Positions 1 to 41,608 of a DNA stretch of 41,608 nucleotides are shown here, one piece after another (within the stretch, counting starts at the first letter, position 1; each line of letters starts with the position of its first letter). The DNA comes from a virus. Location: positions 1-41,608 of IMG/VR virus record IMGVR_UViG_3300032080_000012, one strand, 5' to 3'. The notes under the pieces are model-generated. The model saw only the letters and a list, made by a program, of their open reading frames with translations. It made no database searches and was not told the DNA's origin. A program made the translations under genes and the position numbers.

Positions 1-127
1 CACTCCACGCGTACCCCGGAGCCGATGGCAGCGTCGTCCTGCGCGCCCACCTTGACCGTGCGCACGACCGGCAGCGAGATGCCGGTGATGGCCAGGCGGG
101 TGACGATCGCCGGGGCCCCGCCGGTCG
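1..127. repeat. terminal direct repeat, copy 1 (assembly overlap of a circular or concatemeric genome)
   Basis: Bases 1..127 match 41482..41608 base for base. The repeat lies inside an open reading frame, so the window is a circularly permuted genome of unit length 41481 bp. Confidence 0.9.
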
Positions 128-1088
128 TGAGGGTGACGGTGACCGCTCGGCCGGATGTGCGGGACAGCGTGGCGGTCACGGTGCCGTCGGTGGTCGCCAC
201 GATCGACGCGTCGTAGAACGGGTCGGTGGCGGACGCCTCAAGCACCACGGTGTCGTTGGCGCCCAGGCTGATCGCGTCGTCGGAGGACCACACCACGGTG
301 TCGGCGGCCGGCGCACGCTGATCGACGGAGAACGTCGCCGCGTTCGCGATGTAGGTCAGGCCGTCGTCGTACTCGCGCTTGGTGAGGACCTTCAGCGCGC
401 CGCCCGGGCCGGCGGTCGCGAGGGCGCCGGTGAACGTGGCCTGCGAGACCATGCTCTCGGTGCGCGTGATCCGGTGGTGCCGATCGCGGAACACGAACGT
501 TCCACCTTGCACGTAGGCGATGGCCGGCGGGCCCTCGGAGGCAACGAGCCGGTCGATGGCTGTCGCCGCGTCCTCGCCCTCGGCCCACCACCATGGGATC
601 CAGGTGGCGCCGGAGTCGAGGTCGCGGCCGCCGGTCCAGCCGATGGCATCAAGGATCAGGCCGATGGCGGTGCCCGTGCGGACGCCGGCGTGCAGCGGCG
701 TCGACAGTTTCTCCGCGCCAGGCAGGCCCCAGGCGTCGATGACGTCGAACCGGGCGGCCTTCGCCGGGTCGTCCAGGTCGATCTTCACCGACTTGCCGAC
801 GCCGACCAGCAGATCCGTGCCGAGGTAGGACACCTTCGCCTTGCGGCCGGAGGTGACTCGGCCCGCGAGCGGCGAGGCGGTGTTCGCGTTCGAGTAGCGC
901 TTGTCGCCGTTGTCCAAGCTGAACTCGAACGTGCCCGAGACCATCGGCCCGTTCGCCCGAGCCGAGTCGCGGCCGTAGACCACCTCGAGGACGTCGTCGA
1001 GCACCTTGCTGGTGACGTCGTCGTACGGGCCGGTGAAGTCGCCGGCACCGGAGAAGTCGTAGCCGACGGCATACCCGTTGGAGGCCAC
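1..1088 (-). CDS. minor tail protein, distal-tail (Dit)-like; 5' part of a gene that wraps around the window ends
   Basis: GTG at 1088 overlaps the TMP stop (TAGTG). Hand translation gives VASNGYAVGYDFSGAGDFTGPYDD...TWIPWWWAEGEDAATAIDRLVASEGPPAIAYVQGGTFVFRDR... The frame stays open to base 1 and joins (..LPVVRTVKVGAQDDAAIGSGVRVEW..) to ORF 41049..41546 through the 127-nt overlap. 1088+433 nt = 1521 nt, divisible by 3 (506 aa). It occupies the slot directly after the tape measure. Confidence 0.8.
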   Translation of the reverse strand, partial: MASNGYAVGYDFSGAGDFTGPYDDVTSKVLDDVLEVVYGRDSARANGPMVSGTFEFSLDNGDKRYSNANTASPLAGRVTSGRKAKVSYLGTDLLVGVGKSVKIDLDDPAKAARFDVIDAWGLPGAEKLSTPLHAGVRTGTAIGLILDAIGWTGGRDLDSGATWIPWWWAEGEDAATAIDRLVASEGPPAIAYVQGGTFVFRDRHHRITRTESMVSQATFTGALATAGPGGALKVLTKREYDDGLTYIANAATFSVDQRAPAADTVVWSSDDAISLGANDTVVLEASATDPFYDASIVATTDGTVTATLSRTSGRAVTVTLTTGGAPAIVTRLAITGISLPVVRTVKVGAQDDAAIGSGVRVE

Positions 1089-3646
1089 TAAATCCTCCGC
1101 TTGTCCCGGGCTGCCCGGACGGCTTCGACGACCAGGTCCTCGGCGTCACGCTTCGACTTCACGATCACACCGCTGTGGATGTTCACGATGATGGTGTCGC
1201 CGGCAATCGCCCTCATGGCCGCCGGGCCAGCAATCGGCTCCGGCTTACCGGTGCCGTTGGGGATCATGTTCATGCCCGGCTGCAGCATCCGGAAGCCGCC
1301 GTCATCCATGGCGATGTGGTCGTGGGCGTTGCCGCCGGCGAAGTTGTGCTGATTCCAGACCGCGCCGGTGTAACGGTGCCGCCTGCCGTGCAGGCGGTTG
1401 AACTGCTGGTAAGGCGTGATGGCCTCGGTGGTGCGGCTGCCGTACAGCCGGTCCCAGCCCTCGGCCAGCTTCCGGCTGGGCGAGAAGTCTCGAGCACGGT
1501 CCAGAGCGTGCAGCGACTGGTTGCCAGACAAGGTCCGGGCACCCGGCCGGAAACCGGAAATAACACGGGCGGCCGAGTCGATCGCCTTCGCAGCCCGCTC
1601 AATCCATGGCCCGGTGCGCCCGCCGGAAGGTACCGCCGGGATCACCTTCGATAGCGCCAGCGCCTTCGGCATCACGTAGGAGTCGGACACGTCGACCGGG
1701 AACCGCATGTACTTCGAGGTCTCGACCGGAGCGACCAGGCCGCCGCGGGCGTATCCCGGCAGCTTGCCGGTTGCGTGCAGCTCCTCGAGGAAGCCCGGCG
1801 CCTGCCGCCGGACCTTGGCGGTGGTCTCCTTGTTCACGACCCACTCGCCGCCGTGCACGATGCCCTTGGGCTCGTACTTGCCGCCGTCGCCGGTATAGCC
1901 ACCCGTGTGCAGCGAGCGCATCGCCGCGGTGCCCTCGTACCGCACAGCGTTGATGGTCTTGCCCTCGGCCAGGGCGCGCTGCGCGAGGTAGACCCGCTTC
2001 AGCTCGATGACGACCTGGTTGATGCCCTCGACGACGAGATCCGTCGCCTTCCGCGGCGGGATCTGCCCGTACGTCTTGATCAGGTCGCGGGTCTTCTTCT
2101 CATTGAAGCCGAGCTTGTCGGCCTCCTTGACGATCGCCGCGGTGCGGTTCTCGTGCTTCTTGCGCGCTGAGTCCACCGACTGGCCGGCGGCGATGTTCGC
2201 CAGGTACAGGTCATTGTTGCTGCCGAGCAGTCCCTGGAGCACGTCGCGGTTGGCGCGGCCGGCCGCCGAGTTGATGTCCAGCGTCGCCTTGTTCGTCTTC
2301 ACCGACGACGACAGGTCGTCCCAGCTGGCCTGGTACGCCTCGTTCGCGTCGGTGTTGCGGATCGCCGCGCCGTAGAGGTTGTCCATCGCGGCGCGCAGCG
2401 CGTCCGAGGTCCGCGCCGCGGTGGTGTTCTTGCCGCCGAGCGAGTCGAGGGTGCGCTGCAGGCCCTGCTGGGAGGTGGCGAGCGCCTCGTTGGCGGCCTT
2501 CAGGCCCTCCTGCTTCTTCTTCAGCTCCTCGGCGGACAGCGTCACCTTGATGGTGGTGCCGTTCAGCTCGTTGTAGCCGCCGGCCAGCTTGCGAGCGGAG
2601 AAGGTGCCGCTCTCCATCTCGCCGCCGGTCAACTTCAGCATGGCCTGAAGTCCGAAGTCGCCGCCGATGGCCTTGTTGATCTCGTACAGCTCGGTGAGGG
2701 CGTTGACCAGCTGGAACGTCGACTGGGTTACGCTGCCGACGACGTCGAACAGGGTGCGGAGCGCGTCCGCGCCTGCGGCGCTGTTGTCGGCCAGGCTCGA
2801 CATGCCCTCGCCGGCGCGCTTGCCGATCAGGGCGATGCCGTCGCTGATCGCCGCGATCGGCCCGACAGCATTGTCGACGAGCTTGCCCAGCGCCTCGCCC
2901 AGGTCGATGACGGCCGAGGCGACGCCGGCGGTCAGCGGCTGCACGAACGTCGACGACTTGGCGAGGATGCCCTCGATGTCGATCGCGCTGAGGGCCCGGC
3001 GGACCTCCTTGAGGCCGGCTAGGGCAGGGCCGACGAACGCGCCGCCGGCTTGGTTGAGGCGGTCGGAGAGCTGGTCGCCGAGGTCCTTGGCGGCGGACTG
3101 GACGCGCTCGTCCTTGGCCGCCAGCTTCAGGCCACCGACGACGCCGCCGATTCCCGCCCCGCCGATGATCCCACCGGCCACCGCGGCGCCCAGCAGTGGC
3201 GCGGCAGATGCGGCTGCGGCGGCCAGGCCGACCGACATCGGGCCGCCGATGGGGATCTTGGCGAGCAGGGGGCCGAGGCGCTGCGTCAGGCTGAGCGCGA
3301 GCTCGGGTGCTGCATCGCCGCCGACGTCGCCGAGGGTCTTGCGGAACCGGCCGATCTCCTTCAGTGCCTGCTCGGCGCGGACCTTGATCTCAACGGTGGA
3401 GGCGGTACGCGACAGCGCCTGCAGGCGCGCCTCGGTGGTGCCGATCGCGGCAAGGGCGGACTTCGGGTCCGCCTTGACGTCGATCGACTGCAAGTCCAGC
3501 CGCGCCAGCGCCCGATTGAGCTGGCCGCCGAGCTGCTTGCCGGCTTTGCCGCCGGCGTCCTGCCGAGCGAGCTGCGTCCTCAGGCTCGTGTCGAACTTGC
3601 TGACGTCCGGAGTTACCTCGATGTAGGCGCGGCGAAGGACGCTCAC
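1088..3646 (-). CDS. tail tape measure protein
   Basis: 852 aa and the largest gene of the tail module. Ala/Gly-rich helical regions, a hydrophobic GGPMSVGLAAAAASAAPLLGAAVAGGIIGGAGIGGVVGG segment, and the TMP-typical motif GGYTGDGGKYEPKGIVHGGEWVVNKE. GTG start. Flanked by chaperone genes and the Dit-like gene. Confidence 0.9.
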   Translation of the reverse strand: MSVLRRAYIEVTPDVSKFDTSLRTQLARQDAGGKAGKQLGGQLNRALARLDLQSIDVKADPKSALAAIGTTEARLQALSRTASTVEIKVRAEQALKEIGRFRKTLGDVGGDAAPELALSLTQRLGPLLAKIPIGGPMSVGLAAAAASAAPLLGAAVAGGIIGGAGIGGVVGGLKLAAKDERVQSAAKDLGDQLSDRLNQAGGAFVGPALAGLKEVRRALSAIDIEGILAKSSTFVQPLTAGVASAVIDLGEALGKLVDNAVGPIAAISDGIALIGKRAGEGMSSLADNSAAGADALRTLFDVVGSVTQSTFQLVNALTELYEINKAIGGDFGLQAMLKLTGGEMESGTFSARKLAGGYNELNGTTIKVTLSAEELKKKQEGLKAANEALATSQQGLQRTLDSLGGKNTTAARTSDALRAAMDNLYGAAIRNTDANEAYQASWDDLSSSVKTNKATLDINSAAGRANRDVLQGLLGSNNDLYLANIAAGQSVDSARKKHENRTAAIVKEADKLGFNEKKTRDLIKTYGQIPPRKATDLVVEGINQVVIELKRVYLAQRALAEGKTINAVRYEGTAAMRSLHTGGYTGDGGKYEPKGIVHGGEWVVNKETTAKVRRQAPGFLEELHATGKLPGYARGGLVAPVETSKYMRFPVDVSDSYVMPKALALSKVIPAVPSGGRTGPWIERAAKAIDSAARVISGFRPGARTLSGNQSLHALDRARDFSPSRKLAEGWDRLYGSRTTEAITPYQQFNRLHGRRHRYTGAVWNQHNFAGGNAHDHIAMDDGGFRMLQPGMNMIPNGTGKPEPIAGPAAMRAIAGDTIIVNIHSGVIVKSKRDAEDLVVEAVRAARDKRRI

Positions 3647-3975
3647 CGGTCACCACCGGGCGCGATGACGCCGTTCTTGATCGCCGCCGGCACAAGGTGC
3701 GGCCGTGGCGCCACACCCTCCCGGCCGTTCTCGACGATCCAGCCGTACCAGCCTTTGTCGCCCCAGCCGACAGCGAAGCCCTCGATACCAGTGTCCAGGT
3801 CGGTGATCTCCTCGACGGCGATATGCCGGGCCAGGTTGCCGGATCGCTTCGGGGCACCGCGCCGAGCGTCGCGCTGAACGGCCTTAGCGACCCTGCGTGC
3901 CTCGTCCTGCGGGCCGGCGCTGTTGGCGAGATCGCGCAGCGCCCGCGGGTCGCTGGGCCGGTTGTCGATGCGCAC
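3643..3975 (-). CDS. HK97 gp10-like neck/tail-completion family protein (unusual position)
   Basis: 110 aa. The pattern RRGAPKRSGNLARHIAVEE...GFAVGWGDKGWYGWIVENGREGVAPRPHLVPAA matches the gp10-family signature as I recall it (AP.xTG.L...I, Y..xVE.G, pPFL.PA). ATGA-type overlap with the TMP start. Confidence 0.6.
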   Translation of the reverse strand: MRIDNRPSDPRALRDLANSAGPQDEARRVAKAVQRDARRGAPKRSGNLARHIAVEEITDLDTGIEGFAVGWGDKGWYGWIVENGREGVAPRPHLVPAAIKNGVIAPGGDR

Positions 3976-3987
3976 GGCAGCCGCCCT

Positions 3988-4682
3988 TCAGCCCGGAGCA
4001 CGGGCGCTGTTGATCGCGTCGACCACGGCGCGAATGCGCCGTTCCTCGGCTATCTCGGACTCCAGGACCGGCGCGGCCAGCTGCTGGTGGAAGCCGCACA
4101 GGCCGCATTCGGGGTTGACCTGGCCGGGCTTGCAGTCGTCGCCGTGCTGGCGCCCCGCGCGCAGGTGCTCATAGGTGATGTTCAGCAGCAGCCGGGTGGA
4201 GATGTCGTTCAGCCAGCCGAGACCAGGGCGCCCGATGCCGAGGTGGGCGAGTCCTGGGTATCCGAGGCAGATGAGTTCGAGCTGTCGGAAGTTATGGGCA
4301 GCCCATCCGGCGAGGTGGGCTGCGGCCCGGTAGGAAAATCGACCTGGATACCTACCAGCGAAAATGCCAGCTTGAGCAGCTCTTCGATGGTGCACCTGCG
4401 GTCGGTGGCCAGTTCCTCAAACCGGTCGAACTCGGACCAGTCTGGATCAGTTTTGGAGGCCGGATCACCAGGGATGGTGAGGGCGTATTGCAGGGCCTTG
4501 TAGACCACGGCGAAACCCTCGACGCTGCCGATTTCGCCGTGCATGAGCGCGCCGAGTCGGATAACGAGCATCGGCGGGATGATGCCGTGGACGGTGAACT
4601 CACTGTCGAAGAAGTCGAAGGTGTCGCGTTCCGCTTCCGGGTCGAGCTCCCGGGCGGCCGCACCGAATGAGCCGAGCTTCAC
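3988..4682 (-). CDS. tail assembly chaperone, -1 frameshift (G-T type) fusion product
   Basis: The G frame stops at 4209. The frame one nt back (stop at 3988) is open from 4395 and encodes protein-like sequence ..GYPGLAHLGIGRPGLGWLNDISTRLLLNITYEHLRAGRQHGDDCKPGQVNPECGLCGFHQQLAAPVLESEIAEERRIRAVVDAINSARAPG. On the minus strand the coordinate phases 4209 mod 3 = 0 and 3988 mod 3 = 1 correspond to a -1 shift. The slip site is not identified. Confidence 0.55.
4209..4682 (-). CDS. tail assembly chaperone (G-type, unshifted product)
   Basis: 157 aa, acidic, with a Ser/Thr/Asp-rich C-terminus. Lies between the major tail gene and the TMP, with an overlapping -1 ORF downstream. ATGA overlap with the upstream ORF. 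Confidence 0.65.
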   Translation of the reverse strand: MKLGSFGAAARELDPEAERDTFDFFDSEFTVHGIIPPMLVIRLGALMHGEIGSVEGFAVVYKALQYALTIPGDPASKTDPDWSEFDRFEELATDRRCTIEELLKLAFSLVGIQVDFPTGPQPTSPDGLPITSDSSNSSASDTQDSPTSASGALVSAG

Positions 4683-4945
4683 CGGGTCTCACCGAGCCCG
4701 TAGGCCTTGAACGCGGCCATGTACGCCTGCTGGAAGGCGGACGGCGCGTCCTTGAAGAGGGCCAGGACGGTGTCCTTCGGCAGGCTCCACACCGCGAACG
4801 TGAGCATGGCACCCGCGTTCGCCTTGAGGATGAGATCCTGCTCGATCAGACTGCCGCCCGCGACCAGCTCAGTCGCGGCGAACGCGTCGTCGGACAGTTC
4901 CACGGGCCCGTGCGAGGTCATGTCGAGCGGTGTCGGTTCCGGCAT
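4679..4945 (-). CDS. hypothetical protein (tail module)
   Basis: 88-aa ORF with normal composition, between the major tail and chaperone genes. Its stop overlaps the next start (ATGA). Confidence 0.55.
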   Translation of the reverse strand: MPEPTPLDMTSHGPVELSDDAFAATELVAGGSLIEQDLILKANAGAMLTFAVWSLPKDTVLALFKDAPSAFQQAYMAAFKAYGLGETR

Positions 4946-5022
4946 TGCTTCTCCTGTGGCGGCGCTGGCGGCTTGGACGGGACCGGACGCCGCCAGGAAT
5001 CCGGTCCCGTCGATCAGGTGGA

Positions 5023-5613
5023 TCAGACGGCCAGGGCGAGCGCGCCCGAGGTGAATCGCTTGTACGGCGTGGTGTAGCCGGTCGCGGGGATCTCGGCATT
5101 CATCTCGAACGACAGCCCGGCCTTGGTCTCGAAGCTGCCGCGCACGTACTCGACCTGAGCCACGTTGAAGACCTGCGGAAACACCAGGATCTCGTCGTTG
5201 CCGTTCGACTGGAACGCCAGCATCACGCGAACCTCGGCGTCGGCCAGCGGCGGCACGTACTCGACCGACTTCGTGGTCGTCGAGCCGGTGACGGTGGTCG
5301 AGCCGCCGTTCATGGCGAGCTTCCAGATCACGTCCGTGATCTCGTTCGCGACGAACGAGATCCGGCTCGTCTTGGAGGTGACGACCGTTCGAACCGCGTA
5401 CTTCGACTCCGCGACACGGATCTCAGCGGTCTCGGTCGCCTCGGTGTAGGTCATGCCCGCGTCGGTCGGGCCGGCGTCGAGCCAGTTCGTCCACGTCGGG
5501 TTGAAGATTGACCCGACTGCGGCGAACGACGGGATGGCGGTCAGCAGCGGCGCGTACCGGATCCGGCCAGGGCCGGTCTGGATCGCTGCTGGAGTGATCG
5601 GGGGAACAGCCAC
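5023..5613 (-). CDS. major tail (tube) protein
   Basis: 196 aa, beta-rich and Thr/Val-rich (..GMTYTEATETAEIRVAESKYAVRTVVTSKTSRISFVANEITDVIWKLA..). In the canonical slot upstream of the chaperones and TMP. Confidence 0.7.
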   Translation of the reverse strand: MAVPPITPAAIQTGPGRIRYAPLLTAIPSFAAVGSIFNPTWTNWLDAGPTDAGMTYTEATETAEIRVAESKYAVRTVVTSKTSRISFVANEITDVIWKLAMNGGSTTVTGSTTTKSVEYVPPLADAEVRVMLAFQSNGNDEILVFPQVFNVAQVEYVRGSFETKAGLSFEMNAEIPATGYTTPYKRFTSGALALAV

Positions 5614-5616
5614 GGA

Positions 5617-5892
5617 TCAGCCCTCCGTCTTGGTCGCGGTGGCGCTGTCCGAGCCGGAGCTCTTCGCGCGCGTGCCGGTGGTCTGGAAGTCCTCGACCGG
5701 ACGGCCGGTGATCTTGGCCTGGACCTCGGCGGCGGCCTTGGTGCCGAGCGCCGCGACGTGGTCCTGCCAGCCGTTGTCGTTGACGGCCTGCTCGGTGATG
5801 GTCTGGCCTTCGGTGTAGGCAAGGACGCCGCTGGGGGCGATGTCCTTCACCACAAGGAAATGGCGCTCAGCCACGGTGCTCCTCCTGGTCAT
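5617..5892 (-). CDS. hypothetical protein (between tail terminator and major tail genes)
   Basis: 91-aa ORF. ATGA overlap with the upstream gene stop. An internal GTG (VAERHF..) is an alternative start. Confidence 0.5.
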   Translation of the reverse strand: MTRRSTVAERHFLVVKDIAPSGVLAYTEGQTITEQAVNDNGWQDHVAALGTKAAAEVQAKITGRPVEDFQTTGTRAKSSGSDSATATKTEG

Positions 5893-6293
5893 GCGGGGTG
5901 AACGGTGAAGGCCACGTCACAGCGGTAGCGGGGCCGGTTGGTGTCCTCGTCGGGCGACCACAGCGGTGCGAGGCGCACGTCAGCGCCGGTGACGTGGCCG
6001 TCGGTGACGGCCTGGCCGACAAGGTCATAGGCGGCGCTCGCGGCGGTGCGGGCGAGCAGGTTCGCGGCGGCCTTGTCGCCGTCGTCGCGGGCTGCCCACG
6101 CGGAGAGCTGGAACTCGACGGTGGCCTCCCACGGCCACGGCTGCGTCCCGCCGAGCGCGGTCACCTGCAGGCAGGCAAGGTCGGTGGCCAGCTCGGTCGA
6201 GACGCGGCCGCCGATCAGCGGGGTGAGGCTGGCGTGAGCGGCGAGGAAGGTGACGAGTTCTTGCTCCATGTCCGGAAGCACGGCAAACGCCAC
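5889..6293 (-). CDS. tail terminator / tail-completion protein (DUF3168-like)
   Basis: 134 aa. GTG start preceded by GGAGGTGA. Size, position upstream of the major tail gene and overall pattern resemble DUF3168/gpU-type proteins. Assigned from memory of the family only. Confidence 0.5.
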   Translation of the reverse strand: MAFAVLPDMEQELVTFLAAHASLTPLIGGRVSTELATDLACLQVTALGGTQPWPWEATVEFQLSAWAARDDGDKAAANLLARTAASAAYDLVGQAVTDGHVTGADVRLAPLWSPDEDTNRPRYRCDVAFTVHPA

Positions 6294-6327
6294 AGCTCAC
6301 CTCCGGCACTGGCCTTAAGCTGGGCGG

Positions 6328-6606
6328 ATGCTGTATTACGCGCCTGCCGGGACGTCGATCGAGGACCTGAGTACGTGGACGCCACTGGGTGTGGCCGAGC
6401 CGTTCGAACTGCCGTACGTGCCCACCGACCCGCTCGACGAGGTGGACCTGGCGCCGCTCCCGTTCGCCGGACGCACGTTCAGCGCATCCGTCACATTCCC
6501 GCTGGCCGACTTCAACCCGTACGGCTACTGGGTGCTCTTCCGCCGCCGCCACCCGCGCGTAGCCGCTATGCACCGCGCCTACCGCCGGAAGACCCGCAGG
6601 CGCTAG
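6328..6606 (+). CDS. hypothetical protein, reverse-oriented inside the structural operon; basic C-terminal tail
   Basis: 92-aa ORF, MLYYAPAGTSIEDLSTWTPLGVAEPFELPYVPTDPLDEVDLAPLPFAGRTFSASVTFPLADFNPYGYWVLFRRRHPRVAAMHRAYRRKTRRR. Third codon positions are about 85-90% G/C by hand count, and composition is protein-like. It fills an otherwise 309-nt gap between two minus-strand genes, and the only minus ORF there is Arg-rich shadow. Its stop shares CTAG with the convergent gene. Confidence 0.6.
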   Translation: MLYYAPAGTSIEDLSTWTPLGVAEPFELPYVPTDPLDEVDLAPLPFAGRTFSASVTFPLADFNPYGYWVLFRRRHPRVAAMHRAYRRKTRRR

Positions 6607-6929
6607 CCCGTCGTGACGCGGCGCAGCATGGCGCGGACGTGGTGCAACTGGCCCTGCCGGTACGAGCGCATGACGTCGCCGTCGACCTCGTAGGTGTCGC
6701 CGTCGAACACGACCCGGTCCGTCGACTCCAGGTCCAGGGTGTGGTCGCCGAAGATCTTGCCCCGGGTGATGGTCTTGGCTTCGTCGCCGATCACCTCGTT
6801 GACCGACTTCGTCGACCAGTGCACAAGGAAGTCCGTCTCGGTGGCGGCCGCCCAGTTGCGCGAGGAGTTGCCGTACCCGGCGGAGACCAGCGGGGCGCGC
6901 AGGCGGGTGATGGTGTCGTGCAGCTGCAT
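6603..6929 (-). CDS. head closure protein (HK97 gp9 / SPP1 gp16-like)
   Basis: ATG at 6929 (residue 50 of track ORF 6603..7076) preceded by GGGAGG. The 108-aa product MQLHDTITRLRAPLVSAGYGNSSRNWAAATETDFLVHW...DRVVFDGDTYEVDGDV fits the head-closure family pattern. Confidence 0.65.
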   Translation of the reverse strand: MQLHDTITRLRAPLVSAGYGNSSRNWAAATETDFLVHWSTKSVNEVIGDEAKTITRGKIFGDHTLDLESTDRVVFDGDTYEVDGDVMRSYRQGQLHHVRAMLRRVTTG

Positions 6930-6939
6930 CACGCCTCCC

Positions 6940-9144
6940 TCAGGGCCTGGGTATGGTGCCGGCGTATGGGCGGACGACGACACCGGAATACGGGCGAGGG
7001 ATCCGCTTACGCACCCGTGGCGAGTGGGCCGCGCCGGTCGCGGTGGCCACGCCTGCGAGCGCCGAGCCAGGCCCACCGATCAGCACGCTCGGATCGACGG
7101 CTGCACCGGTGGACTCCGCGGCGCCGGCGAAGACCTGAACCGCGGCGGTCGCACCGTTCGCCTCGGCCGTAGCGGTCGCCTCGCCGGCAGGGGCCGCCGT
7201 GCCAGCGAACGTCGAGACCGTGGGGTCGAGTGCCTGCCCGGTCGCCGTGCCGACGCCCGCGTCTACAGTCATCGCGGTGGTCGGCGTCTGGGCCGTGCCC
7301 GATCCGGTCGCTTCGCCGGCCGGGGCGGACGCCGACGAGCTGGTCGTGACGGTCGGGCCGGACGTGGTGCCGACCGCGGTGGCGTCCGCTGCGTTGGTGC
7401 CGAGCGCAGCCGCGGGGTCCTGGGCTACGCCGGCGGCGGCCGCGGCGGTGGCGTTCGCGCTGACGGCGGAAGCGGTTGAAACAGTGGCGTCGAAGGCGGC
7501 GGCCGCGCCCTCGACCGGGTTGTCCGCGATCAGGTCCAGGCTGATCGACGCCCCGGAGTCCCACTCCGCCGTGCCGACGCCCGTCGGGGTGCCGGCGTTG
7601 ACGGTTGAGCCGACCGACGGCGTCTGGGCCGCGCCGGTCGCGGCCGCGGTGGCAGTGTTCGCTCCGGCTGCGGCGGCCGGTGTCTGCGCGCTGCCGGTCG
7701 CGGTGGCCTCGGTGCTGTTGGCGGCGATTGCGGCGGTAGGGCTTTGGGCCGCGCCGGTCGCTGGTGCCTCACCGGCGGACGGGGAGCCGCCCGCGGCGGT
7801 GGAGAAGACGACATCGACGAAGTAGCAGGAACCGCCGCCGTTGGAGTTCGGGTAGCCGAGCGTCGCGTCGATCCGGTACGTGCCCTGGTCGATGACGAAG
7901 CCGCCGACCGTGTCGCCGTCGGCGTCGGCGGTGATGTCGCCGTTGACCAGGTCGGAGGTGAAGAACGACGACGTCGCGACGTAACGGCCGTCGCCGGAGA
8001 AGATGACCGCCCGGTACGGGACACCTGCAGTGACCGAGACCGGTGTGATTGGGACTGTGTTCCACGCGCTAGGCGTCGGCGCGCCGCCCATCGTGGCGCT
8101 GCCGAGCAGCGTGCCCGTGCCCGGGTCGGACCCGTCAACCGAGTAGAACGCCGCGGTGTAGGTGCCAGAGACACTGCTGCTCGCGTAGAACGCGATGTCG
8201 GAGACCTGGCCGGCCTGCGCGAAGCGGACGGTCGTGGCGGTAGCGATACCAGGCGCGCCGTCGGAGAAGCTGCCCGCCGGAGTCTGGCTGGTGAACAGCG
8301 ACTGCGTGCCGCTGCCGGACGTGCTCACCGTGGGGGCGTGGGCAACGCCGGCCGCCGTCGCCTCGCCCGCGGCTGGCGCGCCCGAGGACGAGGCTGTCGC
8401 GCCGAACGCCGTGCCCGCGGCTGTGCTCTCCGTGGCGGCGACGGCGACCGCGGTGGTCGGGGTCTGCGCTGCGCCCGTGCCGGCAGCCTCGCCTGCGGCG
8501 GGGCTCGCACCGGCCGAACCGAGCACCTCGACGGCGGCGACGGTGAACGCCGTACCGGGCAGGCTGGTCGTGCCGTACGCGGTGGTGCCGGTCGCGCCCT
8601 GGTCGCCCCAGTGCGCGACGACCGCGGTCGCGCCGGCATTCGTCTGGGCGACCAGCTGCGTCTGCCCGGCCGGAGTCCAGCCGATACCGCTCGTGCCGGA
8701 AGCCGACCAGTCGGCGGCCCAGCCGACGACCGCGGAGTTCGCCTGGGTGCGGGTGACGCTGACCGTCTCGGTCCCGTCGACACCCGCCTTGTTCGTCCGC
8801 GCGAACCCGGTGCAGCCTCCGTACGCGAACGCGTAGATGCCGCGCATCGCCACGCCGGTACCGCCGGCCCGGGTCGCGGTGACCGCACTGGAACCGGACG
8901 AGCCGGCCGTCGCCGACCAGGCGTGCAGCCAGCACGAGTTGCTGGGCGTGACCGCCGAACCCAGCGCGGAGAACGTCAGGCCCGTCGCGGTCGGGGTGTT
9001 CAGGGTGAAGCTCTGGTCCTCGGTCATCGCCACGACCAGGATCCGGTCGCCCGAGTTCCAGGTCAGCGTGCCGGTGACCTCGCTGACCGCGGCGTTGTCC
9101 GTGTAGTCCGAACCAGCACTTGAGGTCAGCGTCGGAGCCGCCAC
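6940..9144 (-). CDS. large DUF4082-like domain protein flanked by about 20-aa Ala/Thr/Gly repeats (putative surface adhesin/fibre)
   Basis: 734 aa. The central segment SLFTSQTPAGSFSDGAPGIATATTVRFAQAGQVSDIAFYASSSVSGTYTAAFYSVDG...GGGSCYFVDVVFST parallels the DUF4082 consensus, including the terminal Y-[WF]-VDVVF. On both sides are repeats such as PAGEATATGAAQTPT / ATGSAQTPAAA / GVAQDPAAA. Confidence 0.7.
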   Translation of the reverse strand: MAAPTLTSSAGSDYTDNAAVSEVTGTLTWNSGDRILVVAMTEDQSFTLNTPTATGLTFSALGSAVTPSNSCWLHAWSATAGSSGSSAVTATRAGGTGVAMRGIYAFAYGGCTGFARTNKAGVDGTETVSVTRTQANSAVVGWAADWSASGTSGIGWTPAGQTQLVAQTNAGATAVVAHWGDQGATGTTAYGTTSLPGTAFTVAAVEVLGSAGASPAAGEAAGTGAAQTPTTAVAVAATESTAAGTAFGATASSSGAPAAGEATAAGVAHAPTVSTSGSGTQSLFTSQTPAGSFSDGAPGIATATTVRFAQAGQVSDIAFYASSSVSGTYTAAFYSVDGSDPGTGTLLGSATMGGAPTPSAWNTVPITPVSVTAGVPYRAVIFSGDGRYVATSSFFTSDLVNGDITADADGDTVGGFVIDQGTYRIDATLGYPNSNGGGSCYFVDVVFSTAAGGSPSAGEAPATGAAQSPTAAIAANSTEATATGSAQTPAAAAGANTATAAATGAAQTPSVGSTVNAGTPTGVGTAEWDSGASISLDLIADNPVEGAAAAFDATVSTASAVSANATAAAAAGVAQDPAAALGTNAADATAVGTTSGPTVTTSSSASAPAGEATGSGTAQTPTTAMTVDAGVGTATGQALDPTVSTFAGTAAPAGEATATAEANGATAAVQVFAGAAESTGAAVDPSVLIGGPGSALAGVATATGAAHSPRVRKRIPRPYSGVVVRPYAGTIPRP

Positions 9145-9153
9145 GCAGGCCTC

Positions 9154-10035
9154 CTACGGCGAGGGAATCGACTCGCCGTCGACGAAGGCGTTGTCGGTCC
9201 AGGTGATGCCGGTCGTCTGCTCGACGTCGATCGGCCCGAACGCGTGCTCGCGGGTCCACCGACACCCGACCACCGTGACGTTGGTGATGTCGCCTGCGCC
9301 GGCGTCGCCGCGGAACTGCATCGCGTACCCGCCGCGGTCGAGGCCGCAGTACCGCACGTCGATGTCCTGCGCGGCCCCAGCTTCAGTGCCGACCCGGAAC
9401 GCCTGACTCGCGCCCGGCCCGGTGCCGGCGGAGATCCACGAGTGGTAGAACGTGGCCCGACCGATGTCAGTGCACTGCACGCCGTCGGAATGCATCTCGG
9501 CCGTGGCCCCGAACGCGACGAAGTTGGAGCCGCTCGCCACGCAGTAGTACCAGCCCGACCAGGCGTCCTCCGCGCCGCGCATGTCCGAGTCGATGACCCA
9601 GCAGTGGCCGCCGAGCAGGCACTTGTCGGTGGTTCCGAGCCCGCCGCCGTCGAAGTTGCACCGGTTGAACACGACCAGCGGCTGCATGACGTTCGCCGTC
9701 GCGCCGGCCCCGTTCACCTCGACACACCAGTTGCCGATGCCCTCGAACGAGCACTCGTCGAACAGGTACGTCACGCCCGACCCCGGCCCAGGGGTGATGG
9801 TGTCGGTGAAGCGGATGTGCCGCCACACGCTGACGTCCAGCTCGACGCTGGCGGCGGTGACCGGGTGCGTGATGACGAACGTCTCGGTTGCCGTCGGGGA
9901 GCCGAGAGTGGACCGGCTGGTCAGAGTCGTGCCGGTCGGGACGCCCACCTGGGTGCCGCGGGTGAACGCGGCTGTCGGCGCCGCAACGTCCGGCGACAGG
10001 TTGAAGTGGGCCGTGTTCTTGACCGCGACGGGCAT
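9154..10035 (-). CDS. right-handed beta-helix (pectate-lyase-fold)-like protein, putative glycan depolymerase/spike
   Basis: ATG at 10035 (residue 105 of track ORF), sharing its A with the upstream TGA (TGATG). Repeated rung-like motifs: FDECSFEG, FNRCNFDGG, VIDSDMRG, GSNFVAFG, FYHSWISAG, VRYCGLDRGG, VVGCRWT. Fold inferred from the pattern only. Confidence 0.55.
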   Translation of the reverse strand: MPVAVKNTAHFNLSPDVAAPTAAFTRGTQVGVPTGTTLTSRSTLGSPTATETFVITHPVTAASVELDVSVWRHIRFTDTITPGPGSGVTYLFDECSFEGIGNWCVEVNGAGATANVMQPLVVFNRCNFDGGGLGTTDKCLLGGHCWVIDSDMRGAEDAWSGWYYCVASGSNFVAFGATAEMHSDGVQCTDIGRATFYHSWISAGTGPGASQAFRVGTEAGAAQDIDVRYCGLDRGGYAMQFRGDAGAGDITNVTVVGCRWTREHAFGPIDVEQTTGITWTDNAFVDGESIPSP

Positions 10036-10541
10036 CAGACCGTGATGCGCAGGATCCCGTTGGCGGCCCACACGATCGTGAACGTTCCCGCCGTGACCGA
10101 CTGCGCCCCGCCGAAGCTGTTGAAGCAGACGCCCTGGTCGGCGATGCCGCCGGTGCCGGCCGTGATCGTGTCGTCGTAGACGAGGCAGCCGTAGGCGTTC
10201 GACAGGGTGACGTTGCCGCCGCCGGCCGTGTCGGCGGCGTCGAACATGAACACGCCGGTCGCCGGGTTGGTCAGCGTCTTCGATGCTAGGGTGCGGCCGG
10301 TCGCCGTCCAGTTGGTGGCGTCGGTGACCTCGTTGCCGGTCGTCCACGTGCCCGTGTTGTAGCCGGTCGAGGTGAGCGCGGCATCCTTGTCGGGGGTGAC
10401 CGTGTTGTTGAACAGGGCCACCTTGACGGTGTCCGCACCCAGGCCCGCGTACCCGGCCGGGAGAACCGCGGCGGTCTGACCCTGGCCGAAGATGGCGAGG
10501 GGCCAGGCCCGGAAGATTGCGCTGCTACTGCCGAAGGCCAT
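10035..10541 (-). CDS. beta-rich virion-surface/fibre-like protein (hypothetical)
   Basis: 168 aa, Thr/Gly/Asn-rich (..VKVALFNNTVTPDKDAALTSTGYNTGTWTTGNEVTDATNWTATGRTLASKTL..GTFTIVWAANGILRITV). Translationally coupled on both sides (TAATG upstream, TGATG downstream). Confidence 0.5.
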   Translation of the reverse strand: MAFGSSSAIFRAWPLAIFGQGQTAAVLPAGYAGLGADTVKVALFNNTVTPDKDAALTSTGYNTGTWTTGNEVTDATNWTATGRTLASKTLTNPATGVFMFDAADTAGGGNVTLSNAYGCLVYDDTITAGTGGIADQGVCFNSFGGAQSVTAGTFTIVWAANGILRITV

Positions 10542-10690
10542 TACGACCCGTCCTCTCCGGTGGTCTGGCCGTCATCGGCCTGGTCGTTACAGTCGCGCTC
10601 ATCGACGCGCTCGTCGTCCGGCTCGGGAGCCGGAGTGTTGTCCTCGGTGCGGACCATCGGGTTGAAGGCGGCCCCGCCTGCGTCGCTCAT
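10541..10690 (-). CDS. small acidic protein (49 aa)
   Basis: MSDAGGAAFNPMVRTEDNTPAPEPDDERVDERDCNDQADDGQTTGEDGS. The ATG overlaps the upstream stop (ATGA) and its TAA overlaps the next ATG (TAATG), bridging the two neighbours exactly. Confidence 0.5.
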   Translation of the reverse strand: MSDAGGAAFNPMVRTEDNTPAPEPDDERVDERDCNDQADDGQTTGEDGS

Positions 10691-10998
10691 CCGAGCCTCC
10701 CGTGCGCCGTCGGCGCGTACACCGTCACGTCGTTGCCGTCGTCGCGGGTCGTGACCACAGCCATGACCGGGCGGCCGTCGCCGTCGTACTGGACGTCCTC
10801 GCTGCCGATGTAGTCCTCGCGTTCGACCGCCTCGACCTTGGCGCGGGTGCCGGCCGGGACCATCGGGGCAGAAAGGCCGGCCAGACCGGCGCAGTTGTGG
10901 AACCGGGAGTGCGGCTGCGCCTCGCGGGTGACGTCGATTGCCGGGCAGTTCGGGCATTCCCAGCGGCGCTCAGGCACGGTCAGCAGGGCAGCGCGCAT
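10687..10998 (-). CDS. Zn-ribbon-like small structural-module protein
   Basis: 103 aa, from an internal ATG sharing A with the upstream TGA. MRAALLTVPERRWECPNCPAIDVTREAQPHSRFHNCAGL.. (CxxC...HxC). Confidence 0.55.
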   Translation of the reverse strand: MRAALLTVPERRWECPNCPAIDVTREAQPHSRFHNCAGLAGLSAPMVPAGTRAKVEAVEREDYIGSEDVQYDGDGRPVMAVVTTRDDGNDVTVYAPTAHGRLG

Positions 10999-11369
10999 CA
11001 GGCCTCCAGCGTCGACGGCACGGCCGTCCACGACCAGTCCGGCTCGGGGAACGAGTACACCGGCGTCGAACCGGTCGAGTACTTCTTGCGCGCCGCCTCG
11101 AGGATGTCCGCGCGGCGTGCACGGTTGAAGGTGATGGCGTGGTCGTCGATTGTCTCCGATGCGTACCCGGACGGGTTGCCGTAGGCCATCTCGGCCAGCT
11201 CGAGCGCCCACGTCCACAGGTCGTCCGGGACCGGCTCGGTCCATTCGGACAGCCCGGTGGCCGACCCGAGCCACCCCGATGCGACCCGGCGCGCGTTCGT
11301 CGCCGACTCGGCGTCGAGCTCGCGCTGCATGTAGCTGGCGAGCTCGGGCAGGGTGAACAGGTCGGCCAC
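10998..11369 (-). CDS. head-tail connector (gp6-like) protein
   Basis: 123 aa, MADLFTLPELASYMQRELDAESATNARRVASGWL... Size, N-terminal pattern and its slot two genes after the major capsid gene suggest a gp6/gp15-type adaptor. Confidence 0.45.
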   Translation of the reverse strand: MADLFTLPELASYMQRELDAESATNARRVASGWLGSATGLSEWTEPVPDDLWTWALELAEMAYGNPSGYASETIDDHAITFNRARRADILEAARKKYSTGSTPVYSFPEPDWSWTAVPSTLEA

Positions 11370-11375
11370 GGCGGG

Positions 11376-11684
11376 TCAGTCCTTGTTGCCGGCAGCCGGG
11401 CGGGCCCCCGGCTTGGCGGCGGAAGCCTTGGCCGGCGGTCCCGGCTTCGGAGCCACCGGCATGCCGGCCTGGTCGAACTGGACCGGCTGGCCGACCGGGA
11501 CCGCGGCGTCGGCATCGTCCGACCCCTGCTCGGCGACCATGCCCTTGCGGACGAGCTTCTCGACGTCGTCCGGGTGGGTGTCCTTCGGCAGCACGCCGCC
11601 GGTGTAGAACTCCCGCACCACGTCCGAACCGAAGTCGTCCTTCACGCGCGCCGTCAGGTACGGCGCAGTCACGACGAAGCCCAT
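11376..11684 (-). CDS. hypothetical head-module protein
   Basis: 102-aa ORF with a Pro/Ala/Lys-rich C-terminus. The ATG shares its A with the major capsid gene TGA. Confidence 0.55.
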   Translation of the reverse strand: MGFVVTAPYLTARVKDDFGSDVVREFYTGGVLPKDTHPDDVEKLVRKGMVAEQGSDDADAAVPVGQPVQFDQAGMPVAPKPGPPAKASAAKPGARPAAGNKD

Positions 11685-12610
11685 CAGGACACCACCCCGG
11701 TGATCTCCTCGCCAGCGCCGGCTTCCTGCACGATCGGCACCGTCTTGCGGCGACCCTGCAGGTCCCAGGCGTCCAGCTCTTCCTGACGGATCGACTTGAT
11801 CTGAACGGCCAGGTCGGCCACACCGTAGCCAGGCGCGCCGTCGACCTCGTCAGCCATGCCGCCGAGCATGTTCGAGTCGACCACCAGCGCGGTAGTCGTC
11901 AGCGCCGGCGTCTTCAGCACGGTCAGCCCGGCGACGGTCTCGATCATCCCGGTGTAGATCGGGTTGTCCGTGGCCTCGCGGCGCCGCAGCGTCGCGATGG
12001 TGTCGTTGAGCATCAGGTAGGTGTAGGCCTTCGGCGACACGACCAGGGTGTCCGGGCGGTAGCCCTGGTTGCGGTCCTCGATGCGCTGCACGGCGAGCAG
12101 GATGTCGTCGAGCGGCTTGCGGGTCGCGAGCGTCGCCGAGTCCCAGATGCCCGTCGTGGCAGTGTCCGCGAGGGCCGCCTGAATCGCTGACATGGTGACC
12201 GCGTCGACCTGGCGGATGATCGAGTTGACGACCTTCTGCATGCTGCGCGAAATGGCCTGTCCGCCGTAGACGGAGCGGGCGATCTCCTCGTCGGTGAGGC
12301 GGGTCTTCTGACCCCACTTGACGATCGCGGCGACCGCGGCCGTGCCGGTCGGCAGCGACGCGAACGGGTACTCGGACCCGGGCGCCACGGCCTCGACGGT
12401 GCGGTCCGAGACGAACGGCTCGGACTGCTCGTAGGTGACGGCGCCGCCGCTCGAGCGGAACCGCTGGGTGAGGATCTGGTCGGACACGAACCGCAGGTTG
12501 CGGAACGTGCGCAGGATCCGGCCGATGGCGGTCGGGTTCTGCAGGAAGCGGCTGATCGACAGCGTGTCGCCCGAAAGGGTGGGCGCAGCTGCCGGGTAGG
12601 TAGTGGGCAC
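11684..12610 (-). CDS. major capsid protein (HK97-fold type)
   Basis: 308 aa. Sits after the decoration and protease-scaffold genes. Sequence character (..AVTYEQSEPFVSDRTVEAVAPGSEYPFASL...KWGQKTRLTDEEIARSV..) is typical of actinophage major capsid proteins. Confidence 0.8.
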   Translation of the reverse strand: MPTTYPAAAPTLSGDTLSISRFLQNPTAIGRILRTFRNLRFVSDQILTQRFRSSGGAVTYEQSEPFVSDRTVEAVAPGSEYPFASLPTGTAAVAAIVKWGQKTRLTDEEIARSVYGGQAISRSMQKVVNSIIRQVDAVTMSAIQAALADTATTGIWDSATLATRKPLDDILLAVQRIEDRNQGYRPDTLVVSPKAYTYLMLNDTIATLRRREATDNPIYTGMIETVAGLTVLKTPALTTTALVVDSNMLGGMADEVDGAPGYGVADLAVQIKSIRQEELDAWDLQGRRKTVPIVQEAGAGEEITGVVS

Positions 12611-12628
12611 TGCTTACTCCTCTCGGGG

Positions 12629-13015
12629 TTACCGGCGGCCCTGGACGCGCAGCAGCAGCGGCGATCCAGCGGCGGTGGTGGTGGCGGTGCCGATGAGCGT
12701 GCCGGCAGCGGCAGCGGTCGCGATCGTGGCGGTCTTGACCTGGCCGTTGGCATCGGTGACGACGCCCGCGCCGGTAGCCAGCGCGCCGGAAGCTTCGAGT
12801 TCGTGGATGACGCCGTCGATCGGCCACACGGTGACCTTCGCGCCGGAGCCCGCGTCGAACGCGGCCACACCCACGACGTCGGCGGCGTCGGCGCCGGCCA
12901 TCGCGACGGTGCCGTTGCCGGACTCGACGAGCACACGCCGGCCGGTCACGGCCGCCGAGGTGGTCGCGGTCCACGGCTTGGCGCCGCCGGTGAAGACGGG
13001 CTGGTAGTCGGCCAT
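12629..13015 (-). CDS. head decoration / capsid cement protein (DUF2190-like)
   Basis: 128 aa, MADYQPVFTGGAKPWTATTSAAVTGRRVLVESGNGTVAMAGADAADVVGVAAFDAGSGAKVTVWP... resembles DUF2190 proteins found directly upstream of major capsid genes. Confidence 0.65.
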   Translation of the reverse strand: MADYQPVFTGGAKPWTATTSAAVTGRRVLVESGNGTVAMAGADAADVVGVAAFDAGSGAKVTVWPIDGVIHELEASGALATGAGVVTDANGQVKTATIATAAAAGTLIGTATTTAAGSPLLLRVQGRR

Positions 13016-13018
13016 GGC

Positions 13019-14809
13019 TCAGGCCCCCTTCGTCATGGAGCCGGGCGGGAACAGGCCCGCGTACTCGCGGTCGAATTCCTTGTCGTCCAGGTCGGCGTAT
13101 CCCGACGCGGCGATCGCCAGCGCCGAGTTCGGGGTCAGGCCCTCGATGAGCGCCTTCGTGCCCTCGGGGTCGGCGAGCCACAGCTTCGCGAAGTGCGGCT
13201 TCTGTGCCGGGGTGAACTTGCCCTGCTCGACCGCCGACGCGATGACCTTGTCGGCCTCGTCCCGCTTGGCCTGGTCGACGTGCGCGGCGAGACGCTTGAT
13301 GGTGTTCTGCGTCTCCTCCCACACCGACGAGGCGATCAGGACGGTTCCGGGGGTGGTGACCGAAGAGGCCGACACCAGCTGCGGCTCGGGCTCCGGCGTG
13401 GGCGCGGGAACGGCCGCCCGGGTGGGGTTGGGAGCCGGCTTCGGCTCGGGCTGGGACGCGACGAGTCCGGCCGCCGCGATGGCCGCGGTCACCTCGTCGT
13501 CGGAGGCGCCGTCCGGAAGGCCGGCCAGAACCTCTCGATACTTGGCCAGGTACATCCCGGCTCCTTCCGTTGGTGACGGTGGTTCGACCCCCGCGGGGGT
13601 TGCTTCGGTGCTGGCGGCGATCCACTCGGCGCCCGATTCGGCGGCCGCGGCGGATACGAGTTGGCGCAGGTCGGACAGCGACTTCAGCACCGGAATCCCG
13701 GGCGGAGTCGAGCCGAGCAGCGCGAGGCGAGTCAGGGCGAGGGCGTACTCGCGGCCCTTGAAGGTGACGCCGGCAACGCCCTCGATGGAGCGGTGCGGCC
13801 AGCGCGCGGGCGCGGCGGCGGCGACCCACTCGTCGAGCTCGACCAGGTCGCCGAGCAGCACGGGGCCGTCGTCGTCCTCGTCGTAGCGGACGTTGGACAG
13901 CCACCCGAACGCCGGGTCGCCGTCGAAGCGGCGGTCCTGGTGGCCGAAGCCCAACGGGATCTGCTGGCTGCCGGACGCGGCGTAGAAGTCGGCGGCGTCG
14001 CGCAGCATCGCGGCGGTGAATTCGCGAGGGCCGGACGACAGGTGCCAGGTGCCGGGTCGGGCGAGTTCGACGCCGAGGAGCTCGGCCATGTCCCCTCCGT
14101 GGGTGCGCTCGAGGGATGCGGTCACCGGTTCGGCGCCCATGAGGTTGGTGATGGCCTTGGTGAACTTGCCGGCCGCCGAAGCGGAGTCGATGTAGAACGG
14201 CTCGCGGCGTTCGTCGGCACCGTCGGGGGCCGGGTCGATCGCCAGCGACCATGAGCCGCCGGGGCCCAGGTCGGCGCCGCCGGGGGAGTAGTCATCGCCT
14301 TCTTCGCGGGTGAGCTTCCAGTTCACGTCGCCCCATGCGGAGCCACGGACGACGCCGGATGCGATATCCGCCTCAGGGCCGGGCCACTGATCTGCCGGGC
14401 GGTCCTGCTTGTGGGCCTGGCGCAGCTCGCCGCGGAAATCCGAGACGTTCTGCCTGCCGTCGGCCGCCGCCTTCGACACGGCGTCGCGCAGCTCGCGCGC
14501 GCCGGCGGCGTCCAGCTCGACGGTGCGGCCCTTGTTCTCCGCCCGCCACGCCTTGGTGTCGTCCGGGTTGACCACGCCGAAGCGGAGCCTGGAGCCGCCG
14601 GGGCCGTCGATGCGGGCCATCACGACGGATTGGTCGCCCGCGCTGTCGTGGATCCGGGCGCTGCCGCCGAAGGTCTCGCCGGGGCCGAGCCGGATGCGGC
14701 CGGCGAGCTTCAGGGGGTCGCCGGCCGGACCGGGAATGCCGTCGGACCACTGGCCGTCAGGGTCGCGCTTCTGACCCGGACTCCAGGCGGCCATGATCCG
14801 CTCGGTCAT
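13019..14809 (-). CDS. capsid maturation protease / scaffolding fusion protein with an extra N-terminal domain
   Basis: 596 aa. The middle (..ARPGTWHLSSGPREFTAAMLRDAADFYAASGSQQIPLGFGHQDRR..GWLSNVRYDEDDDGPVLLGDL..) resembles Mu gpI-type proteases. Then comes a Pro/Ala linker and a helical C-terminus (..KFTPAQKPHFAKLWLADPEGTKALIEGL..) typical of scaffolds. About 230 N-terminal residues are unassigned. ATGA overlap with the portal stop. Confidence 0.6.
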   Translation of the reverse strand: MTERIMAAWSPGQKRDPDGQWSDGIPGPAGDPLKLAGRIRLGPGETFGGSARIHDSAGDQSVVMARIDGPGGSRLRFGVVNPDDTKAWRAENKGRTVELDAAGARELRDAVSKAAADGRQNVSDFRGELRQAHKQDRPADQWPGPEADIASGVVRGSAWGDVNWKLTREEGDDYSPGGADLGPGGSWSLAIDPAPDGADERREPFYIDSASAAGKFTKAITNLMGAEPVTASLERTHGGDMAELLGVELARPGTWHLSSGPREFTAAMLRDAADFYAASGSQQIPLGFGHQDRRFDGDPAFGWLSNVRYDEDDDGPVLLGDLVELDEWVAAAAPARWPHRSIEGVAGVTFKGREYALALTRLALLGSTPPGIPVLKSLSDLRQLVSAAAAESGAEWIAASTEATPAGVEPPSPTEGAGMYLAKYREVLAGLPDGASDDEVTAAIAAAGLVASQPEPKPAPNPTRAAVPAPTPEPEPQLVSASSVTTPGTVLIASSVWEETQNTIKRLAAHVDQAKRDEADKVIASAVEQGKFTPAQKPHFAKLWLADPEGTKALIEGLTPNSALAIAASGYADLDDKEFDREYAGLFPPGSMTKGA

Positions 14810-16074
14810 GACGCCGGGGCGGGGTCGATTCCGGGCAGTGTCGGCTGCGTCGCTCGCGACGGCGCGGTGGTCGCCTTGTCGATGGCCGGCAGGCCGTACT
14901 GCTGGCGCACGGTCTCCTTCAGCACGTCGTCGGCGGTGATCAGGCCCGCGTCGACGAGCGCCTTCAGCGCCTGCGCGGTCGCGGCCTGCCTGCTGCCGAT
15001 CTCGTCGAAGACGACCCGCGGGGCGGGTTCAGTCGGGCCGAAGTTGATGTCGACCAGGTCCTCGACGATGTGCTGCGTCGCCGTGTCGGCGATCTGCTGG
15101 GCGAGGGTCTGCAGCGACAGGACGAAGAAGTCGGCGAACGTGGTGCCGAGCGCCCACGAGCCCGTCTGCGTGCCCAGGTTCAGGAAGTGCGCAAGGACGG
15201 CGCGGCCGATCTGCTCGTCGTGGTAGCGGATCGACGGCAGCGCCTGCGGCAGGGTGCCCTCGACGCCGCGCAGCACCATGTCGGCGGTGTTTGCCACTGC
15301 AGAACCCGCGGTCTCGCCGGCGCGCCACGCCCTGGCCATCGCCAGGCCGGCCGACAGGTCTTCCTCGCCCTCGGCGGCCTTGTACAGCGGGACGCCCATG
15401 CCGTTGCGCTCGATCGTCTGCGCATCGACCCTGAGCAGCCGGTCCTTGATCAGCCAGTGCTTGTACGCAGGGCGCAGCAGGGAGAACCCCAGCCAGTTGC
15501 CGCCCTCCTTCTCATGCACGTACGCCACGAGGCGGTCGACCGGGATGGGCCGCTGCCGCGTCGAGGTCATCGTCGAGTACTGGGTGATGGAGACCAGACC
15601 GCCGTCGGGGGCGACCTTGACCTCTTCGATCGTTCGCGGCATCCGGGGCGCCAGCTTGCGCAGCCTCGCCCGGTCGCCGCCCTCGTCGGGCCGGTAGACC
15701 TGCTCGAAGTACATGTGTCCGAACGGCAGCATCAGCAGCGCGTCACGTAGGTGCTCTGGCCACGAGAACCGGTCCCGGGTGCGCAGCGTCGCCTTCGGCT
15801 CCTTGCCGACCACGGGCAGGCCGAGGTTGTCGGCGACGAACTGCGTCACCCGAGCCTTCGCGCCGGCCGGATCGATGCGCCACGGCGTACGCCGCACTGG
15901 CAGCGTCACCGCGCGCAGCACGCTGGCGACCTGCGCGTCCTGCCGGCGCATCTGGTCGTAGACGGTCACCGACAGCGGCCATTGCAGCTCTGGCGTCGTC
16001 TCGGTCTCGTCGTAGTTCCACCAGTTGCGCGCCTCGGTGGCATAGCCGATCTCGTTCTTCGGTGCGACGACCAC
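14806..16074 (-). CDS. portal protein
   Basis: 422 aa, directly downstream of the large terminase. Size and sequence character are typical of portals. Confidence 0.8.
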   Translation of the reverse strand: MVVAPKNEIGYATEARNWWNYDETETTPELQWPLSVTVYDQMRRQDAQVASVLRAVTLPVRRTPWRIDPAGAKARVTQFVADNLGLPVVGKEPKATLRTRDRFSWPEHLRDALLMLPFGHMYFEQVYRPDEGGDRARLRKLAPRMPRTIEEVKVAPDGGLVSITQYSTMTSTRQRPIPVDRLVAYVHEKEGGNWLGFSLLRPAYKHWLIKDRLLRVDAQTIERNGMGVPLYKAAEGEEDLSAGLAMARAWRAGETAGSAVANTADMVLRGVEGTLPQALPSIRYHDEQIGRAVLAHFLNLGTQTGSWALGTTFADFFVLSLQTLAQQIADTATQHIVEDLVDINFGPTEPAPRVVFDEIGSRQAATAQALKALVDAGLITADDVLKETVRQQYGLPAIDKATTAPSRATQPTLPGIDPAPAS

Positions 16075-16090
16075 GGGCCACCTCCTCGCG

Positions 16091-17608
16091 TCAGAAACCG
16101 GCAGTCGCCAGTTCGCTCGTCTCGGACCGACCGGAGCCGGCTGCGATCACCTGCGGTGCCGGCGGCGGGGCTTGCGGCGGCGGCGACACGGACAGGCCCC
16201 AGTGGGCGCCGGTCGCACCTACCAGGGGGCTGATGTCGGTCTCGGACTTACGTCGCGACCACGCCCACAGGCCGTCGCCGATCTCGCGCCGGCCGGCCGA
16301 AGCCACCGCGCGGTTCAGTGCCGGGTCGTCGAGGTGGCGCAGGCCCTTGTCGGTGACGACCGCAGCGAACGCCTCGCAGGCTTGGCCGAGGTCGCGGGTG
16401 GACATCTGCCGCGGCTCGATGCCGTGCGCGAGCAGGTCGGGCAACAGCGCGCCGGCCGGGCCGCCCGGATCGAGGATCCAGTCGATCGGCTTGTGGCGTT
16501 GCAGCTGCACGGCGCGCGGTGCGGCCCAGTCGGAGCCGGCGCCGTGCGCGACGACCTCGATATGCGGCAGGCCGTCAGGGCGGTACATGGCGGCGACGAT
16601 CGCCACCGACCTCAGCCCGGGCGACGCGTCGATCATGAACACCGGACGACCGTTCGGCTTGGACTTCTCATCCTTGCAGTCGGACCACGCGGCCAGCGGC
16701 AGACCGCCGACGCCGGCCGGCTCGGTGAACCAGCCGAGGCGCTCGCGGCCGAACTCCTCGGGCGGTAGCGCCCGACGCTCGGCGCGGATGTAGGTGACGG
16801 CGATCCGGCGGCCGAGGGACGGGTTCGCCAGCCGCCAGAGGTCCTCGTCGTCGAGGACGCAGCCGTCGGTGTCGACTGTGTGCGGGCATTCCGGGCCCAG
16901 CTCGCAGCCCGGGTGGTCCCAGGATCCGGGCGCGCAGTGCTCGATGTAGACCAGCGACGGGTCGCCGCCCTTGCGGCCGCGGTCCCGCAGGATCCGCAGG
17001 TGGTCTGAGCCGAGCACGCCGGCGCTCGATGCGTAGTTGATCTGCGGGTCGCCGGTCATTGAGCGCGCGGCGAGGGTCGGGAGCAGTGCGCCCATGGCCT
17101 CGGACGACAGGAACAGCGCCTCGTCCATCACGATCCGCTTGCCGCCGATGCCGCGGCCACCACCCTTGGACCGGGCCAGGAAGTCCAGCCGGGCGCCGTT
17201 GTGCAACTGCACCGACTCTTCGCCGTTGGCGTAGGAGACCTTCTTGACCCGCTTCGACAGCTCCGGCGTCGCGGCGATCATCCGGTCGAAGTCGTTGAAC
17301 GCGTCCCGCGCGGTGCGGAACAGGTGCGCCGTCCACACGATCCGGTCCGGCGGCATCAGGAACAGGTCGAAGAGCACGACCGGCACCAGCTCGCCGCCGG
17401 TCTTGCCGTTCTGCCGCGGCTCCAGCCGGCACGTTTCCAGTGCCGCCCACCGGCCGCCCGGCCCGTACGACAGCATCGCGTCGACCGCGACCTGCTGCTC
17501 GGCGTCGAGCTCCCGGCCGGCGATCGCGGCCAGGTCGATCGCCTCGTCGGCGTACGAACCTTGTCGCGGCGGGATCCACAGATGCGCCGGCGCGACCGGC
17601 TCAGCCAC
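16091..17608 (-). CDS. terL: terminase large subunit
   Basis: 505 aa, with a Walker-A-like PRQNGKTGG near the N-terminus. Overlaps the small subunit gene and is followed by the portal gene. Confidence 0.9.
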   Translation of the reverse strand: MAEPVAPAHLWIPPRQGSYADEAIDLAAIAGRELDAEQQVAVDAMLSYGPGGRWAALETCRLEPRQNGKTGGELVPVVLFDLFLMPPDRIVWTAHLFRTARDAFNDFDRMIAATPELSKRVKKVSYANGEESVQLHNGARLDFLARSKGGGRGIGGKRIVMDEALFLSSEAMGALLPTLAARSMTGDPQINYASSAGVLGSDHLRILRDRGRKGGDPSLVYIEHCAPGSWDHPGCELGPECPHTVDTDGCVLDDEDLWRLANPSLGRRIAVTYIRAERRALPPEEFGRERLGWFTEPAGVGGLPLAAWSDCKDEKSKPNGRPVFMIDASPGLRSVAIVAAMYRPDGLPHIEVVAHGAGSDWAAPRAVQLQRHKPIDWILDPGGPAGALLPDLLAHGIEPRQMSTRDLGQACEAFAAVVTDKGLRHLDDPALNRAVASAGRREIGDGLWAWSRRKSETDISPLVGATGAHWGLSVSPPPQAPPPAPQVIAAGSGRSETSELATAGF

Positions 17609-18014
17609 CAGAGGCCCGCTTCAGCCGGCGCGACGCCAGCTCGTCGAGCGAATCGGCCTGCTTGGCGACGTCCTTGAGCGCGTCGGCCATGACCGCGCGG
17701 AACTCCTTCGACGCCGCGGCCTTCGCCGAGCCTGTATCGCGGCTGGCGCACACCTGAGCGGCCAGCTCAAGCGCCAGATGACCGGCAACGGTGTCTAGAA
17801 CCCCGGCTGCGTCGAGTTCGCGGCGCGTGGCGTCCACCAGAGCGAATTCCGAGCCATCGAGCGGCGAAACGGGCGCCAGTTGGACGATGTTCGGCGATGA
17901 ATCGGCGTTTCGCTGGCCTCTGGACGCCCTCTGGCGGCACTTGTTGCTGCACAGGCGGGCCCGGATGCTGCGCGCTTCGAACTCTTCGCCGCACTGATCG
18001 CAGGTAACCCTCAC
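17601..18014 (-). CDS. terS: terminase small subunit (N-terminal zinc ribbon)
   Basis: 137 aa, MRVTCDQCGEEFEARSIRARLCSNKCRQRASRG.. followed by a helical domain. 8-nt overlap with terL, and an HNH gene lies upstream. Confidence 0.7.
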   Translation of the reverse strand: MRVTCDQCGEEFEARSIRARLCSNKCRQRASRGQRNADSSPNIVQLAPVSPLDGSEFALVDATRRELDAAGVLDTVAGHLALELAAQVCASRDTGSAKAAASKEFRAVMADALKDVAKQADSLDELASRRLKRASGG

Positions 18015-18197
18015 CGAGGATCACCTCACTCAGAGTTAGCCATCCCGGTCGATTTGGGTCGACCGAAAGTGACGCTCGGTGACTTTAAGTGCATGGGGAG
18101 AGAAGAGCCGCATCCTGCGGGGGTCCTATGACCTGTTGATCTAGATTTTTTCGGGCATCGCTCCGCAGTCGATAGCCCTGCGTAATCTCACGCTGTG
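18015..18197. other. candidate cos / packaging-recognition region
   Basis: 183-nt noncoding gap between the HNH and terS genes, with visibly lower GC (..tttaagtgcatgggg.., ..gatctagattttttcggg..) and a short palindrome ggtcga-tttggg-tcgacc. The HNH-TerS-TerL arrangement is typical of cos phages. The exact cut site is unknown. Confidence 0.35.
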
Positions 18198-18473
18198 TTA
18201 CCAAGCGCGGCTGTGCTTGAGCCCTTTGCGCACTGCGTGGCTGTTCGCTGCGCCGGCTCTGCGGTTGCATCCCTGATGCTCGGGCCCGCTCCATGCGCTG
18301 CGGTCTTCGGTGTGGCCCATGTCCCACTGCTCGTGAGGCCCGATGCGCAGGCCGCAACGTGCGCAGTCCACCTGCCCACGCCTGACCCTGGGTGCCCAGG
18401 CCTTGCGCTGCTTCTCGTGGGCCAGGCCGTATCCGCGGGCTGCGGTGCTACCCGTGCTGGGCATGGCCACCAC
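18198..18473 (-). CDS. HNH endonuclease (terminase-associated)
   Basis: 91 aa, ..VDCARCGLRIGPHEQWDMGHTEDRSAWSGPEHQGCNRRAG.. (CxxC, H-N/H-H pattern), immediately upstream of terS. The second ATG (MPSTGS) with an AGGTGG RBS is an alternative start. Confidence 0.75.
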   Translation of the reverse strand: MVAMPSTGSTAARGYGLAHEKQRKAWAPRVRRGQVDCARCGLRIGPHEQWDMGHTEDRSAWSGPEHQGCNRRAGAANSHAVRKGLKHSRAW

Positions 18474-18489
18474 CTAGCGCCAGGTGTGA

Positions 18490-18530
18490 GCAGGGCGGCC
18501 CGGTTGTGTCCCGGCCCCTGGCCGCCCTGC
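18490..18530 (-). terminator. GC-rich hairpin (terminator/attenuator candidate)
   Basis: gcagggcggcc (18490..18500) pairs perfectly with ggccgccctgc (18520..18530). Lies in the gap between the early region and the HNH gene. No clear U-tract. Confidence 0.4.
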
Positions 18531-18561
18531 TGGTCCCCTGCCGGGGGTCTGGATACGACGA

Positions 18562-18588
18562 AGCCCCCGGGCTGTGGCTCCGGGGGCT
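18562..18588 (-). terminator. GC-rich hairpin (terminator/attenuator candidate)
   Basis: agcccccgg (18562..18570) pairs with ccgggggct (18580..18588). On the minus strand it is followed by ttcgtcgtat, a weak U-tract. Confidence 0.4.
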
Positions 18589-18635
18589 GTCGTGGTCTTG
18601 GCTCTGGGCACACTTCACCTGCCCAGATGGCGGCA

Positions 18636-18664
18636 ACAGTACAGCGAGTGATCAGGTCAGGCAA
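18636..18664 (-). promoter_or_regulatory. candidate late promoter (minus strand)
   Basis: The minus strand reads TTGCCT, then 17 nt, then TACTGT (TAnnnT). It lies just downstream of the stop at 18681 and upstream of the two hairpins. Pattern match only. Confidence 0.3.
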
Positions 18665-18680
18665 CTACCGTCGCTGAGCG

Positions 18681-18944
18681 TCATGCAGGTGGGGTGCCGA
18701 GGGTCTTGGCCAGCACCCAGACAGCGTCATCCTCGGTCGGGTGGGAGGCGTAGTAGAGCCATCCATCGTGGCCGCCTACCTGCTCGACCAGCCATCCGTC
18801 GGCGACCTTGCGGGCGTAGGCGATGGCTGCCTCTTCGGTGGTGAACACCTCGGGCACGGGGTCGGTGTGCCGGTCGCAGATCATTGCGACGTAGACCCGC
18901 CGCTGCGGGACGTTGACCCAGCTCATGCCGGGGATGGCACTCAC
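18681..18944 (-). CDS. hypothetical protein
   Basis: 87-aa ORF with normal composition. Its GTG start overlaps the upstream stop (GTGA). Confidence 0.6.
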   Translation of the reverse strand: MSAIPGMSWVNVPQRRVYVAMICDRHTDPVPEVFTTEEAAIAYARKVADGWLVEQVGGHDGWLYYASHPTEDDAVWVLAKTLGTPPA

Positions 18945-19984
18945 GCGCTCACCCTCTCATCCTCGGCCGCTCGTGCGGTCCGTCGTGGCGTGTTGGCGAG
19001 CCGGTCGATGACGTCGCCGAACCGATACGTCGGCGAGCGCTCCTCGTCGGTGCCCGTGCTGCCCGCGATCCAGCCGTGCGCGGTCAGCCGCCCGCGTTGC
19101 ACCCACATCGAGATCAGCTTGCGGATCTGCTCCGAGGTCCGCTCATCCCAGTAGGCCGCGAGGTGGCCTGCCTCGGCCGCGGTGAAGAGCTTCTCCCGCA
19201 GGGCGTCGCGCAGGATGTCGCGGCTGCGGGCGACGTGCCAGACCATCTGGCACAGCTTCTCCGGGCACTGCACGACGGTGCGCCCGTCGGGTGCGTAGAG
19301 CACCTTGCCGCAGTCGCACATGCCCACCAGTGCCTGGGTTGCTGGCCGGTCCACCAGCGCGCGCAGCCTCGTGCAGGCGTCGGTGAGCTCGTCGAACGCC
19401 TCGCCAGCCTCGGGCCGTTTGCGCAGCCAGTCGACCTGAGTGGCGAGCCACGCCGCGGCCTCACCGAGCGCGGACGGCGGCAGGCGCCGCTGGATGCCCG
19501 CGCAGCTGTCGTGCTCGCAGGTGCCGGCGCACAGCGGGCCGTGCTCGCAGGTGCCGGCGCACAGCGGGCCGAGCTGCGGCCGGCGTGCGGGCAGTTCAGT
19601 GCCGCGGGTCTCGCAGACGTGCCGCGCCCAGGCGGTGATGGTGTTGGCGACGTCGCCGAGACGCTCGGACGCGCCAAGGTCGACGGGTATGGGCTCGGCT
19701 CGCAGCCCTCCGGCCTTGGGACGTTCGACGCTGGCCTGCCATCCGAAGGCGGCGACGGGGTTGCGCCGGTTGACCTCGGCGCTGCGGGCGGGTTCGGCCT
19801 CGGGCTTGCGTGCGCTTCCGCCGGTCCCGTAGCGCGCCTGACGGGCCAGCACGGTCCAGGCATCCTCCGCGTGCCCGGCGGCCTCTCGCAGCTTCTGGGC
19901 CAAGCTGAGGGCGTCCGCGTGGCACGCGTATCCGTCGGCCGTGGGCCGCCCGCAGCAGACGCACGTCGGGGTCGTGGCGGTCAT
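18941..19984 (-). CDS. multi-zinc-ribbon protein, candidate late-gene regulator
   Basis: 347 aa, from the ATG that overlaps the upstream stop (ATGA). Cys clusters: CVCCGRPTADGYAC, GPLCAGTCEH x2, CDCGKVLYAPDGRTVVQCPEKLC. Helical C-terminus. It is the last large gene before the packaging genes. Confidence 0.6.
   Translation of the reverse strand: MTATTPTCVCCGRPTADGYACHADALSLAQKLREAAGHAEDAWTVLARQARYGTGGSARKPEAEPARSAEVNRRNPVAAFGWQASVERPKAGGLRAEPIPVDLGASERLGDVANTITAWARHVCETRGTELPARRPQLGPLCAGTCEHGPLCAGTCEHDSCAGIQRRLPPSALGEAAAWLATQVDWLRKRPEAGEAFDELTDACTRLRALVDRPATQALVGMCDCGKVLYAPDGRTVVQCPEKLCQMVWHVARSRDILRDALREKLFTAAEAGHLAAYWDERTSEQIRKLISMWVQRGRLTAHGWIAGSTGTDEERSPTYRFGDVIDRLANTPRRTARAAEDERVSA
19511..19570. 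repeat. perfect 30-bp tandem duplication inside a CDS
   Basis: gtgctcgcaggtgccggcgcacagcgggcc occurs twice back to back (19511..19540 and 19541..19570). In frame, giving GPLCAGTCEH-GPLCAGTCEH. Confidence 0.9.
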
Positions 19985-20178
19985 CGGTCGCCTCGCAGTG
20001 CCCATTCCAGGGCGGCGATGAGCAGCAGCGCGCCAATCGTGGCACCGGCCACGATCGAAGCCCCGACCAGAGCGGCCAGCCCGAACGACATGCCCTCGTC
20101 GACCATGAATGCTCCTGTCATTCCCGCCCAGATCAGAGTGGCGACGGTGGTGAGGACGATGAGCAGGCGGCGGTTCAT
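19981..20178 (-). CDS. small membrane protein (2 predicted TM segments)
   Basis: 65 aa, MNRRLLIVLTTVATLIWAGMTGAFMVDEGMSFGLAALVGASIVAGATIGALLLIAALEWALRGDR. ATGA overlaps on both sides. Confidence 0.6.
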   Translation of the reverse strand: MNRRLLIVLTTVATLIWAGMTGAFMVDEGMSFGLAALVGASIVAGATIGALLLIAALEWALRGDR

Positions 20179-20363
20179 CGGCGGGCCTTCCGTCGGTATG
20201 CGGCGTGCATGCGGCTGATGCGCTTCCGGGTCGGCATCAGTGCCTGGCAGCCGGAGCACTCGCGCATCAGGGCCTTGACGATCGAGTCCGGGTTCTGCCT
20301 GGTGAGCGGGATTCCGTCGCCCATGATCTCGGCGTAGACGGCGGCGTAACCGTGCTGGTTCAC
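20175..20363 (-). CDS. small protein with basic C-terminal MHAAYRRKARR tail
   Basis: 62 aa, from a GTG overlapping the upstream stop (GTGA). VNQHGYAAVYAEIMGDGIPLTRQNPDSIVKALMRECSGCQALMPTRKRISRMHAAYRRKARR. Confidence 0.55.
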   Translation of the reverse strand: MNQHGYAAVYAEIMGDGIPLTRQNPDSIVKALMRECSGCQALMPTRKRISRMHAAYRRKARR

Positions 20364-20992
20364 CGGCAGACCTCCGTGTGTTCGTCGGCGCGCTGGTTCA
20401 GCTCGGCGAGGGTGGGCGGGTCGTCGATCGTGGCGTCCCAGCGGCAGCGTTCGCATTCGAGCACCAGCTGCGGGTCCTCGTAGGTCGCTGCGCCCCGGAC
20501 CTCGAAGCGCGTACGGCCCTCTGCGCCCTCAGAACCGTCCGACCCAGACTCGGGTACCCCTGGGGCGTCAGAGGCGCTCACGGGAGCGCTGAGAGGGCCG
20601 GGCGAGGGTCTCCAGCCCATCGCCACCATCGCCCGAACCACGGCGAGCGCGGTCTGTGGCTCGACGCCGGGACGTGCGGCCCGGACCCTGGTCGCCGCGT
20701 GCCGCAGCGCAAGGTCGCTCAGGGGCGCGCTGGATGGGCTGGACGGGGGGATGGCACGGTCGAAGGAGCACGGCCCGCAGCCCTTGCCGCCGGGTCGTCC
20801 GTGCGCGCATGGCTCGGCCTCGCCGTTGAGCAGCGCGCAGATCCGCTCGGCCAGCGCCTGGTCGCCGTTGACAACCACCGCGACGAGCTGGGCGCCGGGG
20901 TGGCCGTTGCAGGTGTCGAAGCAGTCGCCTCCGTGCTCGCCCTCGCGGACGATGGTGACGCCCCAGTGGTTGCCGGTGCGGTACGTGGTCAC
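20360..20992 (-). CDS. Cys/His-rich protein, paralog family A (copy 1)
   Basis: 210 aa from a GTG (GTGA overlap). VTTYRTGNHWGVTIVREGEHGGDCFDTCNGHPGAQLVAVVVNGDQALAERICALLN.. shares a scaffold with ORF 23789..24337. Confidence 0.65.
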   Translation of the reverse strand: MTTYRTGNHWGVTIVREGEHGGDCFDTCNGHPGAQLVAVVVNGDQALAERICALLNGEAEPCAHGRPGGKGCGPCSFDRAIPPSSPSSAPLSDLALRHAATRVRAARPGVEPQTALAVVRAMVAMGWRPSPGPLSAPVSASDAPGVPESGSDGSEGAEGRTRFEVRGAATYEDPQLVLECERCRWDATIDDPPTLAELNQRADEHTEVCR

Positions 20993-21171
20993 GGTCGCTC
21001 CTCGGGGTCGTGACACTCACAAAGGCACACGGTCGCGCCGCGGCAGGTGCTGTGATCGGTGTACTCGGCACAGGTGATCGTGAGTCCTAGGCGGGCGGCT
21101 TTCGCGATCGCCCGGTCGCGGATCTGCTTGCGCATGGCTCGGCGGCCGACAAGCTCGGTCGGGAAGCTCAC
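20989..21171 (-). CDS. small Cys-rich protein
   Basis: 60 aa from a GTG overlapping the upstream stop. ..AARLGLTITCAEYTDHSTCRGATVCLCECHDPEERP. The internal ATG (MRKQIRD..) is an alternative start. Confidence 0.5.
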   Translation of the reverse strand: MSFPTELVGRRAMRKQIRDRAIAKAARLGLTITCAEYTDHSTCRGATVCLCECHDPEERP

Positions 21172-21401
21172 GGTGTGTCCTCCCGGGGGATGAGGGCCAG
21201 GTTGCAGCCGAGGATGTCGAGGGCGGCCGTGAGCGTCGCGCCGACGGCCGGGTGGCCGCCGGTCTCCCAGCCGCGGAGCTGGGCGTTGACCGACGGGATG
21301 GCGCGGCCGGTGCGTTCGGCGATCTGCCGGGCGAGGTCGGCGCGGCTGATGCGGCACATCTCGCGGTAGTCGCCGAGGACGATCCCGACGAGGCGCTTCA
21401 C
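21168..21401 (-). CDS. XRE-family helix-turn-helix protein (tandem paralog 2)
   Basis: 77 aa from a GTG (GTGA overlap). ..MCRISRADLARQIAERTGRAIPSVNAQLRGWETGGHP..LDILGCNLALIPR. Confidence 0.6.
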   Translation of the reverse strand: MKRLVGIVLGDYREMCRISRADLARQIAERTGRAIPSVNAQLRGWETGGHPAVGATLTAALDILGCNLALIPREDTP

Positions 21402-21721
21402 GCGACGCTCCGGAGATGGGCCCGCTTGGCGCGGGGAACGGCGACGACGTCGTAGCCGAGGGCGTCGAGGCTCTCGATGAGCGCCCCGGCGGTCATGGCG
21501 CTGGCGTGCAGCTCGCGGTTGCACATGCCTTTGCGGGTGATGTGGCAGCGGGCGGCGACCTGGTCGAGGGTGAGGCCGGCGGTGTGGCGTAGGCGGCGGA
21601 TGAGGAATCCGAAGCGGCGGTCGCCGTCGGTCAGGGAGATTACGGGGCCGCGGGGACGTCGCTCGGCGAGGCGTTGGGCGGCGGCCTCGAACGCGTCGAG
21701 CTGGTCGCGAAGGTCGGTCAC
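21398..21721 (-). CDS. XRE-family helix-turn-helix protein (tandem paralog 1)
   Basis: 107 aa from a GTG (GTGA overlap). ..LRHTAGLTLDQVAARCHITRKGMCNRELHASAMTAGALIESLDALGYDVVAVPR. Confidence 0.6.
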   Translation of the reverse strand: MTDLRDQLDAFEAAAQRLAERRPRGPVISLTDGDRRFGFLIRRLRHTAGLTLDQVAARCHITRKGMCNRELHASAMTAGALIESLDALGYDVVAVPRAKRAHLRSVA

Positions 21722-21885
21722 GGCGTCCCCTTGCAGCATTCGGGCTGGACGTCCCCTTCGGGCTGGTGCAGCTCCCAGCTACCGACGCACCAGCGCGCTC
21801 GACGCATGCGGTCGAGCCAGCACCCGCAGGGTGCTTGGTGCAGGGTTGATCCGCACCGAAGGCAGTGGGCGTCGGTGCTGGCCAT
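21718..21885 (-). CDS. small zinc-finger protein
   Basis: 55 aa, MASTDAHCLRCGSTLHQAPCGCWLDRMRRARWCVGSWELHQPEGDVQPECCKGTP. The ATG shares its A with the upstream TGA. Confidence 0.5.
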   Translation of the reverse strand: MASTDAHCLRCGSTLHQAPCGCWLDRMRRARWCVGSWELHQPEGDVQPECCKGTP

Positions 21886-22256
21886 CAGGAGACCTCCAAT
21901 GGCAGCGGCAGGACGCCGGCGGCGACCAGGCGGCGGGCGCGGGTGGCGCGGGCGGTCTGGGCGTGGTGTTCGCGGTCGTAGCGCAGGTGGCATCCCTGGC
22001 ACATGGCGCGGAGGTTGGCGGGGTGCACGTTCTCGGGGGTGTGGTCGAGGTGGGCCACGGTGAGGACGATGCGGGCGCCGGTGACCGGGTTGGTCCAGCC
22101 GTTCCGCATCGGGCAGCGGCCGAGCGTGGATTCCGGCACGATCCCGCACTCGCCTCGGCATTCGCAGCGGCCGAGCGCGCGGATCCAGCGGATGGTCCAG
22201 GAGATGGCGGGCCAGTCGGCGGGGTAGCGGGCGACGTTCTCGGGACGGATGGGCAT
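21885..22256 (-). CDS. HNH-type nuclease
   Basis: 123 aa, ..GRCECRGECG...LTVAHLDHTPENVHPANLRAMCQGCHLRYD.. (HNH signature). The ATG overlaps the upstream TAA (TAATG). Confidence 0.6.
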   Translation of the reverse strand: MPIRPENVARYPADWPAISWTIRWIRALGRCECRGECGIVPESTLGRCPMRNGWTNPVTGARIVLTVAHLDHTPENVHPANLRAMCQGCHLRYDREHHAQTARATRARRLVAAGVLPLPLEVS

Positions 22257-23083
22257 TACTGGGCCTCCCGGGTCTGTAGGTCGATGACGGGCGCGATCCA
22301 GCCGGGCGGCGGCGGATTGGCGGGCCGTGCGGGGGCGAAGCGCTGGATGCCGGCGGCGCGGTCGGCCTCGACGCGGCAGAGGGCGCATGCGGGGCGGCCG
22401 TCGGCGCGGGTCGCTGCGCTCAGGCCGTGTCCACACTTCGACGGCGGATCGGGGTTCGGGGAATCTTCGGCCGCCCCATCTACCGCAACGTCCGTACGAA
22501 GATCTTCATCGTCAGCGTGGGAGATGGATCTTTCTTGGGAGATGTAGATGGGAGATGGGGGGACACCCAGGATGTCCCCTGATCGACCCGAATTTGTCCC
22601 CTGATCGCGATTTTCAGGGGACACCATGGTGTCCCCTGATCCCTTGGCCGCCGGGGCCTCATCAGGGGACATCCTGGGTGTCCCCTGATCCGGGTCGCCG
22701 GCAGGGCCGTTGCGGGCGTCGTGCGTGTCATCGCACATAGACCGGTAGCGGTCCGGGTCGGGCACGTCGAGGTCCTCCAGGATGTCCGGGCCGAGGATCA
22801 GGCGGTACTCGTCGGAGAGCCCACGGCGGCGGTTTCCCGGGCGCACCAGCTCGATGAGGCCGATGCCTCGCAGCCATGCCAGGTAGCGCCGAGCGGTGCG
22901 GTGCGAGACCTCCAGGTCGACGGCGAGGCGGGCCACTCCGCAGTGGATTCCGGTGCCGTTGGCCCGGGCGTAGCTGGACACCACGAGGCACGCCACCTTG
23001 CGTTCGCGGCCCATGCGGGCGCGGCGGACGAGGGCGTTCCAGGCGCCTACCGAGACGCCTAGTTCGTGGGCATTCGAGGTCAC
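22256..23083 (-). CDS. replication initiator / replisome-organiser-like winged-helix protein
   Basis: 275 aa, from a GTG at 23083 preceded by GGAGGA. The N-terminal wHTH-like segment is ..VARLAVDLEVSHRTARRYLAWLRGIGLIELVR... A low-complexity linker is encoded by the iteron cluster. It is the only replication-type gene in the genome. Function is inferred. Confidence 0.5.
   Translation of the reverse strand: MTSNAHELGVSVGAWNALVRRARMGRERKVACLVVSSYARANGTGIHCGVARLAVDLEVSHRTARRYLAWLRGIGLIELVRPGNRRRGLSDEYRLILGPDILEDLDVPDPDRYRSMCDDTHDARNGPAGDPDQGTPRMSPDEAPAAKGSGDTMVSPENRDQGTNSGRSGDILGVPPSPIYISQERSISHADDEDLRTDVAVDGAAEDSPNPDPPSKCGHGLSAATRADGRPACALCRVEADRAAGIQRFAPARPANPPPPGWIAPVIDLQTREAQ
22515..22692. 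repeat. iteron cluster, putative origin of replication inside the initiator gene
   Basis: TGTCCCCTGATC occurs 4 times (22573, 22595, 22630, 22679). Three copies form palindromes with GGGGACA: a 26-bp perfect palindrome tcaggggacacc-at-ggtgtcccctga at 22614..22639, atcaggggaca-N7-tgtcccctgat at 22661..22689, and ggggaca-N7-tgtcccc at 22559..22579. GGGAGATG occurs 3 times (22519, 22537, 22550) in a locally AT-richer stretch. Confidence 0.6.
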
Positions 23084-23108
23084 GGGGTGGATCCTCCGGG
23101 GCGGTGCT

Positions 23109-23134
23109 GACACTTTCGAGTGAGCAAAGGTGTC
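23109..23134. promoter_or_regulatory. imperfect palindrome upstream of the initiator gene (possible operator)
   Basis: gacacttt-cgagtgagc-aaaggtgtc, in the lower-GC 103-nt gap before the GTG at 23083. It shares the GACAC/GTGTC core with the iteron arms. Confidence 0.3.
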
Positions 23135-23186
23135 GTATGGGTGTGGCATGCGGCCCGGCCGCTGTCGGGTGGATGTCCGGGCTGTG

Positions 23187-23432
23187 TCAGGCGCCTCCCC
23201 TCTCGCCAGCGGCCAACTGCTGCACGTCCCGTCCGGGCGTGATCTCGCCGGGCGGCGGCATGCGCCGATCGCGGTGCGTGCGGCAGTAGAGGCCGGTCCG
23301 CTCGTTGCACGCCGGGCACAGTTCCAGCACCAGCCACACGCCCGGCGCCGGGCAGAACGCGAGCGCGGCGTGCTTGTACGGGCAGCGCGGGCACGCCCAG
23401 CGTGCTGAGATGTCGACGGCGGGCGGCTTCAC
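23187..23432 (-). CDS. small zinc-ribbon protein
   Basis: 81 aa, ..WACPRCPYKHAALAFCPAPGVWLVLELCPACNERTGLYC... GTG start. Confidence 0.55.
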   Translation of the reverse strand: MKPPAVDISARWACPRCPYKHAALAFCPAPGVWLVLELCPACNERTGLYCRTHRDRRMPPPGEITPGRDVQQLAAGERGGA

Positions 23433-23463
23433 GGCGTGCCGTCCGGGTCGAGGCGCACCCGCG

Positions 23464-23501
23464 ACTTCGCACCGGACTTCGCACCCGGCTTCGCACTTCG
23501 C
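23464..23501. repeat. 12-bp tandem repeat in an intergenic spacer
   Basis: ACTTCGCACC at 23464 and 23476, GCTTCGCAC at 23488, and a partial CTTCGC at 23496. The period is 12 bp. It reads GTGCGAAG x3 on the minus (transcribed) strand. It lies between the stop at 23509 and the GTG start at 23432. Confidence 0.8.
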
Positions 23502-23508
23502 TGCCCGG

Positions 23509-23787
23509 TCATGGGATGTCGCCCGCCTCCTCGGCGGCCGCGGCGCGGCAGGCGGATCGCCGGCACGGCTTGTGGCCGCCGTTGGCGATCGGGTCGGGTA
23601 GCGGCTTGCCGCAGCGCGGGCAGACCTGCCGTCCGGCGACGGTCGGCGGCTCCGGCTCGTCGACCAGGCCGAGGGCGCCGAGGACGTCGGCGTTGCCGGT
23701 GCGCTCGAGGTAGCGGACGGCGGCGGCCCGGGTTTCGGGTTGCTGGCCGTAGGGCCGGTCGAGGCGGGTGACGACGGCGTCGGCCAC
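23509..23787 (-). CDS. hypothetical protein with C-terminal zinc-ribbon-like motif
   Basis: 92 aa, ..VAGRQVCPRCGKPLPDPIANGGHKPCRRSAC... Confidence 0.55.
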   Translation of the reverse strand: MADAVVTRLDRPYGQQPETRAAAVRYLERTGNADVLGALGLVDEPEPPTVAGRQVCPRCGKPLPDPIANGGHKPCRRSACRAAAAEEAGDIP

Positions 23788-23788
23788 G

Positions 23789-24337
23789 TCAGGTCACCGC
23801 CCCGCGCCGTGGGCAGGTGCGCCCGGAGCCGTCGCAGATGCAGCCGGGCGGGTTCGGCGGCTTGGGCCCGCGCGCCCGGCGGCCTTGGTGGACGATGCAG
23901 GCCGGGTCAGGTCCGCCGTTCGGCCGGTACACGCAGGTGCACGAGTCGGCGGGCGGAAGCAAATCGAACGGCTCCGTGGCGCATCCGTGGTTCGCGTGCC
24001 AGGCAGCGGCGCAGTCGCGGTGTCCGCCTTTCAGCGGGGCGTCGCGCTCGCATTCCGGGCCGCTGCCGGGGCAGTCCGGGCCGTGCCAGCACCGGTCGTC
24101 GGCGTTGAGCAGCGCGCAGATCCGCTCGGCCAGCGCGGTGTCCCCGTTGACGACCACGGCGACGAGCTGGGAGTCGTGGCGGCTGAGTGCGTGGCTGTCC
24201 CAGCCGCAGACTCCGCATGCCCCGCCGTCGGCTCCGTGGTACTCGCCATGGCACTTCGGGTTCGGGTCGGGGTTGCCCTCGTGGACGATGGTGACGCCCC
24301 AGTGGCGGCCGACGCGGTACTCAGCCACGGCCGCCAC
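23789..24337 (-). CDS. Cys/His-rich protein, paralog family A (copy 2)
   Basis: 182 aa. ..EYRVGRHWGVTIVHEGNPDPNPKCHGEYHGADGGACGVCGWDSHALSRHDSQLVAVVVNGDTALAERICALLN.. aligns with ORF 20360..20992. A 33-nt stretch (24104..24136) is identical to 20825..20857. Confidence 0.65.
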   Translation of the reverse strand: MAAVAEYRVGRHWGVTIVHEGNPDPNPKCHGEYHGADGGACGVCGWDSHALSRHDSQLVAVVVNGDTALAERICALLNADDRCWHGPDCPGSGPECERDAPLKGGHRDCAAAWHANHGCATEPFDLLPPADSCTCVYRPNGGPDPACIVHQGRRARGPKPPNPPGCICDGSGRTCPRRGAVT

Positions 24338-24467
24338 CTGCCTTGGCTCGCCGTTCGGCCCGGCAGGCGATGGCGTGGCGGATCAGGGCGTACGGCATCA
24401 GCAGCAGCGCAAGCGGCAGGAGGTTCCCGCACGGCTTGGGGTTGTGGTAGTCCCGCTCCTCAGCCAC
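24321..24467 (-). CDS. possible small membrane peptide (48 aa)
   Basis: A GTG 8 nt inside the upstream gene end. VAEERDYHNPKPCGNLLPLALLLMPYALIRHAIACRAERRAKAGGGRG. It fills the gap between 24460 and 24337. Weak evidence. Confidence 0.3.
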   Translation of the reverse strand: MAEERDYHNPKPCGNLLPLALLLMPYALIRHAIACRAERRAKAGGGRG

Positions 24468-24810
24468 AGTCGGCCCCCTTCGCGTCGACGCGCACCAGGT
24501 CCCCGCCGAACGTCCGCTCGCGACGGTGCGTCGCCCAGCCGGACAGGTCCGCGTCGGGCTTACGGCGCAGCAGCTCGTGCACCAGCTCGGCGCGGGCCAT
24601 GACACCCGGCGTCACCTCGCCGTTGGACAGGTGCTCGCCGACCTTCACGCCGTTGCGGGACGCGGACACCATGGGCCAGCGGTGTTCGGCGGCGATCTCG
24701 GAGCGGTACCAGCAGACGACGGTGCCGTGGTCGATGGTGGTACTGACGGTGCAGACGATGTTGTCGGCCCGCCAGCTGCCGCCCTCGCCGCCGCGCACGG
24801 TCGCGGCCAT
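24460..24810 (-). CDS. hypothetical protein
   Basis: 116-aa ORF with normal composition. The ATG shares its A with the upstream TGA. Confidence 0.55.
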   Translation of the reverse strand: MAATVRGGEGGSWRADNIVCTVSTTIDHGTVVCWYRSEIAAEHRWPMVSASRNGVKVGEHLSNGEVTPGVMARAELVHELLRRKPDADLSGWATHRRERTFGGDLVRVDAKGADCG

Positions 24811-25031
24811 CAGAACGGCTCGCTTTCGTCGCCGATGACCTCACCGGACGGGTAGGCGTGGATCCGGCCGTCCGGCGTGGTGTAGGTGATCTCCTCGTCC
24901 ATGTCGGAGACGTAGACGTCGAACAGGTCGTCCACCTCGTCGTCGGCCAGCGCCTGCTCGTACTCGGCGCGGTCGACCTTGAATGTGCAGGTGCCGATCA
25001 TGGTCGCCTTGATCTCGATCTCGTCGCTCAT
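24810..25031 (-). CDS. small acidic protein
   Basis: 73 aa from an internal ATG overlapping the upstream stop (ATGA). MSDEIEIKATMIGTCTFKVDRAEYEQALADDEVDDLFDVYVSDMDEEITYTTPDG... Confidence 0.55.
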   Translation of the reverse strand: MSDEIEIKATMIGTCTFKVDRAEYEQALADDEVDDLFDVYVSDMDEEITYTTPDGRIHAYPSGEVIGDESEPF

Positions 25032-25804
25032 GCCGGTGCTCCTTCGGGTCGGTGGGTGATGCTGATGCTGGGTGGCTGTGGGCAATGCACGTGGCGGAGC
25101 CGGTCGGCTCCGTCCAGCAGCTCGTACGCCTCGCCGCGCCGGATCTCCTGGTCGCAGGACTCGCAGTCCCGGCCGCCGTCACGGGCGACGACCCAGCTGG
25201 GCCTGCGCTCTTTCTCCCGGTCGAGCGCGTCACGGGCCTGCCCGTACTCCACGCGCAGCTGCTCCAGCTCGGTGCGCGCGGACGCCAGCTCGGCGCGGGC
25301 GAGGTCGCGCTCGACTTCCGCGCGCACGACGGCGAGGCCCTCGCTGTTCTTCAGCACGCGGACCTCGGCCGCCAGCTCGTCGCGCTGCTCCTCGGTGACG
25401 TCATGCAGCCTGACGAACGCCTCGACGTCGGCGGCGAGGGTGCTGAGCGCCTCCTGCGGCCGCTCACCGGTCGGGCTGAGCGCGTCGCCGATCCGGGCGA
25501 GGATGCTCAACAGCTCGGCGCGCTCGCGCTCGACGCGGGCCAGTGCACCCCGGGCCTCGTTGCGCTCGGCCAGCGTGGCCTCGCGGTCGTTGAGCACGGC
25601 GGCCAGTTCGTGCTCGACGCGGCGCAGCATGGCCGAGGTGGACTCGCCGCCCGGCATCAGCGGCGCGCCCTGCGCCAGCGCGCTGGCCTTCAGGTCCGCC
25701 TCGAACTTCGCGCAGCCGCAGTCGACCGCCCGGCAGCCGTCCCGCTCCCGCTTGTGCTGCGACTTCGGGTGCTCGCACTCGCAGATGTAGACCGAGGCCG
25801 TCAT
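25028..25804 (-). CDS. coiled-coil protein with terminal Cys clusters
   Basis: 258 aa. N-terminal CECEHPKSQHKRERDGCRAVDCGC, a long Glu/Arg/Ala/Leu heptad-like middle, and C-terminal CESCDQEI...HVHC. Confidence 0.6.
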   Translation of the reverse strand: MTASVYICECEHPKSQHKRERDGCRAVDCGCAKFEADLKASALAQGAPLMPGGESTSAMLRRVEHELAAVLNDREATLAERNEARGALARVERERAELLSILARIGDALSPTGERPQEALSTLAADVEAFVRLHDVTEEQRDELAAEVRVLKNSEGLAVVRAEVERDLARAELASARTELEQLRVEYGQARDALDREKERRPSWVVARDGGRDCESCDQEIRRGEAYELLDGADRLRHVHCPQPPSISITHRPEGAPA

Positions 25805-26052
25805 GACGCACGCTCCCCGCCGTGCGTCCAGGCATCCGCGTCCGCCCAGGCGGTCTCAAGGTCGTCGTAGTGGCCCATCGCTTGGCCGTCGTCCCGTGGC
25901 GTCCCGTTGATGACCGGGCACCACGTCCAGAAGCCCCGGCTCGGCCAGACGAACACGACAGCCCGGACGGCCCTGTGCGGCCAGCGCTTGCGCTCGGTGA
26001 AGAAGCTCTCGTTGCGGTTGGAGCAGATCGGCGCTCCGCACGGGCAGCTCAC
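25801..26052 (-). CDS. hypothetical protein
   Basis: 83 aa from a GTG (GTGA overlap). VSCPCGAPICSNRNESFFTERKRWPHRAVRAVVFVWPSRGFWTWCPVINGTPRDDG... Confidence 0.5.
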   Translation of the reverse strand: MSCPCGAPICSNRNESFFTERKRWPHRAVRAVVFVWPSRGFWTWCPVINGTPRDDGQAMGHYDDLETAWADADAWTHGGERAS

Positions 26053-26384
26053 GACGCACGCCCCGGGATGACCGGCACCGACCGGCGCAACGGCAACGGC
26101 CGCGGCTGGCTGGCGTAGTCGTCCGGCAGCGGCGGCAGCGGGCAGATGGCGTTCCTCAGATCCAGCAGCCGATCCAGCTCCCGCCACATCGACTCCGTGC
26201 GCACCGGCGCCGGGATGACCAGGATCTCGGTCAGCTTGCGGTCGACCTCGGCGACCCGGGCCAGGGTCCGCCGGTCAGCGGACGCCTCGACGGGCGCGAC
26301 GGTGTGCTCGACGTGGATGCCGGCGGGCCGGTCGACGGGCGTGACCAGCTTGCGGGTCAGGCCACGACGGTGAAGGAAGCTCAT
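26049..26384 (-). CDS. hypothetical protein
   Basis: 111 aa from an internal ATG (ATGA overlap). MSFLHRRGLTRKLVTPVDRPAGIHVEHTVAPVE... Confidence 0.5.
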   Translation of the reverse strand: MSFLHRRGLTRKLVTPVDRPAGIHVEHTVAPVEASADRRTLARVAEVDRKLTEILVIPAPVRTESMWRELDRLLDLRNAICPLPPLPDDYASQPRPLPLRRSVPVIPGRAS

Positions 26385-26641
26385 CGCGGGCTCACCGCCT
26401 CGGCCAGCCCGAGCCGCACGACCAGCTCGCGGTTGAATCCCGACGCGCAGGGCACGCAGACTCGCATCAGCCACCAGTCGGGGTTGCCCATGTCGCTGTT
26501 CGGCGGCAGCTTCATCTCGACGTACCGGGCACCGGGCTCGATGCGGTCGGCGCACTCCGCGCGCTCGCCTCCACACTCGTGCTGCTTACGGGCGGTGCGG
26601 GCCTGCCAGTACTCCTGGCGGTTGCGCAGCTTCGCGGCCAT
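26381..26641 (-). CDS. hypothetical Cys-containing protein
   Basis: 86 aa from an ATG sharing A with the upstream TGA. MAAKLRNRQEYWQARTARKQHECGGERAECADRIEPGARYVEMKLPPNSDMGNPDWWLMRVCVPCASGF... Confidence 0.5.
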   Translation of the reverse strand: MAAKLRNRQEYWQARTARKQHECGGERAECADRIEPGARYVEMKLPPNSDMGNPDWWLMRVCVPCASGFNRELVVRLGLAEAVSPR

Positions 26642-27141
26642 CAACGGGTCACCGCCTCGGCCAGCTTGTCGAGCGCGGCCACCTGCGCCGACGGCATCGG
26701 CACCTGCGGCTGACCGAGGAGCTGACACCCGGCCGCGCGCAGCCACCACGCGTCCACCTGGTTGTCGTCGGCCAGCTCGAGCCCGGCACGCTTGAACAGC
26801 GCCACCGCCATCTCCGGCTTGCCCGCGTTGCCCCGGCCGGTCGCGAACTTCTTCAGCGTCGCCGGGGTCAGCAGCACGTACCGCCGCATCTGGACCTGCA
26901 GCACGTGCCGGACCACGCCGTGCACCATGCCGGTGATGCCCGCGCTGTGCGCATGCGTCGGCAGATCCTCGATGACGACCAGGTCTGCGCCCTGGGTCAT
27001 CACGGCAACGGCGGCGGCGATCTCGACGAGGCGGGCGTCGCCGTTGCCGCGCGGCTTCACCGTGATGGTGCCGCCGTGGTCGTCGCAGATGCCGGTCGCG
27101 GTCATCGACAGGTCGAGGCCGACCACGCTCGGGGCGGTCAT
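26641..27141 (-). CDS. RuvC-like Holliday junction resolvase
   Basis: 166 aa, MTAPSVVGLDLSMTATGICDD...ADLVVIEDLPTHAHSAGITGMVHGVV...LKKFATGRGNAGKPEM...ADDNQVDAWWL. The acidic-residue spacing (D..E..D) is RuvC-like. Confidence 0.7.
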   Translation of the reverse strand: MTAPSVVGLDLSMTATGICDDHGGTITVKPRGNGDARLVEIAAAVAVMTQGADLVVIEDLPTHAHSAGITGMVHGVVRHVLQVQMRRYVLLTPATLKKFATGRGNAGKPEMAVALFKRAGLELADDNQVDAWWLRAAGCQLLGQPQVPMPSAQVAALDKLAEAVTR

Positions 27142-27302
27142 CGGCTTGCCCTCTTGGAGGTGGGGATCATCCGGCCGGAGACCGACCGCTGATGCTCGGA
27201 CCGCGGCCGGCGGCAGTTCATGAACTCGCACGGCCGGTCGAGTCGAGAGGTGCGGTGACCGGTCGGGTTCTGCGGCGGGCGCCAGACGTGTCCGGTGATC
27301 AC
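27138..27302 (-). CDS. small ORF (54 aa) below the ORF-track size cutoff
   Basis: Hand translation: VITGHVWRPPQNPTGHRTSRLDRPCEFMNCRRPRSEHQRSVSGRMIPTSKRASR. The GTG overlaps the RecT stop (GTGA) and the TGA overlaps the RuvC ATG (ATGA). About 48 of 54 third positions are G/C. Confidence 0.45.
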   Translation of the reverse strand: MITGHVWRPPQNPTGHRTSRLDRPCEFMNCRRPRSEHQRSVSGRMIPTSKRASR

Positions 27303-28213
27303 TGCGGCTCACCGCCCGCCGGCACGGGCGCGGTCTCCGGCCAGTCGCCGCCGGCCGGTGCGTCGTCGCTGAAGTCGCCCTCGATGAAGTCGCCCTGCGG
27401 CGTGTCCACGCCGGCCGGCATGCTGGGCTCAGCGATGACGCGCTGCACCTCGGCCGCCGCCCGGGCCAGCTCCTTGCGGTACTCCGCCGACGTCGGCACC
27501 CACTTGCGCAGCTGCCGAGCCGCGGACTTCATCCACATCGACGCTTCCCAGTTCGTCCACGGCGAGTACTCGCCGCCCGACGCCGGGTTGACCCGCTTGA
27601 TCCGGTCGATGTCGTCCTGGTTCAGCTCGACGACCTGCGACACGGCGCCGGACATCATCCGGGCGTAGGCGTAGACACCGATCAGCTTGCCGCGGTCGGC
27701 CTCCCGGGCGAACGGCTTGAACCGGTGCATCGGCACCTCGTCGATGCCGCGCTGATAGCGGTACTCGTCGTTCTCCCGCACCACCTGCACGACCACCGAG
27801 GACACGGCGCCGGCCCGGTACATCAGCTCGACGTAGCCCTGATAGCCGGTGATGCCGAGGATCTCCAACTTGCCGTCCCGGCCGCCGACCCTGCGCGGGG
27901 TGAGGTAGTACTCCTCCGAGCCGGGAGTGAGGCCCTGCCGGGCGGCGTCGAGCAGCGCGGCGAGGAACGCACCCGGGTTGTTCCCGGCGGCCACCTCAAG
28001 CTCGAACCGGCCGTGGTTGGCGTGGTCCGGCGCCTTCGGGTTCGGGGCGTTGATCCGCTTGCCCTTGCGCAGGGCGCCCTCGGCGAGCCGAACCCAGGTC
28101 TCCGCCTTGACGTGCGTGGGCAGGACGGTGGCGAAGTCGGTGGAGTACTTGCGGATCAGCGCGGCCGGCGAGGTATCCCGCTGGGCGACGGCGTTCGAAA
28201 CGGTCTCAGGCAC
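27299..28213 (-). CDS. recT: RecT-family single-strand annealing recombinase
   Basis: 304 aa from a GTG just inside the upstream gene end. ..LEILGITGYQGYVELMYRAGAVSSVVVQVVRENDEY...GKLIGVYAYARMMSGAVSQVVELNQDDIDRIK...SPWTNWEASMWMKSAARQLRKWVPTS is RecT-typical. Confidence 0.8.
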   Translation of the reverse strand: MPETVSNAVAQRDTSPAALIRKYSTDFATVLPTHVKAETWVRLAEGALRKGKRINAPNPKAPDHANHGRFELEVAAGNNPGAFLAALLDAARQGLTPGSEEYYLTPRRVGGRDGKLEILGITGYQGYVELMYRAGAVSSVVVQVVRENDEYRYQRGIDEVPMHRFKPFAREADRGKLIGVYAYARMMSGAVSQVVELNQDDIDRIKRVNPASGGEYSPWTNWEASMWMKSAARQLRKWVPTSAEYRKELARAAAEVQRVIAEPSMPAGVDTPQGDFIEGDFSDDAPAGGDWPETAPVPAGGEPQ

Positions 28214-28388
28214 GGTCGGCCTCCAGTGGCTGGTAGATCGTGATGTCTTCGATGACGTACCGGACGATGTGGCCGGTGTTCGCGACGTGCATTCGCGCTC
28301 GCTCACGGGTCCAGCCGGGTCGCTTGCCGCAGTGCAGGCAGAGCGCGAGGCCCTCGGTCTTGACCCGTGTCGTCTTGGCCTTAGACAT
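28206..28388 (-). CDS. small zinc-binding-like protein
   Basis: 60 aa, MSKAKTTRVKTEGLALCLHCGKRPGWTRERARMHVANTGHIVRYVIEDITIYQPLEADRA. The ATG lies 8 nt inside the exonuclease gene end. Confidence 0.5.
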   Translation of the reverse strand: MSKAKTTRVKTEGLALCLHCGKRPGWTRERARMHVANTGHIVRYVIEDITIYQPLEADRA

Positions 28389-29412
28389 AGCTGGCCGACC
28401 TCCCGGGGTTGAGGCGGTCGACGACGGGCCAGTCGCCATCCAGGGCGGTCAGCTCGGCGGAGTCGCCGGACTGGTCGTAGACCGAGCGGGACGCAACGAG
28501 CTTCTTGCCGACGACCGCCCGGTTGAACTCGGAGCCGAGCGCCTCCCGGATGCGGGCCTCGCACCGGTCCACGACGGCGTCAGCGCGCTTCCTCAGCGCG
28601 CGAGCCCGGCGGTACGCCTCGGCCAGCTCGACGCTGACCTCCACGTCGCCCTCACCCACCAGCGGGTGCAGCCGCGACAGGGCCGCCAGGGTCGCCGAGT
28701 GGCCGTCCAGATCCGGGGCGTCGCCGGACTCCAGCCGGGCGTGGAACTCGGCGCCGGCCGCCCGCATGATCCGCAGGTCTTTCTCGTCGCGGCGGATCGG
28801 TCCGTACGCGCGGAAGCCGCCCGGGCCGAGGACGGCGAAGTGGACCTCGTCGACGCCGAGGACGTCGGCTTGCCACAGTCCCTGGGCGCGGTAGTAGACA
28901 GGGATATCGTCGGTGCCGGGCTCACCCCAGCCGTCCCAGGAGTAGGCCACCCACTTGCACTCCAGCAGCGCGTGCGCCGGGCCGTCGATCCCGGTGTTCC
29001 GGCAGCACTCGCAGCCATACCCGGGAAAGCAGCCGCTACCGGCCGCCGCCCCGTCACAGCACGAGCACAGCATGTGGATGAGCCGGTCCGGGGTGGCCAG
29101 CTGCCACGGCCGGTCCGGATGCGCGTACAGCCCGGCCGGGCGCAGTACGAGGTTCTCCAGCGGGTCGTTCTCGGCGATCCACCAGTCGGCCGCCGACGGC
29201 TCCACGTACCGGCCGGCGGACATGATGTCGGTGCCCTCGGTGTCCCAGCCGTTCAGCTTCTTCCAGTACAGCGAGAACGGCGAGTCCCACGGCGAGAGGC
29301 CCATTACCGCGGCGATCTCCGACGCGGTGACACCGGCGCGGCGCAGCTCATGCCACCGCGGGTTGTCCGGGCCGGTCTCGGCCGGCGCGAGCAGCTCGAT
29401 CGGCTCAGGCAT
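28381..29412 (-). CDS. YqaJ/lambda-Exo-type recombination exonuclease with a Cys-cluster insertion
   Basis: 343 aa. YqaJ-type N-terminal motif ..RRAGVTASEIAAVMGLSPWDSPFSLYWKK... PD-(D/E)xK-like residues ATPDRL ... LLECKW. The seven-Cys insert CSCCDGAAAGSGCFPGYGCECC lies between them. Confidence 0.8.
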   Translation of the reverse strand: MPEPIELLAPAETGPDNPRWHELRRAGVTASEIAAVMGLSPWDSPFSLYWKKLNGWDTEGTDIMSAGRYVEPSAADWWIAENDPLENLVLRPAGLYAHPDRPWQLATPDRLIHMLCSCCDGAAAGSGCFPGYGCECCRNTGIDGPAHALLECKWVAYSWDGWGEPGTDDIPVYYRAQGLWQADVLGVDEVHFAVLGPGGFRAYGPIRRDEKDLRIMRAAGAEFHARLESGDAPDLDGHSATLAALSRLHPLVGEGDVEVSVELAEAYRRARALRKRADAVVDRCEARIREALGSEFNRAVVGKKLVASRSVYDQSGDSAELTALDGDWPVVDRLNPGRSASYV

Positions 29413-29623
29413 CAGGCATCCCGGCGGCAGTTCGGCAGTGCGGGCAGTCGGGGCTGTTCGGGTTGTGCGCCCCGTCGAAGTCCACGCCGAGGGACCGCTT
29501 GTCGTGCTCTCTGCCCGCGTGGCAGGTGGCCATGTGTCCGGCCCAGACCTGCTCGCCGCCGACGAGCACCTGCCGGTAGACGAAGCACCGGTGGTTGCAG
29601 AACTTGCAGTACGCGCCCGCCAT
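29405..29623 (-). CDS. small zinc-ribbon protein
   Basis: 72 aa, MAGAYCKFCNHRCFVYRQ...MATCHAGREHD...PDCPHCRTAAG. The ATG shares its A with the upstream TGA. Confidence 0.5.
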   Translation of the reverse strand: MAGAYCKFCNHRCFVYRQVLVGGEQVWAGHMATCHAGREHDKRSLGVDFDGAHNPNSPDCPHCRTAAGMPDA

Positions 29624-29934
29624 CACTCGGCCCGCCCGTCCGCCGTCAGCCGGTCGAGCTCGCGCAGGTACGCGGCGTACCGGCGCCGGCGGAAGCTCCA
29701 CTCGGTCAGCGCCCATCCGGTGGCCCGCGGCTTGTTCGTGGTCACGTCGTCGACGGACCACGTCCAGCGGCGCCAGAAGCCGTTGTAGCCGCCGCCGAGG
29801 CCGAGCCGGGTGCGGGCCCGTTCGGCGGCCTTGCGGCGCAGGGCCTCGTGCAGCTCGACGTGGAGGCGGTGCCCGTCGGGCTGGGCGAGCATCCGCAACG
29901 CCAGCCGGTCCGCGCTGCGGCGCATGACGCTCAT
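29623..29934 (-). CDS. hypothetical basic protein
   Basis: 103 aa from an ATG overlapping the upstream stop (ATGA). MSVMRRSADRLALRMLAQPDGHRLHVELHEALRRKAAERART... Confidence 0.5.
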   Translation of the reverse strand: MSVMRRSADRLALRMLAQPDGHRLHVELHEALRRKAAERARTRLGLGGGYNGFWRRWTWSVDDVTTNKPRATGWALTEWSFRRRRYAAYLRELDRLTADGRAE

Positions 29935-30290
29935 GACGTCACCGCCGGGCGCGGGCCGAAGATCTCGGCGATGGCCTTGCCTAGTTCTTCGCGGGTGAGC
30001 AGTCCGTCGTACGGATCGGCCACGATCAGGGGGAGGGTCTTCGGCGAGATGCCGAGGAGCTTGTCGGCGGCGTCGGGCACGTCCATCCCGATCAGCTCCT
30101 CGGGGCCGTCGGCGACAACTTCGCCAGCCGGGTGGACCGTCGCGCCAGAAAGCAGGACGGTCCATCCCGCGAAGCAGGCGATAGTGCCGCAGTCGGCCAC
30201 GCCGACCCACTGGCTCTGCCGCCACTGCTCCGGGTGCGCATCGATGTGGTCGAGGACGCGGTACGCCAGCTCGGCGTTCGGCGCGGTCAC
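29931..30290 (-). CDS. hypothetical protein, paralog family B (copy 1)
   Basis: 119 aa, (V/M)TAPNAELAYRVLDHIDAHPEQWRQSQWVGVADCGTIACFAGWTVLLSGATV... About 80% identical by eye to ORF 32872..33231. Confidence 0.65.
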   Translation of the reverse strand: MTAPNAELAYRVLDHIDAHPEQWRQSQWVGVADCGTIACFAGWTVLLSGATVHPAGEVVADGPEELIGMDVPDAADKLLGISPKTLPLIVADPYDGLLTREELGKAIAEIFGPRPAVTS

Positions 30291-30493
30291 CGGACCTCAC
30301 CGCCCCGGCGGGCGTGCCGCTCCGGGCGGACGGCCGACCAGAGCAGCAGCACCCCAGCACCCGCCAGCACCCACATCCCGACACCGGCCGCGAGGTACAC
30401 CTGCGGCGACTCGATCGCGAGGGCCGCGAAGAACAGCACCAGCGCGGTCAGGTACGCGGCTGCGGCGCTCACCACCTTCACCCGGCGGGTCAC
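30287..30493 (-). CDS. small membrane protein (2 TM)
   Basis: 68 aa from a GTG (GTGA overlap). VTRRVKVVSAAAAYLTALVLFFAALAIESPQVYLAAGVGMWVLAGAGVLLLWSAVRPERH... Confidence 0.55.
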   Translation of the reverse strand: MTRRVKVVSAAAAYLTALVLFFAALAIESPQVYLAAGVGMWVLAGAGVLLLWSAVRPERHARRGGEVR

Positions 30494-30873
30494 AGGACTG
30501 CTCCGCTCACGCGGATCGCGACCTGCAGCAGCGCCACCTGGGCCAGCACCAGCAGCACGTGGCCGACCACGGGCACCAGCAGCCACGGCCACGACGGCAC
30601 CTCACGCGACGGCTCCACCAGCCGGCGCGTGCCCCGGTAGCCCGGCGGGCGCTCGGACGGCTGCGGCATCACGGCGGCCAGGTCGACGACCGGCACCGTC
30701 TCGTTCTCGTCGGCCTCGTGGACCAGCAGGCTCGCCAGCGTGGCGAACTCGTCGGTCGGCGGGCGCAGGTCCGGGGACTGCTTGTCCGGGCGCGGCGTCC
30801 ACCCGCTGGTGTAGACGGTCCCGGGCGGGCTGTAGGGGATCACCTCGGTGATCTGCGGCAGGGTCTGGGTCAT
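30490..30873 (-). CDS. hypothetical protein with C-terminal TM segment
   Basis: 127 aa. Pro-rich N-terminal half, with C-terminal ..SWPWLLVPVVGHVLLVLAQVALLQVAI... ATGA overlap upstream. Confidence 0.55.
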   Translation of the reverse strand: MTQTLPQITEVIPYSPPGTVYTSGWTPRPDKQSPDLRPPTDEFATLASLLVHEADENETVPVVDLAAVMPQPSERPPGYRGTRRLVEPSREVPSWPWLLVPVVGHVLLVLAQVALLQVAIRVSGAVL

Positions 30874-31409
30874 CGCCCGATCCCCTGCTTCACTGCGCTG
30901 GCGATCAGGTCGGCCGCCTGCGCCCGGACGGCGGCGATGACCTTGGCCTTCTCGGCGGCGAAGACCTCGGACAGCTCCTTCTCCAAGATGGTCTTCACCG
31001 CCTGGGAGATGTTGCGCTGCAACAGGGTCTGGCTGTCGCTGCGGTGCCGGTCAGCCTTCTGGTTGATAACCGTGCTGACCTCGGACATGATCAGCTCGCG
31101 CAGCGTCGTGGTGCCGCTGGTCGGCTCGCCGTAGATGTTGGTCTTCTGGATCGGCCCGGAGATCGCCTCGGCGACGATCGGCGTGACCTGCTCGCGGATC
31201 ACCTCGGTGCGGATGTCGAGGTACCGCTTACGCAGGCCGCCCCACTCCTCTTCCTTGGTGAGCTTCGCCGCGATCAAGGCCGCGACGCGCTCGCCGAGGG
31301 TGACGTCGGTGGTCTCGGGTTCGCCGTCCTCGTCGTAGCGGACGCGTTCCGCGATGACGGTGGTGAGGTCCAGGGCTTCGACGCCCTCGACGTTGACGTT
31401 GATTTCCAT
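30870..31409 (-). CDS. hypothetical protein
   Basis: 179 aa from the ATG at 31409, preceded by GGGAGA. MEINVNVEGVEALDLTTVIAERVRYDEDGEPETTDV... Helical and Lys/Glu/Ile-rich. Confidence 0.6.
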   Translation of the reverse strand: MEINVNVEGVEALDLTTVIAERVRYDEDGEPETTDVTLGERVAALIAAKLTKEEEWGGLRKRYLDIRTEVIREQVTPIVAEAISGPIQKTNIYGEPTSGTTTLRELIMSEVSTVINQKADRHRSDSQTLLQRNISQAVKTILEKELSEVFAAEKAKVIAAVRAQAADLIASAVKQGIGR

Positions 31410-31445
31410 CTCTATGTCTCCCGTGCAGTTGTTGCTGGGTGGGGT

Positions 31446-31479
31446 GGCCCGGGCCGCGATAGCGGTCACGGCCCGGGCC
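31446..31479 (-). terminator. perfect 11-bp-stem hairpin in an early-operon spacer
   Basis: ggcccgggccg (31446..31456) pairs with cggcccgggcc (31469..31479), with a 12-nt loop. A second imperfect hairpin lies at about 31520..31555. They sit in the 147-nt noncoding gap between 31557 and 31409. Confidence 0.4.
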
Positions 31480-31556
31480 GGGTGCCCGGCGAGTCCCCAC
31501 GAAGGGCCGGGCGGTACGGGGATCGGCAGCGCTGAAGACACCGCCGAGCCCCGGGG

Positions 31557-31775
31557 TCAGGTGGAGCGGATGTAGCCGACGACGCTGACCGCGATCGCGA
31601 GCCGGTGTGGCTCGCAGACCTCGACGAGGAACATCCAGCCGGGCCGGCGAATGTGGACGTGGGCGCTGGGCTGCTCGTCGCAGCGCATCTCGACGGCGCC
31701 CTCGGTGGTCGAGCCGTCGAGGACTGCGAGGACCTCGCCGAGGACGTAGGCCTGACACGGGGCGGGCGCGGTCAT
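31557..31775 (-). CDS. hypothetical protein
   Basis: 72-aa ORF with an ATGA overlap with the upstream gene. Confidence 0.5.
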   Translation of the reverse strand: MTAPAPCQAYVLGEVLAVLDGSTTEGAVEMRCDEQPSAHVHIRRPGWMFLVEVCEPHRLAIAVSVVGYIRST

Positions 31776-32161
31776 GACTCGCTGCCGTCCACGACGAGCC
31801 CGTCGTCGCCGACGGAGCCGGTGCGCAGCGGGCCGCGGGCGGGGGAGACCGGCGTCGGGTCGTCCGGCTCGCTGTCAGCCCGGGTGTAGGTCAGGCCGGT
31901 GAAGTCCGCGACGGCCTCCAGCGGGATCTCCGCATCGGCGTAGAAGTAGTCGACGTTCACGCCGTCGCCGTCGACCTCGCGGTGGGCGGTGAGCACCCAG
32001 TCCCGGCCCTGGCTGGTGAACGGGTACACGACCACGACTTCGGCGGCCGCTCGGCTGGGCAGGAAGTCGGGGGCGATCCGGTCACCGACGGAGAGCCGGG
32101 CGGCGGGCTGCATGACGGGTTCGCTCGCGGCGGCAGGGGCAGGTACTTTCAGGGTCATCAT
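31772..32161 (-). CDS. hypothetical protein
   Basis: 129 aa from an ATG-ATG pair at 32161/32158, with AAAGG upstream. MMTLKVPAPAAASEPVMQPAARLSVGDRIAPDFLPSRAAAEVVVVYPFTSQGRDWVLTAHREVDG... Confidence 0.55.
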   Translation of the reverse strand: MMTLKVPAPAAASEPVMQPAARLSVGDRIAPDFLPSRAAAEVVVVYPFTSQGRDWVLTAHREVDGDGVNVDYFYADAEIPLEAVADFTGLTYTRADSEPDDPTPVSPARGPLRTGSVGDDGLVVDGSES

Positions 32162-32237
32162 CGATCGGCCTTTCGCGCAGGGGAGGATGGATCGGTGAGC
32201 GGGTCGTCCGGGTCTCAGTCGGGCGGCCCGCAGCAGT

Positions 32238-32348
32238 TCAGCGGCCCTTGACCGGCGGGCCGCCGAGCGGCCGGGTGTTGGTCGGCTTCTTCGGCGGCTT
32301 GCTCGGCGGGGGCTTGCCCTTGTCGCCCTTGCGCCCAAAGAGGCCCAT
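32238..32348 (-). CDS. possible 36-aa Lys/Pro-rich peptide
   Basis: Hand translation: MGLFGRKGDKGKPPPSKPPKKPTNTRPLGGPPVKGR. The ATG shares its A with the upstream TGA (TGATG). High third-position GC. Below the ORF-track size cutoff. Confidence 0.35.
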   Translation of the reverse strand: MGLFGRKGDKGKPPPSKPPKKPTNTRPLGGPPVKGR

Positions 32349-32875
32349 CAGAGACGCCCGCCCCGGCGAGCGGACTCGCGAGCAGCCACATCCCGGACCG
32401 CCTTGGCGAACGCGTCCGGGTCGACGGTGCCGTCGAAGTGGACGCGGACTTCGGTGTGTGGGTTGAAGCCGCCGCGGTCGATGCGCTCCGTCTCCACCTC
32501 GGCCGGGCTGCGGGCCGGCAGCTTGACCGCGGAGCCGACCGGCGGCAGATGCGCGGCGGCGAGGCGGCCGAGCCCGCGCTGGGCAGCGGCGATGTTCAGC
32601 GCAACGTCCTGCAGGTACCAGCGCGACCGGTCCGGGTCGCCGCCGGGCAGCGCCGCCGGGTCGATGTCGCGGCTGAGGACGTGCAGGGCCTGGGCGAGGA
32701 GCCGCTCGGTGTCGCGGATGACCTCGCCGAGCCGGGGCAACTGCTCGCCGAGACCGTCGCAGTGCATCGGCATGCCGTAGTCAGACCACGGGTGAGCCTC
32801 GTGCTCGACGCGGGAGCCGCAGAAGCGGCCGGGGCCGGTCGGGCCGGAGGGGTGGCCGGGCGGGTGGGTGGTCAC
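32348..32875 (-). CDS. hypothetical protein
   Basis: 175-aa ORF. The GTG start overlaps the upstream stop (GTGA). ..CGSRVEHEAHPWSDYGMPMHCDG... Confidence 0.6.
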   Translation of the reverse strand: MTTHPPGHPSGPTGPGRFCGSRVEHEAHPWSDYGMPMHCDGLGEQLPRLGEVIRDTERLLAQALHVLSRDIDPAALPGGDPDRSRWYLQDVALNIAAAQRGLGRLAAAHLPPVGSAVKLPARSPAEVETERIDRGGFNPHTEVRVHFDGTVDPDAFAKAVRDVAARESARRGGRL

Positions 32876-33231
32876 GATGTCGCCGCCGGGCGCGGGCCGA
32901 AGATCCGGGCGATGGCCTCGCCGAGGGCATCGCGGGCAAGAAGCCCGTCATACGGATCGGCGGCGTCCAGAGGGAAAATCTTCGGCGAGATGTTCAGCAG
33001 CCTGTCGGCCGCCTCGGGCACGTCAAGGCCGATCAGTTCCTCGGGGCCGTCCACGACGACCTCGCCAGCCGAGTGAATGGTTGCGCCCGAGAGAAGCACG
33101 GCCCAGCCCGCGAAACAGGCGACTGTTCCGCAGTCGCTCTCCCCGATCCACTCGCTCTGTCGCCAGGCGCGGGGGTCTGCATCGATGTGGTCGAGGACCT
33201 TGTAAGCCAACTCGGCGTTCGGGGCGGTCAT
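32872..33231 (-). CDS. hypothetical protein, paralog family B (copy 2)
   Basis: 119 aa, MTAPNAELAYKVLDHIDADPRAWRQSEWIGESDCGTVACFAGWAVLLSGATI... The ATG overlaps the cro-like stop (ATGA). Confidence 0.65.
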   Translation of the reverse strand: MTAPNAELAYKVLDHIDADPRAWRQSEWIGESDCGTVACFAGWAVLLSGATIHSAGEVVVDGPEELIGLDVPEAADRLLNISPKIFPLDAADPYDGLLARDALGEAIARIFGPRPAATS

Positions 33232-33497
33232 GCCGCACTCACCGTGGCGGGCTGAGGCGCGACCTCGACGAGGCGGGCGGCGGGGATGCCGAGGGTCTCC
33301 GCGATCCGCACCAACTCGGCCGCCTCGAAGCCGATCGTCCCGGCGAGGCGCTTGCTGATCTGCGGCTGGGAGACGCCGAGCATCTCCGCGAGCTTGTCCT
33401 GGCCGAACCCGAGCCGAACCAGCTCGGCCCGCACGTTCTGGCCGATCTGCTTGCGAACGGGGTCGACGTCTCGCCGAGGGCGGATGTCGTCTGTCAT
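33228..33497 (-). CDS. Cro-like XRE-family HTH regulator (first gene of the long minus-strand operon)
   Basis: 89 aa, ..NVRAELVRLGFGQDKLAEMLGVSQPQISKRLAGTIGFEAAELVRIAETLGIP... Divergent from the repressor gene. The C-terminus ends ..TVSAA. Confidence 0.7.
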   Translation of the reverse strand: MTDDIRPRRDVDPVRKQIGQNVRAELVRLGFGQDKLAEMLGVSQPQISKRLAGTIGFEAAELVRIAETLGIPAARLVEVAPQPATVSAA

Positions 33498-33591
33498 GGC
33501 GATGAGTCTCTATCACATAGCGATAGGTCGTCAAGACATGGCGATAGATTCATTACATGGGGTTGACGATATGGCGTGACGCCATGAGACT
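33495..33591. promoter_or_regulatory. divergent promoter/operator region of the genetic switch
   Basis: Three direct repeats CAT(G/A)GCGAT at 33495, 33516 and 33537, spaced exactly 21 bp. A 15-bp palindrome ATGGCGT-G-ACGCCAT lies at 33571..33585. TTGACG -35-like hexamers occur on both strands (plus 33563..33568, minus 33534..33529), with -10-like GAGACT (plus, 33586..33591) and TAGAGA (minus, 33512..33507). Both predicted transcription starts fall at or next to the start codons. Confidence 0.55.
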
Positions 33592-33598
33592 GTGTGGC

Positions 33599-34084
33599 AT
33601 GACGACGACACCGGAACAGCGCACCGCGACGCTCTCCGAGTTGGTCGCACGGGAGATCGACTCGGTCAGGGGGCGCCGGCGCATGTCGCAGGCCCAACTG
33701 GCACGGACGATCGGGAAGACCGAGATGTGGGTCTCACTGCGACTGCGGGGTAAGCAGCCAATCGACCTGAACGACCTGAGCCTGATCGCCGAGGCCCTGG
33801 GTGTGAGCGTTCACGACCTTCTGCCGAGGTCGTCCCGAGGGGCGGGAGCAGCGGGCGATCGAGTCACCCAAACGATAGTTCCGGTCAACTCATCCGTTCG
33901 GCCGATGCCCGACCGGCCGATCACTCCTCGCCCAGCCGCCCGGCCCAGCCGCCACGTGGTCGTCGGCGGGGGTCCGTACAGCCCTGGGCGACGCGATGCC
34001 ACCCGGCCGGTATCGGCCATCCCGGCATCACGCCGGCGCCCGACACAGATAGGGCCAGGAGTTCGGCCGATGGCCGGAGAGTGA
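33599..34084 (+). CDS. CI-like XRE-family repressor with long low-complexity C-terminal extension
   Basis: HTH ..RRMSQAQLARTIGKTEMWVSLRLRGKQPIDLNDLSLIAEALGVSVHDLL... ATG 33599 (MTTTPEQ) is preferred over the track start 33557, which lies inside the promoter/operator. The last 85 or so codons are Arg/Pro-rich with only about 70% G/C at third positions by hand count. Confidence 0.75.
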   Translation: MTTTPEQRTATLSELVAREIDSVRGRRRMSQAQLARTIGKTEMWVSLRLRGKQPIDLNDLSLIAEALGVSVHDLLPRSSRGAGAAGDRVTQTIVPVNSSVRPMPDRPITPRPAARPSRHVVVGGGPYSPGRRDATRPVSAIPASRRRPTQIGPGVRPMAGE

Positions 34085-34160
34085 CCGCAGGACCACGATC
34101 GAGTGACAAAGACGGCCCCCGGGCCGGTGCGCGAACACCACCCGGAGACCTTGACCGCAG
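33856..34160. other. short-direct-repeat cluster, candidate attP arm/core region
   Basis: CGATCGAGT(C/G)AC at 33856 and 34096, GTTCGGCCGATG at 33896 and 34061, TGACCGCAG at 34082 and 34152. There is a local GC dip (cacccaaacgatagttccggtcaactcatcc). The region lies upstream of int and overlaps the repressor 3' extension. No host sequence is available to confirm. Confidence 0.3.
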
Positions 34161-34176
34161 AGGAGCCCTGCGACCC

Positions 34177-34428
34177 ATGAGCACCGTAGCCCCCGTAGAT
34201 GTCGAGTACGGCACGATCGAACACTTCGCCGCCAGGATGCGCTCGGATGCCGCTCGACCCGAAGGCGCACTGCGCGAGGCAATGCTGATGGCCGCCGTCC
34301 TGGGCCCGATCCAATCCATCACGCGGCACGTTGCCCACCTCGGCAGCGACCGAGCGATCGAGCTGATCGGCAACGTGCTCGCCGCTGAGCGGCTGGTCCG
34401 CGCCGAGATCACGGCAGCCCAGCGATGA
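34177..34428 (+). CDS. small helical protein upstream of and overlapping int
   Basis: 83 aa from ATG 34177, with GAGGAG 13 nt upstream. The track ORF starts at 34081, but its first 32 codons have poor third-position GC. MSTVAPVDVEYGTIEHFAARMRSDAARPEGALREAMLMAAVLGPIQ... Its stop overlaps the int ATG (ATGA). Confidence 0.55.
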   Translation: MSTVAPVDVEYGTIEHFAARMRSDAARPEGALREAMLMAAVLGPIQSITRHVAHLGSDRAIELIGNVLAAERLVRAEITAAQR

Positions 34429-35252
34429 CCGACCACATCGCCGACTACGCCCGCCACCTGTCCGACCTCGGCCGCGCCGAGAGCACCATCGACACCTACA
34501 CCGACATCCTGCGGCGCATGGACCGCCAGATGCCCTACGGCGTGTGGTCCGCCTGCGAGGAAGAGCTGAAGGAGTGGATCTGGAGCGACAGCCACGGCAG
34601 GGCCCACCGCAAGCTGTGCCGGATCATCGTCAACAGCTTCTACGAGTGGGCGGTCCGGCGGGCCGAGGCCGGCGAGGGCGGCCTCGACTACAACCCGGCC
34701 GCCGAGCTGCCGATCGTCTCGGCGCCGCGCGGCCGGCCCAACCCGATCGCCGAGGTGCAGAAGATCGAGCTGCTCGCCCGGGCCGCGCGGCCCTACCGGG
34801 ACTGGTTCCTGCTTTCCTGCTTCACCGGCGCCCGGTGCACCGAGCTCGCGAACCTCGACGCCGGGGACATCACCGAGCGGCGGGTGCTGCTGCACGGCAA
34901 GGGCGACAAGCCGCGGTACGTGCCGACGCATCCGCTGGTGTGGGCGCTCGCCCAGGAGCTGCCGCCCGGGCCGGTCGCGGTCGAGACCCGCGGGCGGCTG
35001 CGCGGTGAGCGGCTGACCCGGCAGCAGGTCAGCCACCGCGGCAACTACCAACTCCAGCGGGTGCTCGGCCTCGACGGCGTGCACATGCACCGACTGCGGT
35101 CGACGTTCGGCACCGAGGCGTACGAGGCGACCCGGGACATCCTGGCGGTGCAGCGGCTGCTCGGCCACGCCTCGCCAGCGACGACGCAGATCTACGTCGA
35201 GGTCGGCGACGACGCCCTTGAGCGTGCGGTGGCCGGGCTGCGTGCGGCCTAG
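34425..35252 (+). CDS. int: tyrosine recombinase / integrase
   Basis: 275 aa. N-terminal SAM-like domain (..HLSDLGRAESTIDTYTDILRRM..). Catalytic region ..FTGARCTELANL..LHGKGDKPRYVPTH..HMHRLRSTFGTEAY..LLGHASPATTQIYVEV (R..K..HxxR..H..Y). The C-terminus ends ..GLRAA. Confidence 0.9.
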   Translation: MTDHIADYARHLSDLGRAESTIDTYTDILRRMDRQMPYGVWSACEEELKEWIWSDSHGRAHRKLCRIIVNSFYEWAVRRAEAGEGGLDYNPAAELPIVSAPRGRPNPIAEVQKIELLARAARPYRDWFLLSCFTGARCTELANLDAGDITERRVLLHGKGDKPRYVPTHPLVWALAQELPPGPVAVETRGRLRGERLTRQQVSHRGNYQLQRVLGLDGVHMHRLRSTFGTEAYEATRDILAVQRLLGHASPATTQIYVEVGDDALERAVAGLRAA

Positions 35253-35569
35253 ACCTGGTTCGGCCGGCGCAGCTTGCGGGGGATGGACCCGCTGGTCATC
35301 CCGTGCCTCGAGTTGCGGCTCTGGGCGACGGGGGCGGCGGGCTGGCCGGCGATCTCGATGCGGGGGACGCGGTTCGGGTCGAGGTGGTCGGGCCGGGCGA
35401 CGACGACGACCTGGGCGGCCTCGGCGGCCAGGACAGACACGACGGCGGCCCAGTTGGTGGTGATGATGCCGGCGACCTCGTAGCCCCGCGAGGCGCAGTA
35501 GGCCAGGCACTGGGCGGCGTAGTCGGCGACGCTGAAGGCGGCCGGTATGAAGATGACGGCGTGAGTCAC
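35249..35569 (-). CDS. degenerate serine-recombinase (resolvase) catalytic-domain-like protein
   Basis: 106 aa from GTG 35569, with GAGGAG 10 nt upstream. VTHAVIFIPAAFSVADYAAQCLAYCASRGYEVAGIITTNWAAVVSVLAAEAAQVVVVARPDHL.. aligns by eye with the resolvase N-terminal pattern (aVIY.RvS...Q...C..ya...G..V.......l......g....vvv..lDRl), but it lacks the RVS-type catalytic serine context and has no DNA-binding or recombinase domain. Its stop shares CTAG with int. Confidence 0.45.
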   Translation of the reverse strand: MTHAVIFIPAAFSVADYAAQCLAYCASRGYEVAGIITTNWAAVVSVLAAEAAQVVVVARPDHLDPNRVPRIEIAGQPAAPVAQSRNSRHGMTSGSIPRKLRRPNQV

Positions 35570-35823
35570 GAGAGTGGCACTCCTCGGCTGTTGTTGCAGG
35601 TGGGGTGGCCGCGAGATCTCCGAGTTAACCCGTCTGTAACCGCTGGATGCATCGTCCGTGACGGTGCGCGAAACGGACAAGCTGTGCGTGAAACTCACTC
35701 ATCAGGCGCCACTTCATCACCCAAACAGACAGATCCTTTACTCACCGTTGCTAGATCACCATTCCGGGCCCACACTTCGGGTCCTCGCGGCCAAACATCA
35801 CCCCTGCTGACGAAGGACGGACC

Positions 35824-36336
35824 ATGACCTACCCCGAGAACCAGCCGCCGGCCGGGCACGGCCAGTACTGGCCGCCGCAGCCCCAGCAGCCGGCGTACGG
35901 GCCGCCGCCCGGCTACGCCCCGGCAGGTCCGCCCGTCAAGCCGCCGAACCCGAAGCTGGCGTTCTGGACGTCGCCAGCCGGCATCATTTCAATGCTGGCC
36001 ATCACGGGCGTCGTCGTGCTGGTGCTCGCCGGCATCTCCAACCGGCTGCGCGGCCCGGCGTCCGCCAACTTCGACGTCACCGTGGTCAGCTGCGAGGCGA
36101 GCACCGGCACGCTGTCGACCGCCACGGTCGGATTCATGATCAGGAACACCAGCGACGAGGCTCGGGCCGCGACCGTGGAGATCGAGTACCGCGACGGATC
36201 CGGCGCGCGGCTCGACACCGACACCGTGCGGGTGGCGACCATCAAGGCCGGCGGCATCGTCCGGCACGACGAGTCCACGATCCTGAACGGCACGGCGACC
36301 AGTGGCATCAAGTGCCTGGCCAAGGTGACCGGCTAG
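35824..36336 (+). CDS. membrane protein: Pro-rich N-terminus, one TM, DUF4352-like beta-sandwich ectodomain (superinfection-exclusion candidate)
   Basis: 170 aa, MTYPENQPPAGHGQYWPPQPQQPAYGPPPGYAPAGPPVKPP.. TM segment GIISMLAITGVVVLVLAGI, then ..FDVTVVSCEASTGTLSTATVGFMIRNTSDEARAATVEIEYRDGSGARLD... Preceded by a 254-nt lower-GC noncoding region. Confidence 0.65.
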   Translation: MTYPENQPPAGHGQYWPPQPQQPAYGPPPGYAPAGPPVKPPNPKLAFWTSPAGIISMLAITGVVVLVLAGISNRLRGPASANFDVTVVSCEASTGTLSTATVGFMIRNTSDEARAATVEIEYRDGSGARLDTDTVRVATIKAGGIVRHDESTILNGTATSGIKCLAKVTG

Positions 36337-36566
36337 AGCAGCTTCGGGTGCAGGGTGAACTTGCGCGGCGGGTCGACCGGCTTCACGTAGAAGCTGCGAA
36401 GCCCTCGGTGCTGGACGCCTTCGGGCTTGATCACCGAGCCGCTCAGCACCCGCCAGCCGGTCGCGTCGACCGGCTCGGCGTACTGGAACTGGATCTCGAA
36501 GTCGTAGTCGCCGTCGGGCCAGAGCACGACGACGAGGTCGCCGCGCTCGGGCAGTTCGGCGGTCAC
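36333..36566 (-). CDS. hypothetical beta-rich small protein (second gene of a two-gene cassette)
   Basis: 77 aa from a GTG overlapping the upstream stop (GTGA). VTAELPERGDLVVVLWPDGDYDFEIQFQYAEPVDATGWRVLSGSVIKPEGVQHRGLRSFYVKPVDPPRKFTLHPKLL. Its stop shares CTAG with the convergent membrane-protein gene. Confidence 0.55.
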   Translation of the reverse strand: MTAELPERGDLVVVLWPDGDYDFEIQFQYAEPVDATGWRVLSGSVIKPEGVQHRGLRSFYVKPVDPPRKFTLHPKLL

Positions 36567-36745
36567 GGCTGCGCCTCGTCGTCGCGGCGGTAGTTCCATT
36601 CGCGTGTGGTGGCGGCTGTGCCGAGCAGTCGGGAGCGCGCCGCGTCGATCTCGCGCTGCTCTCGCTCCTCGCGCTGCCACTCCTTGACGGTGTTGAGCCG
36701 CCGGTCTCGTCGGGTGAATGGCCACAGGAATCGTTTCGCGTTCAT
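36563..36745 (-). CDS. hypothetical basic helical small protein (first gene of a two-gene cassette)
   Basis: 60 aa, MNAKRFLWPFTRRDRRLNTVKEWQREEREQREIDAARSRLLGTAATTREWNYRRDDEAQP. GGAGGT lies 7 nt upstream of the ATG. Confidence 0.55.
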   Translation of the reverse strand: MNAKRFLWPFTRRDRRLNTVKEWQREEREQREIDAARSRLLGTAATTREWNYRRDDEAQP

Positions 36746-36776
36746 CGGTGGGACCTCCGCGCCGCGTCGTCGGTGG

Positions 36777-36829
36777 CGGAGGTGGCGGGGAGCAGGCTCG
36801 CGGCCAGACTCCTCAACCCGCCACCTCCG
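36777..36829. promoter_or_regulatory. 13-bp perfect inverted repeat in a divergent intergenic region
   Basis: cggaggtggcggg (36777..36789) and cccgccacctccg (36817..36829), separated by 27 nt. Lies between the start at 36745 (minus) and the xis-like gene. Confidence 0.5.
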
Positions 36830-36922
36830 TAGCGGGGAGGTTACGCCATGACAACCCTATGTTCTAGACCCATCGTGCGGTTTACGTCACGCCAAGATCA
36901 CTGGCTGTCTACCGTCTGGGCT

Positions 36923-37120
36923 ATGGCGGAGCTGTTCCCAATGGGCCCCGAGGAGATCCGGGCGCGCCTGCACGTGTCCCGGCAGCGGGCGTACATCATC
37001 ATGGGCCGCCGCGACTTCCCCGAGCCGTGGCGCGAGCTCGCGATGGGCAAGGTGTGGAAATCCACGGCGGTGGAGGCATGGATTCGCCAGCACCGACCGG
37101 AGCTTGCCGAGGAGGACTGA
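36923..37120 (+). CDS. excisionase / AlpA-MerR-type HTH DNA-binding protein
   Basis: 65 aa from ATG 36923. The track ORF starts at 36848, but its first 25 codons have AT-rich third positions. MAELFPMGPEEIRARLHVSRQRAYIIMGRRDFPEPWRELAMGKVWKSTAVEAWIRQH.. fits the excisionase-family HTH pattern. Confidence 0.55.
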   Translation: MAELFPMGPEEIRARLHVSRQRAYIIMGRRDFPEPWRELAMGKVWKSTAVEAWIRQHRPELAEED

Positions 37121-37123
37121 CCC

Positions 37124-37318
37124 GTGTCCGAGGACGCTGAGCTGGCCCGGCAGCTTGCCGAGAGGCTGGTCGCGACGTTGGATGATGACCCGGCGTACGA
37201 GCGACACGGCGTGCTGGGCACCAGTCCGTGGGGCACCGGCGGGTGGGTGAAGTTCACCGACAAAGAGGGCGAGGTGCACTACCTGTGGGTCCTCGTCCAG
37301 CCGCACCGTCCGGGCTGA
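37124..37318 (+). CDS. hypothetical protein
   Basis: 64-aa ORF with a GTG start 3 nt after the previous stop. ..GTSPWGTGGWVKFTDKEGEVHYLWVLVQPHRPG. Followed by a hairpin terminator. Confidence 0.5.
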   Translation: MSEDAELARQLAERLVATLDDDPAYERHGVLGTSPWGTGGWVKFTDKEGEVHYLWVLVQPHRPG

Positions 37319-37330
37319 GGACACAAAAAT

Positions 37331-37370
37331 CCCGCCCCCGCCGGACCCGTGAGGGTCGAGCGGGGGCGGT
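37331..37370. terminator. bidirectional intrinsic terminator
   Basis: The outer stem pairs ccgcccccg (37332..37340) with cgggggcgg (37361..37369), and an inner stem pairs gaccc with gggtc. It is flanked by aaaaat on the plus strand (giving attttt after the hairpin on the minus strand) and by ttgagtt downstream on the plus strand. It sits between the convergent operon ends. Confidence 0.65.
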
Positions 37371-37403
37371 TGAGTTGGGATGCCGGTACGCGTGAGTGGG
37401 GGC

Positions 37404-37443
37404 AGGGCGGGGTCGTTTCTCCCGGCGTAGCAAGACCCGCCCT
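37404..37443 (-). terminator. hairpin downstream of the last late gene
   Basis: agggcggggtc (37404..37414) pairs with gacccgccct (37434..37443) with one bulge. It lies 30 nt after the stop at 37473 on the minus strand. Confidence 0.45.
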
Positions 37444-37472
37444 ACTGCAGGTGCGGCCTCATGCCATCCAGG

Positions 37473-37751
37473 CTAGCTCACGTACTCGTTGCGGCACACG
37501 TCGTACCAGGCGATGGCGTTTTGCCCGTAGTCCCGGCCGACGACGGCCAGCATCTCCTTCAGCCGCTTGACGATGCCGGGCTGAACTTCGATCAGCCAGC
37601 ACGCGTTCTGGTGGCGGCTCAGCGGCTCGTTGAACCACTCGCCCGCGACCGCCGCGCCAGCGGCCTCGATCTCGGTAAACGCCCGGGAGTGGAACTCCCG
37701 CCACTCGCGCGGGAGGACGTGGTGGACGTTCCCGATGACCACGAGCGCCAT
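37473..37751 (-). CDS. hypothetical protein (last gene of the late operon)
   Basis: 92 aa from an internal ATG at 37751. MALVVIGNVHHVLPREWREFHSRAFTEIEAAGAAVAGEWFNEPLSRHQNACWLIEVQPGIVKRLKEMLAVVGRDYGQNAIAWYDVCRNEYVS. The upstream part of the track ORF is Arg-rich shadow. Confidence 0.55.
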   Translation of the reverse strand: MALVVIGNVHHVLPREWREFHSRAFTEIEAAGAAVAGEWFNEPLSRHQNACWLIEVQPGIVKRLKEMLAVVGRDYGQNAIAWYDVCRNEYVS

Positions 37752-37777
37752 GTCCGGCGGGCCCGGCGTGCTCACGG

Positions 37778-38146
37778 TCAGACCCGCGCCGGGGAGTCCG
37801 AGCCCCAGCCGACGCCGGTGCCGGTCGTCGACACTGCCGGCGCCAGTGCGATGCCCAGCGCGCCGAGCACGGCGGCCGCGATCAGCATGACGTCGTTGCC
37901 GTCGACCCCGCCGATGATGACCGTGGTCGCCACCTGCAGCCCGGCCAGCACCGCGCCGACAGCCGTCTTGACCCACGGCGCGGACGGCACGAGCGGCACG
38001 AGGTAGGTCAGCGCGGCAGTGCACACGGCGATGCCGATCGCGACGCCCTCGGACGGGTCGATGTGCTTGTCGCCGGAGAACAGCGGCACGGCCACGACGG
38101 CGACCGCGTAGACGAACGAGGCCCAGAACTTTCCGTAGACCTGCAT
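37778..38146 (-). CDS. membrane protein (about 4 TM), holin-like
   Basis: 122 aa from ATG 38146, preceded by GAAGGAG. MQVYGKFWASFVYAVAVVAVPLFSG..GVAIGIAVCTAALTYLVPLVP..AVGAVLAGLQVATTVIIGG..MLIAAAVLGALGIALAPAV... Confidence 0.55.
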   Translation of the reverse strand: MQVYGKFWASFVYAVAVVAVPLFSGDKHIDPSEGVAIGIAVCTAALTYLVPLVPSAPWVKTAVGAVLAGLQVATTVIIGGVDGNDVMLIAAAVLGALGIALAPAVSTTGTGVGWGSDSPARV

Positions 38147-38228
38147 AGGAACTCCTTCAGCAGTGCTTGCCGGAATGCAAGCGTTCGGGCCGCGACGTGA
38201 AATCGGGGCCGCTGATGTCAAGCGGGGA

Positions 38229-38528
38229 TCAGGTGATCAGACCGTCCGGGTACGGCGGCGGGGGCGGCGGCCGACCGTCGGCGATGTGCCGGCGCAACTC
38301 GCCGATGTAGTCACCCTGGATCCGCTGCTGACGCTCCAAGGCGCTTATGCGGGAGCTGTCCTTCGTGCGCTCCGCGCGCAGCTCCTTGATGTCCTCTTGA
38401 TGCTGGTCGATCATCTGCTGGCCGGTGTCCGACCGCAGCTTGCGGGTAGAGACGCGGTAGGTGAAATAGGCGGCGGCGACGACACCGACCAGGGTCAGGA
38501 GCGGCCCAAGGATCGGCTCCACAGCCAC
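38229..38528 (-). CDS. lysis-cassette membrane protein: N-terminal TM, coiled coil, Pro-rich tail
   Basis: About 97-99 aa, from a GTG at 38528 or 38522 (GGAAAGG upstream). VAVEPILGPLLTLVGVVAAAYFTYRVSTRKLRSDTGQQMIDQHQEDIKELRAERTKDSSRISALERQQRIQGDYIGELRRHIADGRPPPPPPYPDGLIT. Overlaps the holin-like gene end by about 30 nt. Confidence 0.5.
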   Translation of the reverse strand: MAVEPILGPLLTLVGVVAAAYFTYRVSTRKLRSDTGQQMIDQHQEDIKELRAERTKDSSRISALERQQRIQGDYIGELRRHIADGRPPPPPPYPDGLIT

Positions 38529-38929
38529 CGCCTTTCCGATGGAGGTGCCGGCGGTATCCCTCCCGCGATCAGGTAGACGAACGCAGCGAAGGCCAGCCAA
38601 ATCACGGCGGACAGGTACCCGAGCGGCACCGCTCCATTCGTCCAGCCGAAGAAGGCGGGCAGGCCCCAACCGACCTTCAGTGCGATGGCAGCCATGAAGG
38701 CTGCCGTATCGCGGATCATGAACGCGAACACCAGGCAGGTCACGCCCACCGCGGCCCAGCACGCCGCCCACGCCGACAGCGGCATGATCGCGTCCATCCA
38801 GGCGTAGAACGGCGTCAGCGGCAGAGGTGCGGTCAGCAGGGCGTAGGCGTAGACCAGGTCGAGCAGGGCGAAGAAGAGCAGCGCGGCACCGCGCCGGCCG
38901 ATCCGAGTGAGGAGCCGGCCTCCCACCAT
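38495..38929 (-). CDS. holin-like membrane protein (4 hydrophobic segments)
   Basis: 144 aa from an ATG sharing A with the endolysin TGA. MVGGRLLTRIGRRGAALLFFALLDLVYAYALL..MPLSAWAACWAAVGVTCLVFAFMI..AAFMAAIALKVGWGLPAFFGW..LGYLSAVIWLAFAAFVYLIAGG.. with a charged C-terminus. Confidence 0.55.
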   Translation of the reverse strand: MVGGRLLTRIGRRGAALLFFALLDLVYAYALLTAPLPLTPFYAWMDAIMPLSAWAACWAAVGVTCLVFAFMIRDTAAFMAAIALKVGWGLPAFFGWTNGAVPLGYLSAVIWLAFAAFVYLIAGGIPPAPPSERRWLWSRSLGRS

Positions 38930-39807
38930 CAGCTGGCGAACGCGTTGCGGAGTGCGGTCTCCATGGCGGTGGTGACCTCGTCCTGGCTGATCTGGTCCGA
39001 GCCCTGCGGCAGGCTGGCCACGACCAACGAGGCCACGGCCGGGGCGAGCGCGGCGGCCAGGGCGGCCTCGTCCACATCGTCCTTCTTCGCCAGCGCGGCG
39101 ATGGCAGTGAGCACCTGCTTGCGGGTGTCGAGCTCGCCCGCGTCCATCCAGCTCAGGATGGTCTGCGGGCTGACCTTGCGGCCGTCGGGCAGCGTGAACT
39201 GCTGGTCCCAGACGGCGTCGGCGATCTCCTGGGCTGTGGGCATGTCCTCGTCCTCCAGTTCGGCCCGGACCATGTCCAGGAAGCGGGACCACGGGAAATT
39301 GGGGCCCGGGTCGGTGTGGCTCCCGTTGTCCTGCGGGAACGCGCGGGTGATGTCGTAGTGGCCGCAGAAGCCCTTCGCGCCGGCGGCGACCTGGGCGACG
39401 GTCAGGTGGCGCACCGGAATGTTCCACTTCTTCGCGTCGCGGGCGGCCTGCTTCGCGGCCCGTCGCAGCATCGCGTCGTGGTAGTCGTTCGCCCACGTCG
39501 ACGGCGAGGACGACGCGCGGGTGCACAGCTCGTACTGGATGCCGCGGCGGTTGCCCTGCGCGCGGGCGCAGTGCGCCTGGTCGGCGGTGAGAACGCAGTG
39601 CACGGTGCTGGTGCTGTCGACGAAGTAGTGCGCGCTGGTGCCGTCGGTGCGCCGGGTGTTATACGCGGCACCGTCCTCAGCGGACTGACCGTGGGCGCTA
39701 CCCTCGGTGGTGTGGATGACGATCAGGTCAACCTTGGTGCGGTTGGCGTTCGTCCACGACTTCGGCGGCACCCACTTCAGGTCCGGGTACTCGGGTGACT
39801 GAGCCAC
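38929..39807 (-). CDS. endolysin, N-acetylmuramoyl-L-alanine amidase (PGRP/Amidase_2 type) with unassigned C-terminal domain
   Basis: 292 aa. ..VDLIVIHTTEGSAHGQSAEDGAAYNTRRTDGTSAHYFVDS...GIQYELC...GFCGHYDITRAFPQDNGSHTDPGPNFPW.. is the Amidase_2 signature. The C-terminal 110 or so residues are unassigned. Confidence 0.9.
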   Translation of the reverse strand: MAQSPEYPDLKWVPPKSWTNANRTKVDLIVIHTTEGSAHGQSAEDGAAYNTRRTDGTSAHYFVDSTSTVHCVLTADQAHCARAQGNRRGIQYELCTRASSSPSTWANDYHDAMLRRAAKQAARDAKKWNIPVRHLTVAQVAAGAKGFCGHYDITRAFPQDNGSHTDPGPNFPWSRFLDMVRAELEDEDMPTAQEIADAVWDQQFTLPDGRKVSPQTILSWMDAGELDTRKQVLTAIAALAKKDDVDEAALAAALAPAVASLVVASLPQGSDQISQDEVTTAMETALRNAFAS

Positions 39808-39819
39808 GGCGGGCTCCCT

Positions 39820-40098
39820 TCAAACTGGCGGCGTGGTGCCTGGCTTTACCTGGTTGAGCACGTCGGGCGGCCACGTGCCGTCGAGGGCCTGACTCAGGGC
39901 GTCGATCCATACGGCGTCGGTGACCGCCGGCGCGACGTCGCTGACCTTCTTCATGACCACGCCGATGGCAGTCAGCAGCGTCAGGTTGATGACGTACAAC
40001 TCCCGGTCGATGCCGTAGACGTCGACGCCCAGTTGCTGCCCCACGGCGGCCTGCCTGGCCAGCAATGCGGATACGTACTGGTGCACGAACTGGGCCAT
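39820..40098 (-). CDS. hypothetical protein between tail-fibre-like and lysis genes
   Basis: 92-aa ORF with one hydrophobic stretch (LYVINLTLLTAIGVVM). Confidence 0.5.
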   Translation of the reverse strand: MAQFVHQYVSALLARQAAVGQQLGVDVYGIDRELYVINLTLLTAIGVVMKKVSDVAPAVTDAVWIDALSQALDGTWPPDVLNQVKPGTTPPV

Positions 40099-40108
40099 AC
40101 CCTTCTCC

Positions 40109-40663
40109 TCAGAACGGAAGGACGGTGAGCCTGCGCTGGCCGAAGCTGGCCGTGCCCGAGCTGGCCCGGTACTGCATCTGGAACACGTTGCTGCCGGCGG
40201 TCAGGCTCGTTTCGAGCGCCGAGTACGCGTGATAGCAGGTGGAACCCGCCACGGGGCTGTCGTAGGACAAGGCGTAGTTGTCCGACGGTGAGATCGACGA
40301 CGCACCGGTCACCGCGTACGACGTCCACACGTTCGCACCCGCCGAGCTGTTGCTCTGCCTGCACGCCCAGATCACCAGGGCCTTCGTGCCCGTGGTCACG
40401 GTCAGGGACGGTCCGGCCGTACCCGCACCGCCGGACAGGGTGCCGGTATACGAGGCCGATGTGGTCGTCTCCACCCCGTTCTGCGAGCTGAACGAGGGGA
40501 TGCGCTGGGCGATGGCATTCGTGCCGGTCACTGCGAAATACGAGCCGGCGGTGGTGGCGAGCGCGGGCGCGGTCATCAGCAGGTTGTCACGTACCGAGGC
40601 GTTCCACTGCGCCGCCGTCAGCGTCGCATTCGACACCGCCGTGAGTGGTGTGGACCAGGCCAT
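40109..40663 (-). CDS. minor tail / receptor-binding (fibre-tip)-like protein
   Basis: 184 aa. The N-terminus MAWSTPLTAVSNATLTAAQWNASVRDNLL is the conserved N-terminal motif I recognise from actinophage minor tail/fibre proteins. The rest is Ser/Thr/Gly-rich and beta-rich. Confidence 0.6.
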   Translation of the reverse strand: MAWSTPLTAVSNATLTAAQWNASVRDNLLMTAPALATTAGSYFAVTGTNAIAQRIPSFSSQNGVETTTSASYTGTLSGGAGTAGPSLTVTTGTKALVIWACRQSNSSAGANVWTSYAVTGASSISPSDNYALSYDSPVAGSTCYHAYSALETSLTAGSNVFQMQYRASSGTASFGQRRLTVLPF

Positions 40664-41052
40664 CAGAGTCCCTTCACGAGGCCGGTGGTGGCGTCGAATT
40701 CCAGGCCCAGCGCGGACATGGCCGCCCGCACCTGGTCGGTCTTGTCGGCGACCAGTCCGCGGTGATGCTTCGCCTCGGCCTTCAGGTCAGCCAGGCCCTG
40801 GCCGTGCGGCTGGCCGGTGGCCACGGCGAGCGGGTGGTCGGCGGGGAACCAGTTGCGGTTGCGCGCGTTCGGACGCTCGGACAGTTCCGCCATGACGTCG
40901 GCGATCCTGGGCGGCCAGTCGAGGGTGATCGGGTGGCCGTTGACGCAGGCCTCCGAGGCCTGACCCGGCTGGACCTCGCGGGCATCGCCGCAACCCTCGC
41001 GCGGGCACTCCACGACGAGGCGACCCCAGTTGACGTATGTCTGCGCCTTCAC
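40663..41052 (-). CDS. tail-module protein with Zn-ribbon-like motif
   Basis: 129 aa from a GTG overlapping the upstream stop (GTGA). VKAQTYVNWGRLVVECPREGCGDAREVQPGQASEACVNGHPITLDWPP... The YVNWGR..V.CP..GC pattern recurs in actinophage tail regions, as far as I recall. Confidence 0.55.
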   Translation of the reverse strand: MKAQTYVNWGRLVVECPREGCGDAREVQPGQASEACVNGHPITLDWPPRIADVMAELSERPNARNRNWFPADHPLAVATGQPHGQGLADLKAEAKHHRGLVADKTDQVRAAMSALGLEFDATTGLVKGL

Positions 41053-41608
41053 GATGCGAACGCTCCCTGGTTGAAGCCCTGGCCAGCGGTGTCGAAGCGG
41101 AACACCGAGGCGGGACTGTCGATGCCGGCGGTGGAGAACGCGCCGTCGTTGAAGCCCTTGCCGGCTACGTCGAACGTCAGCGCGTTGGTGGGCTGCGTGG
41201 GGTCGACGACCTGGCAGGCGAGCGTCACGTCGTGCGAGGCGCCCATCTTCGTGATCCGGTGGGTGATCTGCTCGATGACGTAGTCGGTGTTGGTGCCGAG
41301 GTCGTCGTCGCGGAACGTGATCCGGTCGCCGATCCTGCGAGCTGTCACCTGCGCCCGGTACGTGGCGTCGAGGTCGTTGATGCTGATCGTCACCGACGGC
41401 CGCGGTCGGGCGTAGACGGCGACAATGCGGGTGGCGATGGCCTGCGCGTCGTAGATGTTCGCCCACGGAACTTCGCCGGGCCACTCCACGCGTACCCCGG
41501 AGCCGATGGCAGCGTCGTCCTGCGCGCCCACCTTGACCGTGCGCACGACCGGCAGCGAGATGCCGGTGATGGCCAGGCGGGTGACGATCGCCGGGGCCCC
41601 GCCGGTCG
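41049..41608 (-). CDS. minor tail protein, Dit-like; 3' part of the gene that wraps around the window ends
   Basis: Same frame as track ORF 41049..41546, and open to the window end. The last 127 nt duplicate 1..127, so the true gene is 1088..1 joined to 41481..41049. Confidence 0.8.
   Translation of the reverse strand, partial: TGGAPAIVTRLAITGISLPVVRTVKVGAQDDAAIGSGVRVEWPGEVPWANIYDAQAIATRIVAVYARPRPSVTISINDLDATYRAQVTARRIGDRITFRDDDLGTNTDYVIEQITHRITKMGASHDVTLACQVVDPTQPTNALTFDVAGKGFNDGAFSTAGIDSPASVFRFDTAGQGFNQGAFAS
41482..41608. repeat. terminal direct repeat, copy 2
   Basis: Identical to 1..127. Confidence 0.9.

Follow-up and report, generated by a model that had tools for sequence, protein, structure and literature searches.

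We propose, at a probability of roughly 60%, that a temperate siphovirus of Streptomyces-like actinomycetes carries, between its genes for the head-tail adaptor and for head closure, a block of five genes that forms a self-contained, late-expressed accessory fibre/adhesion cassette. Its products are most likely accessory fibres that bind or degrade glycans; as to where they might attach, the neck is slightly favoured, with the distal tail nearly as likely. Throughout, ‘the window’ is the whole stretch of DNA analysed (41,608 nucleotides), and labels such as L002 denote loci compared with it.

Gene organisation

Five tightly coupled minus-strand ORFs of 103, 49, 168, 293 and 734 aa (6940-10998) part the adaptor from the head-closure gene:

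10998..11369, minus strand: head-tail adaptor (gp6-like, 123 aa), upstream border of the cassette; phrog_442, E 8e-5 (weak)
10687..10998, minus strand: ZnR, a 103-aa C2HC zinc-ribbon-like protein; its ATG overlaps the adaptor TGA
10541..10690, minus strand: 49-aa acidic peptide, a variable or optional small ORF between ZnR and p168; ATGA overlap
10035..10541, minus strand: p168, a small beta-sandwich protein, conserved cassette core; TAATG overlap
9154..10035, minus strand: p293, a short right-handed parallel beta-helix protein, variable cargo; TGATG overlap
6940..9144, minus strand: p734, 734 aa; GTG start 9 nt past the p293 stop, GGAGG ahead
6603..6929, minus strand: head closure/stopper Hc1 (108 aa), downstream border of the cassette; phrog_501, E 6e-14

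Hc1 in turn starts 10 nt past the p734 stop, with GGGAGG ahead. The adaptor is 59% identical to the same-position gene of a Dactylosporangium prophage (L093), and Hc1 shares 62-78% identity with its counterparts in L017, L104, L106 and L157. A longer, 397-aa reading of the p293 ORF was rejected as an Arg-rich out-of-frame artefact. Elsewhere in the window, a separate cement/scaffold-like gene lies at 12629-13015.

An earlier note on this DNA had listed five translationally coupled ORFs of these sizes, all of which are present and coupled as it described, and had held that the two connector genes are normally neighbours. The latter is borne out by the Gordonia phages Kiko and Vasanti, relatives with the window’s capsid type, in which the connectors (annotated adaptor and stopper in Vasanti) are contiguous without an insert; the interruption in the window is therefore real.

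The conserved core

ZnR and p168 make up the conserved core of the cassette. A ZnR homologue (45-75% identity) sits directly upstream of p168 in all 80 IMG/VR loci, these being the loci fetched with p168, and in 9 of 9 genome loci; W13, C15, C18, H34 and C36 are invariant across 36 distinct homologues, and the protein has no family match in Pfam, PHROG or NCBIfam. Residues 2-22 of the intervening 49-aa peptide are 81% identical to the N-terminus of the same-position 89-aa ORF in L008, and the gap in relatives holds ORFs of 64-110 aa, often coiled-coil, or no ORF.

p168 is a divergent member of PHROG 644: it matches phrog_644 with an E-value of 9e-4 (for comparison, MiniFlayer gp6 scores 2e-44 and Ronaldo gp61 3e-31), and BLASTP gives 39% identity to MiniFlayer gp6 and about 37-39% to Ronaldo gp61. 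It has 1970 homologues, of which the best 120 all share at least 74% identity; clustering at 50% identity gave 485 clusters. The AF2 model (pLDDT 67) is all-beta and has no informative structural neighbour, the best Foldseek match (E 0.098) being a Bxb1 tail-tip chain; reading p168 as a Gp80-like domain was rejected (hhalign probability 0.3%). At 55-90% identity, p168 is more conserved than the capsid or neck proteins that travel with it, a level at which neither receptor-binding proteins nor neck anchors are usually conserved.

Cargo proteins

The earlier assignment of p293 as a beta-helix protein is supported by its AF2 model (pLDDT 93, pTM 0.91), for which Foldseek ranks right-handed beta-helix CAZymes or tailspikes at the top almost without exception. 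The top PDB neighbours include 4mxn and 2pyg (AlgE4, E 4e-4), with Pel9A at TM 0.43 and a best BFVD match at 3.8e-6 (TM 0.57); with a PDB E-value of 4e-4 and TM 0.2-0.57, these are weak matches. There is no Pfam or PDB sequence match and no CAZy-type sequence family. Eight residues (C95, C126, H182, D184, Q187, R259, W279 and N282) are invariant across 47 homologues, and longer homologues bear Mtd_N, or weak Gp80 fibre domains below the Pfam cut-off. On the modelled fold, we regard p293 as a candidate glycan lyase, hydrolase or binder.

p734 is built from four parts:

8500..9144, minus strand: N-terminal globular domain, aa 1-215, variable; common to L002 and L059 only
7816..8226, minus strand: DUF4082 domain, aa 307-443; Pfam PF13313
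7030..7782, minus strand: Ala/Thr/Gly-rich peptide repeats, the ‘rope’ region, aa 455-705
6943..7029, minus strand: conserved C-terminal RP-repeat tail (RVRKRIPRPYSGVVVRPYAGTIPRP)

The globular domain is 84% identical in L002 and weakly matched (31%) in L059. What had been described as a DUF4082-like repeat protein does contain DUF4082 (E 1.6e-14; 54.5 bits against a cut-off of 28.4), but as a single domain, the repeats being Ala/Thr/Gly-rich peptides instead. Among the fetched loci only L002 shares this domain, for which we know of no function. The rope region (29% Ala, 15% Thr, with recurring AGEA..TG.AQTPT-like motifs) is 44% identical across 274 aa to a separate 268-aa repeat protein of L017. 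The last ~46-48 aa of p734 are 62-65% identical in the rope proteins of L031, L032 and L036, and the RP-repeat motif also ends those of L002, L017, L027, L030 and L106; we suggest that this tail is a candidate anchoring peptide.

Distribution and synteny

Among the loci compared, the cassette is common in uncultured relatives. Of the 76 loci that could be classified (IMG/VR plus genome), 68 have the ZnR-p168 pair beside head and/or tail genes: in 41 it lies downstream of head genes and upstream of tail/neck genes, in 22 only the upstream head genes are present, and in 5 only the downstream tail genes. In the other 8 it is upstream of the terminase. It is found with at least four unrelated major capsid protein (MCP) types (the window’s HK97-like, SU10_MCP, Phage_capsid_4 and a 600-aa phrog_777 type) and with two tail types, 506-aa and TTP16/p901, that are unrelated to each other. 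The pair is kept both in L093, which has the window’s head (MCP 77%) and a different tail, and in L017, which has the window’s tail and a different head, whilst L002 has a four-gene set in matching order and slot at 59-87% identity, with TerL, portal and MCP unrelated to the window’s. Such a distribution contradicts the idea that, in this genome alone, an ordinary fibre cluster from downstream of the tape measure (TMP) gene was trivially and recently rearranged to give the block; the earlier note had named a trivial recent rearrangement as a possible refutation. Distant p168 homologues are post-TMP genes in cultured phages, as that idea would have it, but recurrence of the neck-region position in dozens of loci with unrelated heads and tails, and of the whole L002 set beside an unrelated head, leaves it next to no credibility.

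The same distribution bears on the possibility that the products are mounted on the capsid, as head fibres or decoration that would spread adhesins over the whole head. The cassette genes do lie within the head half of the operon, the MiniFlayer PHROG 644 gene comes immediately after that for the MCP, and loci of the L018-type group have the pair behind the MCP gene and two more genes of the head region. However, capsid decoration proteins normally co-evolve with their own capsid, the pair occurs with unrelated MCP types, and the window already has its cement/scaffold-like gene; we consider capsid mounting very improbable.

The adaptor-stopper interval itself is a hypervariable slot with exchangeable cargo. 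It holds other cargo, without ZnR-p168, in L106, L157 and L004, and is only about 0.5 kb long in L145. Beside the pair, relatives encode beta-helix proteins, members of the Gp77 fibre-tail adaptor family (about 1e-28) and an Apiosidase-like GH domain (3e-17), as well as a GDSL-like domain whose score (2e-7) falls narrowly short of the Pfam cut-off.

A dispensable slot of this kind, with cargo that resembles enzymes, in a phage that is temperate (integrase, 34425-35252), could suit products that never join the virion: soluble late proteins freed at lysis (a depolymerase, or a biofilm or capsule modifier), or a moron-like lysogen locus. We think this improbable, given that the cassette is coupled to the structural operon, including the essential connector genes, by start/stop overlaps on the same strand, with no promoter- or terminator-like sites found within the block, and that assembled fibres are typically marked by rope repeats with conserved terminal peptides and by Mtd_N, Gp77 and BppU_N-like neighbours; moreover, homologues have annotated minor tail proteins as neighbours. 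Read by eye, p168, p293 and p734 show no conspicuous hydrophobic leader at the N-terminus.

The tail tip

The genes past the TMP encode proteins of 506, 129, 184 and 92 aa, followed by an Amidase_2 endolysin:

1088-3646: TMP
1..1088, minus strand: 506-aa post-TMP protein, N-terminal part; start overlaps the TMP stop
41049..41481, minus strand: 506-aa post-TMP protein, C-terminal part, across the circular junction
40663..41052, minus strand: Zn129, a 129-aa Cys/His-rich (zinc-ribbon-like) tail-tip protein; GTGA overlap with the 506-aa gene
40109..40663, minus strand: p184, probable tail-tip receptor-binding protein; phrog_7565 minor tail protein

The window is a circularly assembled sequence whose ends overlap by 127 bp, so the 506-aa gene runs across the junction; it was rebuilt after removal of the overlap. 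It had been called ‘Dit-like’, of which only the post-TMP position stands: its homologues always come after a TMP, and comparison of the protein with Pfam, PHROG, NCBIfam and PDB sequences gave no match. Zn129, with no family match, follows a 506-aa homologue in 77 of 80 loci, and the C-terminal 130 residues of p184, present in relatives as 1-4 tandem copies, match phrog_7565 (E 3e-7). The tip is indeed small, as had been noted, with no larger ORF between TMP and endolysin, but it is not special; the 506-aa/Zn129/p184 trio, in 77 of 80 loci, is the standard tip of a large lineage. At least one locus, L145, keeps the trio with a near-empty slot, and the cassette therefore looks accessory, rather than compensating for a missing tail receptor-binding protein.

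Comparison with known systems

Whilst the earlier note did not recognise the arrangement as a described module, it is not wholly undescribed, with precedents in the MiniFlayer module (PMC10690885) and in lactococcal neck passage structures (NPS; PMC6669499). The NPS (collar-whisker) of 936-group (Skunavirus) and P335 phages is a dispensable, hypervariable accessory fibre, found in about two thirds of related phages, that bears carbohydrate-binding or beta-helix modules, is reportedly expressed with the capsid, and has a proposed attachment to the portal/connector (PMC6669499). The beta-helix NPS groups (by HHpred) and p293 (by Foldseek) match the same PDB entries, 2pyg and 4mxn (PMC6669499). 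There is, however, no sequence homology between the two systems. The NPS is one polypeptide that has a BppU-like collar domain at its N-terminus and, besides a coiled coil, a module at its C-terminus, whereas the window system is split over five genes, with a ZnR/PHROG 644 core that the NPS lacks, and its proteins have neither a BppU_N match nor a long coiled coil; the neck location of the NPS has been shown, whilst for the window cassette the neck is a candidate site.

In MiniFlayer, a Streptomyces satellite, gp6-gp9 lie between the MCP and adaptor genes and form a putative adsorption module (PMC10690885), which includes the PHROG 644 homologue gp6, one protein of very large size and another, small one labelled ‘tail fiber’. 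It differs in lacking a ZnR partner, a beta-helix protein and DUF4082, and in belonging to a 17-kb satellite with a podovirus-like stub that adsorbs to its helper’s neck.

Multi-gene neck fibres are known from the myophage A-1(L), where a dedicated adaptor ring holds fibres made of a flexible element strung with small bead-like domains, with carbohydrate-binding modules at the distal end (PMC10966104). The likeness to our cassette lies in the Pfam Gp77 proteins of relatives’ variants and the weak Gp80 matches of long p293 homologues; no Gp77 homologue was found in the window by HMM search. The podophage GP4, to which the same likeness applies, reportedly has the same neck-fibre architecture on an adaptor ring (J Mol Biol 2023). 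Mycobacteriophages of the siphoviral type carry their Gp77-family genes at about 21-22 kb in the genome, and several of these are annotated as minor tail protein, so Gp77 does not imply a neck location.

These last genes bring in the possibility, which we hold tentatively, of side fibres mounted on the distal tail or baseplate, encoded apart from the tail-tip genes and docking on the 506-aa/Zn129 tip or the tube. PHROG 644 and Gp77 genes of cultured siphoviruses occur in post-TMP minor-tail clusters (for instance in Ronaldo, Corndog, and mycobacteriophages with matches at about 21-29 kb in the genome). PHROG 644 proteins are included in Vasanti gp24-28, Ronaldo gp57-62 and gp63 of Mycobacterium phage Corndog; in Ronaldo (gp61-62) and Vasanti they lie beside annotated minor tail proteins, the flanking ‘minor tail proteins’ in both being large and either repeat-rich or globular. 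Corndog gp63, on which the baseplate structure paper is silent, is encoded two genes past the central fibre gene. In Vasanti (MCP 44% identical to the window’s) the order minor tail-small ORF-PHROG 644-Gp77-minor tail follows lysin B, the Ala-rich repeat protein gp28 being part of a fibre cluster that is likewise remote. The cassette’s shifts between the neck slot and the region upstream of the terminase, and the Bxb1 tail-tip chain as best (weak) neighbour of p168, also fit. Unlike the cassette, however, the Vasanti, Ronaldo and Corndog clusters come after the TMP or the lysis genes and have no ZnR; no locus of the ZnR-linked p168 subfamily has recognisable tail genes upstream, and the rope gene, with its conserved tail, abuts the head-closure gene in both the window and L106. 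With the pair kept across two unrelated tail types, a tail-specific docking partner is not obvious. Since the pair precedes the terminase in eight loci, and distant homologues follow the TMP or lysis genes, where the genes lie says little about where their products attach.

A model for cassette function

Returning to the accessory cassette that we favour, the host-recognition or glycan-degrading role suggested in the earlier note fits the minor-tail context of PHROG 644, the carbohydrate-active cargo and the MiniFlayer adsorption module. We speculate that the cassette proteins would be made together with the head and neck proteins and assemble as flexible virion fibres, attached via the conserved C-terminal tail of the rope and/or the ZnR-p168 pair. 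Their variable domains may bind or trim host cell-wall or extracellular glycans, allowing reversible primary adsorption or capsule penetration, whilst committed binding would be left to the conserved 506-aa/Zn129/p184 tail tip.

Genome and late operon

Bases 1-127 of the window are an exact repeat of bases 41482-41608. The window thus represents a circularly assembled genome of 41,481 bp (G+C ~70%), and the presence of a tyrosine integrase along with RecET-like genes marks the phage as temperate. Its major capsid protein (MCP) shares 44-45% identity with those of the Gordonia phages Kiko, Powerball and Vasanti, and the nearest head module is that of the Dactylosporangium prophage L093 (portal 72%, MCP 77% identical). 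Genomes of Streptomyces, Dactylosporangium and Actinoplanes contain homologues of the cassette studied here, a block of five ORFs between connector genes. The order of the late operon was drawn from GC3 profiles and family searches.

Late operon of the window, in order
16091-17608, minus strand: TerL, first gene listed
14806-16074, minus strand: portal
13019-14809, minus strand: Mu-like protease (capsid maturation protease / Mu-like prophage I protein), 596 aa
12629-13015, minus strand: cement/scaffold-like gene
11684-12610, minus strand: MCP
11376-11684, minus strand: 102-aa connector
10998-11369, minus strand: head-tail adaptor, followed by the five cassette ORFs
10687-10998, minus strand: Cys/His protein ZnR, 103 aa
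10541-10690, minus strand: acidic peptide, 49 aa
10035-10541, minus strand: p168
9154-10035, minus strand: p293
6940-9144, minus strand: p734, a repeat protein
6603-6929, minus strand: Hc1 head closure (stopper), after the cassette
5889-6293, minus strand: tail terminator, followed by a 91-aa ORF
5023-5613, minus strand: major tail protein, followed by the chaperones
3643-3975, minus strand: HK97-gp10-like Neck1 / tail-completion gene (phrog_5 at 5e-10, PF04883)
1088-3646, minus strand: tape measure (TMP)
1-1088 and 41049-41481, across the circular junction, minus strand: 506-aa protein, after the TMP
40109-41052, minus strand: 129-aa Cys/His-rich protein (Zn129) and 184-aa protein (p184), with a 92-aa protein gene also after the 506-aa gene
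38929-39807, minus strand: Amidase_2 endolysin, after the 92-aa protein gene

Protease matches of the 596-aa protein begin at residue 242, and for its N-terminal extension (~240 aa) family searches gave no match. The Neck1 gene stands apart from the other connector genes, between the tail chaperones and the TMP, as it also does in L017, L027, L102, L104, L106 and L157. In the C-terminal third of the TMP (residues ~700-790), His/Asp motifs (SLHALDRARD ... NAHDHIAMD) like those of LAS/M15-type zinc peptidases can be picked out by eye, hinting that the TMP may contain a cell-wall hydrolase domain; Pfam gave no match for this stretch. A 92-aa ORF on the opposite strand (6328-6606, plus) sits between the head-closure and tail-terminator genes of this minus-strand operon; it has a coding-like composition (GC3 0.88, GC1 > GC2), no family match and no homologue in the fetched loci, and may be a moron-like insertion, the genes flanking it being adjacent in L017.

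The cassette as an insert at a variable slot

The cassette is an integral part of this operon: its five ORFs have the sizes, coordinates and translational coupling first described for them, and the interior of the block holds no promoter-like or terminator-like sites. That it is a genuine insert is borne out by Kiko and Vasanti, where the connector genes run contiguously and insert-free after the MCP gene, those of Vasanti being annotated as adaptor and stopper.

The earlier note had contrasted the cassette with a minimal tail tip, and the largest ORF between the TMP and the endolysin does indeed encode only 506 aa. Its description as ‘Dit-like’ holds for position, right after the TMP with its start overlapping the TMP stop, but not for sequence: searches of Pfam, PHROG, NCBIfam and PDB sequences returned no match, hence none to a Dit family. 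Its direct BLAST homologues are all post-TMP, and the ‘Dit506-like’ proteins that clustering had placed beside p168 (L013, L033, L040, L057, L077) were discarded as a single-linkage artefact. In a second sample, anchored on the 506-aa protein and independent of p168 (80 IMG/VR loci, L099-L178), the 506-aa protein, Zn129 and p184 occur together in 77 loci and thus form a lineage-wide tail tip, with p184-like genes in one to four tandem copies and with a Cys/His-rich protein of its own, Zn129. Since searches linked none of these proteins to Dit or Tal families, we regard the trio as an uncharacterised type of siphovirus tail tip.

Among these close tail relatives, what varies is the ‘slot’ between adaptor and stopper. 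ZnR and p168 (hereafter the core pair) are present there in L102, which lies on the same contig as L017; L157 and L004 instead carry 443-aa and 197-aa proteins without the pair, L004 having a beta-helix protein as well; L106, also without the pair, has 133-aa and 260-aa proteins and a 431-aa ‘rope’ protein (a repeat protein of the p734 type) with the same C-terminal tail; and in L145 the slot is only ~0.5 kb. From this variability beside a conserved tail tip it follows that the cassette is accessory and that the tip, small as it is, is common to the lineage and no peculiarity offset by the cassette. To judge from L004, L106, L145 and L157, the interval from adaptor to Hc1 or DUF6093 connector is a spot where accessory structural genes recombine often. 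The 197-aa protein of L004 was considered as an analogue of p168 and proved unrelated to it, and for the 133-aa protein of L106 and a 137-aa protein of L090 a Gp80-like identity found no support (hhalign probability 3.7% and 32%).

A mobile core pair with changing cargo

A ZnR homologue lies directly upstream of p168 in 80/80 IMG/VR and 9/9 genome loci, all of them fetched with p168. Head genes lie upstream and neck/tail genes downstream of the pair in 41 of these 89 loci, with head genes upstream only in 22, tail genes downstream only in 5, terminase downstream in 8 and no recognised marker in 13; recognised tail genes upstream were found in 0/89. One large group has the MCP region on one side of the pair and a phrog_783 adaptor on the other; in other loci the pair stands between a phrog_442 adaptor and an Hc1 or DUF6093 connector. 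The entire cassette of ZnR, p168, cargo and rope protein is seen outside the neck slot, just upstream of the terminase genes and at the start of the late operon, in four Streptomyces genomes (L090, L092, L095, L096) and in L048-L050 and L057.

Beta-helix and DUF4082 proteins show no general recurrence beside the pair. The complete four-gene set occurs only in L002, in the same order and slot and at 59-87% identity, in a phage whose TerL, portal and SU10-type MCP are unrelated to those of the window. L093 combines the window's head with another tail and L017 another head with the window's tail, and both keep the pair; the cassette therefore sits where the head and tail mosaics join, and its inheritance follows neither module. 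The synteny of these relatives was also set against the idea that the block is a trivial recent rearrangement of an ordinary fibre cluster, and excludes it.

In the relatives, the genes beside the pair encode rope proteins (233 to ~1500 aa) and putative carbohydrate-active and other cargo: an Apiosidase-like glycoside hydrolase, a GDSL-like protein, beta-helix proteins, Gp77-family proteins (L048, L090 and others, with a further member in Vasanti gp27) and several unmatched families. A 112-aa neighbour in the L020-type group has a weak BppU_N match (E 0.0018, below cut-off).

The cassette proteins

The suspected beta-helix in p293 is backed by modelling. The protein has 75 metagenomic and prophage homologues. 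From a 47-sequence alignment, AlphaFold2 predicts an all-beta protein of ~25 short strands (pLDDT 93, pTM 0.91), and Foldseek's leading neighbours are, with few exceptions, right-handed beta-helix proteins of the CAZyme or tailspike kind (among them AlgE4 epimerase, RbmB lyase, polygalacturonases, Pel9A, phage tailspikes and a lactococcal neck passage structure), alongside a few pentapeptide-repeat beta-helix proteins. Scores are modest (probability up to 1.00; E no better than 4e-4 in the PDB and 3.8e-6 in BFVD; TM 0.2-0.57), yet model and neighbours agree on fold class, and a right-handed parallel, pectate-lyase-like beta-helix is accordingly the supported prediction. Neither p293 nor its 47-sequence profile matched Pfam, PHROG, NCBIfam or PDB sequences, and so no curated beta-helix or CAZyme family. 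Residues H182, D184 and Q187 are invariant, within a family consensus DPHSDGxQ (EMHSDGVQ in the window), a motif that we take to resemble the DPH(D/E) motif of AlgG/AlgE epimerases; the invariant residues are a hint that p293 might be catalytic. Longer homologues carry one or two extra N-terminal domains of ~100 aa, with a weak Pfam Gp80 match, or an Mtd_N domain, both of them fibre-associated. A 397-aa reading of the p293 ORF was dropped, its N-terminal extension being out-of-frame junk.

The DUF4082 call for p734 also stands, at 54.5 bits against a Pfam gathering threshold of 28.4 (PF13313; a single domain, residues 307-443, profile positions 22-143 of 143). This domain follows a 215-aa N-terminal globular domain and precedes 250 aa of Ala/Thr/Gly-rich repeats and a basic RP-repeat tail; a literature search for DUF4082 in phages found nothing. 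With p734, other loci share only the repeat region and the final ~46 residues, the tail (62-65% identical) ending otherwise unlike proteins in L002, L017, L027, L030-L032 and L106. Two alternative short repeat motifs thus occur at the C-terminus of rope proteins: the RP-repeat of the window lineage, and SGREP-type tandem repeats in the ropes downstream of p168 in L016, L020, L021, L023, L026, L029, L041, L047 and L070. A broader ‘rope734’ cluster was not accepted as one family, its similarity being partly low-complexity, and only the subgroup sharing the C-terminal tail was counted as homologous.

By sequence, p168 is a divergent member of PHROG 644: its direct match is weak (E 9.3e-4, residues 29-168), but BLASTP links it to MiniFlayer gp6 (7e-15) and Ronaldo gp61 (1e-12), which themselves score 2e-44 and 3e-31 against phrog_644. 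The family is both conserved and very large: p168 has 1970 homologues, the best 120 of which are all at least 74% identical, and a full HMMER scan gave 485 clusters at 50% identity; Pfam gave no match for 47 family members even at E <= 1. The MiniFlayer gp6 branch comprises at least 7984 proteins. For the best 120 of these (at least 74% identical), lengths of 13-18 kb are common among the longest contigs, and MiniFlayer-like satellites would seem to be abundant in environmental metagenomes. The AlphaFold2 model of p168 is a beta-sandwich of moderate confidence (pLDDT 67), and Foldseek gave it no significant neighbour. A match to a Bxb1 tail-tip chain (E 0.098) was kept as a lead only, and a Gp80-like ‘bead-on-rope’ role, in the style of GP4 fibre I, was rejected (hhalign probability 0.3% against Gp80-like N-domains).

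In ZnR, a C15-x2-C18 ... H34-x-C36 pattern is invariant across 36 distinct homologues; these four ligands in two knuckles identify it as a probable zinc ribbon or treble clef, and it matches no curated family. NCBIfam gave no matches for nine proteins of the study, and PDB sequence searches (p168, p293, p734, the 506-aa protein, and the A1 and A2 profiles) nothing useful; against cultured phages, megablast of the block and tblastn of p293 or p734 found no matches.

Comparison with known systems and site of attachment

The best-supported reading of the cassette is a late-expressed accessory fibre or adhesion set with glycan-binding or glycan-degrading cargo, and we put the probability that its products are virion-associated adhesion proteins at about 0.6. 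They would be incorporated into the virion, presumably anchored via the rope C-terminal tail and/or ZnR and p168, and may act in primary adsorption or capsule penetration. The weights given to individual attachment sites below divide this virion-associated reading, and are distinct from stand-alone confidence in each rival.

PHROG 644 is found in 378 cultured-phage records, and p168 is homologous to genes that lie in minor-tail clusters. In Ronaldo, the PHROG 644 gene belongs to the post-TMP cluster and adjoins a minor tail protein; that of Corndog, gp63, lies two genes after the central fibre gp61 and goes without mention in the baseplate structure paper; and Vasanti carries it in a displaced cluster after lysin B, where its neighbours are two minor tail proteins and a member of the Gp77 family. 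In the satellite phage MiniFlayer, the gene follows the MCP gene, in what its authors term a putative adsorption module (PMC10690885). The context in cultured phages, along with the terminase-proximal variants, speaks for attachment at the distal tail, which we nonetheless consider somewhat unlikely.

Fibres of the neck offer a different comparison. GP4 reportedly hangs its neck fibres on a dedicated adaptor ring. The window has neither a Gp77 fibre-tail adaptor (HMM from 14 Gp77-family sequences against the six-frame translation) nor, by Pfam, a Gp80 fibre subunit; Gp77-family genes lie ~21-22 kb into siphoviral mycobacteriophage genomes, several annotated as minor tail protein, so that Gp77 alone is no sign of a neck. 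The lactococcal neck passage structures (NPS; PMC6669499) are accessory fibres of the collar that end in CBM or beta-helix modules, and their HHpred templates 2pyg and 4mxn are also Foldseek neighbours of p293. In NPS, however, a trimeric coiled coil comes after an N-terminal BppU-like beta-sandwich collar domain, an architecture that the window proteins do not have; BppU_N matched none of the five cassette proteins. In A-1(L), multi-gene neck fibres are encoded far from the neck genes (PMC10966104). We favour attachment at the neck, if at rather less than even odds, because of the dominant gene position, the rope gene abutting Hc1, the persistence of the pair with unrelated tails, and the NPS and GP4 analogies. 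A role outside the virion strikes us as very improbable, and decoration of the capsid as a shade more so.

Tentatively, and as one joint proposal that we hold to be doubtful as a whole, we speculate that temperate siphoviruses of Streptomyces-group actinomycetes might share a modular and hitherto undescribed neck-fibre system at the hypervariable adaptor/stopper locus, in which the ZnR/PHROG 644 pair and RP- or SGREP-repeat-anchored ropes would hang swappable carbohydrate-active cargo (beta-helix, apiosidase-like, SGNH-like and DUF4082 proteins) at the head-tail junction; such a system would be the actinophage counterpart of the lactococcal collar-whisker, built from unrelated parts and passed as a cassette among phages whose heads and tails are unrelated.

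Implications

There is precedent both for accessory fibres encoded away from the tail-tip cluster and for carbohydrate-binding fibres mounted on the neck, and the published MiniFlayer genome already has a module containing PHROG 644 between its capsid and adaptor genes; the view that the arrangement had not been described must be narrowed to that extent. What is new is the core pair of ZnR and PHROG 644 protein, the rope proteins whose terminal peptide repeats are conserved, and the recognition that many uncultured Streptomyces-group phages have a hypervariable slot for cargo between adaptor and stopper.

Should the products be tail-mounted or soluble, this would be merely one more case of displaced fibre genes. 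For annotation, genes between adaptor and stopper should not automatically be taken for head or connector proteins, and PHROG 644, with at least 8,000 metagenomic members and ~485 clusters (50% identity), would acquire a functional context open to testing. If these proteins do form virion fibres, a large and mostly uncultured group of Streptomyces-type temperate phages would have in this locus a second determinant of host range, one easily overlooked because of its position away from the tail genes. The locus would also be a natural ‘plug-in’ site with a conserved core and swappable carbohydrate-active cargo, of possible use for retargeting phages or mining depolymerases for actinomycete cell-wall glycans.
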